Origin: Marsupella aquatica
Lineage: Eukaryota > Plantae > Marchantiophyta
Reading direction: 5' to 3'
Assembly: GCA_973895155.1 (NCBI GenBank)
Contig: OZ316898.1
Location: 15,282,330-15,346,329, forward strand
DNA: 64,000 nucleotides
Shown here: in pieces, positions 1 through 64,000 of the stretch
How positions within the stretch are numbered: position 1 is the first letter of the stretch
Layout of the letters: every line of letters starts with the position of its first letter
The notes under the pieces: generated by a model
Database searches by the model: none
What the model was told of the DNA's origin: nothing
What the model saw: only the letters and a program-made list of their open reading frames with translations
Translations under genes and position numbers: made by a program

Positions 1-485
1 GGTGCTGAAAGCTCGAGCTCGAGCTGCTGTCTGATCTCGCGAGCTGGGCTTGGGAGCTTGCTGGACTCGATCGATAGGGCTCGCAAGCTTGGTGGACTGG
101 ACTTCATGCTGCTCGTCTGATTTGATCTCGCTGTCTGATCTTGCGAGCTGGGCTTGGGAGCTGGAGGCTGGGATGATTTGATGCTGCTCGTCTGATTTGA
201 TCTCGCGAGCTGGGCTTGGGAGCTGGAGGCTGGGAGCGATCGATAGAGGCTCGCGAGCTTGGTGGCTGCTGGCTGGAGCTTGGTGGACTGCTGCAGTGCT
301 CGTCTGATTTCGCGAGCTTGGTGGCTGGAGCTTGGTGGACTGCTGCAGTGCTCGTCTGATTTGATCTCGCTGTCTGATCTCGGGAGCTGGAGGCTTGGAG
401 CGATCGATAGAGGCTTGCGAGCTTGGTGGCTGCTGGCTTGGTGGCTGGAGCTTGGTGGACTGCTGCAGCCACCAAGCCAGCAGCA
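1..485. repeat. Degenerate modular tandem repeat array
   Basis: Shuffled recurring modules such as GCGAGCTTGGTGGCTG, GGAGCTTGGTGGACTGCTGCAG, GCTCGTCTGATTTGATCTCGC and GCTGGGCTTGGGAGCTGGAGGC. The ORFs here only translate the repeats. Confidence 0.85.
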
Positions 486-1233
486 GTGTTGTGGGTTTTG
501 GAGTGTCGAGAGATGATCGAGAGATGTGGAGGTGGGATCGGATATTGTTAAGGTACAGCGCCTTGAGACAAGAGAGCAAAGGAGAAGAGCGAAGGAGAGA
601 TCAGGGCGCTTGCTCACTCTTGCTTTTTGGGCCGTATTGTGTTCTTGCGGCACGAGCGAAAGGATAGGCTCTTGCGGGAGAGTTGAAGACCCTTTTCTCG
701 CTTTTACGAGAGTTGTGATCTTGATTGTGTTCGGTTTTGCTCTCGCGAGTTCCTCATCTCCTCGTGCTGCACTTCTTCGGCGGATCCTGTAGCTGTTGTG
801 TTGCTGCTGTCTGGGATGTGTAGCTTGGAGACTGTACCTGAGCTGTAGTGCGAGACATTTGCAGTGAGTGTGTCATCAGCATCCCTGGTGTGGGGGCAAG
901 AACGATCAGGCTCGATTGTAACTCTGCAGTTCTTGGAGATCTATCTATCAATGTGTCTGGTGATTTGGGTGTGCTTGCAATGCGATGTGATGTGAGGCTG
1001 TTTGTTGATGATTGTGTGCGTGGCCTTGTGCAACGAGGGGTGAGTCTCACAAGTTGCATTGTCTCGAGAGTTTGCCTGAAACACTTTCTTTGATTGGAGC
1101 GAGTTCTTCGGAGTTCAACCCGGCTGCCTGCCTGTCTGGGATGGCGGGAAGGGTGTAGGGGCTAGTGGTAAGATAGGGGGGGTTCTCTGCTTGGAAGGCT
1201 GCATCTTGCAGTTTGGGGTTCAATTCCCCATCA
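1..1233. mobile_element. Probable LTR or TE end, truncated by the window start
   Basis: GC-richer repeat-containing block ending ...CAATTCCCCATCA (a TG..CA-type terminus), followed by an abrupt switch to AT-rich DNA. No coding evidence. Confidence 0.3.
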
Positions 1234-3558
1234 GAGATATTTCTGAGTATTTAAGATACAAAATAATGAATTTGCAAAGGTTACCCAAGAACTCCAATAA
1301 CTTACTTCCAATGTATAAAAAAATTGTACATATTTATTTAATTTTCCTTTGAATGTCGGAAAAAAAAATTCCGGCATTGTTTGTTGGTATTTATGCAGGT
1401 ATTAATGCTGGTATTATATGGTAGTAAAATAAGAAAAGAAACACTAGTGTTTGTTTTTTACATAGAGGGGTATGGACTTGACCATATGGTCGATTTTTTT
1501 TGGAAATACATTACTGCAAGAATATATTAAAAGTTTAATTTTCCCAAAAAAAATCCAGAATAAAAAAACGTAACGTGGTTGCGCCATATAGCAATGTCGG
1601 AATTTTGCTCTTGTTATAAGGAGGGTTCTTACTAATTTTGTTACTACAAAAGCTGCCTGAGATTATAATCTAATGAAGTATTGTTGAGAAATCAGATATT
1701 TTCTTGTTACAATTTTTTTTGAGTAAATTTTCCGTTGCAGAGCTCCAACAAATCATATTTGCCAGAGAGCCTTGCTCTTGTATAGTAAGCGTTAGCTTTG
1801 AGTACTTCGCCGCTCTAGAGGTACCAAAGATTTCCAATGCAATACTAAATAGAAATCTTTAGAACTAATAGAATGGACGCACACAATCTCAGTATCCTGA
1901 TGAAAATGTAGATAAACAATCCAGGAGAACATTTAATATCTAGATTCTATGATGATTAGCTGTAAAGTGGTAAAGTGCTCAGTCTCCCTATCACAGTCTT
2001 TGATAACTCAAAACAATGTACCCGTCCGTCCAGGTTTGGGGGGTGGAATTCTAGAATAATTGCCTAAAGTCAAATGGCACTCCGGTAGTACAAGGTGTAC
2101 GCAAGTAAAAGGTCTACGAGAGAGTAAGGTGTGACCGCTCCCAAACATGGTGTAGTTTGTTGTAATTTAATTACTGTGTAAGGTACGAAATTTTTTATTT
2201 ACTTTTTAGGAGAATGACGTGGAGGGCCAAAGAAATCTTTTTTGTTCTTGCAAAGCACCGAGGAATTATTTTCTTTCAGAAGGGTGGGGAAGGTTTCTAT
2301 TCAATTATGGTGCATTGGGGAGAGGAAAGGTGTCTGGGCAAATTTGTCCTTCCTGAGCTAATTAGTCAAGAAATGTCTCAAACAGGACTTTCTTGGCTGT
2401 TATAAAAATATGATGATTATTGGTTCCTTGGAAAGCTGATTCTATTTTGCTTCCAAGGAGCTCAGGCAGATTTCCTGCAGTTGAGTATTCAATGAGCAAT
2501 GTCACTTGCGATTTCCTGACTAGAGCCTGGACACGTAAATTCTCAACATTTTATTGTCACATCCATTTTTGGTCAAGAGATTTGATTCAATATACCTGAC
2601 CTGAACTCCATTCTTTCCAATTTCAAGTGCATAAGGATCGTAGCTACCTGGAAAGGAGTGACATTGCTTAATCATTTTCTCAGCATAATTCAGAGAGTGG
2701 CGCCCAATTTTCTGTCAGGAGAAGAGATAGAGCCAGAAGTTTCACGCGTAGTCATGAGCATTTGACTTTCAATTTCAAACAAAGCTGATGCATTATTTCA
2801 TCTCCAAGTAATCTTGACGAGAAAGGGTGTGCAATGATCAACTAAGGCAGCAAAGAAAACCCAGGAAACCATTTAGCAGCTTCAGTCAACTAAGGTGGGT
2901 CAAGTGAAACAGTGAGGCTTCTTACAGCTCTGAATGGACTGGTAAAGTGAAACAGCGCAACTCCTTAAGGTTGTGGATGGACTACCGGCTAATCTGGACA
3001 TAGAAGTGGTTGTGGCCGGTGTACCCAGTTTTACAGGTCACTTTATCGACAGAAAAGAAATGTGTGCTATCCGAGAAAATGACAGGTTTTCATGCGGTCC
3101 ATGGGGGTTGCACTTGTCCAGGGGAGGCTTTTGTCCAATGTCATGGTCCATCCGTGCTTCACTTTCTTGGAGAGAGAGAACAAGGAAAGGAAGACGGGAA
3201 AGTCTTAGTTTCTTCATCTACAACTATACAAACATTTACAAAGATGAACATATTGTTGTTTTCTCTTTAACTCTCCAATCTTCTTCCCCTTCACCCAAGG
3301 CTTCAAATTCTTTGTCCTCTCCTCAAAAGTCCTTTTTCTTCCATTTTGCACCTTTTTTTTTCTATTTTTTCAATTGCAAAGAGAGCTCCAATTAAGTTTA
3401 TGCACACTTATGTGTGATTTGCACAATTTCTTCAGCATACACGACAGCAAGTAATTTTAGTAGAGTAAAATTTGAACTTATGTGTAGGGGATCATGTTAA
3501 GGTGGGAAATCCACGCAAAGCCCATTGCACATCAGTAGTGAAGATATTATTGTAGTTA

Positions 3559-6032
3559 GGGTAGGTTCCCACCCACTCTTAGGGATAGTTATTAGACTGA
3601 AAGTTAACTATCATGAATTATGGAAAGTTAACTTTACAAAAGTTAACTATTCCCGATGCGTTCCAACCAGATTTTTGGCCTAAGTTGGTTAGTACTTTGA
3701 GATTAAAAACTATTTGTCCTTTTGATGAAGGTGAAAACTATGAGCATTTACCGTAAATATATTCAATGTGAATTTACTCGGTGCTCGCTCTTCCGCCTAT
3801 CCTCCTTTGGTACCCTTCTACAACGGACTCCGAGAGAATTGGTAGTCACCCCCACCGACATATGGCCTTCAATAGAGTCGAGACTGTAGTGAGGCCCAGA
3901 CGTACAGCAGGGAGACTGCCAAAGATGTCATTGAGAAACACTGCACGCTGATGTTCAATTGTGATTTGAGCCTACTTCACATGCAGAGCCATCCGATCCC
4001 GGTACCCCCCTAGATGGGATGACCATATCTACCCCCTGTTAATCTGCATAGAGAGCGTTGGGGGCGCAGGGAGTGACAAATGACACCTTGCACTCTACAT
4101 AAAGACCCGCATAAAGAAGTGTAGTACAATACAGTGTTATAATCTAAAATCAGATATGTTCCCTTTCCTGCAGTTGATAGCACTGGAACTTCGGTCAAAG
4201 CTGAAGAGTCGTGCACAGGAAAATGGACATGTGAAGCTTCTCGCAAATCATGACCTGGCTGATTTGAGGGCTGACGAATGTAGCAGGGATAGAGTCGCCG
4301 CTGCAAGGGCCAGTCACAATTTTGAAGAGTCTGTCTCATCAAGATGACACTCCGCCCATTTGCAAACTTCAATCGCTAGTTCAAACGGTTGCCGAACACT
4401 AAGCGTGCCTACAAAGATCAAATCAGCTTTCATTGGAGTCAATTCTCTTCTTGGGGGTTTCATTTCCACAAAATGGCACATCGCGTGCAACGAAATATAG
4501 GGTCATTTAATTTGTTCAAAGGGAAGACTTCAGAATTTTCTCAAAAGAACCCGCAAAAGAACAATAGGGTCTTTTAAATCCAATATTGAGACTTATAAGA
4601 ACATTAGGGTACCTATAACCAAAAAACCTTATAGGGGTTGAAAAATTAAAAAACAATTCTTACCTAGATTCTTACATTTTAGGGGGTCTGAGGCCCAAAA
4701 GGTTGCAGGTGATGGGGATCGATGCATCCATATAGTGAGACCCCCAAGATTCTCTTCTTGGTTCGGAATTCCCCTTCTGCATGTGGTTGGAAGTTGTCCT
4801 AGCTAGATGTCAATTGCTTGCATTGCTTTGAAAGTTCGTCGTATCTACTCAATGAAACTTTACTCTGAACTCCAATCATGACTCTCTTTCACGTTTACAG
4901 GGGTGCCAAGCCAAACAAGAGCTTGAAGCAAATTACTTGAGATGGATGGTACTACTTACTGAGCAAAGTTGAGGGAAGCCCATTGGAACCCGCATCCACT
5001 TGAGATCAGCGTCAATTGCACTTGATAGCCCTTCACTTGCTTGCTTGTTTTGTGTCGAGAGATTTCCAGTAGTCAACTAGAAGACCAAAGAATGAGAATG
5101 TAGACGAGGGAAGAAATCCACGATGGCTGCCACGACAAAGATAAAGTCTGACGAGGCCAAACTAGGAAATCTAAGGAGCTAGCAGCAACCTGGACTCAGG
5201 AGAAAAGTACATCTCTAGCATTACCACAAACTCTCTCTAACTTCTGTGCAATCAAGCAGAAGGCAGGCCTAACTCAGGCGAGAAACAATCACCCACAAAG
5301 GAAATGCGTCACTCCAAGCGTCGAAACAGGAAACATGGAGAGGGCAAAAATGAGAACTGTAGATCGGATAACTAAACGCTACCAACATGCTGATAAAAGC
5401 CCAAAACCTCAGAAACAAGACCAAGCCAGACACAAAACGGTGCTAGGACTGCGAACTCACGACAGTTAATGCTCATGAATCTTCTAAAGACCACACTCAG
5501 AACAACACTCCGTGCTCGATGACACCCAGCAAAACTCACAAAGTCTTCTAAAGACAACACTCTGCACAACACTCCCGCTCGACATGTGCACCCGATCTAT
5601 TCGCCTAAATGGATGGTTAACATCGTATAACACGGTACCTACAATCCTTGCGCGAAGCTTTGGAACGAAAGGCGACTCATCTTCACAACGGCATAATTGG
5701 ATTTGAGAGTTACCTTCGCGCGCGAGTGAAAAATAAACCCCGATAGATAGTTTGACAGGGTGGGTTCCCCGCCTCGAGGTCGAACACCACGACATAGAAT
5801 TTACAGGACTTGCAGGTGAAATATGTTACTAAAAAGTTAAGTGCCAAGAAGCTTGGCACTTAACTTTTTAGTTAAGTACTCACACATCTGCTTTCACTGA
5901 CTAACATTTGTTATTCATTTAAACTATCAACTTTAACTAAGACAGCAACTTGAGCCGGCGGGAACCCTGCGCCTAGTTATCTTTTTATATAACAGTATTA
6001 GTTTAAACATAACTTTAGGTGGGAACCTACCC
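3559..6032. mobile_element. Non-autonomous PIF/Harbinger-type DNA transposon
   Basis: Perfect 15-bp TIRs: GGGTAGGTTCCCACC (3559-3573) and GGTGGGAACCTACCC (6018-6032). TTA flanks both sides (3556-3558, 6033-6035), the PIF/Harbinger TSD. Subterminal AAAGTTAACT repeats. No recognisable transposase. Confidence 0.8.
5828..5872. repeat. Perfect 21-bp inverted repeat (hairpin) with 3-nt loop
   Basis: ACTAAAAAGTTAAGTGCCAAG-AAG-CTTGGCACTTAACTTTTTAGT. Confidence 0.95.
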
Positions 6033-6233
6033 TTAGCTGCTTGAGAAGAATCGGATGGAAAGTCACCTTCCGTTTTGTACAAAGTATTGGACTCAAAATA
6101 TTTACAGTACTCTAAGAAATATTCTTTTCAATGATTCCTTTGTCATCTGGGTACACTATAGCATTTTCAATGTATGTGTGTCTTGTTTGAGTACATAACT
6201 CCCTTGTGTACTATTTTCTTTGCAATTCTGCAG

Positions 6234-6501
6234 ATGGTATGAGGCATTACCATGTGTCACGAACAACAGAACCCTATGCCAGCCTGACCTGAGATTCTGT
6301 CCGGTAACTCATCCCCACTTGGGGAAAATTGACTACAACCCCCTTGGGCTCACCACCCTCGGGGATTACATCCCACAGCCCCCTCTTGGGGACGGGTTAC
6401 CGGACACCGGGTTGCTCCTTCTTCACTTTGTAGAGCCAGATATGGCATTGCCAACACCCTACCAACGTTCAATCTATGATACCTCAACAATTGCACATTA
6501 G
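6234..6501 (+). other. Possible terminal coding exon of an unidentified plus-strand gene
   Basis: Strong polypyrimidine acceptor (ttttctttgcaattctgcag) followed by ~88 open codons to a stop. Candidate upstream micro-exons with AG/GT borders near 1741-1784, 2928-2941 and 3037-3085. No family recognised. Confidence 0.25.
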
Positions 6502-6947
6502 ATGATGATGTTTTTGACAGCTAAAGCTCAATTATACAACAACGAGTTAATGATTGTTGTAAGATTGTGTAGGGATACTGAGTAAAGTTTGCCCCTGCTT
6601 CTGTAAAGCATTTCCAAACTATGTATCCTAGAAAGCGCAGGTTTTTTTAATTTTAAACAAAAATGTACTATTTTGGAAATTAGAGTTTTCCCAAGGAAAT
6701 CTGGTGGCAAAAACTCCAAGCGCCAAGAACTGCCTGGAAACTTTCCTGGGAGACATTGGTTGGGTCAAAGAAGCTATCAGCCTGTGGAATTAGATCGTAC
6801 CCAAGCTTCTAAAATGACTTGCACCGTCTATCTAATTTATCTACCTCTCATACTTCCTACATACAGGCCATATTGGAGTGAAAGAGAAAGGGCGCCTGGT
6901 GAAACAGTAACCGAGACATGAGAGGATATTGCTAAGCTAACTTAACT

Positions 6948-9131
6948 CTAATCCAATCTGAAGGTGTGCAAAATTTGTTCCTTGCAAATAGCAGCTTCAT
7001 CTTCACCCAATTCCTCAGTGTCATCAGTATCAAAATCTGCAGGATCTCGTGAATCTGAATCTGATAGTATCTCTGTTGCGTCATCATCTACATCCTTTTC
7101 TGTTTCTTCTGTAGGACCTGCTTTCAAACTCTTCATTATAGGATCATTCTCATCCTTGCCTGCTTTATCAGCCCTAGGCTCCAAATTATGTACAACAGGG
7201 ACACCAAAGCCCAACTTCTTTAGCTGTGATTCGTAAATGACTTTGAATCTTTCTCCCTCTGCAATGAGTTGATCCTTTATAGTTTGTCCACACTTTTCAT
7301 AAACTGCCAACTCTTTGATAGCCCTTGGAATGAATGCCCAATTGTCCATGACCATGCTCAAACCCTGTACGTCCACATAACTCAATTATATCTTCAAATG
7401 TCATCAATAAAAGCTGCTGAATCCCCTTTAATTCCAGATTTAGAAATCTAATCCAAACTCTTCTTAGATCTTGTGTTATTATTGTGCAAACAAAGAATAG
7501 GGTGCAAGTTTCGAATGATACCTTGTTCTCCTGCAAACTTCTGATAGCATCCTCTAGACACACCAACAATCCTTGAGCTGCAACAGCCTCCAACTCATTT
7601 TCCTCCGGCTGTAACCCCATTATATAGCACAAGTTACCCGAAAATTTTGGAAAGAGCCTATCATGGGGAAAAAGCAAAAGAAGCCGGCCACAGCCACGTT
7701 GCAAATTTTGTCTACAGGTGAATGTCAACTGATTCAAAAGAACCAATGGAATTGCGGATACGTACTTTGTCATTTTGCTGTTCCAACCATGTAAGTGTGG
7801 CTGCTAGGTCTTCCAGCACCCACTGTTGAATGTCAACTGGACTGGCTAGATTCTTCAGACGACCTCCTCTCTGATTCGGCTAATATTCCTTAACATAACA
7901 CTCCCAACTATGTCACTTCCAAGGTTATGGCTCAAGCAACTTGCAACAAACCTTGCACAACCGGGCTACATTCTTTTGTACACATTCACTTGCGTTTGCA
8001 TCTCGCAGAGCAAAGAAATTTTGCAAAAAATTGAAATGTTTACTCACCATCCCTGCTCCACCAGGATTACCGTGTTGCTTTGAAAGCTTTCTTTGAGGGT
8101 TTTTCGTTGGAGATTCATGGTTAGACTTACTAACTGCTTTGCGTTGCACATCTTTGCAACTCTTAGGGCCAGCAATATCAGTGTCTGCACAGAGAATAGT
8201 ACCATGAAAGCAGGGATAAGGAAACGCTAATTAGGAGATGCGCTGTCCATTTGTAGATAGAAAACCCTTTCCTCTGAAAGCTTATCATTTCTTCGGGATC
8301 ATTCTCTAAAATGTTGTGCTCCTAAATCTCAGTACTTTGAAGAGTTAAACCAGTACTACCTTCACCAAAAGCAATGGAGTCGTCCAAGGTGCTGACAGTT
8401 CTCCATGGTTTTCCCATGTGGAGTAAGTACATCTCAATAGCAATAAGCTCCTTTTGGTTGTAGCACTTTGTTATCCAGTCCTGTAAGATGTTACTTTTCA
8501 CTATCAGGAACCCACCTATTGAATAAATGGAGAACAAGCCCAACCAGAATTTGGTTCAGAGGTACTGATGAGAAAAATTGACACCCGGGAGAGACTCGTC
8601 ACCTTGTGAACAATGGTACCCCCGCTTGCCTGCACTTGTTTGAAAGTTGGAGTGTTGTTGATGGGGCACACAAGTAGAGTGGAATCAATACTCCAGGAAG
8701 GTCGATATTGACCACCCATATCCAAAGCCATCTTCCGCAGCTCAGCACGTTCTGGATTCACAATTCCTGAGAAAGTAAATACGACTCCTTCCTGCATCAC
8801 AAAGCTCATTTCTTACCTTGGCACTGGGAGCCAGTAAAAATCTATTTTGAATCTGTGGAGCTGCAGCCATCAATTTAGGTTCACTCACCATGAATTTGGA
8901 GAAGTCCTGGACACTTGGCTTGGTTCCAACTCCGAGAGATTTTGGAACAGTATCTGCAATATTGGGACTGCTGGACTTTTCAGTGACATCTTCAAACTGA
9001 TGTCGAGAACTCGTGTTCTGCTGTTGCTGGGATATTTCCTTGGGACTCTGAATTCCTTTAGGCTGTGCATGCGGAGGAATTGAATTACCAGCCCATGCAG
9101 GCAGCCTCCTTGTCTTAGTTGGTGAAGACAT
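6948..9131 (-). CDS. XRCC1: DNA-repair scaffold XRCC1 (plant type, BRCT domain); 7 exons: 9131-8889, 8791-8603, 8480-8366 (or 8360), 8184-8048, 7879-7766, 7608-7522, 7364-6948
   Basis: GT-AG spliced translation reads RRLPAW...DFSKFM/EGVVFTFSGIVNPERAELRKMALDMGGQYRPSWSIDSTLLVCPINNTPTFKQVQASGGTIVHK/DWITKCYNQKELIAIEMYLLHMGKPWR...QQWVLEDLAATLTWLEQQNDK/PEENELEAVAAQGLLVCLEDAIRSLQENK/...WAFIPRAIKEL...DTDDTEEL. This follows plant XRCC1 along its whole length. Confidence 0.93.
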
Positions 9132-12100
9132 GGAACACCTCCCTTGCCGTGGAGGGCATCAGAAAGGTTCGATCCTTTGCTTGATGAACCAGGGATTCCA
9201 CCAATGAGGATAGGAGTCACCCATCTGAGCTTACTAAACTTATGCGTGACGCCTGACGATATTGCTACATATATTCCAGAGAATATGACGAGAACCTGCA
9301 ATAACGCCGGATTGCAGCGCTAAAATTCATATGCAGTAATCCTTATTTTACATTGAGCTCATTTCCCACTCAGACGAGACCCCAGACTTGCGGCACTTTT
9401 GCAACCCAATGAATGTTTAAAAAACTGTGATTGAATGCAGGCGTTATTGGATACTAAAAAAATTCATGGAAAATGTAGATTCAACATTAATTGAATTTTC
9501 CTGCATTCCAATTCATGTCCATTACTGCATTTGTAAGTGACTCAAAACGGAGCAAGACCAAACAATCATGTGGCATGCAAGGACATAGCAACACCATGGC
9601 TTTTGGAAAAGTAAAATGGAATCACCTAAACTAGGTCATTCCCAGGATTACTACCAGAAGCGATCCAACAAAATATAAAATCTGGTGACAACATTTGAAT
9701 GTTTTAAATTTACTGTCACATAAGTCCTCTGAAGCATCCTCTCAGAGTGCTACAAGACGAAGATTAACACTAACCATAGCTCCCATCGTTAGCACTATTA
9801 AAAGTTATTCAAGTCAAACTTTTGTAAATTGAGAGAGGTCGCAAAACCCCAATTGGAATCGACCTTACACATCTTTCCGACCAAAAGATTACGTACCAAT
9901 TGACTTTCTCATCATCTCCACAGACCCCCCACTCTGTAGAGCTGCATAATCGTAGCACATGGTACTGCGCTGGCCATCGTTGCTCATCGCTCTCCAATCC
10001 TTCCAAGCCAGTGATGTATCTCCCTTGAGACCTTTAAAGACTGGACATCTCATTTGCAAAGGTTCAAATACCATCATTGTCCTCAACAAGGTAAGAATAG
10101 CAGAGCGGAGCTAACCACAGTCATCATTTTAACTACACTGCTGTAATCAATCTTACCTCTGAATTAGAGTTTGTCCCTAGTAAAGCTTGGTAAACCCTAA
10201 TTTGAGGTTGGAGCCAGCTTGAATCAGTAAAACACAACATTTATTATTGTGGGTTTTCCTGCTAACATTGTTTGATGCTGCAATTTCAATGATAGAGAGT
10301 AATTCCCATTTGTCAAGTCCTGTAATTGATGCCCCTATCATGAATTCTGCTTGTGTTCTCTCTTGGTCCAGACTTTGCTCATGATGAAAATCCAGACAAT
10401 TTGTCTGGCAGTTTTTGAAATGATTATTTAAATTGATTTTATTTTGGGGCAAGTTGGGCTCCAAAAAGTGTTATTATTGGAGCCCCCAAGTAGGCTACAG
10501 GTAGTGTTCCGCACAAAACAAATTACTAGTACCCTAATGTTACTAAGAGCATCTCCTGTGGTTTAGGGTCAATGACATCTAAATTCAAAATGTAGCCTAT
10601 CATCTGGAGGCCTAGAAATTCGAAAAGCCCTCATATTGAATTCAGTCCCTAGTGGTTCACCACTTTCTTTGACCTCCTATCCCTCCAAAATGATGTGTTG
10701 TCATGCCTAAGTTCAAGATCTCAATCATATTTAGGATCTTGCCACATGTGGTGGAATCTCTGGTGTAAATGGGAATAGAGTGCAAGAGACAAGTCTCTTT
10801 CTTGACTACCAGTTCTACCAAATAAGGAGATCAGGGTTATGATAATGCAACTTCCAGGGGAAACCCAAGTTACAAACCATAATGATGAGGGACATATTGC
10901 TCTCGACCATAATTGATAATATGTAATTTAACTCTTGTGTTCTTTTGAGAGTAAGATTGTAGAATGATTTTACTTTCTCAGGCAGTAAACCTATCCATAT
11001 AGCACGTTCATCCTGGAACATGCCTCTTTTTTTGGTCTTGTAGTGAGATGTAATTCATTTAATTTATTTTATGATAAAGGATAGGTACATGTAAAGTATA
11101 TGCCAGAAAATTAATATTTGTTAATTAAGAGTGAGTGACATAACACACAAAGCCATAAGTAGACATGCAAAGAAAAACACATTATGACCAATAAAGTACA
11201 AAGGTACTAAAGAGTTGTGCACATACACTAAATACATTTTCACTTGCTTCTAGGTAATGACACTCAATTCAATTAAAACCATAAATTTTGCAAAAGAACT
11301 ACGAGGGGAACTTAGTACACCAGATGTGTACATTGTTCAAATTCATTTTTCTCACTCTCATGAGAGAAAAGAGAATTCACTAAGAGGTGATTGAAAATGA
11401 AAGATTAAACATTTATGAGGGGAGCCAAATACATTCAAAACACATTAAGTTCACTAAAATTAAAAGGGTCCCAAAAGTTAATTCACAATCAAATTAATAT
11501 AAATGATTCTCCTTGTTAAGGTACATTAAAATAAATATACTGGGCACAAACTTTGAATAAGACAAAATCTGAAAGGTGTATTCTCCATTGTAGCAGCTTC
11601 ATAATTATTCTTCTCACCTTCAGGCAGTAAACCTATTCATAAAGCCAGAGTATGCATGACACACATTTAAAATGTATTTTATTTACAAAATAAAATTGCA
11701 CACAAGGGGAGTCATTGTCAAAACTTTTGTAAGAAAAAAGGTTACTTATCTTCTTTTAGCCTTTTTTCCAAGGAATTTTCCTACTTGATTAAATTCCAAC
11801 ACTGGAGCTCAGGCTAATTATTTCCTGGGATTTAATGTGGGATTGTGTCTGTTTACAAACTTTGAGCTTTTCCCACTTTAGCCCATTAGTGTCGATTACT
11901 AGGGGAAATGGACCCTACGCTCCCTACAATGAACATGGGAGTGGATCAATTTGCCTTATGCACATGCCTTTAATTGTGGCCTGACAGATAGTTTACAAGA
12001 AATGAAGCACATAGGTAATGGATACACTGGGAGTATAAATGTTTAAGGTACTTTTTAATGTGCGAAGTATCACTTATTAAACTTTCAACGCTCTTTTTAA

Positions 12101-14468
12101 TTGCATCAAAATACACAATAAGGGGTGCTTGGGATGCATGTGTTCATAGGGTTTTAGGCATTTAATTAGAGAAAGCGATTCTCCACGGTATTAAGTATCT
12201 TGAATGAACCTAAAATGGACGTATCCCTTTTTTTAAGAATGCCCCAACTAGATTGGGCATAAGCAACAACTTACCACCAAGTAAACTAATCGAAATAGGC
12301 TACAAAAAGTAAGAAAACCATTTATAGGTCACATTATTGTTGAACTGTAAAAGGTGAGTCTTTACATTCTGCCAGTCCATCGGAGCTTATTCTCACTGGC
12401 ATAATATTGAGCACAATTTTTGATAATGTGATATGTTAAAAAAATTAAGTCTTGACCAAATCTGGGAGTGTGATTAGCATGCTTGAGCTGAAGACACCTG
12501 GATTGGGCAGATAAATAAATGAAAAGAGGATTAGACAAACCTAATTAAATTCACTAGTACATGACTTTCTCTACATGTAGTCCTGCTTGGAGACACTGCG
12601 CAACAATGCATGTGAAAGAAACTGTCAATGCTCCTATATAATCCTGATAGTGGATAGTAAGACAATATTTCTATTTTACTCAAGAGTTTCACATTTAGTA
12701 CACTAAAATATGAAGGGATGCTTATTTAAGCAATGCTAACCACTTAGATGGAAATTATTGTGGTCCAGACACATAGCAAGAAGACTCCTCATATATTGTA
12801 TTGTGCATGCCTTCAAACACTGCAATCTTGTGGAGCTAAATCTTGGGGGTTAACTTAGTGTATATTGTGGGGTACCATGTGCGATCATAACCTAATATAA
12901 ATACTCATATTTTATAAATAAAATATTTGATGTATATAATTTTCAATATTATTTAGATATTTTGCTTTATAAAAAGTATATATTAAAGAATATTCTATAA
13001 ATCTGAGTTTGTCATAGTTTCTTTTCTTGCAAGCACTCTTGAAAAATTTAGCCAATTTCCATCAAAAATATCCATTTTGGATTGCACATGGTTCCTACAA
13101 TTTTGATAGTTGACCCCTCAATGCCTTTGGATGCTTGCAATATGGGTGAGGAACTCACTAGTGACCAAATCTTCACATTCTTCAGCCTTAGTCCACTCAT
13201 TTCAAGAGATGAGCCAGTAGTTCTTAGCTCTGATGATCTATAGAACAATAGAATGACTTCACAATTGAAAAACATTTTACTCCTCAATTGAGAAATTTAG
13301 TTTAGGCCAGACTTGTAAATTTAGACCCTTCTAGAGATTCACTGCAATGTTCTAAACACAATGATGGCTATAATTAAAGTTTTGCAGTATTAACCTTTAG
13401 ATACCTACAAATTGAAACTTAACTACAATAACTGAACTTCATATTTAGCCCATAATTAAATGGCATAACGACCAAGCCAACACTCTTTCAACCATTCACT
13501 ATCGGTGGGTATCAACGTCATGAACCCTGAGTGTGAGGATTCTGCATATAAATATCACATAAAACTAAATCAAACATTTCATGAACAGCGGGATCCATGA
13601 TGGACCACTCTCTTGAACTCAATTCCAAATAACTCAATTTTTCAAGAATAATTGGAAAATGTAGTTTGTCTTGTGTGAAAGGTGGTTTTCATTTGCAAAT
13701 AATACAACCATCTACTTAACTCATCTAATAACCGTGTAATTGTTCAGCCTTTGTGACCTACCCCTTTGGTCACAGGCCTGGTTTGTATAGGGGTCACCTA
13801 TGAGAAGCAGTCTCTCCAAAATAACCCCTACATCTTCGTTTGGAGGTTAGAGTGCATTTGACGGATGCTCTTAATGCGCAAATTATTACTCTTAGTCAAC
13901 AATGGTAACTTTAATTGAGGCTTAGCAGCATAGATTTTGGCAATAGTGTTGTATTGTCTCGTGTGCAATGCTATTTAAAGGAGCGAGTAGGAAGAAAACC
14001 TGGAAGAGAAGCGGATGTGCGAATAAAAGAGGAGGAAGAGAACCCTTATTATTCCGTGCACCCGCACGTGTCGAGGGACGTGCATAGCAGATTCTCGGGG
14101 ACTACGTTTATAATCCCGGTGGCTTGTCTCATAAATAATAGAGCTGTTATATTCCTATCCGAACTAAGAATTCCGAAGTTCAATTCTCGTGTACTATCAA
14201 AGAATTGGAGGATTTTTGGGTGGTTTATTGTTTTGCAATCCGGGCAGGCACAGGGGATGCAAAGTAGGGAGATGTTGTTTCTCTCTATGGACTGCGCGTA
14301 ACTCTGAAGACCTGCTATGAAGAATGCAGGACTTCGAATTGTGTAAGAGTGGATGTAAGATGGAAATTGTACAGTCGCGCCGCAAGGAAACAGAGCAGGA
14401 AAGGGGGAGTAGGGCGCGGTGGTAGCGAGCAGCGCAACGGATAGGCCAAGTATTTGAGACTAAAAACA

Positions 14469-17037
14469 ATGCTCTTTCAGCTTCCTCTCCGACTTCTAAG
14501 ACATGGAGTCGCCCGAGGTCCGTGGATGGTTCCCATGGTGCAGCAATGGCGCGTCTATACAAAGTTGGCAACAGAGAGTGGCAGTGTGTCGTATCTTCGC
14601 AGCGCACGGACTGGTGTGGAGGTTTATCTTGTGGGGACAGCCCATGTCTCACAGAAGAGTGCAGAAGAAGTTTATCAGGTAATTGCATTTGCATTAGGTT
14701 CATCCGAGATCATTTTTCATCTCGACATTGTCTGACAATAAATTCTGTTCTACAATGAACGACAATATTATACCTTCAATGTTTGTTACATTACCTTCAA
14801 TCGTGAGCAAGGACATACTTTCTCTCCTGCGAGAAGTACCATGAATTTTCCAGAATGTACGTTTTTCTGATTAATTTGTGTTCTCCCAAGGTGAGAACCA
14901 GCAGTCAATTAGGAAAGAAAACCTCATATATTTGGAAAGAGGGAATGTTGGTGTCCTCTAAGAACACCACTAGGTGCTGGCACGTCAGTTTACAAGTCGT
15001 GGAACTCCCTTCTAGTCATGCAGTGGTCAATTTAGAATTCTGGCCATGAACCAAGTGAGGGACATTTCTTTCACTCTTTCTACACCCGAAACTTTCTTCC
15101 AGCTTTTAACATGAATACTCGAATTCAGAATTCAACGTTACTACACTATGATTTATGAAATTGTTGCCTACCTTTGGTAAATTAACTTAGTGGGATCTTA
15201 TTTGCAGGTCATCAATGAAGTAAAGCCTAAAATAGTTGCGGTAAGTTTTTCAAAGTTTACGCAGCCCTCAGGTCGTATGATTTGGGGACTTAGCAGATCA
15301 TTGTGTAGTGTCGGGAGACCGCAGTTCTTTGTAAGCCAATATACATCCTCTTCATCCAGATTGAAATGATTTTCTCCTCTTCACAGGTTGAGCTTTGCCC
15401 ACAACGAGCAAAAAGACTTATGGCAGGGGAGACGAACGAAACACAGAATTTCCTTCGCTCCATTGTTGATGTTTTACAGGGCCCTGGTGGACTTGGCCAG
15501 AAGGTTGTTAATTTCACATTTAAATCTATATATGCGATGCTACGGAACACCGGTATGGAGCCTGGCAAGGAGTTCAAGGTTAGTAATACCTATATCATTT
15601 TCCATCGGACAGTAACAAAACCACATTATTGCTTTGTCAGGGAATGATGGCAAGCATTGCGAAGTTTCGTAATCTCATGTCATGCTTCGGTTGCAACAGG
15701 TTGCATGTGAGGAGGCCCAAAACCTGGGGGCGAAACTTCTTTACATTGATCAAGAATACAAGGTTTGAGCCTAGCTTTGACTCCCGAACTGTTGGGACGG
15801 GATCTGTCAATGAGAGAATTTGTTCTTAGTATCATAAAGGTAGGGAAAGGATTAATTATCGTAGCTCTTCGTCTCTCACGTGTATTAAAATAATTAGTTA
15901 AATGAAGCAACCGTTTCCCAGTACCCTAGCATTCGATGTCCCTCCTCTCTGTTGGCGGCATTCCCTGCTTTATCGTAAAGGAGGTACATTTATAATAGAA
16001 GGAGCCGGCTAGAACATATCATCATGGACATAAGAATGTTAAGGTTGTTCAAACATCAATAAGCGGTTTCAGCTAAACTTAGAGGCGTCCTTGATAGTTA
16101 TTGAACTTGTAGGCTCAGATATCAGTCTACTTGGAATCAGCCGCAGAGACTGTCTAGAAAACTCTGACTACATACTTCGACTAGGCTGCATGACTTATTC
16201 AACCATAGTTGCAATTCTGAGCTCATCCTAGTCTGATTTCTTTGCAGGTGACAATTCAGAGGGTGGTGGATGTCATGACGTACAAGGATGTGTTCAGGCT
16301 TCTGACAAGCCAAAGTGATCTACCTCCAGAGTTGCGTCAGGAATTTGAGTCAGGGAGCTTTGAGGAGGCACTTGAGAAACTAAAGACTAGAGAAAACGTG
16401 AGAGTAACTATGAAATCTATGGAAACTCTGTTCCCAAATTTGGTAAGTCAAGCTGTGCCTTTCACTGATCCAACTGGAACCCTCGTTTAAGTGAGAGTAT
16501 GTTATTCCTGGCAAGCGCTGTCTTATGTTGGTTTTGTGGTCAATGCTTATCGTTAAATTCCAGTAAGTTGCTACCATTTTGTAGAGTATCTTCTATGCTT
16601 ATATTAGCATGTGTAACATCCAAATCAGGCCTAACCAACTACCCATGCTCACTCTTCTACATTTTTGACGGCTCACTTTCTCCGTCAGAAGGCACTGTGG
16701 TTTTGCTAGAAATATACGTGGCAATTTGTTAAAGAGCAATGACTACTGTAATTGATGACTTCATAATCAAAGAAGAAAATATATAGTAGCTCTTTTTCAT
16801 CAAATGGGTTTCGAAATAGCCGTCCTGGGGTGGCACCTGCCATCTGCAGTACGAGTTTGCTGGTGCCATACATCAGGTCCACCTTTGCTCCGGTGGATGC
16901 AGGTCAAGGTCATGATTCATGAGAGAGATAAATTAATGGTGGAGCGATTGCGGGAGTGCAACGGAAAAGTAGTCGGTGTTGTTGGCATGGCTCACATGGA
17001 TGGTATAGAACGCCTTTGGAAGGAACTGGAATCATAA
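14469..17037 (+). CDS. TraB-domain-containing protein (TraB/PrgY/GumN family); 6 exons: 14469-14678, 15208-15240, 15387-15578, 15700-15762, 16248-16442, 16903-17037
   Basis: Family motifs VYLVGTAHVSQKSAEEV, VAVELCPQR, GMEPGKEFKVA, IHERDKLM and VVGVVGMAHMDGI. All introns are GT-AG and in frame. Arg-rich, acid-poor N-terminus suggests an organellar presequence. Confidence 0.92.
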
Positions 17038-19309
17038 TTCTCCAACTTGTCCTACCAAGCAGCTTTAGGATGCCCCAAAGGATGTCGCAGAGACAAATGC
17101 CCTTCATGACAGCTACCCCTTATGTAAGAATCCTTCACTGGAGCTCTTCCTGTCGAGGTTTTAATTATGAACTTATTATTTGCAGTCCGTGAGTTAATAA
17201 AGCAGATTATCTTCATGCTAAGCATTGCTGTGATTTTATAGTGAGAGAAATTTAGACTGAGAAAGCTTTAATGAGAGCCTCCAAACCAAATTGTGGATTA
17301 AATGAAGAACCTGTTGATGTGCAGTTATCTGATTTGGTTCCCAAGAAATGGGAGGTGCAGGAGGGCTGAGGTTTTGTTCTCTGAGGTCTTTACAAGTCTG
17401 TCCGTTTCTGACTCAGATTGTTGTGCTAACTCTAAAATAAAAGTTCCTGGACTTCCATATGCCGCACGGCAAAAGGCATCTGGCTGGATCAAAGCCACAT
17501 CACATTTGTCTGGATCGTGAATGTTATCAATCTCGGTATCAAACTAGTTCCCTATCTGAAGGAACGAAGTGAAAGTTGTAGCTTGCAAAGTCAGACTTCA
17601 AAGGAAGCAACTTTCAGAATTAGTACGTGGGTCTACCTAAATTCCAGCAATCTCAGACTGTCAAACCAAGAGCCCATTCCCCACAGGCCAACTGCACGTG
17701 ACGGATCCGAGTTGTTTGCACCACAAAAAAACGTGTATATTAAAGTTCAAGTTCTCATGGTTTTGAGTGCCAATAGTATTTTAGATTAAGAATGGAAACC
17801 CGTTTGAACAAGTTTAAAAACAGAGGTGAGAGTCCTGGCTGAAGTGTGCTTGTTCAGGACGTATCAGATCCATCGCCATACAGGAAATTCGGTGTCCAAT
17901 CCAACAAATGATGCTTGATGCCTTCTGAATAAAAGATAAATCCATGGTTTGCAGACGAGTGAACTAACCTGTGCAGTTAGTCTCCAAGTGAGCCTTGCCG
18001 GAGGCCACGATCAGCACAGGTCATCAGCCCTTCACATCATATCCTCCGATTAACGTTTAATATCTTGTACTAGACGGTGCTAGTTCACACTACATTATTT
18101 AGTTAATGGTGACGTAGTGAAAACAATCGCATGGTTCTGTTTTCCAAGGAGCCACAATCCTTATTTCAAACCTTTACAAGTTACTATGACACCAACAATA
18201 TCATTATTGTTTTCAGACCCCTTTCTCATGTTTTGTGCCCATCAGAAATGATTCTAAAGCACAACCCCCACTTATTAAAGGATCCCTACAACAAAATCCT
18301 ACAAACCAGGATTTGATTAAAGACCAATAGAAATAAGTTCCCACCAGAGATTCAAAACAGGATTTTATGATCCACAAATATTGGCCTTTGGCAGTCAAAT
18401 GGAGTATGTAAATTTGAAAATGTTTTCAATTGAGGCTTGGTCAAACGGACTACCCCAAAACAAGCTCGGCCATTCAACCAACAGGTTATAGTTTTCCAGA
18501 TTTGGACATGTCCTCGAAGTGAGATAAAACTCAATGGATTTCACATTTCCCTAACCCCAAACGAACTTTGAGTATAATTGAAGGGGTATTTTTTACTGAA
18601 GTTGGATATGTTTGTGGACAGTTTTGTAGGCAGAACTCAGCTCAATTGACGAAGCTGCAAAGAAACTTCTGCAGGCTTCAGAGCTTTCAAACTAAGAGCA
18701 ACCCCACCCGTGGCCTTCAATCACATCGCATTGGGCAGACTACTGAGTCCTTCCGGCAGCTGACCTCTAGAGAGACAATTAGGCTGGATGGGTTCCGCAC
18801 CCATACCCTGCACACATCCCACAAGTCCATTTGGCGAGCCATTTGGCAGCACGGGACCATGGGAGGCCCAACATCATCATGGCCAACAGGGGGCAACCTC
18901 ACCTCGTAGCAGGCACGATCCAAAATTCCACCCCTTCAGTCAGTATGACTTTGTCCGTCTGCTTTGGAGCCCACAACTGCCTGCCAGTAGAGAAAAGTTG
19001 GCAGGGGTGACACTTCGACTTTGGTGACTTGGGCTGACAATGCAATTTCTGCAGTGGACCACCCCAGTTCCCTGATGGGTGGGGATGGTGAAAATTTGCT
19101 AGATTCCACCTCTTGGAAAAGGTCCGTCCCTTTGGCAAAACCATTGGTATGTTTTTTGTCATCCTATAGCAATTTCCCCACCTAGCCACCGGTCTCACTA
19201 GTCAACATCTAACTGGTATCCTTAATTTTAGGGAGACTTGACTGCCACAAACTAATCTAAGAAAATTAGATAAAGAATCTTCTTAGCATCTTGTCCTTCA
19301 CATAAATTA

Positions 19310-19743
19310 GACATTCATGCTCTACTATTCGTGGAGGAGGTTATCATGCAAGGATTCGACAATTTCATCCAAGCAGGTGATTATGTTTATTTGCAGCAGA
19401 CACCACCAACAACACTTGATGTGACCGTAGGTCGGACCATTTTTGTGTGTGCATGAAGTGTCACTTTCTGGTGTCTTGATGTTGGAGGGACGTGATGGTA
19501 TGGTTTGGAAGGATCATGTGTGCAATTGTGCACCATGTCATCTTCCAAACATTGATGGTACAATGGATCCAAGCTTAGCACATGTTTGTGTTGGTTTAAA
19601 GTGTATGTTGTGTGGATCTGCTCAAGGACCACCTACTATGTTGATTTATGATAAGTGTTCTAGAGGATGGCACATGTCGTGTTTGACGGTCACCATTGCC
19701 GGAGATTCCTAGTGGATCATGGCTGTGTCCTTGGTGTCGGTGA
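19310..19743 (+). pseudogene. Ty3/gypsy pol 3' end remnant (post-integrase region) with C-terminal PHD finger, frameshifted
   Basis: Joined frames read IRGGGYHARIRQF..GDYVYLQQTPPTTLDVTVGRTI.CVHEV..SGVLMLEGRDG..WKDHVCNCAPCHLPNIDG...CMLCGS....MLIYDKCSRGWHMSCL...PEIPSGSWLCPWC. A G-rich PPT-like tract follows at ~19907-19915. Confidence 0.75.
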
Positions 19744-19917
19744 CGCCGACTAGTTATCATTTGTGTTCTCTTGGCAGATATGGATTGCAGGTAGGTGATC
19801 GATGGGGCTCACTTGCATCCGGCCTCCTGATCTTCACACCTGAAAAGGTTTATATCAACCTTGTAGAACTCATGGCTAGCTAGAGTTAGGGGACCTTACT
19901 CCCAACTAGGGGGGCAA

Positions 19918-20834
19918 TTATGGGTTTTGGACATGTGTGGACATGAGTTCCACTTGTACTCCATTCTCTTGTGTTTGTGATGTGGCAGTGTGACTATGTC
20001 TGGATGTATGTAACAAGCGATGTATGTTGTGTAGCGATGTGTATGCGCACGATAGCTGTCACACCATTCTAGGTAGTGTTAGAGTGTATTGTACTATCTA
20101 GATCTGTATGTTTGGTATGTGTACTATATGAGCCGATAAGGTTCTATTAGGTTTGTGTGAGAGGGTAGTTCTCTCTTGTGAGGCATCAAAAGGTTATCTT
20201 TCAATGTTGAGCCTTGGAGAGAGGAGCTCGTGTTGTGACTATGGTGGTTGGAGCTCTTTCTATGTAGCGTGGATTCCTTGAGTGCAAGGTGTGTTGGCTT
20301 GACATATGTGTGTGATCGGATCGGACGGGATCGAGTGCGTATTATTGGCGTCAATCATGGTTTGTTTGGATTTAGATTATTGTGGGATTTTGACATGTGT
20401 GGACATGAGTTCCACTTGTATTCCATTCTCTTTTGTTTGTGATGTGGCAGTGTGACTATGTCTGGATGTATGTGACAAGCAATATATGTTGTGTAGCAAT
20501 GTGTATGCGCACGACAAAGTTAACCCAAGACTAGAGTAAATTATAGGTGAGAGTATACCCTTCTGAGAGCACTTCATTGTGCACATACTTAGATATCAAT
20601 TTCAAGAGTAGAGACTCAAAGAGAGAAGAGGATTATCATAGAGTAGCTTGTGAGCTTGCCAGGCAATGGCGGATGTACTGGTTTGTGCATAAGGATTCTT
20701 CTCTTGGCCGTGGACGTAGCCCAGACACTGACAATGAACCATGTATCTTTGTGTCAGTGTTGATTTCTTGTTTAGGTTGGTTCTTAGTGATGTTGTGTTG
20801 TGCAATAATTCCCCACCATTCCCACCTAGTCACA
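19918..20834 (+). mobile_element. 3' LTR region with a duplicated LTR start (~135-bp direct repeat at ~19920-20052 and 20381-20514)
   Basis: Lies just after the PPT. Near-identical repeat TGGG.TTT.GACATGTGTGGACATGAGTTCCACTTG...GTGTATGCGCACGA. The second copy starts TGTGGG and the block ends ...CCTAGTCACA. Confidence 0.65.
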
Positions 20835-22739
20835 AACTCCATTAGCCAGAATGTGATTGCTACCCTCAAGTCTAGGGAGATTTAACAGTCAAAAATCATT
20901 CTAGGAAAAATTATATAAGGAACATTGTTAGCATCTTCTTCACACAGGTGACATTGGCCACATTGCAAATGAGGAAATATATTAAGATAGCTCTTGCTTG
21001 TAGAGGTATATGCTTGATGGAACCCTTTCCAAAAGAAATTTAGGTGATAGGCCCTTACAAAACTTTTGTTACAAACTAGGCCCCCTCCGATAGTTTTGTG
21101 TCAAATTTTCTTGTAACATTCCTCTGAGGAGTTTTAGTTTGATACTATCACCAATAAGAGCTATAATTGTGAAGTTTAGAGTCAAACCGAGAGTCAAGCC
21201 ATGCTTAATGACAAATACACCATTGGGGGACCCGCCTAGTAATGGCCGCCGTTGTGCAATTTGGGAGTTCCTAAGTGAAGACAATATGGTTCATGTCTTC
21301 ATGTTTTAATTTTGTCTTTAGGTTTTCACGAAACCTATGCATAGGGTTTGCATGATGTTTAGACGTTTCTATTTGTTCTTTTGTCTAAGTACGGAATGAT
21401 TCCCTCTACTTTTGGCCATTGGTCCCTATTGCAATGTTTACAAATTGTCTTCTCAAATCTAGACCCCTAATTTGTCTAAGTATGGAAGGAACCAAAAATC
21501 TTTTACTCTTGGCTGTTTTCACTTGTTGCAACACCTTGACATATTAACACCCTGTGTGAAACAAAGCCACCATGGACTCAATCATAACGGGAAAAATTCT
21601 GCTAGCCTACAGGAACTAGACTAAATATCTAGACTAAATATTGTATGATCCCACTGTCCTCTAGCGATGGATCCCTTAAAACTCTATAATCATGTGAATA
21701 CATAATCCTTTATATCTTCAAGCATAGGCATATTCTATAATCATTTGAAGACAATCCATTATGTCTTTAAGCATAGACATACGCACGGTGGACTGTGATG
21801 CAACGTGCAATGGATTTCAGTGGGAAATGTACACTTTACCATGCATTTAGGCACCACATAAGAACCATGTGCACGAAACCTATGTAGGGGGCGTAGTTGG
21901 TAACAACATTTTTGTGGGGAGCGTATTTTTGGCAGCTTGGCTTTTTCATCAGACCGGTGCGCTGCGGGTGATGATCGGTTGTTGCTAGGGGATCATGTTT
22001 TTATGAGCCTTTTTACGGAGGTTTTGGTTACCAGAAGTGTACACTGAGCTCTTAAGTTGGTTTTAGGGATTCGGGTTAGCTTGGAGGCGGCTTTTTGGGG
22101 TGGAAGCTGAGCTAAGTTTGGGGGAAGGAGAGTGCAAAAGGGGTTGCAAAGTTCAGAGTTGTGTGCTAGCAGGATTGTTTGGTGACGCTGCATAAGACAT
22201 CTCCAAAAGAGGAGGACAAGACGTGCAAATCAACAAGGGCCGAGGGTTTTTGCTGTAGTGAAGAATTGTGAAGAGGAAGAGTGGGGGCAACTGTTAAGAG
22301 AAGTGGATGGAGATTAACAAGAGTTGAGCCTGCGTAGACAGGCTACGAGCTTAAGGCATTAGCAAACCGACTATTGTAAGCTGACGCGACACGGGCTTTA
22401 AGGTAGAGAAAGGAGAGTAGCAGCTACAAGGGCCTGCATCAAATGAGGTGCACTACGTTTCAAACCAAAGGAAAAGGGGAGCAAACATTGTTGTTCGTCT
22501 AAATACTGATAATCCAAAGGAGTAAGAACAAGTTAAGAGAAGATATCAGGGCATTTCTATGCCAACGGGATCCGGGACAATCTTCCTTTCTGCTGACAAA
22601 CTGAGAGATTCGACAGCCACAGTGGGCTGCTCAAGTGGTGAAGATTGACCCGAGAGGAGAGGAGGTCGTCCGACATCTAAAGGTGAGATTGACTGTTTTC
22701 TCAACTTTCTTGGGAGCAAGGATAGTCAATTCAAGCAAG

Positions 22740-24462
22740 CCTATGGATTATGATGGTGCACGCGTAGGGGAAGAGCAGGCCTTGCACCCAATTATATAGA
22801 AAGAGAGAACTATGCTTCTCAGGGAGCTCCGGAATCATACAGCAGACCGGACTCACGCAGCATGCCCTTTCAAGGCGGTGGTTGCTATTCTCAGGCAAAC
22901 TCCTTTAGGCGAACACCTTTTGTCCTGCAGCGACCGTATGACATCTTTGAGAATCCAAACCAGCCACGGGAGCCATATTTGAAAAGGACCTGGCAGCAAG
23001 AGAATCAAAATGCAGGGGGTTTTAGATTTGAGCCAATTAGGACGCAGCATCAGCCGACTGGTAGTCAGTCGGCAACTGAATGGAATGCGGACACGGCTCC
23101 TAGTGAGAGATCTCCGACCCCACCAACATCTAACATACCAGCCAATCAGCGAGAGAGGACTGCAATCAAAAAGAATGCTACATCTGGTCAAGGGCGGGCG
23201 ATGGAAGCAATAACTGAGGATTTCATCAACATTCTCAAAGAAATCGGGGAGGTTTCTAAAGGGGACTGGAGTACAAAACTTGTTGCGACAGTGGAATGGA
23301 CACTGGAGGAGGCGGCCAACAATGTTTGACAGTTGTATAACTGCGCTATGTTGTGTTATTTTATGGATAGAGCGCCAATGTTGCCCGTCTTTAGAGCTTG
23401 GGTAGAGGAAATGATGGTCTATGGCAGGAATTGGCCGGTCTTGCAAGTGAAATTTGTGGGAAAAAATTTCTACCTCATTTTGTCTTTGAAATGCTAACCA
23501 CAAAGATTTAGCTCTTTCGGCTGCGCCTTGGTATGTCAAACGCAAACTTGTATTCACCTTCCCATGGGAACCTTCGATATTTGCACAGAAAGATACACTA
23601 AGCTTCCAGTATGGATTGAGTTGCCATTTCGTGCACTGGTATTGGAAGGCTGTCGGATCAAGATTGTTGAATCCTTGGGCAAGCTACTGCACTACATTCA
23701 GGGTGACAAGTACAGCTTGTATCCCCACAATAGAGCATGTACTCTATGGGACACTGAACGAGAAGTGCCATTCAGTGCGCGGGTTAAGATTTGCGAAGAT
23801 ATAAGCATTTGGCAACCAATTCAATTTAAGAATATACTGTTCCATTGTTTCAAATGTAACAAGAAGGGTCATGTTGCTCGCAAATGCAGAGAAGGTATGG
23901 ATGAGGTGGTGGCCCCTGAGGAAGAGCATCATGGGGATGAGGACAAAGCACTTTCCCTTGATGAAAAGGATGAAGAGGCTGAAGGGGATCCGGAAGAGGT
24001 GTTAAGGAATCAATTGGCAAGGAATTTACGGGCCAAAAATGGGGGACACCGGGCTACCCCAGAGGAGGGTCTGACAGAGATGGAGATAGTCACAACAGAC
24101 AAAGCGCGAGAGCACACAAATATGGAACCTACACAAGGAGGGGAGGACTTAGGCAAAAATCAACCAAAGTTAAGGGAAGAGCCCACTACAGTGGAATCCG
24201 AGTAGAATCTCAAAACAATATATGCTTTTGCTCCTAAGAGGAGAGACCTTTCCTCTTTGCTTGTAGCGACTGTAGCTACCTTATTAGATACAACCATGAA
24301 TCGAATGGCAGAGCCAAAGCATATATGTTTGTCTGAGAACTCATCTGTGCGATCCAGCTCTCCCTCAAGGAGGGAGGACCAGGGGGCTTTCTCATACCAC
24401 GGGGATTCAAAAGCTGATCTGGACATGCCAGAATATGAAGCTTACATCTCTAGCAAAGATAC
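22740..24462 (+). pseudogene. L1-type LINE ORF1 remnant (DUF4283-like region + CCHC zinc knuckle)
   Basis: FRAWVEE...WPVLQVKFVGKNFYLI, LPVWIELPFRAL, IVESLGKLL, WQPIQFKN..HCFKCNKKGHVARKC. Several stops and frameshifts. Cut at ~24463 by a CACTA end. Confidence 0.85.
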
Positions 24463-25708
24463 TACTACATATTCGGTCATTTTGTGAAGCTTATTTCTTA
24501 GCCCCTCGGAGATTTGCCATTCAAAACACATTGCAACGGTTGCAAAACAACACGCTTCGCAACTTGCAATGCCCATTTCATCGCAAAACCAGGTTGCAAT
24601 GTCAATGGCTTCGCTAACTGCATGCAAAACTAATCACATTGTATACTAAAGCGAAACGTCTAAAATGCGAGACCTGTGTAAGAAGGCGCCGCTATCGCTC
24701 CGCACTTCCGAACCTTTCCGCTTTATACTGTTACCAAACCGTTTTCATGGCAAACCAGTTTTGATTTAAATGGCTTCGCTAATTTAACGAAGGTGAGAGA
24801 ATGACACGTTTGCGATGGTGTGAGCTTTAGAGACATTACGAAACAGATAATATGGAAGAATTACCATATGAAAGCCATGGATAAATTACGAATTTGTTGT
24901 AATGGGTCTTTTGAGATTAAACTAGAATGGACAGATTGAGAAGCAATTCATGTCGCAAGTTAGGGAAACGCATAGTATGGAAAAAGTCTATAACGTATTG
25001 CATGGCCATTTTGTGAAGCCGTTGAGATGAATTCATGTTCGCAAATTACTCGCAAACTTTGAACCAACTTATATGAAGAAAAAACACCAAGGTAGAATGG
25101 TTGGAGGGAGGAGGGAGGAGCCTGGAGGTTCAAGGATGCAAAGGGGGAGTTTAGGGTGGTTATGGGTCATATTGGCAAAATAAGGAAGGAGAGAGAAAAC
25201 AAGTATGTCTATGTTGAAAATGTATAGTGTAAAATAGACATAAATTATCAATCACTATATGTGTCATATAGATCATTTCAAATTAAACCGTCAAATGGAA
25301 ATATAGAAATGCTTTATGTATATAATAACCAAGAAGTATGACATGCGTAATAGTCTAGGCTTGGACCAAAGTGTATATATATATACATATCCCTCACACT
25401 TGGTCCTCACCTTCAGGGTCATCTAGGTTTGATACAACAATTATATCTGGTTTTTCTGAAACAATGGATCGAGACCGTGGCACACATGTGATGACCAGCG
25501 ACCACTCTAGGTCGGGGGGGTATGGAATGTAGAAACACTGCTCTACATGAGCTGGGAAAGTAAATGGTTCTGATATTTGCCAATGAGATGCCTGGAAACT
25601 AGTGGCAGATGTCTTCAACCATGTGAACCCACTCTCATCTTGAAGTACAGTTCGATTTTGACCAGCAAGATTTACTTTGAACCACTTGCACTTCAAGACA
25701 TATTCCAC
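24463..25708 (-). mobile_element. Truncated CACTA (En/Spm) element: terminus plus transposase 3' fragment (DUF4216-like, 25394-25708)
   Basis: Terminus TACTACATATTCGG (CACTAC with C>T). Clustered subterminal (GC)TTCGC(A/T)A motifs. The ORF VLKCKWFK...VLQDESGFTW...SEPFTFPAHVEQCFY...EWSLVI...PRSR parallels the C-terminus of the intact TnpD at 47737-48496. Confidence 0.75.
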
Positions 25709-25709
25709 A

Positions 25710-28700
25710 ACGCAGTATCCTCTCAGTCAAGTTGAGCTTCCTTGTCCAAAACCGAGGCGATTGAAAATGGAACATGTTGGTGAGTTTGCCGTTCAGAATG
25801 TCGATGACATTGAGAAATTGGTGGTCGATGTCATTGAAAAGCACGTGATGTCGTTTGGAGTTGATGCAAATGGGTTACCAAAGGAGCCTCCTTTATGTCA
25901 TCTCGTTCACATGGAGGTTGTACGCACTCTTCAGAGGAACAGTCAGTCGATTGAGAAGCTGAAGGACTCATTCCGGACATCTGGATACAATTTGTCCATT
26001 GGCATGCGCTTTTTTGTTCAGCCATCCAACGCTGAAGGTAATCCACAAATTTGTACAGATGAAATTTGGGGCACTTGGGATCCTCTTTGGATCAGAACCA
26101 GTTGTTTGAAGCGGAATGTGAATCAGACCCTGCTTTCCACGTCCTCAAAGACAAAATGTTCTATGTTTTTGATGGAAATCATCGGTTGTTTTCGTGGACT
26201 CAAGTCACAAATGAGAGTCCAGAGAATCCTAAGTATCATCCTCGCGTGCAATGCACAATTTTCAAAGGAGACAAGGCATCAATCATCGAGATTGAGGCAG
26301 CGATGCATATTGTTAACCAATGAGTTTACTTTCACCACCAACTACTCTTCCCAAATTTGATTGTTTCCCTTCAACAATTTCTCCCTTTTTTCAGGTTGTG
26401 TTGTTAGGTTAGCGCCAGGCGCTATTTCTAATGTCCTCAATTTCATAGGACGGGACGGGCAGTGGTAGAGTCTTCTTGGATTTTGGATGCGGACAGAATC
26501 AGGAGGATTTTGGCTCATGATCTGGAGTACTACAAACCCATAATTGATGAGGCAAATTATGCAAAATTTGAGAAGACGAGGAAAGGAACCCGAAAGGGTT
26601 TGTGGTTTACCAAGAAGATGCCGATGGAGGCGTTGGTATACATCTTGTATGAAAACAAGATCAAATCGTACTCGCAGCAATTTCAGGTGATGAAGAACCA
26701 GGCGAGCAATTTTGGCGCTCCATGGTTGGTCAAAGAGACGAATCTTTGACACAGTCAGATGATGAAGGAAGCCACTAAGGAGTGGACCGTCAAAACTCCG
26801 AAGCTCACTTCCTTGCTAAGCCCAGAGTTTGAAGATTTCATGGACACTTGCGCTGAGATGTATTGTCTTACAGATCGACTCAAATGTGAAAAGGTCCCTG
26901 AAGCTGTATTCTGCACCATGGATAGAGCTCGCTTGTTCACTGCCAATTTGACATTAGATCCAAAATTGCGAAGTACATTGCTTGTTGCACATTGTACTCC
27001 CGAGTTAAGGAAACAGTTTTTCCATCCACTCAAAGTATCGGACGACCCCGTGAAGCAGTGGTGCCACACCTGGCATGTTTGGAACACGATTGAGGGGATA
27101 GCAACTACTCTCCTCAAGGCATGTTTGAAGGAGGCTATGGGTTCATGCACCGAACAACGTCTTACAACACTAGGTGGAGAACTGATTCCCTTTGAGAAGT
27201 TGAAGGCTTTGATTGTAGATGATTTTAGAAAGTATGGGGATTCCGTAAGGGCCAACTTTTTCAACACTATTTAGGAGTCCAAGTACGCTGACAAGGAGGA
27301 TTTGAGTGAAGTGAACCGTAAGAGAGCCAAGAGATATTTGTATCGATACTATGTGAAAATGGAGAGGAGTGACCCGAGCTATTTTTGGGCTTATCCTGGT
27401 GCCTTCCAGAAATGGGCCATTGTGAATTTGAGGTCCAAAGCGTTTGGAGACTTTCTTGGGTACACCATGTATCCACCGGAGGGAAAGTTTCCCCCAAGGA
27501 AAATGGCAAAGTGGGAGGTTTTGCATTGTCCGTGGTATCTTGACACAGACAAGTGGAATTCATCGTTTGATGAGAGAGAGAAAGATGCTTTTCACAAGTT
27601 ATCAAAGAATTTGGAGCCCAGAAACATTTTGTAAGAGATGAAGCAGGGAATTGATGCCAAGATTGATCTCTCGGCGATAGAGCTCCAACGGATTTGTGAG
27701 ACGCAAGTCATCCAAGTTGCAAGGAGTCAAAAACCAAGAGCAAAACCCAAGCAAGAAACAACCCCAAGTGGATCTCAAAAAGAGACCAAAAAAAGTGAGT
27801 TCCTAATTTTGTAGCTTCAACTCTTCATAATTGTCAATGTTTTATTTGGCTAGCGCTAGGTGCTGTTATTAATGTAATAATTTCTCTAGCAGGATCTCGG
27901 AAATTGGATGCGGGGTTGGTGTCGGGTAATGCTTTGACTGCAACTCCAAAGCCTTCTCGTGACAACAGTCTTGGGAAGGATGAGGATCCGCCAGAGGGGT
28001 TGGAGACCCCGGAGGATGTGAGTGCTCCGCCAGTGGACACCACGAGCACTAGGAAGAAGAAGAAACGTCGCGTTTCTACTTCCGGTGGGTCTCACAGGGA
28101 AATGCTTGCGGCGACTGGTTTACAGAGGAATGTGGGGGACTTCAAGGGGAATAAAACCAGGCACACATTCGTGGAGTCTACCTTGGCAGAGTTCTACGAT
28201 AGTGTGTTTCAAAGGGAAGAGAAGCCATCTTGGGTTTCTTAGGTAGAGGCCTGGGTAAAGAATCTTGTGAAGTCGGGTTCTTGGTCGAAGGGGGTTATTA
28301 GAGGTGGAAAAGTTAGGGCATTTGGTGTCGATGCTGGATTTCTATATTTGCCTACCGGATTGAGGTCATCACTTTTTGACAAGAAAGTCCCAAAATGGAA
28401 TCTTCAAGACCACTCTCTCCCTAGGGCTTTCTTTAGCGCAATGGACCCTTTCCTATCGGACGACGGACTTCTGGCTATTCTTCACACTGGAGAATATGAC
28501 CAGATTTTGGAAGTGATATCTGCATGCCAGCAGTTGCAAAAGTTTGATTGTATTGCATTGTATACAATTGTCATGGGGTTTCCTTGTACAAACCTAAGTC
28601 TGACACTCAGGTAATTAATGATATCCATTTTGGCTAGCGCCAGGCGCTTATCTTGTATATCGTTCATTTTGACCAGCGCCAGGCGCTAATCTATGTCTTT

Positions 28701-29333
28701 TTGTTTCATGACCTTACTATTCTATTGTTTTGTAGATCTTCACGCTGCGGTTGGATATATTCGGTCGGGTTTTGAGAAAATCAACAATACCAAAAGATCC
28801 CAAGTTCCATCCATTGTCTCCTTCCGAAGATCCTTCAATTACAAATTTGATAGGACTTCTGTCTTTAAAGTTGGATCCAATGCCAGAACTTGTGGCTTGT
28901 GGAAACGGGCAGCTCACAGTTGGTTTTATGCAGTCTGTTATAGAGATCATCTCCTGTCCAGGGGATATTGTGATCGACTGGACCTGTTGCTCAGGAAGCT
29001 CATTCATGGCGGGAGACTATTGTGGTAGATTTGTTGTTGGGGTGGAAGGGCGAACAGAGTTTGTCACGACTTCAAAGTGTACCTTAGCTGACCTTTTGGA
29101 GCCAAAGTCAACTTTGACTCCAGAGAAGAGATTGTCAAGGAAAGGGAAATTAAAGAGAAGTTGGACAGAGTAGATCAATTTTGAACTTTGATTCCAAAGA
29201 GAGCGAGTCGGATGTTGTTGGGGAATCTGATGAAGAAGAGATTCCAGTTGTCAATCTAGGAGACGACGAGGCAGAGAAAACAAATCCCTCAGGATCAAAA
29301 TATGATTTCGAGGATGAGGAGTCTTCTGAGTAA
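25710..29333 (+). pseudogene. Spliced ParB/Srx-like domain + beta-class amino-DNA-methyltransferase-like fusion gene, decayed; exons ~25710-26319, 26449-27794, ~27889-28610, 28736-29333
   Basis: ParB-like segments: VRTL..IEKLKDSFRTSGY and KMFYVFDGNHRLFSW. MTase-like segments: VDAGFLYLPTG (motif IV position), MDPFLSDDGLLAILH, and FMQSVIEIISCPGDIVIDWTCCSGSSFMAGDYCGRFVVGVE (motif X-I-II pattern). Successive ORFs share frames across single stops (26747, 27272, 27632, 28240, 29171). One frameshift near 26095. Confidence 0.72.
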
Positions 29334-29719
29334 TGCTCGTAAGCTCACTCCAAATGTACGACTGTTTTCAGCAACATATTTTTGGTAAACTTAGTGTTTG
29401 TTTTAATACGGATGAAACTTTCAAGTCAAAGTGGAATACGCGGAGAAGGTTTAAACTCCAGAAAACGATCGCTGAAGCTATGGAGATTACACCAGAAAAA
29501 CCATTTATTCTCCCATCCTATGCTGAGAAAGCCGCCAGAAAAGTAGAGAGGTCTCGGACATTATTTTGGGAAACAAAAGGTCTGAGACTTAGAAGAGGTT
29601 CTGATAGGAAGTTTTTGGTGAACAAATTTGTGGATGACATGTACCGGAGTGAGTTTGTGGACGACGAGGCGAAGTCAACCGATAGATCCGATAGTAGTGA
29701 GACAAAGTCATCTGAGTAG
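29333..29719 (+). CDS. Uncharacterised 128-aa ORF downstream of the ParB-MTase gene
   Basis: Open, co-oriented, basic middle and acidic tail. No family recognised. Confidence 0.35.
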   Translation: MLVSSLQMYDCFQQHIFGKLSVCFNTDETFKSKWNTRRRFKLQKTIAEAMEITPEKPFILPSYAEKAARKVERSRTLFWETKGLRLRRGSDRKFLVNKFVDDMYRSEFVDDEAKSTDRSDSSETKSSE

Positions 29720-30223
29720 ATCAGTTATGAGAACCCCATTTGTATAATTTCCATCGTATAAAAATGTTCAGACATGAACAAATATTTGTAGTCAAATTGG
29801 TATATTGTGTTCACAAGTGAGCTTGGAGAAATATGAAAGTTCAATATTTCACTTTAGTGCCTAGCTTCATGCCAGAGACTATTGCAAAACTTGGATTCAG
29901 CTTCTTTTGGGGACATGCTTTGGGTGACTCGTATTTGTATAGCGTCTGGCGTTAACCAAATAACATGTTTTTGGAATTTTCAAGGAACGAAAATGATATG
30001 GAAATGACTTTGTTTTTGATAGCACCAGGCGTTAGCCAATAATATGCCTTCCGGAACGAGTATTACCGTTGAAGTTTTTTTCGATTAAGTGAAATGAACG
30101 TTAGCACCCGTTGGGGCGATATTCCCCGTCGGTCCATTCTCATGCGTTGGTTTGGTCGTATGTCCATTGAATCCAAAAAACAACGATCCTTTGAGGGGGC
30201 ATACATTCGAGTAAGCCCTCCAG

Positions 30224-30847
30224 ATGAGTTTCATTCCAGATGTTCACACTGTGCTCTTGTGGTTTGGAAAGTATACTTTGCGCTTGAAGGTTATTTCTTG
30301 CGTTACAAGCTTGAGTAACCCCGATCAAAGTAACCGTCAATGGACGATATGGAGCGTCCTGGTGTCAATGTCGATAATGTTGTGTGGCCCCAGAGAAGTG
30401 CCAGCGTCGGAGGAGCAGCAGACCGATCAGACGGTCAACTTTGGGTCGATTGCAGACACCTAGAGCCGCGTGACCGAGACTTCCGACATAAGGAATCATC
30501 TCCAGCTGCCTGGGGACAAGGGTATGAGCCCGGGTGAATGGAACATTCCTTGGCTTCCTGATTCTCCTCCAAGGCCATTTCAGGAGAGATTCTCAATTCA
30601 TTATCCAACTCCCAAACATCCTTCATCGAATGTCTTCTGGGATGTGGAAATTCAGTCTGCCAAATTTCTTGGTCGTATCAATTTCTATGATACAAACCTT
30701 CCTGAGTCTTCATCGCGCCCTTTGCAAAGGCTTCCTAGTGCGCGGTACGTTGCAACTCAAACATTTGGCTTTCGAGAGAAGCCAAAACGCAAGAAGGCAG
30801 GGCTCAACGACGAATGTAAATCTATGTTTGATCCGGGATCATCCTAG
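30224..30847 (+). pseudogene. Uncharacterised ~207-codon ORF broken by one stop (30461-30463)
   Basis: ORFs 30224-30463 and 30470-30847 are in the same frame. Palindrome copies at 30020 and 30872 flank it. Confidence 0.35.
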
Positions 30848-31799
30848 GATCATGGTGGTCATGGTCTTGGGTAGCGCCTGGCACTACTCATTTCATGGAG
30901 GAGACCCTTATCTGGTTCGTAGTTTGGAATCGGAGGAGGTGCACTTGGTGCTTCGTTTTGGGGTTAGGTTAGGCTTGTGAATGGGTTATTTCACCGAGGA
31001 TTACTCTGTTAGAATGAGGTTGACTACAGTCTGTAGGGCTCAATGACGGATTTGGGTCTTTTTCTGATCCGGCATTCTTGAATAGAATTGTGTGGTTAGA
31101 CTCTTAGGCCTTCCGGAGATCCTTGTTTCGCTGATGCGATCTGTGATCCAGTGAATAATTTTGAATCGGTGGAGGTGGACTTTAGGCTCCTCATTTTGGA
31201 ATTTTGTATTGTGCTTCATTAGTAGAAGCGTGTATACACAATGTTTTTGATTTAGTAAAAATCATTTTGGCTTGAGTTTTGTTAACTGGTATCATTACGT
31301 TTTTCATTTTTGGGTAGCGCCTAGCGCTATGATGTTTCATGGTTGTGTTTCATTACGGTATTCAATTTTGGGTAGCACCTGGCGCTATGATGTTTTCACG
31401 TTTGAGTCGATCGCTATGTTTGGAACCCTGGATGATTAAAAGTGAACATTGCTTTGGATTTTGAGAGTTTTTACCCATTGACTAGTCGGGTTATTCATGG
31501 AATATTCTCTTTGCACATGTTATTTTGGGATATATTGTTGACATTTTGGTTGAATTATTTTCCTATTTCCTTTTTGTTGTTTCCTGTTTGGATTTTCCTG
31601 TTTCCTGGCACAGTGTTGATTACCCATTTAAAATATGAACTTTGTTTTTGTTATTGTTAATATTCAATTGATCTCATTCACAAGTTTTCTTATTTGAAAG
31701 ACCATGCACTCTATCCACAAAACATTTTTGTTACATTCTTTCAAAATACTTTTTATTTGTAATAAACTTTTTTGAGTTTTAGGATTTACAACATTTTTG

Positions 31800-32330
31800 A
31801 AGTCAGTAAATCACCTCTTCTGTTGGCCTTTCCTAAGCTAGGGTCTCGAGCTTGGTTCTGGTCAGGTCATCAGGCCAGATTTAGTCATCAATCATCTCTC
31901 ATTGGCCCTCACTACAAAGTCTCATCCGCCATCGAGCTTCCCTCTCCTCCTCACTTCTCTTGTTCTCTTTTTGCTTTCCTTCTACTTTCTTCTCCTTAGG
32001 CACTATTTGCCAATCCCACAACATCAAAAAACCTTCAACTAGAAACTTCAAATCCTATCATTTCTAAATCCTCTTAAACAACCTTCCTTCCTCTAGTGTC
32101 CTCTTGGTCAAACAAAATCTTGACAATGAACAATTCCTATTATGGATATCGTCCCAATCACCGGGTTCCACTCTTCAAAAAATAAAATTTCTACTTCACT
32201 TACTCTACTAGAGCTCCAAAACACTAAATGCAAAGAGGCACAAGTAATACACACTTCCAATTGGAACCTCTTAATTAATTCCATGAATAAGTTCATCCCT
32301 CCTCTTGGTCCAAGGCAAATGAGTTAAAGC
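31800..32330. repeat. Diverged repeat; inverted homolog at ~41660-42080
   Basis: AATCACCGGGTTCCACTCTTCAAAA...CTACTAGAGCTCCAAAACACTAAAT matches the reverse complement of 41750-41820 (AATCACCAGGTTCCACTCATCAAAA...CTACTAAAGCTCCAAAACATCAAAT). Confidence 0.75.
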
Positions 32331-32744
32331 CCATTCTTTCGGCTTCAAATAAATCAGTCCATCACTATTCACGACCAGTTTTTGTATTTCAACTTAAGAT
32401 TTTCCTGGGATTTCAACTCTAAATCTTCTCTTTGTCATCTGTTTCATCATGCATGACCGACACCTTTCATTTCAATTTTGTGTACCCCAAAGTTTAAAAG
32501 AAACAATATGTCCAATTGTTTCATTAAGCCAAATCAAGGTTTTCTTCCTTCCCTATTGTTTCTTGTGTGTCACGGCTTCTCATCTTTGAATCACAGCTCT
32601 ATCGCACAACTCGGCATGGATGAACACAATTCCCACAACTACAGGTTTGTTCGTGGTTTGTGAGACAACATAAGGAGCTCTCTCTGTTGTTATCATGCCG
32701 CATGAATTCCTGTTTTCATTTGTTTTGTTTTCAGTTTCCTTCTA

Positions 32745-33298
32745 TTATACAAATTTTTTTATTGTGATCAATTCCAAAAGCTCCACCTCAAACTCCTCTG
32801 CGTCCTCCACCAACATGGCATTTGGATGCAAGACCTGATCCCGATTGGGATCGGTATCATTGACAAATTTCTTGAGCCGGCTACCATGGTAGCTTTTTCC
32901 AATGCCCATTTCCTTGGGTGTGCAACGACAATCCCTAGTGTCGGAAGACATTGTCAAACACTAGACTGACAACCTCTTGGGCCAAAACCATTTTTGTAGT
33001 AGGCAGGATATATGCCATCTTGGAAAAACAATCTACAATTGTCAAGATTGAGAACTTTATTGTTGTGAGACTCATGTAACCCAACAATGAAGTCCATAAA
33101 GAATGACACCCATGGCGCCATGACTACTGGTAACGGTTGTAGTAGTCCTCCTTTGTCCTATAGACCGCTTGGTTCTTTCGGCACAGTAACAACTTTGCAC
33201 GTGGCAAAGAATTGATTGCTTTATGTCTGGCCAATACACATCGTGTGACATACTGCGGCATGTAGCAACTTTTCCACCATGCACTCCCAAAAGGCAAG
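32745..33298 (-). pseudogene. Chromovirus-type Ty3/gypsy integrase and chromodomain remnant
   Basis: HGGKVAT...VYWPDIKQSI..HVQSC..C, GLLQPLPV..APWVSFFMDFIVGL, then YHGSRLKKFVND.DPNRDQ...VEDAEEFEVE. Internally deleted and frameshifted. Confidence 0.75.
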
Positions 33299-34303
33299 TG
33301 TGGTGTGTCCCATGACTCTCTAAACCCAAGAACCCACCTTGAACAAGATGATTCACATCAGTTTTGCTCTTGCCAAGGCCGGTTCCGCGGCTTGTCGGCA
33401 TGGGACGCTGCTAAAACATTTTTACTAACTTTTTACCCACATATACTGGACAGATCCTTCATCGGGTCATGAGATATAGTCGCGGAACTCGACTACCTTA
33501 ACACTTAGCTCCGACGTCGCTGACTCCAACACCGAGCTCCCTTATGGTCCAGGCCCGGATAGGCCATCCGAGGAGGACTTAGCATGGGGAGACTTGTGGG
33601 CAATGAGATGTGGCACTAGCGAAGGCAAGGAGCCAAGCTAGTGACACACACTAAGGATTTAGGCAAGCTAAGAGCTGGTCGGGTCAAGGGGAAAGGGGCC
33701 AGTCTCAAGGTCGACCATCTGGGCCCCCGGACGGACTTTGAGTTCTAAGGGGTTGAGTGTGAGCTCCTCTTGGGCCCAAGGCCAATGGAGTTGACGCCAT
33801 GGGCAACGGACGCTTGGGGTGTGAGTTATGGCCCGATCCGGGTTTGGCCGATCAGGAACCCCGAGCGGCAATGAGACCTCAGGGCCTAGGCATGAGCACT
33901 GGGTCGGTCCGATCACAACGAGCTAAGGCACTCTGCTTGCGGATGCCTACGACAAAGTTACGGGCGTTGTCAGTTGGTGGCGCGCCCAGTATGCGCGATA
34001 GGTTCCGGGTTGGAGGCCAAATGTTTAGGGACCAAAGTTGGTCCGGGGGTGGCAGGTCTCCAGAAGCATATATGAGGGGAGTGGTGTCTCCTTGAGGGCC
34101 AAGGGCGAGCCAAAGTCGTGAGCTCCGACAGTCGCGAGCTCCGACAGTCGCGACACTAAAGGAAAGCGCCAAACGGAAATGACAATATCTTTCCAACGGG
34201 AAGTCCGTTGGAGGACTTCTTGGGTGCGTTGGAAAGCTTTGAGTAAAGTTATATCATCAATTATCAGTCATTTCCATCAGTCGACCTGATATCAGTCGCC
34301 ACA
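33299..34303 (-). mobile_element. ~1-kb LTR (TGTGGCG...CACCACA on the minus strand), no internal region
   Basis: Inverted TGTGG/CCACA termini. Its last ~185 bp match 62646-62831, the LTR end in front of the PBS and gag. Flanks (GCAAG / TCATC) do not form a TSD. Confidence 0.7.
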
Positions 34304-36894
34304 TCATCTTAGAGAGGCCGCCAAGATGCGGCACCAAAAAAAATGCGAAAAATTTGATGAAGAAAAAAAAACTTTTTTTGAGATTTTTTTCACTATGGGT
34401 GTCCGTACCGTACGGACATCACTTCTCGGTGGGGTCGGCCGAGATGGACATGTGTCCGTACGATACAGACACCAAATTTTGGCAAAAAAAATTTCAATGT
34501 TTTTTTTGTTTTGAAATTTTCAAGAAAAATTCCTGTTACGAGCAAACTAGAAAATCTAAAAATGTGTCATTAAAAGTCACAATTTTCAAAATAATTTAAA
34601 ACATGACAATTTTTTGCTAGTGTAAGGCGATACTATTACTAGCTCTGGGCGCTAGCCAAAAAATATCGACTCACACAAAAAATTTAATATTTTTTCCCCA
34701 AAAAAATTCCCAAAAAAATTTCAAAAACTTTACCACCTGTTTGTTGTTACGAGAAATCATTTGTTGTTTGTTGTTTGCTGTTTGCTGTTACGGTGGTTAT
34801 ACCCGACGAAAACCGGGAGTTGGTTGCTAGAGTCGGGGCCATTATGGTCCCGGCGTGTTGGGACAAGCTTTAGGACAAGGTACACTATTTGGGCCATGAG
34901 CATGTCATGCGGTCAATTGGTGATGGATAGGTACGAGGGGGTACCCAGGCTGCGCCCAAGAAAGGAACTGCCTGGATGAATAGTGGGTGTGGGTTTTGGT
35001 TCCGGCTTATGGCATCAGGAGGACCTAATGCTAACCTATTTACCAATGTCTGTTGAGCTTGAGTTAGGATGCTAGACTTGGCAAGTTCTAGATCTTGAAG
35101 GGTTACTTACCAAGGTGTTTGGTTGCTTGTGCAGACAGTGAGGACCGTTGAGTAGCGGTTGTGTTGGAGAGCAAGTGCGGCTTCGTATGGGAGGGGCCGC
35201 TGGCAGTGCAAGGGGCACTAGGTTGCTTGCTTGAAGTATTCTGTGAAGGCATTTAGGCACCAGGGGCACTTAGACGTGAGTGTTGGGATCAGTGAGGGTG
35301 CTGGGTGGCAAGGTCCACCACTGATATGCACCGGCCTACTCTAGGCCTTTTCGTCCTCTCTTCCCTTGGTCTCCCTTTAGGTATGTTTGGATTCCGCCGC
35401 CGGAATGATGCCCAATTGGCTTGGGTAGCTGCTAAGATTCCTCTCACCTCAACACATCCAACTCTGCCTGCTCCTGATCAATGACTTCACTTACTTCTTT
35501 TCTCTCCTGTAATTGATGTGGGCAATCTTTGCACAATTGATGCAACACACAACTAGAAAGATGACTCATACTGACTAAGTTATACCGTGCAACTACGATA
35601 CAAAGAGTACTTCTCATACACAAGGTCTGCGAACTAAGCCCGAAGGCCAACTCTATTCAGCTCTTAGGCATGAGCAAACATGAATATACACAAGAGTCAC
35701 TGCATAACTAACTGAGAGCGTCTTTGACTAATTGATCCCAACCTTGCTGGTGCACTAAAAACTTGCTTAATAAGAAGGCCTGAAGTCCCAGATGCACAAG
35801 TTTTTATCTTGGCAGCGCACCTACCTATTTCCTTGCTACGTAAGCCAAATCTACCTCTAATTGGAATCTACCTATGTACAACAGGGCAAGAGCACAAGTG
35901 TTGCCCTTACAAGTGGATCCGCAATCTCACTAATCTAAGTGTCAGGGCCGCTTCTTGGCCCTGATCCTAATCATAAATTTGGAGGTCCACGCCCGCTCTG
36001 TCCACTCACGCCTCCTACCTCCATGTCCGCCCTCCCTAAAAGAAATGGCGCTCCTCCACCGTCATGACGCTGGTGGCTGGCCCTCAATGGACGCCCCCAA
36101 TCCTTCCTTGCCTACCAATGTAGGCGTCCCGTCCTTTGACAGATTACCCACTCCTGACTAGGTCAACCCATCCTCGGCGTGACCGGGCCCCACTCCTACC
36201 TCGGCTTTTGCTTCTCCAGCTTCTGCTCCCCTGGCTTCTACTCCCTCAATTTATAATAGTGGTGGGTCCGCCCCGGTGGCTTTGACACTGTCAGTCTTGG
36301 AATTGGCCATCTTGCCATAGTGGTCCTCCTCATAGGCTCGTCCTATGAGTCGGGTTGTCTTGTCCTCCCAAGATTGCGGTTGATACCAATCAATGATTGG
36401 CCACGTTGAGTCAGTGCTCGTCATAGCCTCACCCAGCTGGTCTTCTGGGCCTACCTCTAAGACTGCCACTTTGACAGCCACTACCTCACATAAGACTGGT
36501 GCCATGCTTTCTACCTCAACCACGGTGGCCTGAGGGACCGTGTTGCTCCCTAACCTGGAAGGTTTTTGCTTCTTCTTGTCCTTCCCTTCCATGGCAGCCG
36601 ATGCCTTCCCCTTGCCACTTACTTTTGATAAGGGTGAGGATTCCTCGGCTTGTCTCTCGATCAGTACCACGCTCTACAACCTTGTTGTTGCCACCGGGGG
36701 TCCATTTGTTATTGCTTGTCGATTGAACTCCTCAGACAAATTTCTTCAGCCGCTCAATTTGGTTGTCTGCCCACCTCTGCAAGTTCTCTCATTTACGCAT
36801 GGCATCCTCTAACTCTTTCTGGGTCTTGTCTAAATTCCCCTTGAGCTTTCTCCAACTCCTTCAGGTTGTCGTCCAACTCCTTCCGTAAGGCCGC

Positions 36895-38240
36895 TGTCAA
36901 GATAATTCAATTATTCATGATGAAATCATTATCACTAAGTATATTATTTAGTATATAGGTTAGGTTTATATTTTGTTACAAAGTAAGTTCTAAATAGTTT
37001 GACTATTACTTATGTGCATGCAAGGTAAGCAACTATGCAAACCACAAAATGCATGCACAAATTGTTTTATTTACATGCATTAGACTTTGTTTTATGTGCA
37101 TGCAAGGTGAACAAATGTGCAAGCCACAAGGTGCATGCACAAATTGTTTTATTTGCATGTATTAGTTTTTTAATGCGCATGCAAGGTGAGCAAATGTGCA
37201 AGCCACAAGGTGTATGCACAAGTTATTTTATGCGCATGCAAGATGAGCAAATGTTCAAGCCACAAGAGGCATGCACAAATTATTTTATGCGCATGCAAGG
37301 TGAGCAAATATGCAAGCCACAAGGTGCATGCATGCACAAATTGTTTTAGGTGTATGCATTAGTCATTTTACTTGCATGCATCATTTGTTTTGATTGCAAT
37401 AATACACAATTCCTACGTTGGATATGTGTCACTTGATTTTCATCCAAGCGTTTGGGCGTAATCCATGCCCTCTTGGATTCAATATAAATAAAGTGGTGAG
37501 GGGCACTCTCTCCTCATTCCCATATTTTGATAATTTTTGTGTCGAAGCGATCATCTTTTCTTCTCTCATCTTTCTTTTCTATTCTTTGCCTTATGTACAT
37601 AGTAGTGGGGCATCCTTTGGCCCGGATAGCAAAAAAATGAGTGATAGACTTATAGATGGGACCTTAGGGAACAAGGTCTTTTTGGGGACTTAGGGGTGGG
37701 GCATCCTTTCGCCCAGATAGCAAAGAAACAAGAAAGTCATTATGAATCCAGGAGGAAGAGATATCCCTAATCTTCCCCTTTGTAACCCATTTTGGGTTAG
37801 AGTCCATCTTTTAGACAAGCCATCCATGAGGCAACAATTAACTTATCACTTTGGAGCTCAATTTATAACTGTTGTTATGAGTTCTAATGAGCCAATAGTA
37901 TACCCAGTGGTGTCTTACCGAGAGCAGTGGGAGTGCATTATCTTTATCCTTTATTAAAGTCATGGATCTAAATAGGAGTCCAGATGACATTCCTAATTCA
38001 TTTTCTCTTGGAGATATTAGGATCGTATGTTGTAGAAAAAATAGTTTCCAAGATATGTTGATCCGCAAGTATGGTGAAGTAGAATTTAATAGTATATTAG
38101 TTTCACCGAAACCTTTTTTAATACCCACTACCCTTTTTACAAAAGTTATCATTTTGGTTTTAGTGTAGAACTTATGGGCATACAAGGTTGACTTCATAAG
38201 AGCCAACATGCTCATACCAGAAAACACGATCACCTGAACA
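36895..38240. mobile_element. Solo LTR with 4-bp TSD (CCGC) inserted in the ORF cassette
   Basis: TGTCAAG...CCTGAACA termini with CCGC at 36891-36894 and 38241-38244. Removing it restores collinearity with 61175-61215. Confidence 0.8.
37010..37385. repeat. ~59-bp tandem repeat, ~5-6 copies
   Basis: Unit approximately ATGCGCATGCAAGGTGAGCAAATGTGCAAGCCACAAGGTGCATGCACAAATTATTTT. Confidence 0.9.
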
Positions 38241-41200
38241 CCGCCCTCTCCTCCTTGGTTGCTTACAGCTCTGCATTGAGCTCATGCACGACTTCAAACT
38301 CTATCTTATTCATCTTCTCGTAGGTTTGGTCAAGCATGTCATCCTTCTTACGCAGGTTGGCTTGAAAGTTGGCCAACATGGTGTCGAGGTCCTCCTTCAA
38401 CTTATCAATGCTTCTGTAGGCCTCATCCAAGTTGTCCTTTTTTTATGGAGGGCCGTGCGGAATTCTTTAATCTCCTCCTTTAGTGCCCGCTCCTTCCTCA
38501 GAGCTTTGATCATGGTTTTGTTGACGATCGTTAGGTGAGTAGCCTCTGCGTCTTTAAGCTTCTACTTCCACTTCTCCTTCTCCTTGAGAGCCTCGGCCAA
38601 ATGCCCTTGGGTCTGGGCAAGTTTATTCTTGATTAACTGGTTATCAGCCTTGGCCGTATCTAATTGCCCTTGCATGATGTTTATCTCATGCCTCCTAAAC
38701 TGCAACTCATGTTGAGCTTGCTTGGTTGCTTTTGGATCTCCAGCCTTGGCTTCCTTCTCTCTAAGCCGCCAAATGACCTCCTCCTTCATACTCTCCAAGG
38801 CCAGTGCTTCCTCCAACTGGCTCTTCTCCAACCTCTCCCTATTGAGAAAGGGCCCCAACTCTAACTCGTCACCAAAGACTTCGAGGGCGAGTAATTCGCA
38901 CATCCTCTTGTACTCCAAGACTCTGGAACGTGCATAGGTGAAGTGGTTAGGAGATGCCCACATCTCCCAACGCGGCCTTTGTTCCCAAGTAGTCCTCCAA
39001 ATCTTGCCAAATGTGGGCAAGGGCCCAACTTGGTCCTTTGCAAGCCGCCGAATGTCCTTTGGCCATCCTCTACTTGGCAAATTCTTCTCCTTGGCTAGGG
39101 TTGCCCTCTTTAGATCTCGGAGTTGCTCCTGCAACTCTTTGTTGGCCTGTTTTCTCCCATTGTAATTCAGAGGAGGGACGTTTGGTGGGGGAGACTCTGG
39201 GCTTCTCTGCTGTTGCAGGTCCCCACGCACCACTCTTGGAAGTGTGGGAATGAAACGGCCATAGGTCCGCACCCCTGGTACCAAACAATCTGACCCATAG
39301 CCAAAGTCATCCTCGTTGTATTCCTCCATGCCCTCCCTTCGGCCTGGAGTATTGGTGCCTATGGATCCTCTCTTGGGCTAGCTTCGAATGCGGCATCCTG
39401 TCGGGAATTGTGCATGTGTGCGATTCTCTCCTCCGGCTCCCACACCCGCCTTCCTCTCTCCTCATCATGACTTGGAACCTTGGGCCCTTGTCCCTTGGAT
39501 TCTGGTCTTGAGGCTCCCATGTACATTCGCACCCCTGGCTCATCTTCCGTCTTCCTTCTCATTACGCCCCTGAAAAACGGATCTGCTCTAGTGGGTCTTC
39601 TGGTTCCTCCCTCCCCAACCATGCCCTGTACCGGTGCCTCTACTACCATTGCTATCTTTGCCTTATAGATCATCTGCAACAGGCTTTGCATGGCCGGTTG
39701 CTGCATCGGCATGGGTTCCAGCATTGGCCTAAAGATCTGAGATATCATGGGGCTGCCTGGTGGTTCGGGATTCCTTGTTGCCGACATCGGCTCCGGCTCC
39801 TCCTCTGGTGCCCTTGCCTGTAGGGGGAGTGTTGGTGCAAAGGTCTGGCTCCAGGCATACCGGCATAACAACAGCATGTGATAACCAAGCCAAGATATGC
39901 TCCCTTGGGCTACCACTTGTTGTTCCTCTTTCAAGATCTTCTTTAGTTGGGCGAGGAGGTATCCATTGTAGTCCCGGCTTGGGTTTGGCCTCTCTGCCAG
40001 GTAAACCTGTGCCTTGCCAATCTCCGGTCTTTGCAGGTTACAATGCATTGTCACCCGCTGTCGTTGGGATGGAAAATAAAGGGAGGGAAGTGAAAACCTT
40101 GTTTTTGAGTTGGAGGTATTTGGTGATGGTTTGTGAATTGGAAGAGACTTTACTTTAAGAAGAAAACTGTAATATGACAAAAGAAGAATAGAAGGGAACA
40201 GAGATTACCTTTGGTTAGGAGAACTTTAAGGCAATTATTGTGGTAGTGACATGTGGTGGCATGGGAGGATTCAAAATTGATAAGGACATTGAGCACATGG
40301 CAGTTGAGGCGCGGAGGTTAGAGAGGACTTCAGGGAGGTCAATGAAACGGGCCGGGCATTTATAGATGGAAGAGAGGGATTGGCTGAGGGGATGTGAATG
40401 GTAAGGAAATCGGGGAGATCGAGAGGAGATCGTGGTCATTGGAAGAATTTTCTTTTTGTGTGTGGAACTCAAGGCTGGAATGAAGTGAATAGATTTTGTT
40501 TTTCAGTGAAGGAAAGCGGATGGAATTGTGGTGATTGCACGGAAGTTTTTCAGTGAAGGAAAAGAAAGCGTCTAGTTCAAAGACGATGGAGGAGAAAACT
40601 TAAGTGTAAATCGGTGACAATGCTGAGACTAAGATCGTGCAACCAAGATTATCTAAAAGCTAAGACTTGAGGACTTAAGATCAAGCATGATGGAGTATGG
40701 ACCCGAGAAACGGAAAGGAGTTCAGTGGCAATAAGGGAACTGGAGTCAAAGGGCGTTTGTTGTTGTTTAAATGGAGAAGATTGAATCCTTTTTTGGGGCT
40801 GCTGGAGAGGATCAAAAAGGGGAGGGGTTAAGGATGAGAAAGAGGGATTGTAGTGAAGTTAATTTTGGAATTCAGGCGAACTGAAGACAGAGGCAAAGAG
40901 AAAAGCGTAATAGCACTTGTGAGGAAGAGAAACTTTGGTACAAGAAGAGCGAGTGCTGATCAAACACACAAGTTGCTAGGCCCATAATGAAAAGCTCTGA
41001 AACAAGGAAACTACTGATAGCCCAACTTGGTACAATTTGAAGATTTATGTGGAGTTAGTGATACAAAAGACTGTTGGGTATGCATTCAACATAAGCGCTT
41101 CTGAACTAGAGTGCAAGTAAGGAGAGATTGAATGAGAGGAGATCGTTGTCATTGAAAGTATTTGTTTTTTGTGTGTGAAACTCAAGGCTGGAAGGAAGTG

Positions 41201-42874
41201 AATGGAAATTTTCAGTGAAGGCGGATGTTGAAGCTATGAAGGGCGAGAGTGATAAGAGATTTCAAAATGTGCTTGGAAAAAAAAGGAGTTTGGGGATGGA
41301 ACCGGGTAAGAGCGAGATGAAGAGAGAAGAATGAATTTTTTGAATGTTGCGGAAGAAAAAAGAATTAGCTGCCAAACGCTGCGAACGTGAATAGGAAGAG
41401 GACAAAGTGTGTTTTCTTCACCTTTTTCTGAAGAACGATGGTGTCAAGAGGGTCCCTAAATTTACCTGAAAGCTTCCAAAAAGAAATGAAGAAAATGAGT
41501 GGGCATGAAATTGCGCGTGGATAAGAGGACCGGATAAGGCTATGGTTCAAAGGCTTTAAGGATTGAAAACAAAGGAACGACATTGAGAGACAAAGGTCAT
41601 GGAATGGAGGTTGAAAGTATCACATCAAAAGTTTTATTTTACTAAAAGAGACCATGAGGTGCTGCAAAGAGGAGAAATGAGCCATTTATGAAATTAATCA
41701 AGAAATTTCAGTTAGAAATATGGATCACTCAGACCACTTTAGATTTGATGTTTTGGAGCTTTAGTAGTGACTTTGAAATAAGGAAATTATCTTCTTTTGA
41801 TGAGTGGAACCTGGTGATTTGATCAATTTTTAGATTAGGAACTGTCCGTTGCCATGGGATTTGAAGATTCTGGCCGTAGGTTTTTCTTGTTGTGGGATTG
41901 GAAAGTTGAGACAAAGAGGAGAGGGCTTGAAGAAGAGGCTCGAGAAGTGAAGAAGAGAGATGAAGACAAAAGGGAGGCTCATCGGCGAATGAGGCTCTGT
42001 AGCAAATGTCTAGGCAAAACAATTGACGACTGACCTGATGAACTGAGACTGACCTGAGCTGAGATGACGTCGGAAATGTAGAGTTTGAGACAACTTCAAT
42101 CCAAAGAAATAAATAAGTGGCTTACCCATTAAAATTGATTGTAACTTTTGAGTTTAAAAATGAAATGGATGTTAAATCAAAATGAATGGATGAAAGTAAT
42201 TTATTTAAAAAGTTTTTCATTCGAACTAAGCTTAAAAGAGGATTTTGTTTTGTATAGAGAACTGACGGAGCTGAACTGGGCTAAAGTTCTCTGGTTTTGT
42301 GTTGGGTGGGTCTTTGGATTGCCATTGATGGTCGATCTTGCTACTGGGAACTGATTGCTTCTACCTCCAAAATGGAGGTTCTCATTGCTATCTTTTGACA
42401 CCTTTTTTTGATCATTGGCCGTTGTAACGCGGTGGACTCGCGCGATAACCTAGATTAGGTCCCAAAGTACTTAAGTAATCATAGCAAAGGTTTATAGGGT
42501 TTAAGTGCTTTGCTTACACATTGGTTTCTATAAGCGGTGAGACTATAGCTCATTTCTCGGGTAACAGGGTATTTTGTTTGCTCCGACCGCGTTTCTCTTG
42601 CCGTGGCATCAGTATTGAACGATCACGTAGAACAAGGGGAGATTGGTGCGGATCACGCTGTGGTAGCTGCGATTCTTGTCATTTCTGGTGAGCCCTTGCC
42701 TTCTCCCTCGAAGATCCCTGCTTTTAAGCTTGCGCTTTGACGTACTCATTCACATAAGAATTCTGAATTTTACACCAATTCTATAGTGCCATTCCCTTCA
42801 TAACCTTTCCTTTTCTTGCTGGAATCAGGGTCTCTCTATCACGTGCCTCATACCCCTATCTTGGGTGATATATT

Positions 42875-43562
42875 ATGGCATATCCATCTCGTAACTCGAT
42901 GGCCTCTGGAGGTCGGGGAGCTCTTATGTCGGGCCCAGCCTATCTCCATGAGGTGAAGCTCAACGTGACGCAGCTCAACGCGATGCTGAAGGTGGAGCCG
43001 GACATTGGCTGGATCCCAGGTCAAATGCCCATCAAACACCCCCTGTTCATGAGCTTGCTTTACCCCTCTAGTCATCACCTCATGAGGGGAGCTACTTTGG
43101 CCAAGACGTCCGCTCTAATTCGGCCAACATTTCGCGCCTGCCTCCACGGGGGTCAACTGCTCCTGGTCACGACTCTGAACCAATTCAGAGTTGGTTCGGT
43201 CTGAGGCCTACACGGAACCACACTAATGGATTTTTGCGTTGGGATTCCAAGCAAGCCCCTCCTGAGGTATCAATGGATGCTTTGGAAGGTTGCAAGGCAC
43301 CTACTTATGGCGATTTCCATAGAGAGGACATTGGCAAAAGGATGGGTCCAGAGGAGTAGGATACACACATGGATGATTGGCAGGAGACTGAATCTCAGGC
43401 TTGCAAACGCGAACGGACCGCTGCTCACCTCAAGATGGAGGAGGCAGAGGCGTGCATCCCCCTTCTGTGACAAATTTCAAATCTCACTATCCAGGATTGG
43501 CCATCTAAACTACATACCACTATTCAATGGTCCCTTGAAGAGGCTGCTGAAACAGTGACCAA
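42875..43562 (+). pseudogene. 5' part of a second LINE ORF1, cut by the CACTA insertion
   Basis: 43471-43560 reads QISNLTIQDWPSKLHTTIQWSLEEAAETV, homologous to EIGEVSKGDWSTKLVATVEWTLEEAANNV in the LINE at 23239-23326. Confidence 0.65.
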
Positions 43563-44388
43563 CACTAGTAGAAACCGGGGGGTATTTAGACCCCATTAAA
43601 CGACTATTCAGTACCGTATAGGACTTGGAAACGACTGGGAAGGACTCTAGTCCTTTATAGGACTGCGAGTCGTATGTTTTGTTACTATAATCAACTGAGT
43701 CCTTTATAGAACTGGTTTATAAGTCGTTTAATAGACTGGATTTTCAGTCTATTTTAGTCTTTGTGTGGGTAGCTTTGGTGAGTCGTTTTCAGTCTTTTAT
43801 GGGCTGCGATGATGAGTCGTTGGGAACGACTAAAAAGGTTATGGAGGGTAGTCTTTAAATATACTTTGTGGGGTAAGTATAAGTCTTTCATGTCAACTGG
43901 ATATGAGTGATGAAGACCCCACTATACTACTTGGAATGAACTCACTCTTGTGCACAAATAACATATTGCATTCATGTTTTATTGTGTACTTGGAATGAAC
44001 TCACTCTATAAATTCACCATTCATCATGTTAACATTAGAATACATAGTTTCAGAAAGCCATCTTCTATACCATGTACACTAATATGAATTCACAGATTCA
44101 AACTTCATAGACTACAAAGAAGGTCACAAAGTATTCCTCTATACCATACACACTAATACTGAAATGATAAAATAGATTCAAGTATCATAGACAATCACCA
44201 TAGAGCCATAGTTTGACATCAATCACTTGTTTCATACATACAGAATTCAGAAATATCAATGTCACACACAACGTCTCCTTCATCCTCTTTACCAAATGGA
44301 AAAATTGGTACAAATATTTCTTGGATCTTTCCAAGGCAATGTCAAAATGTGACACAATTCACATGATTCTATCTACACTTGCATTCAG

Positions 44389-47300
44389 TCACTGCAGACT
44401 AACACACTCTGATGGCCAGAGCACAAGAGATCCTACTGCATCTGCAATTATTTCCTGAGGTGGATCATCGTCTCTATTCGGAAATGGCAAATTACAATCA
44501 GATACAATCACTGTAGTCAACAACACTACTACATGGTCATCCGGGACCACTTTGCCATGGAATTTTGCATGATCCGGTCGCAAAATGCCTGTACCCACAC
44601 ATACCTGCGAGTCATCCTCCCATGATAGAAGATTATGGACTGGCTCTACTGTGGCTATCACCTCCACCTTACCCTGGCTGTTTTTCTTGGCTTTCCTGGG
44701 TGGCTTATACATGACATTATTCATACCTTGGTTGCGAGTCATGACTTTGGCACGAGTGTTTTGTGCTGGTGATCGAGAATTGGCTACACTCTTCTTCAAA
44801 GAATCTGCATCCATATTTGACACTTCTGATTGTGTAGCAGGATTTCCCTACGACATCATCTCAGTATCTGCCAACATTGTACTTGCTTCAATTGAAGCAT
44901 CTACAATCTTACTTGCATCCAATGTTGCTCCCAAGTTTCGACGTCGCTTCACCCTACTCCCACTTGGTTGAGAGTCTGTCAACTCTGAATCAACTACAAT
45001 TCAGTGTCATGTCCAACATAAGTCAATCACTCATCACATGTGCTAAATGTACATGTCACCAACCACAAAGTTGTCACTATCTCCTTACCATTATGAACAA
45101 CCTTCTTCCCCTTCTTTGCCATTGCCATATGCTCCATGTCTGCTTCTGTTGATCAATAAACACACCACAATATTCAGGTTGAATCTATTAACCACTGAAT
45201 TGTTGCTCAACATTCATATAGAGGAATTTAAAGCATCAGCTTACCTGATATCTCCTTGGCTATGGTCACTGAGGCACTGGGCACATCTTCTTCATTATTG
45301 CTCTTTGAATCACCTGATACATCAATCATGATGTCACTTCAGATCCCAGTTCATCCAACCAGTTCTTACAGAAAAGATTACCTCCAACCGGCTTAAGCTT
45401 CACAAAACTCCATGCACTTTTCAAATGTAATGTACTGGATCATAGCAGGTTACCTGTCTCAGCAACCTTCTTGCCCTTCTGCTTACTGATTACAGGGTCC
45501 TTCTCTGCCTCCACTCTTCCTGCATTCAAACCATTCACTCAATTCATGAAAACTTACTTCTAACATTTGAACATAGGACACAATGAACATTGGGCCGGTG
45601 TCATTTCCATACCTGTGTCAGATTTGCCAATTCCCTTTTTTGTTAACAAGGGCACACTTTGTACAATGTTGCCCTCATTGTTTGGTTGGGAACCACCCAA
45701 TTTTTCAATCACAAGCTTGAAATTAGATTCCACTGATGCAAGAAGGTTCGCTACAGATGCCTCCACAATATCCAAACGATCAGCCAATTTACTTTCCACT
45801 CGAGGGAGTCCACACTCTAATGACTTCAACCGTTCACACATCTCTGTGAGAGTTGTAACAGTTCCCTGTCATAACACAGCTTACATATCTCAGATAACTG
45901 TCCCCAAGAACTGGTTGCTTACTTCCTACTACATTTCTTTCTGATGCTCAAGGCCAAATAGTCACAGAACATACAGAATTACAACATAATCACCTGTTTG
46001 GAAGTCACACTTGTCACCTCACTCCTTTGTTTCATGAACTCCTCTCTCACTTCTTGTGCTGATGGTTCTTCACCTGTCAATTTCTTCTGCAGTCCACATC
46101 AACATACATATGAATGAAACCAAGTGTTGATTGTCAATGAAAATGTAATAATGGTAGCAAGATGATAAGTTTGAGGCTTACTATCAGGCATGTCACTGCC
46201 TTACCAATTGTTCTTTCACTGGAGCATAACTTCCTCTCCCAGCCTGTGAAAGGTGTTTCACTTTGCCTCGAGCATTTGACATCAGTTCACTCTTGCTCTG
46301 TCCAGCCTCCGACATGAACCCTTTGATTAACTGTGTCCATTGATCCAGTTCCAATGATGGGGGTGGTGGCATTCTCCTGTTAGAACCATTGTCTATCCAC
46401 ATCCTTTTCAACCTATGCCTCTCTTGTTTCAAAATCCTCATTGCATAATCTGATATGCAATCTTCAACTGGGCCCTTACCATCATTACCAACATAGTCCC
46501 ACCGTTCAAGAATGTCCTTGCAGATAGCAGCCCAATCAGCTTTGTTCTGACTCCTAAACTCTGTAATGCTCAAATCTAACCAACGCAATACTTCTCCTCT
46601 TAGGTCAGAATGCCAACGGTTCTTACCATCACATGTGGGAGTTATCCAACCTTCGGAATTCACTTCTACTTTACCAAATTTGTTACTGTCTCCTGCCTTG
46701 GTACTCCCTGAAGCGCTACTAGGTGTCCCTCCACGGCCTGGTGTCCCCCCACGGCCTGGGGTCCCTCCACGGCCTGATCTCCCCCCACGGCCTGGATTGC
46801 ATTGTCCAAACCTCCCTGGAGTCCCTGCACATTTACAGGATCCATTTACAGTCACTTACATTAGGTAAGTATGAATCATAAATCCTGCTGCCAAATATAC
46901 ACTGGACTTCAGAGCAATTCTGCAATGACCAAGTTACCTCTCCCTTGGCGCATAGATGGTTCTGGACCACCTGTCCTATTGCTTTGTCTTGATGAATTAG
47001 GGCCGTTTCTCCCGCCTGTGAATGATTGCCGCCTATCTGAACGTGGATGGCCTTTGTTGTTTTCGTGATTGTCCCAATCAGAGTCTGCATACCAACAGGT
47101 ACATGCCACACTCATGGACCTGTAAGATAAACTCTTTGCCTAGCTACACATCAGATAAGTCCATATTGAGCTAAATCTCTACTACCATCACAAAATCACT
47201 AGCACAAGGCACTTACTTGTCCAATCATCCTCCTCACCTTTCCATTGCCCTCTGTACCCGTCTCTACCACGCTCTGGGTGTTCATATTCATCCCATCCAT

Positions 47301-47559
47301 CTTCTGCTCCATCATAGTCATCATCATAATTATCAGGCGTCCCTTGCCAATAACTCTGGCTCCTTCTAGGGTATGGATTATGTGATTTCTCTCTAGCTGC
47401 CCACCTACCTGGGACTTGATGAGGGCCCTGTGCATCCTGCATAGGTGCATTTTTCTGTGAGCCCCCTGCATCTGGGTCTCCATCCATATCCAATCTTTCC
47501 TCTTCACCCCACTCTCCAAGCCCCATGTCTGTCTCCATGTCATCACCCTCTTCCCCCAT
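44389..47559 (-). CDS. CACTA TnpA-like protein (multi-exon; exon borders partly uncertain)
   Basis: Acidic and GRGG-rich N-terminus, then ILKQERHRLKRMW..PPPSLELDQWTQLI...KSELMSNAR, a coiled segment, and a C-terminal FHGKVVPDDHVVV...LPFPN...IADAVGSLVLWP typical of TnpA/Tnp1. GT-AG introns visible. Confidence 0.75.
46724..46795. repeat. 18-bp tandem repeat encoding (GRGGTP)n in TnpA
   Basis: CCACGGCCTG... four copies. Confidence 0.85.
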
Positions 47560-47736
47560 AGCTTCTGCACAGCACCCACAACCAAACAGGGAGAATCAAC
47601 ACACTAAATTCAAAGTATCAATCAATTTCATGCATATCCAACTATCCTAAACATCATTCCAGGCAACAATTCCCGTTTTGTGACTCTATGCAGGTAGTCA
47701 TCCTCAACCTCATACTTGCCAATCGCCAGCTGTTGC

Positions 47737-50700
47737 CTATTGCAAATCATCAACCTCATCATATTCCATTTGCCCAGGTTCATCATATGTCTCTCTCAAT
47801 GTTAAGGGGATGTAGTCAGTCCCTACCCGAGTTGGAAGTACAGTCTCATGACTAGGATGCTCGAATGCAGCATGGTCATCCAAACTAAACTCTACTTTAC
47901 TTCCATCCATCCGCCTGTTCCGTGCTTGGCTATGGCATACCACCCTCCAGCCATGTGACTCCTCCACATCTGCAAAGAAAGCCTGTTCAACTTGGCTAGG
48001 GAAAACAAAAGGCTCAGACCATTCTGGTACTCTGGACCTAAAATTGGCCAACAAGAACCCATCATGATCACACTTCATGGTGGCCCTTGGTCTCTGCCAC
48101 TCTGATTTCACCCATGATCCCTTCATCAATATCACTGGGACACTTGTGTTACCATAATTCAACACCCAAATGTCGGTCAACTCCCCCACATAACCCATCT
48201 TCATCCACCCCCTCTGTTCTTCAGAGGTTCTCTGCTCAAACACAGAAATCAAACCACAATCATATGATACACAATGGTCACCCTGCTCATCCCTCACTCG
48301 ATAATGATTTCCATAAGCTCTCATCCGTTTGTAGGTCAGAATAGACAATCGTGGTGGCACAGATAGAAGATACAAATCCTTCTCCATATCTGGGTGATGT
48401 CTACTATGCTCTCGAATTGTCACCCGAATCCACTGCTTGAACTGTGGGAAGGGATCCTGCTGCCCAGAGTGTGCAGCTTTTTGCATATCATATTCCCTGC
48501 AATATGAGGTACAGGCATAGTTAGGTCTAAACAACACATGACAACCTAAGATCACCCTTGGAACAGACAAGAAGCATCACAACAAAGGCAAGTCAATTCA
48601 ATCACTCACCTCCACCATGGTTGCATAGGCTCTGTGTTTGCCAGCACATATGAATGAGCCTTGTCTTGAATCGCAACAGGCAGCTGAACAGCACGTCCCA
48701 CACCTTCAACAACCTCGCCACTCACTCCATCATCTTCACCAGATTTCCAAACTCTTGTCATAGCTTCACCAGACCCAGCCATGTACTCTGTTAGGAATCC
48801 CAACGTCTCATCCTTAATGTACCCCAATGCCATGGAAGCCTCTGGCCTGTAGTATGTTCTCACATGACCTTTCAACAACTTCATGTATCGCTCCATAGGG
48901 TACATCCATCTGGTACTGACTGGCCCATATTGCCCTAGCTCTTCTACCACATGGATTAGGAGATGAGTCATAACATCAAAGAAAGCAGGGGGGAAGTATA
49001 TCTCCAAGTCATAGAGGACATAAGCAGCATCCTGCTTCAACTGCTCCAATCCTTGGGGATCCCATACTTTCACACATATACGGCGAAATACATTGCACAG
49101 TCGAAGAATGACATTACGGACTGGTTTCTGCATGAGACCTCTGAGGCATAGGGGCAAAATGTGCTGCATCAACACATGGTAGTCATGTGTTTTCATACTG
49201 CCAAGTTTATTCTTTGTAATATGCTTCTTGAAGGCACCAGCATAGCCAGAGGGCACTTTCAGACAGCTCAATCTATACAAGAATGTCTTCCATTCATCCT
49301 GTGTGCACACATAGGGAGCTTGGAACTTGAGAAGTACATTGGGATTGCTTGCATGGGGCTTCAACCAAAGGTGAGGGCGAATCCCCTTCTGTTGCATATC
49401 AGCTCGAACTGCTCCTGTATCTTTCTCACCCGACAAGAACTTCAGCAAGCTCTCACAAATATTTTTCTCAATGTGCATGACGTCCACATTGTGTTTGCTG
49501 GGCTCGAATTCCTGCACTCCACAAAGCAAAGAATTCAACAACAGAAACACTAATTAACCACATAGGAGGATTGTAACCAACATCAATCCACCATTGCTCC
49601 AATCTAAAATTGCAATCATACAGGGGCTGGAGGCTAAGTACATTACCCTCCAGTACTCCAACTCCAAGTCCATCAAGGTCTGTCTTTTCACACCGTGTTT
49701 CACCACTGGATCCTCAGGTTCTCGATCAGTGGCACTTCTCTTGTCCCAATCAGCCTTCCTGGCTGCCCACCTCAAGACTTGCTCTCTGGTGATCCTCTGT
49801 GGTGGGCCACGAAGCTCTGTTTTGTTGTTGAAGTGTGCAATTTGAGACCGTGTGTGCCTGTAAGGATGATCAACAGGCAGAAACCTTCTATGCCCCTGAA
49901 ATTTCATACTGTGCAGGGCATGCGACCACTCACTTGTCACATTTTTCCCACATGGTGTGCACCCCACATAGCCCTTTGTCACTCGTCCAGATATGATGCC
50001 ATGGCCTGGGTAATCTGCTATATCCAGCAAACAAATTGCATGCAGTCTAAAGGGGCTGGGTCGAAGAAGCCCCTTCAAAACATCATGGGTTATAACACCC
50101 CTTCTATCCACAAAGTCTTCCACTCTTCCACTGCTGGAGCCAACATGATATCTATGAATTGCTCGGTCACAAAAGCTGGTCCAGGGATTAACAGCACCAT
50201 CATGACAAAAAACCTCTTTGTAGTCATCCATGGGGGAAGGTTGTAATTTAGCAGCGTAACCGGCCAACATGAGTAACGGTTGTTTTTGTCTCCAAATGGG
50301 TTTACTCCATCCAGTGATAGACCAAATCGAAAGTTCCGCTTCTCTGCAGCAAACTGTGGCCACCTCTCATCAACAAATTTCCAATGGTTGGAATCTCCAA
50401 TGTGACACTGCAGGCCATCACTGCTCTTGTTATCAGGAGTCCATGTCATCAGCTTGGAAATGGCAGGGCATCTAAACAGACGTTGTAGTCTAGGAATGAG
50501 AGGAAAATGACGAAGAACCTTGGCAGGGTGTGTACATTTCCCTACATTCTTGTACCTGTGCTTACCACAATGAGGGCATGTCAATTTATCTGCATGCTCT
50601 TTGCGAAAGAGAACACACCCATCAGGGCATGCGTCAATAGACACATAGTTCAGCCCAAGGTTAGACATCAATTTCCTAGCCTCGTACATATTTTTTGGAA

Positions 50701-51439
50701 TTGAATTACCATCTGGTAACACATTTCGGCGCAGGAAGGTCAACAACTCTGTCACAAATATATTGGGAACATTGTGATTGCCACAGATGTTCAACAACAA
50801 CACGACAAAACCCAGCTTGGAGCAGTTCGACCCCTCGTAGATAGGAATGCAAGCTTCTTTGATGTGTTTTGGGCCCCCAAACACCCACTCCCTCTCTGCT
50901 GCACCTTCCCCAATGTCAAAGTCAGGTTCAGCTTGGCCGTCGCCAATGTGTGGCTGCGGTTCATTGTCCTCTTCTGATTCCACTATGTCGTAAAAAGTAT
51001 CAAGGTCTTCAAAAATCTCTTGAACCATTCTTGGGACATCCATCCCACCGTCCTCAGTGACTGCCTCTGCATCTCCATCTTGGTCATCCACATTCTCATG
51101 TTGGACCCCAGGACCATCCTCTGCACAGTCTATGTCCTGCTCTACGTAGTCTCTACGCCTAGCTGTATTAGAATCCACAAAGTCAGCTCTCCACTCTTCA
51201 TCAGAGGAGTCTTCTTCTGCTGGTACATTCCAAACCCTCCACCGAGGGTGCCTTTCATGCCGCAGCAGGTGAAGGTGCACAGTGTTCAAACTCAACGACT
51301 TGAATCCTTGGCACTGTGTGCATGGGCATCTCATCCTCCTACTCCTACCTTGGGCGGCCCGGGCTTGTTCACGCATCCACAATTTAGAATCATGATGCCT
51401 AATCCTAAATGGGTTGTGAAGAGGCAACCTTGGAGCCAT
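47737..51439 (-). CDS. CACTA TnpD/Tnp2 transposase (transposase-associated domain, Transposase_21, DUF4218- and DUF4216-like); exons 51439-49647, 49511-48610, 48496-47737; one +1 frameshift at ~50098-50101
   Basis: Motifs RCPCTQC, IDACPDGCVLF, LRHFPLIPRLQRLF, LSLDGVNPF, SCWPV..NYNLPPW, DYPG, DVMHIEKNICE, MKTHDYHVLMQ, FPPAFFDVMTHL, RWMYPMERYM and EPFVFPSQVEQAFF. Confidence 0.93.
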
Positions 51440-51765
51440 CACTATACACACGCACTCAGCACCCTGTCATTTTATTATGCAAGTGAAAAATACACTTCCT
51501 GTTAAGGATTTCACCCCCAACTGTACTTGCCAAAATACGTAACGTTCCAAAAAAACAAAAAAACAAAAAATATAGGTGCCTGAGTCATGTACCTATTCTC
51601 AAGTGAATGAGACAAAATTCCTAAATGTTTGAGGGTGTCAACTCCTCCGCTGTCCTCACATGTACTGCCTCTGCACGTACATCCATGACCATATCAGAGT
51701 CCAATCATGTATAGTCATAGACACAGGTGCCAGGTGCGAGACCGGTGTGAGATGTCCTCATCTTA

Positions 51766-52299
51766 CTACCACATCAAATACGGATACCAATCCTGTTGTC
51801 GATGCCACTCAGCCCTGAGGTACTCAGGCATGTACATTAAGTCATCAAGGTCTAAACCCTGCTCATGCCATGGTGGTCTTCGATCCGTGCCTACAAGCAG
51901 TGGCAGCAGTGCCCTCCATGGTGCACATGTTGCTACCAAGTCCCTCCACTGGGTACTAATTAGTCTATATTTGCAGATATCTTGTGCGCCAGACACCACA
52001 AGAACCCTCGGCCAGACATGTGTAAGAACTATATCATCTGCCAAATCAGGCAACAAGGAACCACCTACAACATCGTGCTTGTCTAACTCATCTGCTGAAA
52101 AGTAAATGTCCTCTTCCGACTGTGCATCCTCATTCACCACAGCATTCACAACACATCCAAGGTCTGCAGGCATTATCTCGGATGGAGCTACACTCTGTCT
52201 GGTTACCAATCCACACAAGTAAGCCCAAGCAGTAGCCATGCACGATGCAACCCGTAGGAGGACCCTACATAGGGCCTGACGGTCTGGAAGAGGCAGCAT
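51766..52299 (-). CDS. F-box-domain protein (CACTA cargo)
   Basis: LLPDLADDIVLTHVWPRV......ICKYRLISTQWRDLV fits the F-box pattern. Single open exon; start codon uncertain. Confidence 0.7.
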   Translation of the reverse strand: MLPLPDRQALCRVLLRVASCMATAWAYLCGLVTRQSVAPSEIMPADLGCVVNAVVNEDAQSEEDIYFSADELDKHDVVGGSLLPDLADDIVLTHVWPRVLVVSGAQDICKYRLISTQWRDLVATCAPWRALLPLLVGTDRRPPWHEQGLDLDDLMYMPEYLRAEWHRQQDWYPYLMW

Positions 52300-52468
52300 A
52301 CCCACCAAAGTCTTCAGCCAAATAGAGCCCAGCAAGTAGATTCACAGTCACACCCCACGCAGCAGGAAACAACAATCACTTCAACTGCGACCAACCATGA
52401 CAAGATGAGTTAGTTCAAGGATCACATTTATTACAAAATTGTGTTTTATACAAAAATATGAGGGACTC

Positions 52469-53314
52469 CTACTCCTCACTCTCTCCCACCTTTGCTAAGC
52501 ATACATCTCCGCTGAATCTTGGAGGGCCAGGCCTCAAAAATATCAAAGTCCCAAGCTTCCCTCTAGCTGCTGATTCCAGAAGCCAATCAGGGGAAAGCAC
52601 CCAAAGATTGTTGTTCATGACAAAATCACGCACTGTTGTCTTAAAGAATTTTCTGCATATTTTCATGTATGACAGACCTACAACATGAGTGGAGGTTTCT
52701 GTTAGACTCTCCTCCACTGTCCCATCTAGCTCAACAACTATAGACTTGTACAGTCTGCACTTAGTCTCCCCAATTCCTTCTTCTGCAAATACCACACTGA
52801 ACCCCTTCATAATGGTATTTCTCTCCTTGCCATGCTCATTCAATATAGCATCTGCACGCATAGGATGGTGTCCTATGTTGACAACAGGTCCATATTGGAC
52901 AGAAGCAAAGTTGGGTTTCTCTGCCGCTGCTTCATAGGCTTCCTTTTCAGCCAAAGCCTCTGTAGTGGCCTCCTCACTCTCCCACAACTCATATTGCTCA
53001 GTACTCTGTACACACCTATGTTTAACAGAATCGGTCAGCCAAGAGACTTCAACTACTTTTAGACCTTGGTTGGTAATGGCAGAATCAATGAAGGACCATG
53101 ACCACTTGTTCATCACATCCAGCCATGTCCCCACAACAACATGTGTAGTCTGTGGAGTGATGTCCTTGACTTCAGTCCCATGGAACTCTGAGAATCGTTT
53201 TTGTACGATTGGCCAACTCACTTGGGTGAACCCATAGTGGCCAGGAATCAAAATGGCTTTGATTCCAGCCAACAGAGGCGGGTGGTCAACCTTTGTACGT
53301 TTCCTAGAGGCCAT
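52469..53314 (-). CDS. Tandem-BRCT protein, DNA polymerase lambda/X-family-like BRCTs (CACTA cargo)
   Basis: BRCT1: LLAGIKAILI...TTHVVV...VVEVSWLTDSVKHR...EQYEL. BRCT2: IMKGFSVVFAEEGIGETKCRLYKSIVVELDGTVEE..STHVVG...VLSPDWLLES. Confidence 0.78.
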   Translation of the reverse strand: MASRKRTKVDHPPLLAGIKAILIPGHYGFTQVSWPIVQKRFSEFHGTEVKDITPQTTHVVVGTWLDVMNKWSWSFIDSAITNQGLKVVEVSWLTDSVKHRCVQSTEQYELWESEEATTEALAEKEAYEAAAEKPNFASVQYGPVVNIGHHPMRADAILNEHGKERNTIMKGFSVVFAEEGIGETKCRLYKSIVVELDGTVEESLTETSTHVVGLSYMKICRKFFKTTVRDFVMNNNLWVLSPDWLLESAARGKLGTLIFLRPGPPRFSGDVCLAKVGESEE

Positions 53315-53912
53315 GTACACACGGGCCACCTAATCACTGTAGACCGGAAGATAATGCGTTCACCTGATAATCGGAGGGCCCTTAAAATGCTGCGTTTATA
53401 ACTTGGTCCAGTCCAGTCGTCTGGTGAGTCTCTGCTCCGATTCCAAACGGGAGAAATATTGGGACAAACGTACTAGACACCTGCAAGCATGCACCTCATA
53501 GTTTGAATATGTGCCTTCACAATATTGAAGGTGACAAGTGCAATTGTTTTGTGATGCCACATACAGATGTTGTAAATGGGCAGACATTCAATGAGAATAC
53601 AAAATGTTGGTACACTTTAAGGGAATTCTCGCAAATTAAATAGCCTTGTAACTTATATGCTCATAATGAGAAGTCCTGATTTAATTTAAGCAGTGTCATG
53701 TAAGTCGTGATCAAAATGATTGCAGAGTTAAAAAAGTTCCTAGAAGGCTTAAGGGCAGTTTTTGAAGGCATGTACCCAGGAACAAGTAATGAACTTAGGG
53801 TACTTGTTGCCTAAGCATCCTCTCCTACAGAGGTCCTTCTTCTCAAAATTGGAATGTCTGCAATCTCCAAGGTATCCACATCAGGTGCACTATGCATGTA
53901 TATTATTCAGGT

Positions 53913-54593
53913 TCAAAGCCAAGAAATGTGATCTCTCATGGGAGTGTGCAAAGTAGGATCTATGGCATGGCGATGACAATAGAAGATCCATCGATCAACA
54001 CCATGTGCAGAGTGATCATAGATGTGTCTGTCACAAGCATAGCCTTCTGCTTGACGCTCCTTCAAACAATGAAAGTGCCACATGGTGGGACACCTAACAC
54101 AGTGGACTATGTCCACCCAGAAATCTTCATCGTGCTGACCACATGCCTTGCACTTATGAAGTGGGCAAGCTGTGGCAAGATCGGGCAAACATGAAAAACA
54201 AAAGAACCTCACACAATATCTGTCAGGGCATTTCCTAACAAGTGGTGGAGCATCAACAGAGCCCTCATAAGACCCCAACTTCCCACACTGTGCACACTTA
54301 GCCTGCTTCTCCAAACAATCAGTGCACATCCAGCCTCCCTGGTGTGCTGACGGGAGGCCCACCCCTGGACAGTTGTTTTCTGCAGCAAGGTCAGACTCCA
54401 GGTTGAGGTAGAAATGCCTCATGCAAGGGCCCTCACATATGGCTAAGCCACCACCATCGTCACAAATGGCACAACAATGAGCTGCCTTCTGGAAAATCTG
54501 ACTTGCGGAGAAGTTACTACCATCTGGCCCAACTACACCTGTGTTGCTCACCTCTGTCCCCCACTTCTTGGCTCGGATTTTAGGGCGTGCCAT
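53913..54593 (-). CDS. EDM2/NSD-like multi-PHD zinc-finger protein (CACTA cargo)
   Basis: CAICDDGGGLAICEGPCMRHFY...C..VGL....WMCTDCLEKQAKCAQCGKLGS...VRKC...CVRFF...CPLHKCKAC...HCVRCPTMWHFHCL...FYCHRHAIDPTLHTPMRDHI follows the EDM2 PHD cluster. No other domains. Confidence 0.8.
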   Translation of the reverse strand: MARPKIRAKKWGTEVSNTGVVGPDGSNFSASQIFQKAAHCCAICDDGGGLAICEGPCMRHFYLNLESDLAAENNCPGVGLPSAHQGGWMCTDCLEKQAKCAQCGKLGSYEGSVDAPPLVRKCPDRYCVRFFCFSCLPDLATACPLHKCKACGQHDEDFWVDIVHCVRCPTMWHFHCLKERQAEGYACDRHIYDHSAHGVDRWIFYCHRHAIDPTLHTPMRDHISWL

Positions 54594-55212
54594 GCCTACG
54601 CATGAGACAGATAGTACAATTTAGCAGAGTGCATGGACAATACAATTTAGTGCAGTGTACAAAAAGTACAGTGTAGCATATAGACTAGAGTGGCAATTGC
54701 TACTGCAATGAAATGTTCACACACATGTGCAGAGTAGACATACTTTTTGGTTTGTTGAGCCCACACTAAAAACTGATCCCCTCGTACAATAGCTCCACCT
54801 ACACCTCAATTTTGTGGCTATGATTCACCAAAGGAGATCTGCAACAAGATTTAATGCATTTGAATCACATATAACAGTCGTGACATGTAAAACAGACATT
54901 TTTTGAATAGGATTGGTATCAAGCAGTGTGATCAGGGTTGTAATTTATACATCCTAAATAGGCTATGATAGTGAATGAGACAAATAAGTTAGGCATAAAT
55001 CACTTTTTCCAGGTTATCACATGGCCCATTAATTCCAGTCTTTGAAAGGAGACTTTTAAGTGAGCGTGCTAGCCTCTTAAATTAGGATATTGTACTTAGT
55101 GCAGCCATAATAGGATAAGTTATGTACTGTTGACCCTAAACCCTGGACCCAAAATTGGTCATAATTCAAAATCTTAAGTAAATATCCTCTCTGTTCAAGT
55201 CAAAGTGTTAAG

Positions 55213-55710
55213 TTATAGGTCAATGGTCTCTGGTTTGTGCATGCGGTGTGACAAGTGGTCCTCTAGAGCGTGTGATCCAAACATGTGTAGACACCAAAGT
55301 GACCGGTGGTGGGGTCTGGGAGGGCAGGACAAGTGACATCGCCAGGCACTGCAGGATGGCGAGTGGTTCCAGATGATACATTGTGCTCTGTGAAAAAACC
55401 GACATCCAAGAGAACAGTCATCCAACTCTAGGCCAGAAGCCCTACAGGCAGGACAGTCATATTGGCAACTGTGCACACACCCTTGGGCCCTAATTTGTGG
55501 CGGGTCATGTACAAGAGACAGAAATACCAAGGATGTTGGGAAGGGTGGAGAAGCAGGTACAGGCCGGCTGTAGTTGTTCCTGGCAACAACTGGGTACTCA
55601 AAGTACCATGCAGACTGGGCTGGAAGGATCCCAAGTCTGACATACTCAAGGCGCAACATCTCTGCCTTGCGTGCAAGCCGCACATGTTCAGCGTTGCGGG
55701 TCCTCACCAT
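55213..55710 (-). CDS. Cys/His-rich 165-aa protein (putative CACTA cargo)
   Basis: Starts MVRTR. The C-terminal half has many C/H pairs. Co-oriented with the other cargo ORFs. Family unknown. Confidence 0.45.
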   Translation of the reverse strand: MVRTRNAEHVRLARKAEMLRLEYVRLGILPAQSAWYFEYPVVARNNYSRPVPASPPFPTSLVFLSLVHDPPQIRAQGCVHSCQYDCPACRASGLELDDCSLGCRFFHRAQCIIWNHSPSCSAWRCHLSCPPRPHHRSLWCLHMFGSHALEDHLSHRMHKPETIDL

Positions 55711-57092
55711 AAGTGTTGCTTTTGTGGAGATGTCGTGTGTTCACGTCCTCTGATAAGCACCTTCGATCAGCAAGGTGAGCAGGAGCTGTACTTGCCTCAC
55801 CAACAGCAACCAACCTTAAATTATCAGTTCCCACTCACTGTGTCATTCCATTGGTTCCAGCTAGGGGTCACAGTGTAAACATAGCATGAAACACTCCTAA
55901 TCAACTTGCTTACAAACTACAATATCCAGAAAGAGTGAAAGTCTCACCCTCCAGTGAGCAGCAGAGAGGTAGTTCACTAGATGTGTTGATGTGCAGTTAA
56001 ACCTCCACTATTGCTTACTTCTGGTGTATGTTGCTTAGAAGAAGACATATTAGTAGCAGCAAATTGCAAATAATGGCCATAAGCAAACCGTGAGAGTTTG
56101 CAGAATGCTACGACAAATCCATCACAGCAGTGCTCCACAGGAATGAAACCAAGCAAAATTTGGTGACCTCGGCCAATGACAAGGCCAATGTAGTGAACAA
56201 TCCTTGACCGATCAGGATATGGATTGGAATTACAATTAGTCAGCTCTTCTTCTTTGTTTTCTAACTCTGGGGGAAATGAGCATGACCAGGGAATTCTTTG
56301 AGAAATAGAAGTGCACAGGGAAAATGAAATTGGCTCATTCAGCTGCGCAAGACCGACCATTGTAGCATACTTGGACAGTTGTTCCGCAATACACTAGTAT
56401 GACAGGAACTCAAGGAAACATTTGTGGCAATGTCTTCACAGGAAAAGAAGAATCGCTAAGTACAGTATTCTTAATAGTAGTTTCGTTCTAATTCTGAAAT
56501 CTACACATAGGATGGAAACCCAGGACATTTCTCATGAAAATTGAAGATCCATTCAACAACTCCATGATAGCCTATTCCGCATTGTGTCCGTCCCATGCAA
56601 GCGAGGGGTGTTCATCCGAGCTTAGTCTAACCACGAATGATTGTTCTGGAAGCAATTGCGACAATGTTTTGGTAATTTTCTCCTACCCAACTCAATAGCT
56701 CACAAACATGGCATTGGACCCATTAACAAATTATACTTGCCATCATTCTCAACTGTATTACATGGCCCACACTGCTGATGTCCCTGACTCTTAAGGGAAA
56801 CTCATCTCCTGGGCCAGCAACATCTCAGATTCTACAAAAATGAGAAACTATGAAAACTTATTGAAGTCATATCCTGTGATTGTAGCATGTATGATTCACT
56901 AGGACTGCAAGCAGTTCTAGATCCTGCTGCACTTTATATACAGCAGCAACCTGAGCTCCATGAACTTGTTTTTAATAGACGTGCGTTTGACCACGGCTAC
57001 AACTCCAAAACAATCAGTCATCCAATCAAATCATAACAAAACCCACCCGCAAGCTGAATGTAGAGGATAGAGACAGAGAAAATCACCTGGGC

Positions 57093-57329
57093 AATGAAGT
57101 CGGATCACAGGGTGCGAAACTAGTACTCAACAGGGTAAGACCGATCACAGCAAACAAAGCACGGAGCTAGACCACCAAAACTCCAGCAAGACAGTGTCGT
57201 GTCCATTTATTTGTAGGGAATGAAGTCGGATCACAGAGTGTAAAACTAGTACTCAGTAGGGTAAGACAGATCACAACAAACGAAGCTAACACAACAAAGC
57301 ACATAGAGGAGCAAAACTCCAGCAAGACA
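57093..57329. repeat. ~100-110-bp direct repeat, two copies (57093-57192, 57219-57329)
   Basis: AATGAAGTCGGATCACAG..AAACTAGTACTCA..AGGGTAAGAC.GATCACA..AAAACTCCAGCAAGACA appears twice. Confidence 0.85.
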
Positions 57330-58250
57330 TAAATCAGACCTCACAGCCTTTTGACTAGCAAAGGGAGATAGTCTACGCTTTCCATTGCTGGTCACAGCGC
57401 GACGGGCAATCAGGATGATGCCATGCCGAGTAGAAGAACAACAAAGCATTCTATAAAAAGCACTGAGGTTGGCGTTATAGTAAAAGTGGTAGTACTTCTA
57501 GTAGCGCGACCAACTCGCTAAGTGACAGTTCGGAGTAGCTTACCTCCGAGAAGAAAGCCAGAGCAATTTAGCAGAAATCCCCAAGAAAATCCCCACTCTG
57601 AAGATGGTAAGCTTGCAGCTGCTCCCCCGGGTGCTCCCCTCAACCTCGCCACTTCTATTCTGAGTAGCGCAGGTCCTCTCCACCCTCTCACCTTGCACCT
57701 CCTGAACAGGTGACCAGCACTATCCACTCCCACCGCAACTGTGGACGGTCCCTAAAAAAATGCAGATGACAGCGACCAATAGACAAAGGATTACATGCGT
57801 AGACCTGGCAGAAATCTTCAGTGCAATGCGTGACTAAGCTGACCAGTATTTCTCAATAGGGTACCAAAAGCCACAGACAATACAAAAGGCAGTGACAAGC
57901 ACAGGCGGTGGCAACTAGCAAAGGCAGTGGCAAGCAAGCAATCAATGATGATAGCGGCAATCGACAATGGCGGTGGGAGGCAGCAATAGGAATCACCTGA
58001 ATGAAGTACCAATCCGCAGCGGGAGGGAATGTCAACCTTCTTGTCAATTGCAGACCACCTCCGACCTCAAGGTCTCCCTCACGTCAACACCTAAAATGTA
58101 AGTGATGACCCAATGTATCCTCCCTGATCGCAGCTTGTGATGCCTAGACAGGAATCACTCGGCCGGTTAAGTGGGTAAAGCAGGAAGGCACCCTAGGAAC
58201 ACCTTAGTATAGTGACAAAACAAGGAAAATATAAACAATTAGGGGCAACC

Positions 58251-61200
58251 ATGGAACCCGGGCAGAGGCTGGAGGTAAGGCTGAGGGTGAAAACCCGATT
58301 AGGGTTAGGGTGCGTTAAGCGTCGGCGGCTAGGAAGGATCAACGGGAAGAAGGACCAGCAGAGGAGAGGGGTAAGGAGCGCTTGCAGGAGATGGTGGCTC
58401 ATTTGCGAGCACGAACTAGGCAGACGACTACGGGAGGCCAACTACTGTCAGCTGCTTAGGCAAGCACTCGGGGAGAGAGTAGATACCGACGATCAACCTA
58501 AGGAGGGTATGAGCAACGTCAATCAAGCGGCACATTTCTGGGGATGCCTGTTCGAACGGGCAACTGAGTACATCAAGACTTACGAGGACGAGGAGTCAGA
58601 AAGGGCAGCTCGAGAACGGCAGGAGCTCGCTCGATTGTGGGAGCTGCAGAAGACGGCTTTCTTAGGAGGCGAACTCATCAAGGACGAGTTCCTGTGGACG
58701 CCTACTTCCAATCAACTCGACGATCTTCTGTTTTGCAAAGACAGCGTCGTCGGCATCCGAGAGGCCATCAAGAACTGCAACGACATACACTGGGAATTAA
58801 AGGGTAGCACGGAAAGGTGGACCCAGGCAACGGTGCTAGGAGAAACCTCCACGGCAGCAGAGATGAAGAGGAAGGGAGCCGTCAACGATGAAGCCACCCC
58901 GACAAAAAGAACGAGGTCGGCGGCACCAAAGAAGCCAGCCGAGCAGCAGAGCAGGAGGCAGGGAGAAGCCAAAGAGGAGGAGGTCGATCCCATCAAGGCC
59001 ATTCCAACCAGGGATGACACCTGGAAGGGCTGGGCGGCAACCCTACCGGTGGAGGTGCAACTACATTTTGCACGGGAGGAGGATGCATGCTTTACGGCCA
59101 TGCAGACCAAGAAGTACCAAGGCTTCATGGCCGGATCCGGCTTGGAGGCCTTTGTAAGATTACCATGGCTGAAGCCGGAGGTACCGGAGTCAGACCTATT
59201 AGAATTCGTGGGGTCATGGGAACCCGAGACCAATTGCACGAGGATATATGGGAAGGATTTCTATCTTACTCCCAAGGTGATTGCCGAAGTGTTTGGCTTG
59301 CCGATGGGCAATAAGACCAAAGTTGATACCAGGAAGACCTTGCCTGACAAGGAGTTCCGGTCGTTCCCCGGGCCATCAACGAAGAATGGCTTCTTCCGGA
59401 ACACCTGCACCAACCCGCACATAGGAGAGATGATCGACTTCTTGCGGGTGACCATGCATTGTAACTTGCCGAGGGCAGAGATCGGCAAGGCACAGGTCTA
59501 TCTGGCAGAAAGGCCAGACCCAAGCCGGGACTACAACGGGTACCTCCTCAACCAATTGAAGAAGATCTTAAAGGAGGAGCAGCAGGTAATCGGCATGGGG
59601 AGCGTGTCGCGGCTTGGCTATCACATGCCGCTGTTGTGCCGGTATGCCAGAGGTCAGACTTTTGCCCCGGTACTTCCCCTGTAGGTAAGGGCACCCGAGG
59701 AAGCTCCAACGCCGAGGCCGTTGGCTGAGAAGCCTCAACCACCTGCTAGTCCTACGATCGAGCAGGTGTTTAGGCCCAGGAAGGAAGACTTGCCGATGCA
59801 GCAACCAGGCATGCAGAGTCTGCTGAAACTACTGGAGAAAGAAAAGAAATCGGCATCGGCAACAACAACAACAACAACAACGGCAACGGCAACAATGCAG
59901 GACACTACTACAGAGGTAGGCCTACACCGGCTCACAAGAGAAAACCCCTTTGCTGGAGACAAGGAGAGAATCAGGCCGGAATCCAAGCCAGGTGTTCGAA
60001 TGTACGTGGGAACCTCAAGCTCCGAATCTGAGGCAGAATTGCCTGAAGCTCCTACCGAGGAAGAGGAGAGGGAGAAGCCGGAAATCCAAGAGGTAGAGGA
60101 GGCAGTGGAGGACTGCAGCCATGATAATTCCGGCTATGGGTCGGACCATTACGTTCCAGGAGTAAGGACCTGTGGCCGGTTTGTCCCCACACTTCCAAGG
60201 GTAGTGCGAGGGGACCCCAACCAGCAGAGTAGCCCTGAGTCTCCCCCACCAGATGTTGCTCCCCCGAGCTTCGACGGCATAAAACAGATGGTGCAGGAAT
60301 TTCAGGAGCGAATCAAGCAGGAGGAAGAGGCCGCCCTGGCTAAGGAAAAGGATTTACCAGGAGGAGATTGGCCGGAGGACATCAGGTGGCTAGCCGAAAA
60401 AGGAAGCAAACCTCTAGCCACGATTGAAGAGATCCGCAGGACGGCTTGGGAGCAGAGGCCACGATGGGCGATGCCGATCACTTCTACTTACTCCACCTAC
60501 GCTAAGAATAGAGCCATGGAGTATGGTGAGATGTGTGGGGAACTTGCGCTCGGCATCTTTGGAGAGGAGTTGGAGGTAGGACCCTTTTTCCATAGGGAGC
60601 AGTTGGAGAAGCACCAATTAGAAGAAGCGGTGGCTTTAGAGAGAAGCAAGAAGGACGAGGTCATTCGGCGGCTTAGGAGGATGGAAGCCGAGATTGAAGA
60701 TCTAAGGGCGGCCAAGAAAGCCCAAGATGAACTGCGGATTAAACGACATGAGCTGAACATCATGCAGGGGCAGTTGGACGCCGCGCAGGCTGATAATCAG
60801 AATATCAAGGATAAACTGACTCAGACGCAGGAAGAGTTGGCCGACACAATCAAAGAAAGGGAAAAGTGGAAGCAAGAGCTGAAGAATACAGAGGAGGCCC
60901 ACATAACAGCCAACAGCCGGGCCATGGCAGAGACCCAAAGAAAGGAATGGGCGTTGAAAGGGGAGCTCGAGAAAATCCGCGGAGCCCTTGAGCAGAAGGA
61001 GGTCGAGTTAGGGAAATCCTATCAAGGGATTATGGCGCTGCAGCAGGAGCTTGCGTCCCTGACGGCCAGCTTCAAGGCCGACCTAAGGGAGAAGGACGAG
61101 ATGCTCGAACAGACTTACGCCAAGATGAACCAGATGGAGTCTGTCATCATTGCAGAGCTCGACAAGGAGCTAAGAGCAACCCAGGAGGAGAAGGCTACCT

Positions 61201-61910
61201 TGAAGAAGGAATTGGAGGAAGCCCACAGGGAGCAGGAGGAGGCCAAAAACGAGCTGGAGGGGGCACGTAAGGACCTGGATGAAACCCAAGAGGAGTTGGA
61301 GGAAATCACGAGGAAGATGGAGAACCTACAGCGGCGGGCCGACAACCAAACAGAGCGGCTGAAGAAACAAGCCGCAGTATTTAAATGCTTAGCTGCAGCA
61401 GGTCCATCTCCCGTTGGGACAAACCAGTTACCAGGGGTGGTAATTGCCGAAGGACAAGCCGCGCCACCTGCACCAGTGCCGGAAGTAAGTGGGAAGGGGA
61501 AGGGACCAGCTGCCGAGCCACCAACAAAGAAGAAGCGGAAACCTTCAGGGTCAAGGAGTAATACGACTTCACAGGCCGTGGTGATCAAGGAGGTAGACCC
61601 AGCACCGACCCCAGACAGGGTCACGGCTAAGGATCCAACTACCCTAGGGGAAGGGGAAGCCGAAGCCGTGGGAGTGGCTGAAGCCGAAGCCGTGGGGTTG
61701 GCTGAAGCCGGAGCCGTGGGGGTGGCTGAGGCCGAAGCCGTGGGTATTGCCGAGGCCGGTGTCGAGGCTGAAGCCGAAGGTGGACCCAGTCAGGCCGATG
61801 GAGAGTTGACTCGGTCAAGGGCAGGTAATCTGTCAGTAGGCGGGCCAACGGCAGTGGCTGAGGAGGAAGTGTTGGGGGCGTCCATTGAGGATCCACCACC
61901 GGTGTCGTGA
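58251..61910 (+). pseudogene. ~1,220-aa retrotransposon accessory ORF (PMD/plant-transposon-protein-like segment + long coiled coil) with one premature TAG at 59682-59684
   Basis: ORFs 58212-59684 and 59721-61910 share a frame. The minus-strand copy has CAG at the stop position (PTLPLQARAP). Segment GLEAFVRLPW...LLEFV...IYGKDFYLTPKVIAEVFGLP. Heptad-rich E/K region. Confidence 0.75.
61655..61780. repeat. 24-bp coding tandem repeat (AEAEAVGV)n
   Basis: GCCGAAGCCGTGGG(A/G/T)(G/T/A)T(G/T)GC(T/C)GA, four to five copies. Confidence 0.85.
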
Positions 61911-62835
61911 CGGTGCAAGGGCGCCGTTCCTTTTAGGGAGGGCGGACGTGGAGGGAGGAGGCGTGAGTGGGCAGGGCGGGCACGGATCTCCACGTTTAGG
62001 ATTAGGATCAGAACCAGGAGCGGCCCTGACACTTAGCTTAGTGGGATTACGGTCCCACTGGTAGGAGCAACACTTGTGCTCCTGCCTTGCTGTACATAGG
62101 TAGATTCGGGCAAGTAGATTACTGTTAAGTAGATTAGGCTTACGATGCAAAGAATGGCGGATCCACTACCAGGATAAGTACCTGGGCAGCGGGGAGCTCA
62201 GGGCCTCTTCTTTAGCAAGTTTTTAGTTTGCACCAGCCGGGCTGGGATCAAGTAGTACGAGAAGCTCTCGGTTAGTCATACAGTGACCCTTGTGTATATT
62301 CATGTTTCCTCATGCCTAAGAGCTGAATAGAGTTGGCCTCACGGCTTAGTTCGCAGAACTTGTGTATGAGATGTACTGTTTGTATGGCAAGTGCATGGTA
62401 TGACTCAGTCAGAATGAGTCATTTTGCTATTTGTGTGTCGCATTAACTTGTGTGAAGAGTGCCCACATCAACAGAAGGAAGGAAAGTAAGCAGGGGAGTG
62501 AGAGTTGGATGTGTCGAGCTGAGAGAGGTCTTAGCGGCTTAACCAAGCCTATTGGGGATCATTCCGGCGGCGGAATCCAAACATACCTAACAAGACGGAG
62601 GGGAAGACAGGGGAAGACAGGGGAAGGCCTATATTAGGCCGGCTACGTATCTCATGACCCGATGAAGGATCTGTCCAGTATATGTGTGTAAAATGTTAAT
62701 AGTAGTAGTAGAAGGTTAGCAGCGTCCCATGCCGCTAAGCCGCGGAAACGGCCTCGCCAAGCACGAAACCTGCGGGAATCGACTTGAGCTGGGGGGTTTC
62801 TTGGGTTTAGGGAGCCATGGGACGCACCACATTTT

Positions 62836-62853
62836 TGGCGCTAGATGGAGGGG
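62836..62853 (+). promoter_or_regulatory. Primer-binding site
   Basis: TGG-initiated 18-mer 4 nt after the LTR CA end and 48 nt before the gag ATG. Cognate tRNA not determined. Confidence 0.75.
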
Positions 62854-62900
62854 GCATTTCTTAAGCCGTGAGATATGAAGTTAGAACGGAAGCGTAGGTA

Positions 62901-64000
62901 ATGACTGACCTTACGCCGAGGGAAGAAAGAGTGATTCAACGGGAGAGAGCTCGACTGCAGCAGCTCGCCGGGTGGCATGATACACAGCGACTGAGAGGGG
63001 CAGAAAGAGCTGGTAGCTCCGAAACTGGAAGTGGCGTCGAAGAAGACATACCAGAAGAAGAGTCGGTAAGGAGAAGTGAGTCTCCAACCGACATGGGGGA
63101 ACCAGAGGCACGGCCAGACGAGAGGCCAGGGACCAGATTGAGCCAGCGGTCGCGCATACATTACAAGGCATTTCATGGGAGAGGAGATGAGGATCCGGAC
63201 GAATGGTTGGATGATTTCGAGGGAACCGCTGCAGCAAATGGAGAATCGGCCATCAAGATGCAGATTCTTCCCGGCCTGTTCAAGGGTGAGGCTAGGCCTT
63301 GGTACAGAGCATTAGATGTGGAAGATCAAGCCATCTGGGATATCTTCAAAACACTCTTTGTTAAGGAGTTTCGACCCATTGGAACTTCAGAACTAGCAGT
63401 GCTGAAGTTGGGACAACTTCGGTTCAAGGAGAACAAATCCTTCAGGAAGTTCTTGCAACGCTTTCAGAAACTGGTAAGACGTACAAAGACCAATGCATCT
63501 GAAGGTATGCAACTTCAATGGTTGGTGAATGCTTTGCCACAGAAGATGAGTTTTGCAATTAGGAAGGAGAACCCGGAGACCTTAGCCGAAGCAATTAAGG
63601 ATATTCAATTATACATTAATGCAGATATCACAAGCCGGAAGAAACAGCTTAAGTCTGAGAGTTCCTCATCAGAGGAGGGATCACCCCATAAGAAAAAAGA
63701 TAAGAAGAAGAAACATTCCAAGAAGTCTAGAAGTGATAAGTCAAGCTCGGATAGTGGAAGTAGCAAGAGTGAGTCATCTTCTAGTTCTGAAGAAGAAAAA
63801 ACTAGGAAAAGGAAGGGCAGAAGGAGAGGGAAGACGAAAGTCAAGATGGAGGCTAAGCCACCAGATAACATCGTAGCCCTTACCGAGCAACTTAAGGCTA
63901 TCATTGCAGAGGTAAAACCAAAGAAGAAGGTAGTACAGGAGGATAGCTCTGTATGGTGTGCCTTATGTTATAAAACCGGACACCATAAAGATGCTTGTCC
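62901..64000 (+). CDS. gag: Ty3/gypsy Gag (open to the window end)
   Basis: FHGRGDEDPDEWLDDFE...FKGEARPWY...WDIFKTLFVKEF...FLQRFQKL...WLVNALP...PETLAEAI and the knuckle WCALCYKTGHHKDAC. Absent from the ORF track because the stop lies outside the window. Confidence 0.9.
   Translation, partial: MTDLTPREERVIQRERARLQQLAGWHDTQRLRGAERAGSSETGSGVEEDIPEEESVRRSESPTDMGEPEARPDERPGTRLSQRSRIHYKAFHGRGDEDPDEWLDDFEGTAAANGESAIKMQILPGLFKGEARPWYRALDVEDQAIWDIFKTLFVKEFRPIGTSELAVLKLGQLRFKENKSFRKFLQRFQKLVRRTKTNASEGMQLQWLVNALPQKMSFAIRKENPETLAEAIKDIQLYINADITSRKKQLKSESSSSEEGSPHKKKDKKKKHSKKSRSDKSSSDSGSSKSESSSSSEEEKTRKRKGRRRGKTKVKMEAKPPDNIVALTEQLKAIIAEVKPKKKVVQEDSSVWCALCYKTGHHKDAC

Follow-up and report, generated by a model that had tools for sequence, protein, structure and literature searches.

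The window, the whole 64-kb stretch of DNA analyzed here, carries a gene with a ParB-like N-terminal part and a methylase-like C-terminal part, and copies of the 15-bp palindrome TAGCGCCWGGCGCTA in its introns and downstream DNA. On balance, we read these non-coding palindromes, which differ between families of a likely transposon-borne gene, as candidate binding sites of the gene's own protein, on which a dimer would dock to mark or regulate the element. A dimeric protein would read the dyad. The sites would multiply by local tandem duplication and may turn over along with the protein's specificity, by analogy with VANC motifs. At the palindromes, the ParB part would load and might spread, and spreading would carry the C-terminal domain over the element, which could shield it from silencing or control its genes. 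A more ambitious version is doubtful: that land-plant transposons possess a working ParB/parS-derived self-recognition system, in which a nucleotide-loaded clamp docks on family-specific intron palindromes, slides over the element, deposits a bacterial-type 4mC or 6mA mark or blocks 5mC, and shields its own family alone from host silencing, with site and protein co-evolving.

A decayed ParB-like/methylase-like gene in a repeated unit

The gene lies on the forward strand (+) and totals about 1070 codons by eye. Exon 1 (25767..26319, start set by eye) encodes the ParB-like domain and has a frameshift near 26100-26117. Intron 1 (26320..26448, 129 nt) matches the 818-nt intron 1 of a relative, locus L001, in position and phase, and its donor has decayed to AT (for GT). 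Exon 2 (26449..27794) encodes about 450 codons of predicted mostly helical protein of no known family and contains three premature stops. It is separated by intron 2 (27795..27889, 95 nt) from exon 3 (27890..28610), which encodes an acidic/basic linker followed by what is likely the first half of the methylase-like domain, and contains one stop. Intron 3 (28611..28735, 125 nt) precedes the frameshifted exon 4 (28736..29330, end approximate), which encodes the SAM-binding end of a beta-class N4/N6 methylase-like domain and an acidic tail. This gene copy is dead: exons 2-3 contain four premature stops, there are frameshifts, and intron 1 has the AT donor. Contigs from the same species have sense codons at 4/4 of these stops, so the family stayed coding until the window copy died.

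Profile matches to both domains are weak and all fall below curated cut-offs: exon 1 matches the ParB superfamily (PHROG 1033, E 0.0018; DGQHR, E 0.008; DUF1015, E 0.04), and the C-terminal part matches positions 167-219 of the 221 in the methylase family PF01555 (E 3e-4 to 7e-4) and DpnA (E 0.013). The ParB-superfamily matches come from three libraries and fall on the same 50 residues. A GxxR motif of the ParB Box II type is present as GNHR in both the window gene (26174-26185) and L001. The window motif reads GNHRLFS, and the fuller ParB patch GERRxRA is absent. The profile match in the C-terminal part includes the SAM-binding motif I of beta-class N4C/N6A DNA methyltransferases. The catalytic motif of beta-class methylases, (D/N/S)PP(Y/F/W), lies upstream of motif I. 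A canonical DPPY-type motif is not seen in exon 3 of the decayed copy, where YLPT near 28347 comes closest on visual inspection. Profile searches matched no VANC-type domain in the gene. The structure model of the ParB part is poor (pLDDT 45.5), and that of exon 2 is helical and weak (mean pLDDT 57). No helix-turn-helix was identified after the ParB fold in this weak exon 2 model, a Foldseek search with it returned nothing under E 0.001 (best Z 5.9), and profile searches of the PDB gave nothing useful.

The gene is part of a unit of about 6.6 kb (24974..31600), delimited by depth and single-copy flanks, with approximate ends. The unit is repeated in the genome, and its window copy is decayed. 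It also contains a second decayed reading frame (30130..30847, +) with no family match, and nine palindromes. The gene is likely transposon-borne. No transposase, terminal repeats or target duplication were found for the unit, and a transposase acting on the same palindromes is therefore a possibility. Downstream, a moderately repeated island in a high-copy LTR (34224..34810) holds a long hairpin (34349-34520) and a further palindrome, and is likely part of the same element.

Palindromes in introns and downstream DNA

The window contains ten copies of TAGCGCCWGGCGCTA with 0-3 mismatches each, and all ten positions listed by an earlier note on this DNA hold. Intron 1 carries the only perfect copy (26410..26424), intron 2 a copy with three mismatches (27851..27865), and intron 3 two copies with one mismatch each (28635..28649 and 28674..28688), 39 nt apart in a local duplication. 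The remaining copies have two mismatches (29940..29954 and 30020..30034), one (30872..30886, 31315..31329 and 31373..31387, the last two in a 49-nt direct repeat) or three (34640..34654, with the full right flank GCCAAAA). This tenth copy is the one in the island, outside the repeated unit; the other nine are inside.

The palindrome ranks first among all dyads of the window in an unbiased scan. Eight copies have at most two mismatches, against a chance mean of 0.02, and 0/100 shuffles reach eight; allowing three adds the sites at 27851 and 34640. In a leave-one-out profile with flanks, the ten sites score 21.8-29.6 and the best background up to 11.3. A stray three-mismatch match at 24264 scores 3.6 with flanks, at background level, and a weak eleventh site is present in the island at 34618 (13.5). 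The proposed long form TTTTGG..CCAA is a composite: 4-6 of six letters match on the left (TTTTGG) side at 9/10 sites and 5-6 of six on the right at 3/10, and both flanks are perfect at 0/10.

Every intron was said to hold the palindrome and no exon to do so, and this is borne out. All four gene-internal sites are intronic, with introns accounting for about 10% of the length of the gene (P ~9e-5, exon boundaries placed by eye). Downstream of the gene there are five or six sites, and none was found upstream. The absence of upstream sites speaks against the quite improbable reading that the palindromes bind the gene's own protein only for autoregulatory repression, as with KorB on plasmid RK2, and that no anti-silencing mark is laid. 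It differs from our reading in outcome, not in putative binding. KorB, a ParB-family clamp, is described as silencing genes from 16-bp operators at distances of up to more than 1 kb, and the methylase-like domain may be inactive; the described fusion of ParB-like proteins to DNA-modifying domains in several lineages instead suggests a mark.

That the palindromes act at the level of the pre-mRNA, as hairpins in the RNA or as signals for splicing, is very improbable. In introns 1 and 2 the palindrome ends 24 nt ahead of the acceptor, and the copy in intron 1 forms a 6-bp hairpin when folded. However, folding the three introns gives z-scores of -1.8, 0.3 and -2.5, the intron 3 sites pair with each other and not each on its own, and the downstream sites lie beyond the gene. 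The decay of the sites also has no strand bias: C>T or G>A accounts for 10/15 departures from the consensus (6 C>T, 4 G>A). This excess fits better original sites that have since decayed in methylated DNA. Among the 40 listed of 2,426 variant places, none falls inside a palindrome.

We consider it unlikely, though worth weighing, that the palindromes bind another protein of the element (a transposase or the product of the second reading frame) and that the ParB-methylase gene only shares the element with them. Transposase-binding repeats are common in DNA transposons. The site with the full flank lies apart from the unit, in an island whose long hairpin may mark the end of an element, and the second reading frame lies among five of the sites. 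Against this, four sites lie deep in the ParB-methylase introns, and the L001 array fills an intron of that same gene. A CACTA element in the window (from 43563) has its own subterminal repeats and lacks the palindrome. Binding by the gene's own protein is the reading that we retain.

The palindrome copies have only about 21-27 bp in common, in introns of 95-129 nt. At seven separate locations over 5 kb they share the dyad and about six flanking letters, with unrelated DNA beyond. The palindromes are not a MITE, because the sites are not flanked by terminal repeats or target duplications; this alternative, raised by the earlier note, is rejected for the nine sites of the unit, which also lack a shared body.

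A relative with another palindrome in the same intron

The L001 protein is 69% identical to that of the window gene in exon 1b and 45% in exon 2, and synonymous sites are saturated (8/38 four-fold sites identical). Intron 1 of L001 is expanded into an array, with a 20-bp period, of the 16-bp palindrome GAAGCC-N4-GGCTTC. All 12 dyads of L001 lie inside this intron, against a chance expectation of 0.15 for a dyad picked after inspection and a shuffle control that takes no account of tandem duplication. TAGCGCCWGGCGCTA is absent from the L001 element, and GAAGCC-N4-GGCTTC is absent from that of the window family. The prediction that diverged families carry different palindromes thus came out positive in one relative locus, with the comparison covering intron 1. 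Since L001 has a different palindrome in the same intron, the palindrome is family-specific and its CCWGG center, which the L001 palindrome lacks, is not conserved. We therefore reject the suggestion that CCWGG is the family-wide methylase target. The two dyads have an AGC.C core in common, possibly by chance.

Local duplications carry sites in both families. It is improbable, however, that the palindromes are neutral repeats, with a small palindromic seed copied around the element through local duplication or template switching and the L001 array an unrelated minisatellite that sits by chance in the same intron. Some window sites do lie in short duplications, and the L001 dyads form a tandem repeat of 20 bp whereas the window sites are dispersed and single (n = 1). 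The seven locations that share little beyond the dyad argue against neutrality, as does the lack of terminal repeats or target duplications. Across the L001 array the dyad arms stay conserved, and variation is higher in the four spacer letters to each side. The window dyad is also dense in CG and CWG, sequences that are lost quickly where plant DNA is methylated.

Searches for further relatives gave little. With the exon 2 protein, no relatives were found among longer proteins and three at similar length; with the ParB core, none among proteins of 385-1225 aa. Prokaryote genomes yielded one counted relative, viral contigs neither a relative of the gene nor a match of the extended motif, and phage records nothing under E 0.8. 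Searching the Atlas for part of exon 2 yielded gag-like matches (up to 0.90) that shared few features and were rejected as chance.

Related systems in algae, plants and bacteria

The idea of self-binding has already been published, as a hypothesis, for the algal transposon genes Bostrychia PAG3 and Ectocarpus Sola1-1, and is less new than the earlier note assumed. Sola1-1_Ec32 of Ectocarpus carries an accessory gene of 1104 aa with ParB-like and N4C/N6A methyltransferase domains, for whose protein the authors propose self-binding and self-modification (PMC12477816). By description, it resembles the window gene in combining the same two domain types in one protein, in size and in its repeated element. 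Unlike the window gene, it comes from a brown alga, and its transposase and termini are known. The passages and five supplement files searched mention no palindrome for this gene (PMC12477816). PAG3 of the red-algal Plavaka (EnSpm) transposons of Bostrychia is a ParB-like accessory gene adjoining tandem inverted-repeat arrays, which its authors interpret as parS-like self-modification sites (bioRxiv 2025.02.11.637652). Compared by description, it shares with our locus a ParB-like gene with inverted repeats, and the L001 intron array resembles its arrays. As described, however, PAG3 is fused to a 2OG oxygenase and the methylase is a separate gene, PAG2; its arrays are adjacent to the gene, whereas the window sites are single and dispersed through introns and downstream DNA. 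The switch of dyad from the window family to L001 is a further difference from PAG3 as described.

The window gene has the algal-type features of a ParB-like N-terminus joined to a DNA-modifying domain (both by matches below curated cut-offs) and inverted repeats at the gene. The locus extends this ParB and inverted-repeat layout to a land plant. In the literature searched, which leaves most subscription papers outside its coverage, we found no land-plant ParB-methylase transposon with palindromes, and the preprint text on Marchantia DN4MT1 mentions no ParB. Two different candidate sites are now available from two diverged families, so the hypothesis can be tested directly by a reciprocal binding assay. 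If true, a bacterial DNA-clamp mechanism would have been reused in eukaryotic chromatin, giving a second route to sequence-specific anti-silencing.

The VANC motifs of the Mutator-type VANDAL transposons of Arabidopsis are described as family-specific, 8-9 bp long, in one orientation and located in introns (PMC5735166). The analogy to them drawn earlier fits in the placement and turnover of motifs: in both systems, introns and other non-coding parts carry motifs that are specific to the family and have multiplied through tandem repeats. In contrast, the window and L001 motifs are 15-16-bp dyads, and no VANC-type domain was matched. The anti-silencing function of VANC is proven in the work described, whereas the role of the window protein is predicted from sequence.

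Phage fusions of a ParB fold and an N6_N4 methylase, the same domain pair as in the window gene, are described as common, and the same source states that many ParB-fold proteins are not DNA clamps and that the nucleotide is not predictable from sequence (PMC12704722). The fusions described are intronless prophage genes, whereas the window gene has a helical region of about 450 residues between the domains. By analogy, such fusions are a plausible ancestral source of the window gene.

Bacterial ParB/parS and KorB/OB, as described, share with the window gene GxxR in the ParB-like N-terminal part and several dyads of about 16 bp on their own element (PMC7333895, PMC11790492). The window gene differs from described bacterial ParB in being spliced, eukaryotic, fused to a methylase-like domain and without GERRxRA. 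The proposal of a parS-like array holds in the sense of dyads near a ParB-like gene, but a segregation role is unlikely, with no ParA ATPase among the 30 of 98 window ORFs scanned. As a separate observation, TAGCGCCWGGCGCTA resembles the KorB operator TTTTAGCGGCTAAAA, a likeness that may be due to chance.

Palindromic sites and the gene that carries them

The palindrome set in the window is real and non-random. The 15-bp palindrome TAGCGCCWGGCGCTA was found at all ten coordinates claimed for it in the earlier note, from 26410 to 34640. Eight copies have at most two mismatches (0.02 expected in the window) and the sites at 27851 and 34640 have three each. An unbiased scan of all dyads in the window ranks this palindrome first. 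In a leave-one-out profile with 6-nt flanks, the ten sites score 21.8-29.6 and the background maximum is up to 11.3; 34618 is a weak additional site (13.5), and a stray match at 24264 scores 3.6. The proposed extension to TTTTGG..CCAA holds in part: left and right flanks occur, but the extended form is a composite that is complete in no single copy. Of the 15 deviations from the palindrome consensus, ten are C>T or G>A changes.

Local duplication carries the sites at 28635/28674 and 31315/31373. That the palindromes are neutral repeats is quite improbable. All four within-gene sites are intronic (P about 9e-5), in agreement with the reported avoidance of exons. In one contig of the X4 run, 17 other letters stand in place of the region around the first palindrome of intron 3 (28614-28667), and thus the number of sites likely differs between family copies.

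The ParB-methylase gene lies on the + strand and has four exons, about 1070 codons (by eye) and introns of 129, 95 and 125 nt. Its domains are weakly assigned by sequence matches as ParB-like and methylase-like. Exon 1 includes DGNHR, and one 50-residue stretch of it weakly matches a ParB-like PHROG (E 0.0018), a DGQHR domain (E 0.008) and DUF1015 (E 0.04). No family was matched by exon 2, whose structure model is helical and weak. No DPPY-type catalytic motif was seen in exon 3 of the decayed window copy. In exon 4 the matches are to the final quarter of PF01555 (E 3e-4 to 7e-4, under the curated cut-off) and to DpnA (E 0.013). A 129-codon open frame directly after exon 4 (29330-29719), basic and then acidic with no family match, is either an additional exon or a separate gene.

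The gene is part of a repeated unit of about 6.6 kb. Contigs of four runs from two studies match the single-copy flanks of the unit nearly letter for letter, and their depth across 24974-31947 is about 7 to 175 times that of these flanks, a ratio that does not equal copy number. All four premature stops of exons 2-3 are sense codons in most of the contig depth (among the 40 of 2,426 variant rows listed). The window copy of the gene is dead.

A second decayed reading frame in the unit (30130-30847) has palindromes on both sides and no Pfam or PHROG match; it is a possible second accessory gene. The sites could instead serve its product or a transposase, which we consider unlikely. A transposase, terminal repeat and target duplication were sought in the unit and none was found; a MITE, which the earlier note had weighed as a source of the palindromes, is rejected for want of the latter two.

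A relative locus with another dyad

A protein search with exon 2 found three relatives (34-46% identity), and their alignment recovered one locus, L001, among 227 candidate stretches in metagenome contigs. L001 is identical to the window gene at 69% in exon 1b and 45% in exon 2, and four-fold sites are identical at chance level (8/38). Its intron 1 has the same position and phase, is 818 nt long and is filled by an array of GAAGCC-N4-GGCTTC with a 20-bp period. At up to two mismatches, this motif has 12 matches, all intronic (0.15 expected, for a motif chosen once the array had been seen and with a control that takes no account of tandem duplication). Local duplications are seen among these dyads, too. 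In the 5' part of the array (L001 420-545) the dyad takes a variant form, GAGCTT-N3/4-AAGCTC, and the period differs as well, which suggests motif turnover inside one intron.

The window dyad is absent from L001 even with four mismatches allowed, and the L001 dyad has three weak matches in the window, none within the unit. Two diverged families thus load the intron with differing dyads, and the palindrome is family-specific as compared at one relative locus and one intron, which answers the question whether diverged families bear different palindromes. A CCWGG centre is missing from the L001 dyad, and this speaks against the suggestion that the centre is a conserved methylase target. An RNA hairpin role is extremely unlikely for the palindromes and receives little support from folding.

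Candidate function and known systems

On balance, judged from sequence, the palindromes are somewhat probable binding sites for the protein of the gene that carries them. The dyad would be recognised by a dimeric protein, and sites would spread through local duplication. The ParB part would load at the sites and possibly slide, and the outcome could be self-marking or self-regulation by the ParB-methylase gene. Sites for pure autoregulation of the gene are very doubtful. The finding is of value because it supplies two candidate sites that could be compared in a reciprocal binding test.

The layout is a variant of a kind previously proposed as a hypothesis. The Ectocarpus transposon Sola1-1 has a 1104-aa gene with ParB-like and N4C/N6A methylase parts for which self-binding was proposed (PMC12477816); five supplement files of that paper, as searched, contain no mention of a palindrome for the family. 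A Bostrychia preprint describes tandem inverted-repeat arrays adjoining the ParB-like gene PAG3 and compares them with parS (bioRxiv 2025.02.11.637652). Motifs of VANC, the anti-silencing proteins of VANDAL transposons, are described as intronic, family-dependent and expanded via tandem repeats (PMC5735166). We hypothesize that the palindrome system works like those of PAG3 and VANC; a VANDAL element was rejected as the identity of the palindrome-bearing unit. Assignment to ParABS is putative. ParB domain layout (PMC7333895) and KorB silencing (PMC11790492) have been described, and fusions of a ParB fold to an N6_N4 methylase are reported as frequent in phages, with CTP, ATP or GTP as ligands of the fold (PMC12704722). 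According to Iyer et al. 2016, chlorophytes and chytrids have a ParB-HTH Dam fusion (PMC4738411). Our literature search found no paper on a ParB-methylase gene with a palindrome layout in land plants.

Surroundings of the unit

Site 34640 lies in a moderate-depth island within a high-copy LTR, so the motif is its one link to the unit. The same island, which is moderately repeated, includes a long imperfect hairpin (34349-34520) around the dyad TGTCCGTACNGTACGGACA at 34400, with CACTA immediately before. This hairpin is possibly an element end. Related retroelement copies at 33300-40060 and 59440-62830 have opposite orientation and are 72-94% alike in pieces.

On the minus strand, 43563-54620 is a CACTA/EnSpm element with Tnp2, DUF4218 and DUF4216, a weak match to PTTA, and cargo genes with PHD-finger and BRCT. 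It is separate from the unit and does not carry the window dyad. The plant-type domains of this element, other repeats in the window and the AT-rich introns suggest a land plant as the host. The DNA just upstream of the unit (21842-24551) is a LINE-like remnant of low copy number that includes a zinc knuckle. A spliced host gene occupies 14700-17050, and we take its last exon, by eye, to be TraB-like.

Follow-up and report, generated by a model that had tools for sequence, protein, structure and literature searches.

Arabidopsis EDM2 binds H3K9me2-containing chromatin and, together with ASI1 and AIPP1, allows full-length transcription through heterochromatic TE-containing introns, with AIPP1 binding to EDM2 through the RFD. 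Short H3-like motifs are known from histone mimics, such as the ARSK motif of influenza NS1 and the ARKT self-site of G9a. In PHD fingers that read unmodified H3K4, an acidic cluster before the first Cys forms the contact with H3K4me0 (PMC3241642, available text).

Autonomous DNA transposons are known to carry their own accessory genes. VANC and KIU-Ulp1 of the VANDAL MULEs are transposon-encoded anti-silencing genes (available text of PMC13317346), while TET/JBP genes are found in fungal EnSpm elements and SET genes in oomycete Harbinger/MuDR elements (available text of PMC12730594). An anti-silencing activity is also described for Spm TnpA, and the accessible part of a survey of 962 Repbase Spm proteins mentions ‘various accessory proteins’ (bioRxiv 10.64898/2026.08.24.746577; see also the available portions of PMC3632883 and PMC10241880).

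Here, we analyzed an ORF within a window of 64 kb (the window being the whole stretch of DNA under analysis). The first-pass annotation had described it as a stand-alone EDM2-like PHD cluster, which the element around it might use either as a reader that gets its long spliced transcript processed despite silencing, or as a decoy.

An ORF with an EDM2-type zinc-finger cassette

The features of the ORF are as follows:
53913..54593, minus strand: uninterrupted 226-aa ORF, ATG to TGA, with a basic N-terminus (residues 1-21) and an EDM2-type zinc-finger cassette (residues about 28-226)
53925..53981, minus strand: EDM2-type C-terminal motif YCHRHAIDPTLHTPMRDHI, residues 205-223
54408..54410, minus strand: codon 62, a zinc-ligand position of PHD1, with Tyr in this copy and His in the other copies and in relatives
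54564..54590, minus strand: residues 2-10, ARPKIRAKK, similar to positions 1-9 of histone H3
54596..54612, minus strand: predicted splice-acceptor-like site, ending 2 nt 5′ of the ATG

The cassette and the basic N-terminus make up the entire content of the ORF. With a profile built from the ORF and 5 of its relatives, EDM2-like proteins reach 83-114 bits (Sphagnum, Adiantum, Rumex and green algae), compared to 32-37 bits for human NSD2/NSD3. The Cys/His positions of the cassette align with those of EDM2-like proteins. They amount to about 2.5 PHD fingers of an atypical type, in which ligand order and flanking motif are conserved, and the C-terminal motif pattern is present in 80 of 136 host EDM2-like proteins vs. 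none of 5 non-green PHD-cassette proteins. The Cys/His spacing and flanking motif had been called EDM2-type at first pass, and these comparisons bear this out. Pfam finds only three NSD-like PHD models in the ORF, all of them sub-threshold.

The ORF ends 3 residues past its DH[IV] motif, as do its relatives, and hence lacks the N6-adenine methyltransferase-like (ELP) domain. No DNMT1-RFD match was found, and the ORF contains neither SET nor PWWP, NSD not being the nearest cassette; no catalytic or DNA-binding domain was found in the ORF product. Within PHD1, Ile52 precedes the third Cys (Cys53), which is the hydrophobic residue typical of H3K4me0-reading PHD fingers of the AIRE and BHC80 type, while inspection by eye shows no Trp at the usual aromatic-cage place of H3K4me3 readers of the ING and BPTF type.

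AlphaFold gives a confident model from a 64-row alignment (pLDDT 87.4, pTM 0.81). In this model, residues 1-21 are disordered and the remainder forms one unit. The best matches among solved structures are partial, namely the PHD5-C5HCH modules of NSD2/3 (Z 5.5-5.9), which cover under half of the model; one of them is the NSD3 PHD5-C5HCH structure that contains an H3K9me3 peptide (Z 5.9, rmsd 2.7, 84 aligned). The structure search found no solved structure of an EDM2 cassette. The product is predicted to be a small nuclear zinc-finger protein. A 5′ exon is possible, given the acceptor-like site just ahead of the ATG.

Setting of the ORF in a multi-copy CACTA element

The element around the ORF is a CACTA transposon that is present in many copies and lies on the minus strand here; the ORF is one of several accessory ORFs that stand in a row upstream of its Tnp2 transposase. 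The other parts of this element are:
43563..43900, no strand assigned: CACTA terminus CACTAGTAGAAA at 43563, with subterminal ACGACT-type repeats
44389..47595, minus strand: spliced coding region downstream of the transposase, weakly matching Transposase_24 (Ptta/En/Spm), probably TnpA-like
47737..51439, minus strand: CACTA Tnp2/TnpD transposase frames (Transpos_assoc, Transposase_21, DUF4218, DUF4216)
51766..52341, minus strand: open frame in which one stretch weakly resembles an F-box (E 0.08-0.09, below cutoff)
52469..53314, minus strand: tandem-BRCT accessory ORF, 281 aa
55213..55710, minus strand: small Cys/His-rich ORF of no known family, with 2 extra bases at 55346 in other copies

Counted outward from the transposase, the accessory row consists of the F-box-like frame, the tandem-BRCT ORF, the PHD ORF and the Cys/His ORF. 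In the present copy the transposase is frameshifted at about 50091, and other copies are free of this frameshift; the Cys/His ORF is probably frameshifted here as well, because other copies have 2 more bases at 55346. Searches of Pfam, Atlas and PDB returned no family for the Cys/His ORF, and it shows the highest summed depth within the element in 3 of 4 runs. An acceptor-like AG is present ahead of each of the PHD, BRCT and transposase ORFs, which suggests that the three may be spliced from a shared leader.

In run X1 the summed contig depth, which is not a copy number, goes up from 49 to 1,925 at the CACTA end, an increase of about 40-fold. Across the transposase it amounts to 1,900-4,000, and between 53857 and 55924 it reaches 4,400-8,200, before dropping beyond about 56,400. 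In all 4 public runs it remains high from the CACTA end through the ORF to about 56,400, which places the ORF in the same repeated unit as the transposase. The opposite (5′) terminus of the element, and with it a 3-bp target duplication, was not found within the 64-kb window; membership of the ORF in the element is therefore based on depth and gene order. The sequence CACTAGTATG at about 56392 was considered as the missing terminus and rejected, as it faces the same way as the 43563 end. At this second CACTAGTA end of the same orientation (about 56392-58000) the depth drops and one contig runs on into other DNA; the same region is lower-copy sequence with a 126-bp duplication at 57090-57286.

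The nearest named relative of the transposase is from Riccia sorocarpa (41%), which makes a bryophyte host likely. A metagenome locus, L001, has a tandem-BRCT ORF (L001:782-1681, 25% identical) upstream of a 44%-identical transposase, in the same order as here. None of 6 metagenome loci with related transposases showed a PHD gene, L001 ending 780 bp upstream of its BRCT ORF; furthermore, no PHD-family locus was found in a scan of metagenome or viral contigs, and no related transposase in a scan of prokaryote genomes. The tandem-BRCT ORFs at 52469-53314 (minus strand) and L001:782-1681 are of interest in their own right, as a stand-alone gene kept upstream of CACTA transposases that are 44% identical. 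Within the literature searched, there appears to be no description of a CACTA lineage that has retained such a row of accessory genes, PHD and BRCT among them.

Between 44000 and 56000 of the window, CpG is depleted (o/e 0.16-0.42) and TpG/CpA enriched, with CHG near expectation, which points to past decay through methylation at CG rather than at CHG sites.

Other features of the window

At 25660-31400 (plus strand), palindromic repeats of the TAGCGCCAGGCGCTA type are scattered among broken ORFs of another repeat, and one of these ORFs weakly matches N6_N4_Mtase (DNA methylase) at 28736-29170 (E 7e-4, below cutoff); this is possibly a mobile element with a DNA methyltransferase fragment. A Ty3-type region at 58197-64000 (plus strand) has two long ORFs of 495 and 741 aa, with coiled-coil and no known domain, ahead of a gag ORF at about 63140. 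In addition, a diverged inverted copy (72-94%) of 59444-62834 is located within 33296-40058, and LINE ORF1-like fragments with a zinc knuckle are found at 22754-24205 (plus strand).

Copies of the ORF and signs of selection

Over 53860-54680, 95 differences were found in four runs, and 39 of the 40 best-supported ones lie inside the ORF. These 39 comprise 14 silent and 25 replacement changes and no stops, which gives a modest pN/pS of 0.46 (binomial p 0.02) for this best-supported subset. No indels inside the ORF are present among the listed differences, and one contig of run X6 skips 72 bases of the ORF region in frame. The pattern indicates purifying selection among the ORF copies. Lack of conservation among copies had been named at first pass as an outcome that would refute the annotation; the cassette is conserved, both among copies and in distant relatives that are about 40% identical.

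The present copy has a damaged PHD1 ligand, H62Y; His62 accounts for nearly all of the depth in the 4 runs and, among the 13 family rows spanning this position, is present in 12. Judged by this change and by the transposase frameshift, the present copy is a slightly decayed member of a family that has intact members.

A family of short relatives

Together with 23 short relatives, the ORF of the window forms a family whose complete members are 220-245 aa long and which is kept down to about 40% identity. The relatives share the end point of the ORF, and many share its start Met, so that the cassette-only form described at first pass as stand-alone is confirmed at the level of the ORF. Many relatives are broken, as would be expected of copies of a transposon-borne family. 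All 15 relatives that were looked up are Logan, JGI or ENA proteins labelled unnamed or ‘hypothetical’, and this family of ~220-245-aa proteins is undescribed. Two ENA proteins, the distant member P0022 and the 45%-identical Tnp2 P0191, are each encoded on a contig of 13,432 bases, probably one and the same.

The trees took in 66, 35 and 29 of 164 proteins, with 8 short fragments in none of them. In one, 15 family rows form a single clade (100/100) on a long stem, which was recovered again with 8 and 7 rows in the other trees. Two marks set the family apart: a Cys at position 132 in 15/15 members vs. His in 49/49 outside the family, and a PHD2 loop of 7 aa in 15/15 members vs. 12-43 aa outside it.

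There are other short EDM2-derived proteins without a methyltransferase-like domain (P0046, P0064, P0077, P0043 and P0051). These nest among seed-plant rows, and cassette-only forms seem to have had more than one origin.

Origin of the cassette

Besides EDM2, liverworts have a paralogue that lacks the methyltransferase-like domain and terminates shortly past the cassette (Marchantia MARPO_0005s0286, Riccia, Calypogeia). Three motifs are common to this paralogue and the short family: they occur in 10/10, 9/10 and 6/10 family members and in 6/6 each of the paralogue group, compared to 1/128, 3/128 and 1/128 of the other hosts, although the motifs were chosen by eye after viewing the sequences and the family members are related. 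The liverwort paralogue also gives the top profile score for 6 of 10 family members. The full-length phmmer ranks of P0021 and P0150 are inflated, as both repeat the cassette, and the donor comparison was therefore made with single cassettes. For 10/10 members tested, green-plant profiles score above the non-green profile, and the cassette is EDM2-type rather than NSD-type; grouping with unrelated PHDs, which would have spoken against the first-pass annotation, was thus not observed.

The family is sister to the liverwort paralogue with support of 98/89 under LG+G4 and 58/81 under a mixture model, whereas a third tree set puts it with another methyltransferase-less group (78/50). AU tests reject none of the liverwort paralogue (p 0.415), liverwort EDM2 proper (p 0.127) and a dictyostelid outgroup (p 0.425) as the sister group. 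Vascular-plant EDM2 was rejected in this position (p 0.024). The trees leave the donor unsettled and agree weakly with the liverwort paralogue. By its motifs, the family looks derived from the methyltransferase-less liverwort paralogue rather than from EDM2 itself. The link to EDM2 proposed at first pass thus holds for the type of cassette that the element carries, but its source lies, as far as the motifs indicate, in the paralogue. A capture long ago from a methyltransferase-less bryophyte EDM2 paralogue, followed by retention through selection, is the likely history.

Loss of the acidic patch and an H3-like N-terminus

The acidic residue before Cys1 is present in 123/129 host proteins and in 0/20 family members. 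The family has instead a His two places before Cys1 in 18/20 members, and the median net charge of the 25 aa before Cys1 is +2, compared to −10 in hosts.

The N-terminal ARPKIRAKK of the present copy follows the ARTKQTARK of H3, with the reference H3 10-mer taken as printed in PMC5415848. In 11 of 20 family members the N-terminus beats shuffles of its own composition at p<0.05, although the p-values for the H3 likeness overstate the case because it was noticed post hoc and the members are related. The strict pattern [AS]RxKxxA[RK] is found in 10/20 members, compared to 0/157 control N-termini and 0/609 basic windows. Among 22,680 permutations the true H3 order ranks 7, and within three separate subgroups it falls in the top 0.1-0.4%; the 8 short fragments outside all trees were assigned to these subgroups by eye. 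None of 600 control draws reaches 0.001.

The likeness is partial. At H3 position 3, Thr is present in only 2/20 members and Pro in 8/20; a T3A change abolishes H3 binding by the BAZ2A PHD finger (PMC5415848). Lys is as frequent as Arg at H3 position 8, the motif is internal rather than at the free N-terminus in about half of the family, and P0002 and P0003 are without it. In the AlphaFold model the H3-like sequence lies in an accessible (disordered) tail. The basic stretch may also be a plain nuclear localisation signal.

Possible role of the ORF product

Given the conservation of the family, the ORF is very probably a selected accessory gene of the transposon. As to its role, we tentatively favour an anti-silencing decoy or adaptor rather than a conventional histone reader, a choice about which our doubts still slightly outweigh our confidence. 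The element would express the product, probably with splicing of the transcript from a 5′ leader, and the basic tail would bring it into the nucleus. The cassette could then dock either on chromatin, through its changed surface, or on proteins that partner the host EDM2-like protein, while the H3-like tail would soak up or misdirect host proteins that read or methylate H3K4/K9. By analogy with what VANC and KIU do for VANDAL elements, the net outcome would be that the element stays expressed and mobile. Of the two roles suggested at first pass, the decoy appears the more plausible, and it gains a clue from the H3-like N-terminus.

A transposition aid is an unlikely alternative, in which the PHD cassette and the tandem-BRCT protein would tether the transposase to a chromatin state or to break-repair factors and so steer insertion or repair. 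Chromoviruses, which are targeted by a chromodomain, offer a parallel. The PHD and BRCT genes do stand together ahead of the transposase, with BRCT in the same position in the distant element of L001, and RAG2 is a precedent for PHD-guided recombination (available text of PMC3241642). However, the cassette is not fused to the transposase and has lost the canonical H3K4me0 contact, and a role of this kind leaves the H3-like tail unexplained.

It is quite improbable that the ORF encodes a selected accessory protein with no histone role, the tail being an NLS or a DNA-binding basic stretch and the cassette binding a non-histone protein. The Lys/Arg-rich composition of the tail, its disorder in the model and the replacement of Thr3 in most members would fit this, and PHD fingers with non-histone partners do exist (PMC3241642, available text); yet the order of the residues fits H3 far better than do permutations of the same letters, and basic windows of host proteins do not fit.

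We are more doubtful still about an EDM2-like reader, which would bind H3K9me2 and recruit ASI1/AIPP1 and in this way let the transposon complete its long spliced transcript across heterochromatin. This reading takes its appeal from the EDM2-type cassette and motif, from the many introns predicted in the element and from the NSD3 fold with its H3K9me3 peptide among the closest solved ones, and EDM2 does promote full-length transcripts over H3K9me2 introns (PMC7529245, available text). The ORF is, however, without the acidic regions, RFD and methyltransferase-like domain listed for EDM2 in the same text; AIPP1 is needed as a bridge (available text of PMC9292364 and PMC10852260); the acidic patch before PHD1 is absent in 20/20 members; and the motifs indicate the paralogue, with the vascular-plant EDM2 grouping rejected. 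The transcript-processing role suggested at first pass is thus disfavoured, and the best reading is that the product would not stand in for the ASI1-AIPP1-EDM2 polyadenylation complex.

Finally, passive Pack-CACTA cargo, i.e. a captured host fragment without function, is highly improbable and already largely refuted: gene fragments are often captured by CACTA elements and for the most part decay (PMC13317346, available text), and many relatives are broken and the present copy has a damaged ligand, but frame, length, start, stop and zinc ligands are kept across lineages about 40% identical, the family-specific changes are fixed on a long stem branch, and the pN/pS value speaks against it.

Returning to the decoy or adaptor, its most specific form would be that an old bryophyte CACTA lineage encodes a histone mimic, in which a re-tuned EDM2-type cassette bears an H3(1-9)-like tail, occupies the docking sites of host EDM2-like proteins and diverts H3K4/K9 readers or writers, within a multi-gene counter-silencing kit (PHD, tandem BRCT, F-box-like and Cys/His ORFs). 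As a whole, this is a speculative proposal that we regard as unlikely. If true, it would be the first transposon-encoded histone mimic within the literature searched, with a mechanism akin to viral histone mimicry and a protein small enough for direct testing. Furthermore, the ORF family is a natural variant from which to learn how the EDM2 cassette reads chromatin, and it draws attention to the unstudied methyltransferase-less EDM2 paralogue of liverworts.

Comparison with known systems

In the literature searched, which included few subscription papers and neither Repbase nor supplements, we found no CACTA-borne EDM2-type cassette, no transposon histone mimic and no paper on, or function for, the Marchantia paralogue; the supplements of the Spm survey could list the domain.

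EDM2 and EDM2-like proteins (Arabidopsis EDM2, Selaginella XP_002976689 and Marchantia MARPO_0028s0116) share with the ORF the ligand order and the C-terminal YCxxH...TPxR[DN]H, at 26-34% identity. Unlike them, the ORF lacks acidic regions, RFD and methyltransferase-like domain; it has a His-to-Cys ligand swap in PHD2, a 7-aa PHD2 loop and no acid before Cys1; and it is transposon-borne, with a basic H3-like N-terminus. The liverwort paralogue (MARPO_0005s0286/MPTK1_1g03210, Riccia sorocarpa R1sor_003797 and Calypogeia fissa) has its cassette C-terminal too and the three diagnostic motifs in common with the ORF, but its members are host proteins of about 620-770 aa (plus one unnamed row of 280 aa) whose N-terminal part is long, and they keep an acidic residue pair before Cys1 that the ORF does not have. 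The PHD cassettes of NSD1-3 are a related atypical PHD array, to which the ORF adds no SET or PWWP.

The short H3-like motifs of influenza NS1 (ARSK) and the G9a self-site (ARKT) lie in a disordered tail, as does the candidate motif of the ORF. VANC, KIU (Ulp1), Spm TnpA, TET/JBP and the SET genes are likewise separate accessory ORFs of autonomous DNA transposons in which a host-derived domain is kept by selection. Those genes, including the known counter-silencing ones, encode DNA-binding regulators or enzymes, whereas the ORF combines a reader-type cassette with a histone-like tail; a conserved, catalytically empty reader cassette of this kind would represent a different strategy.
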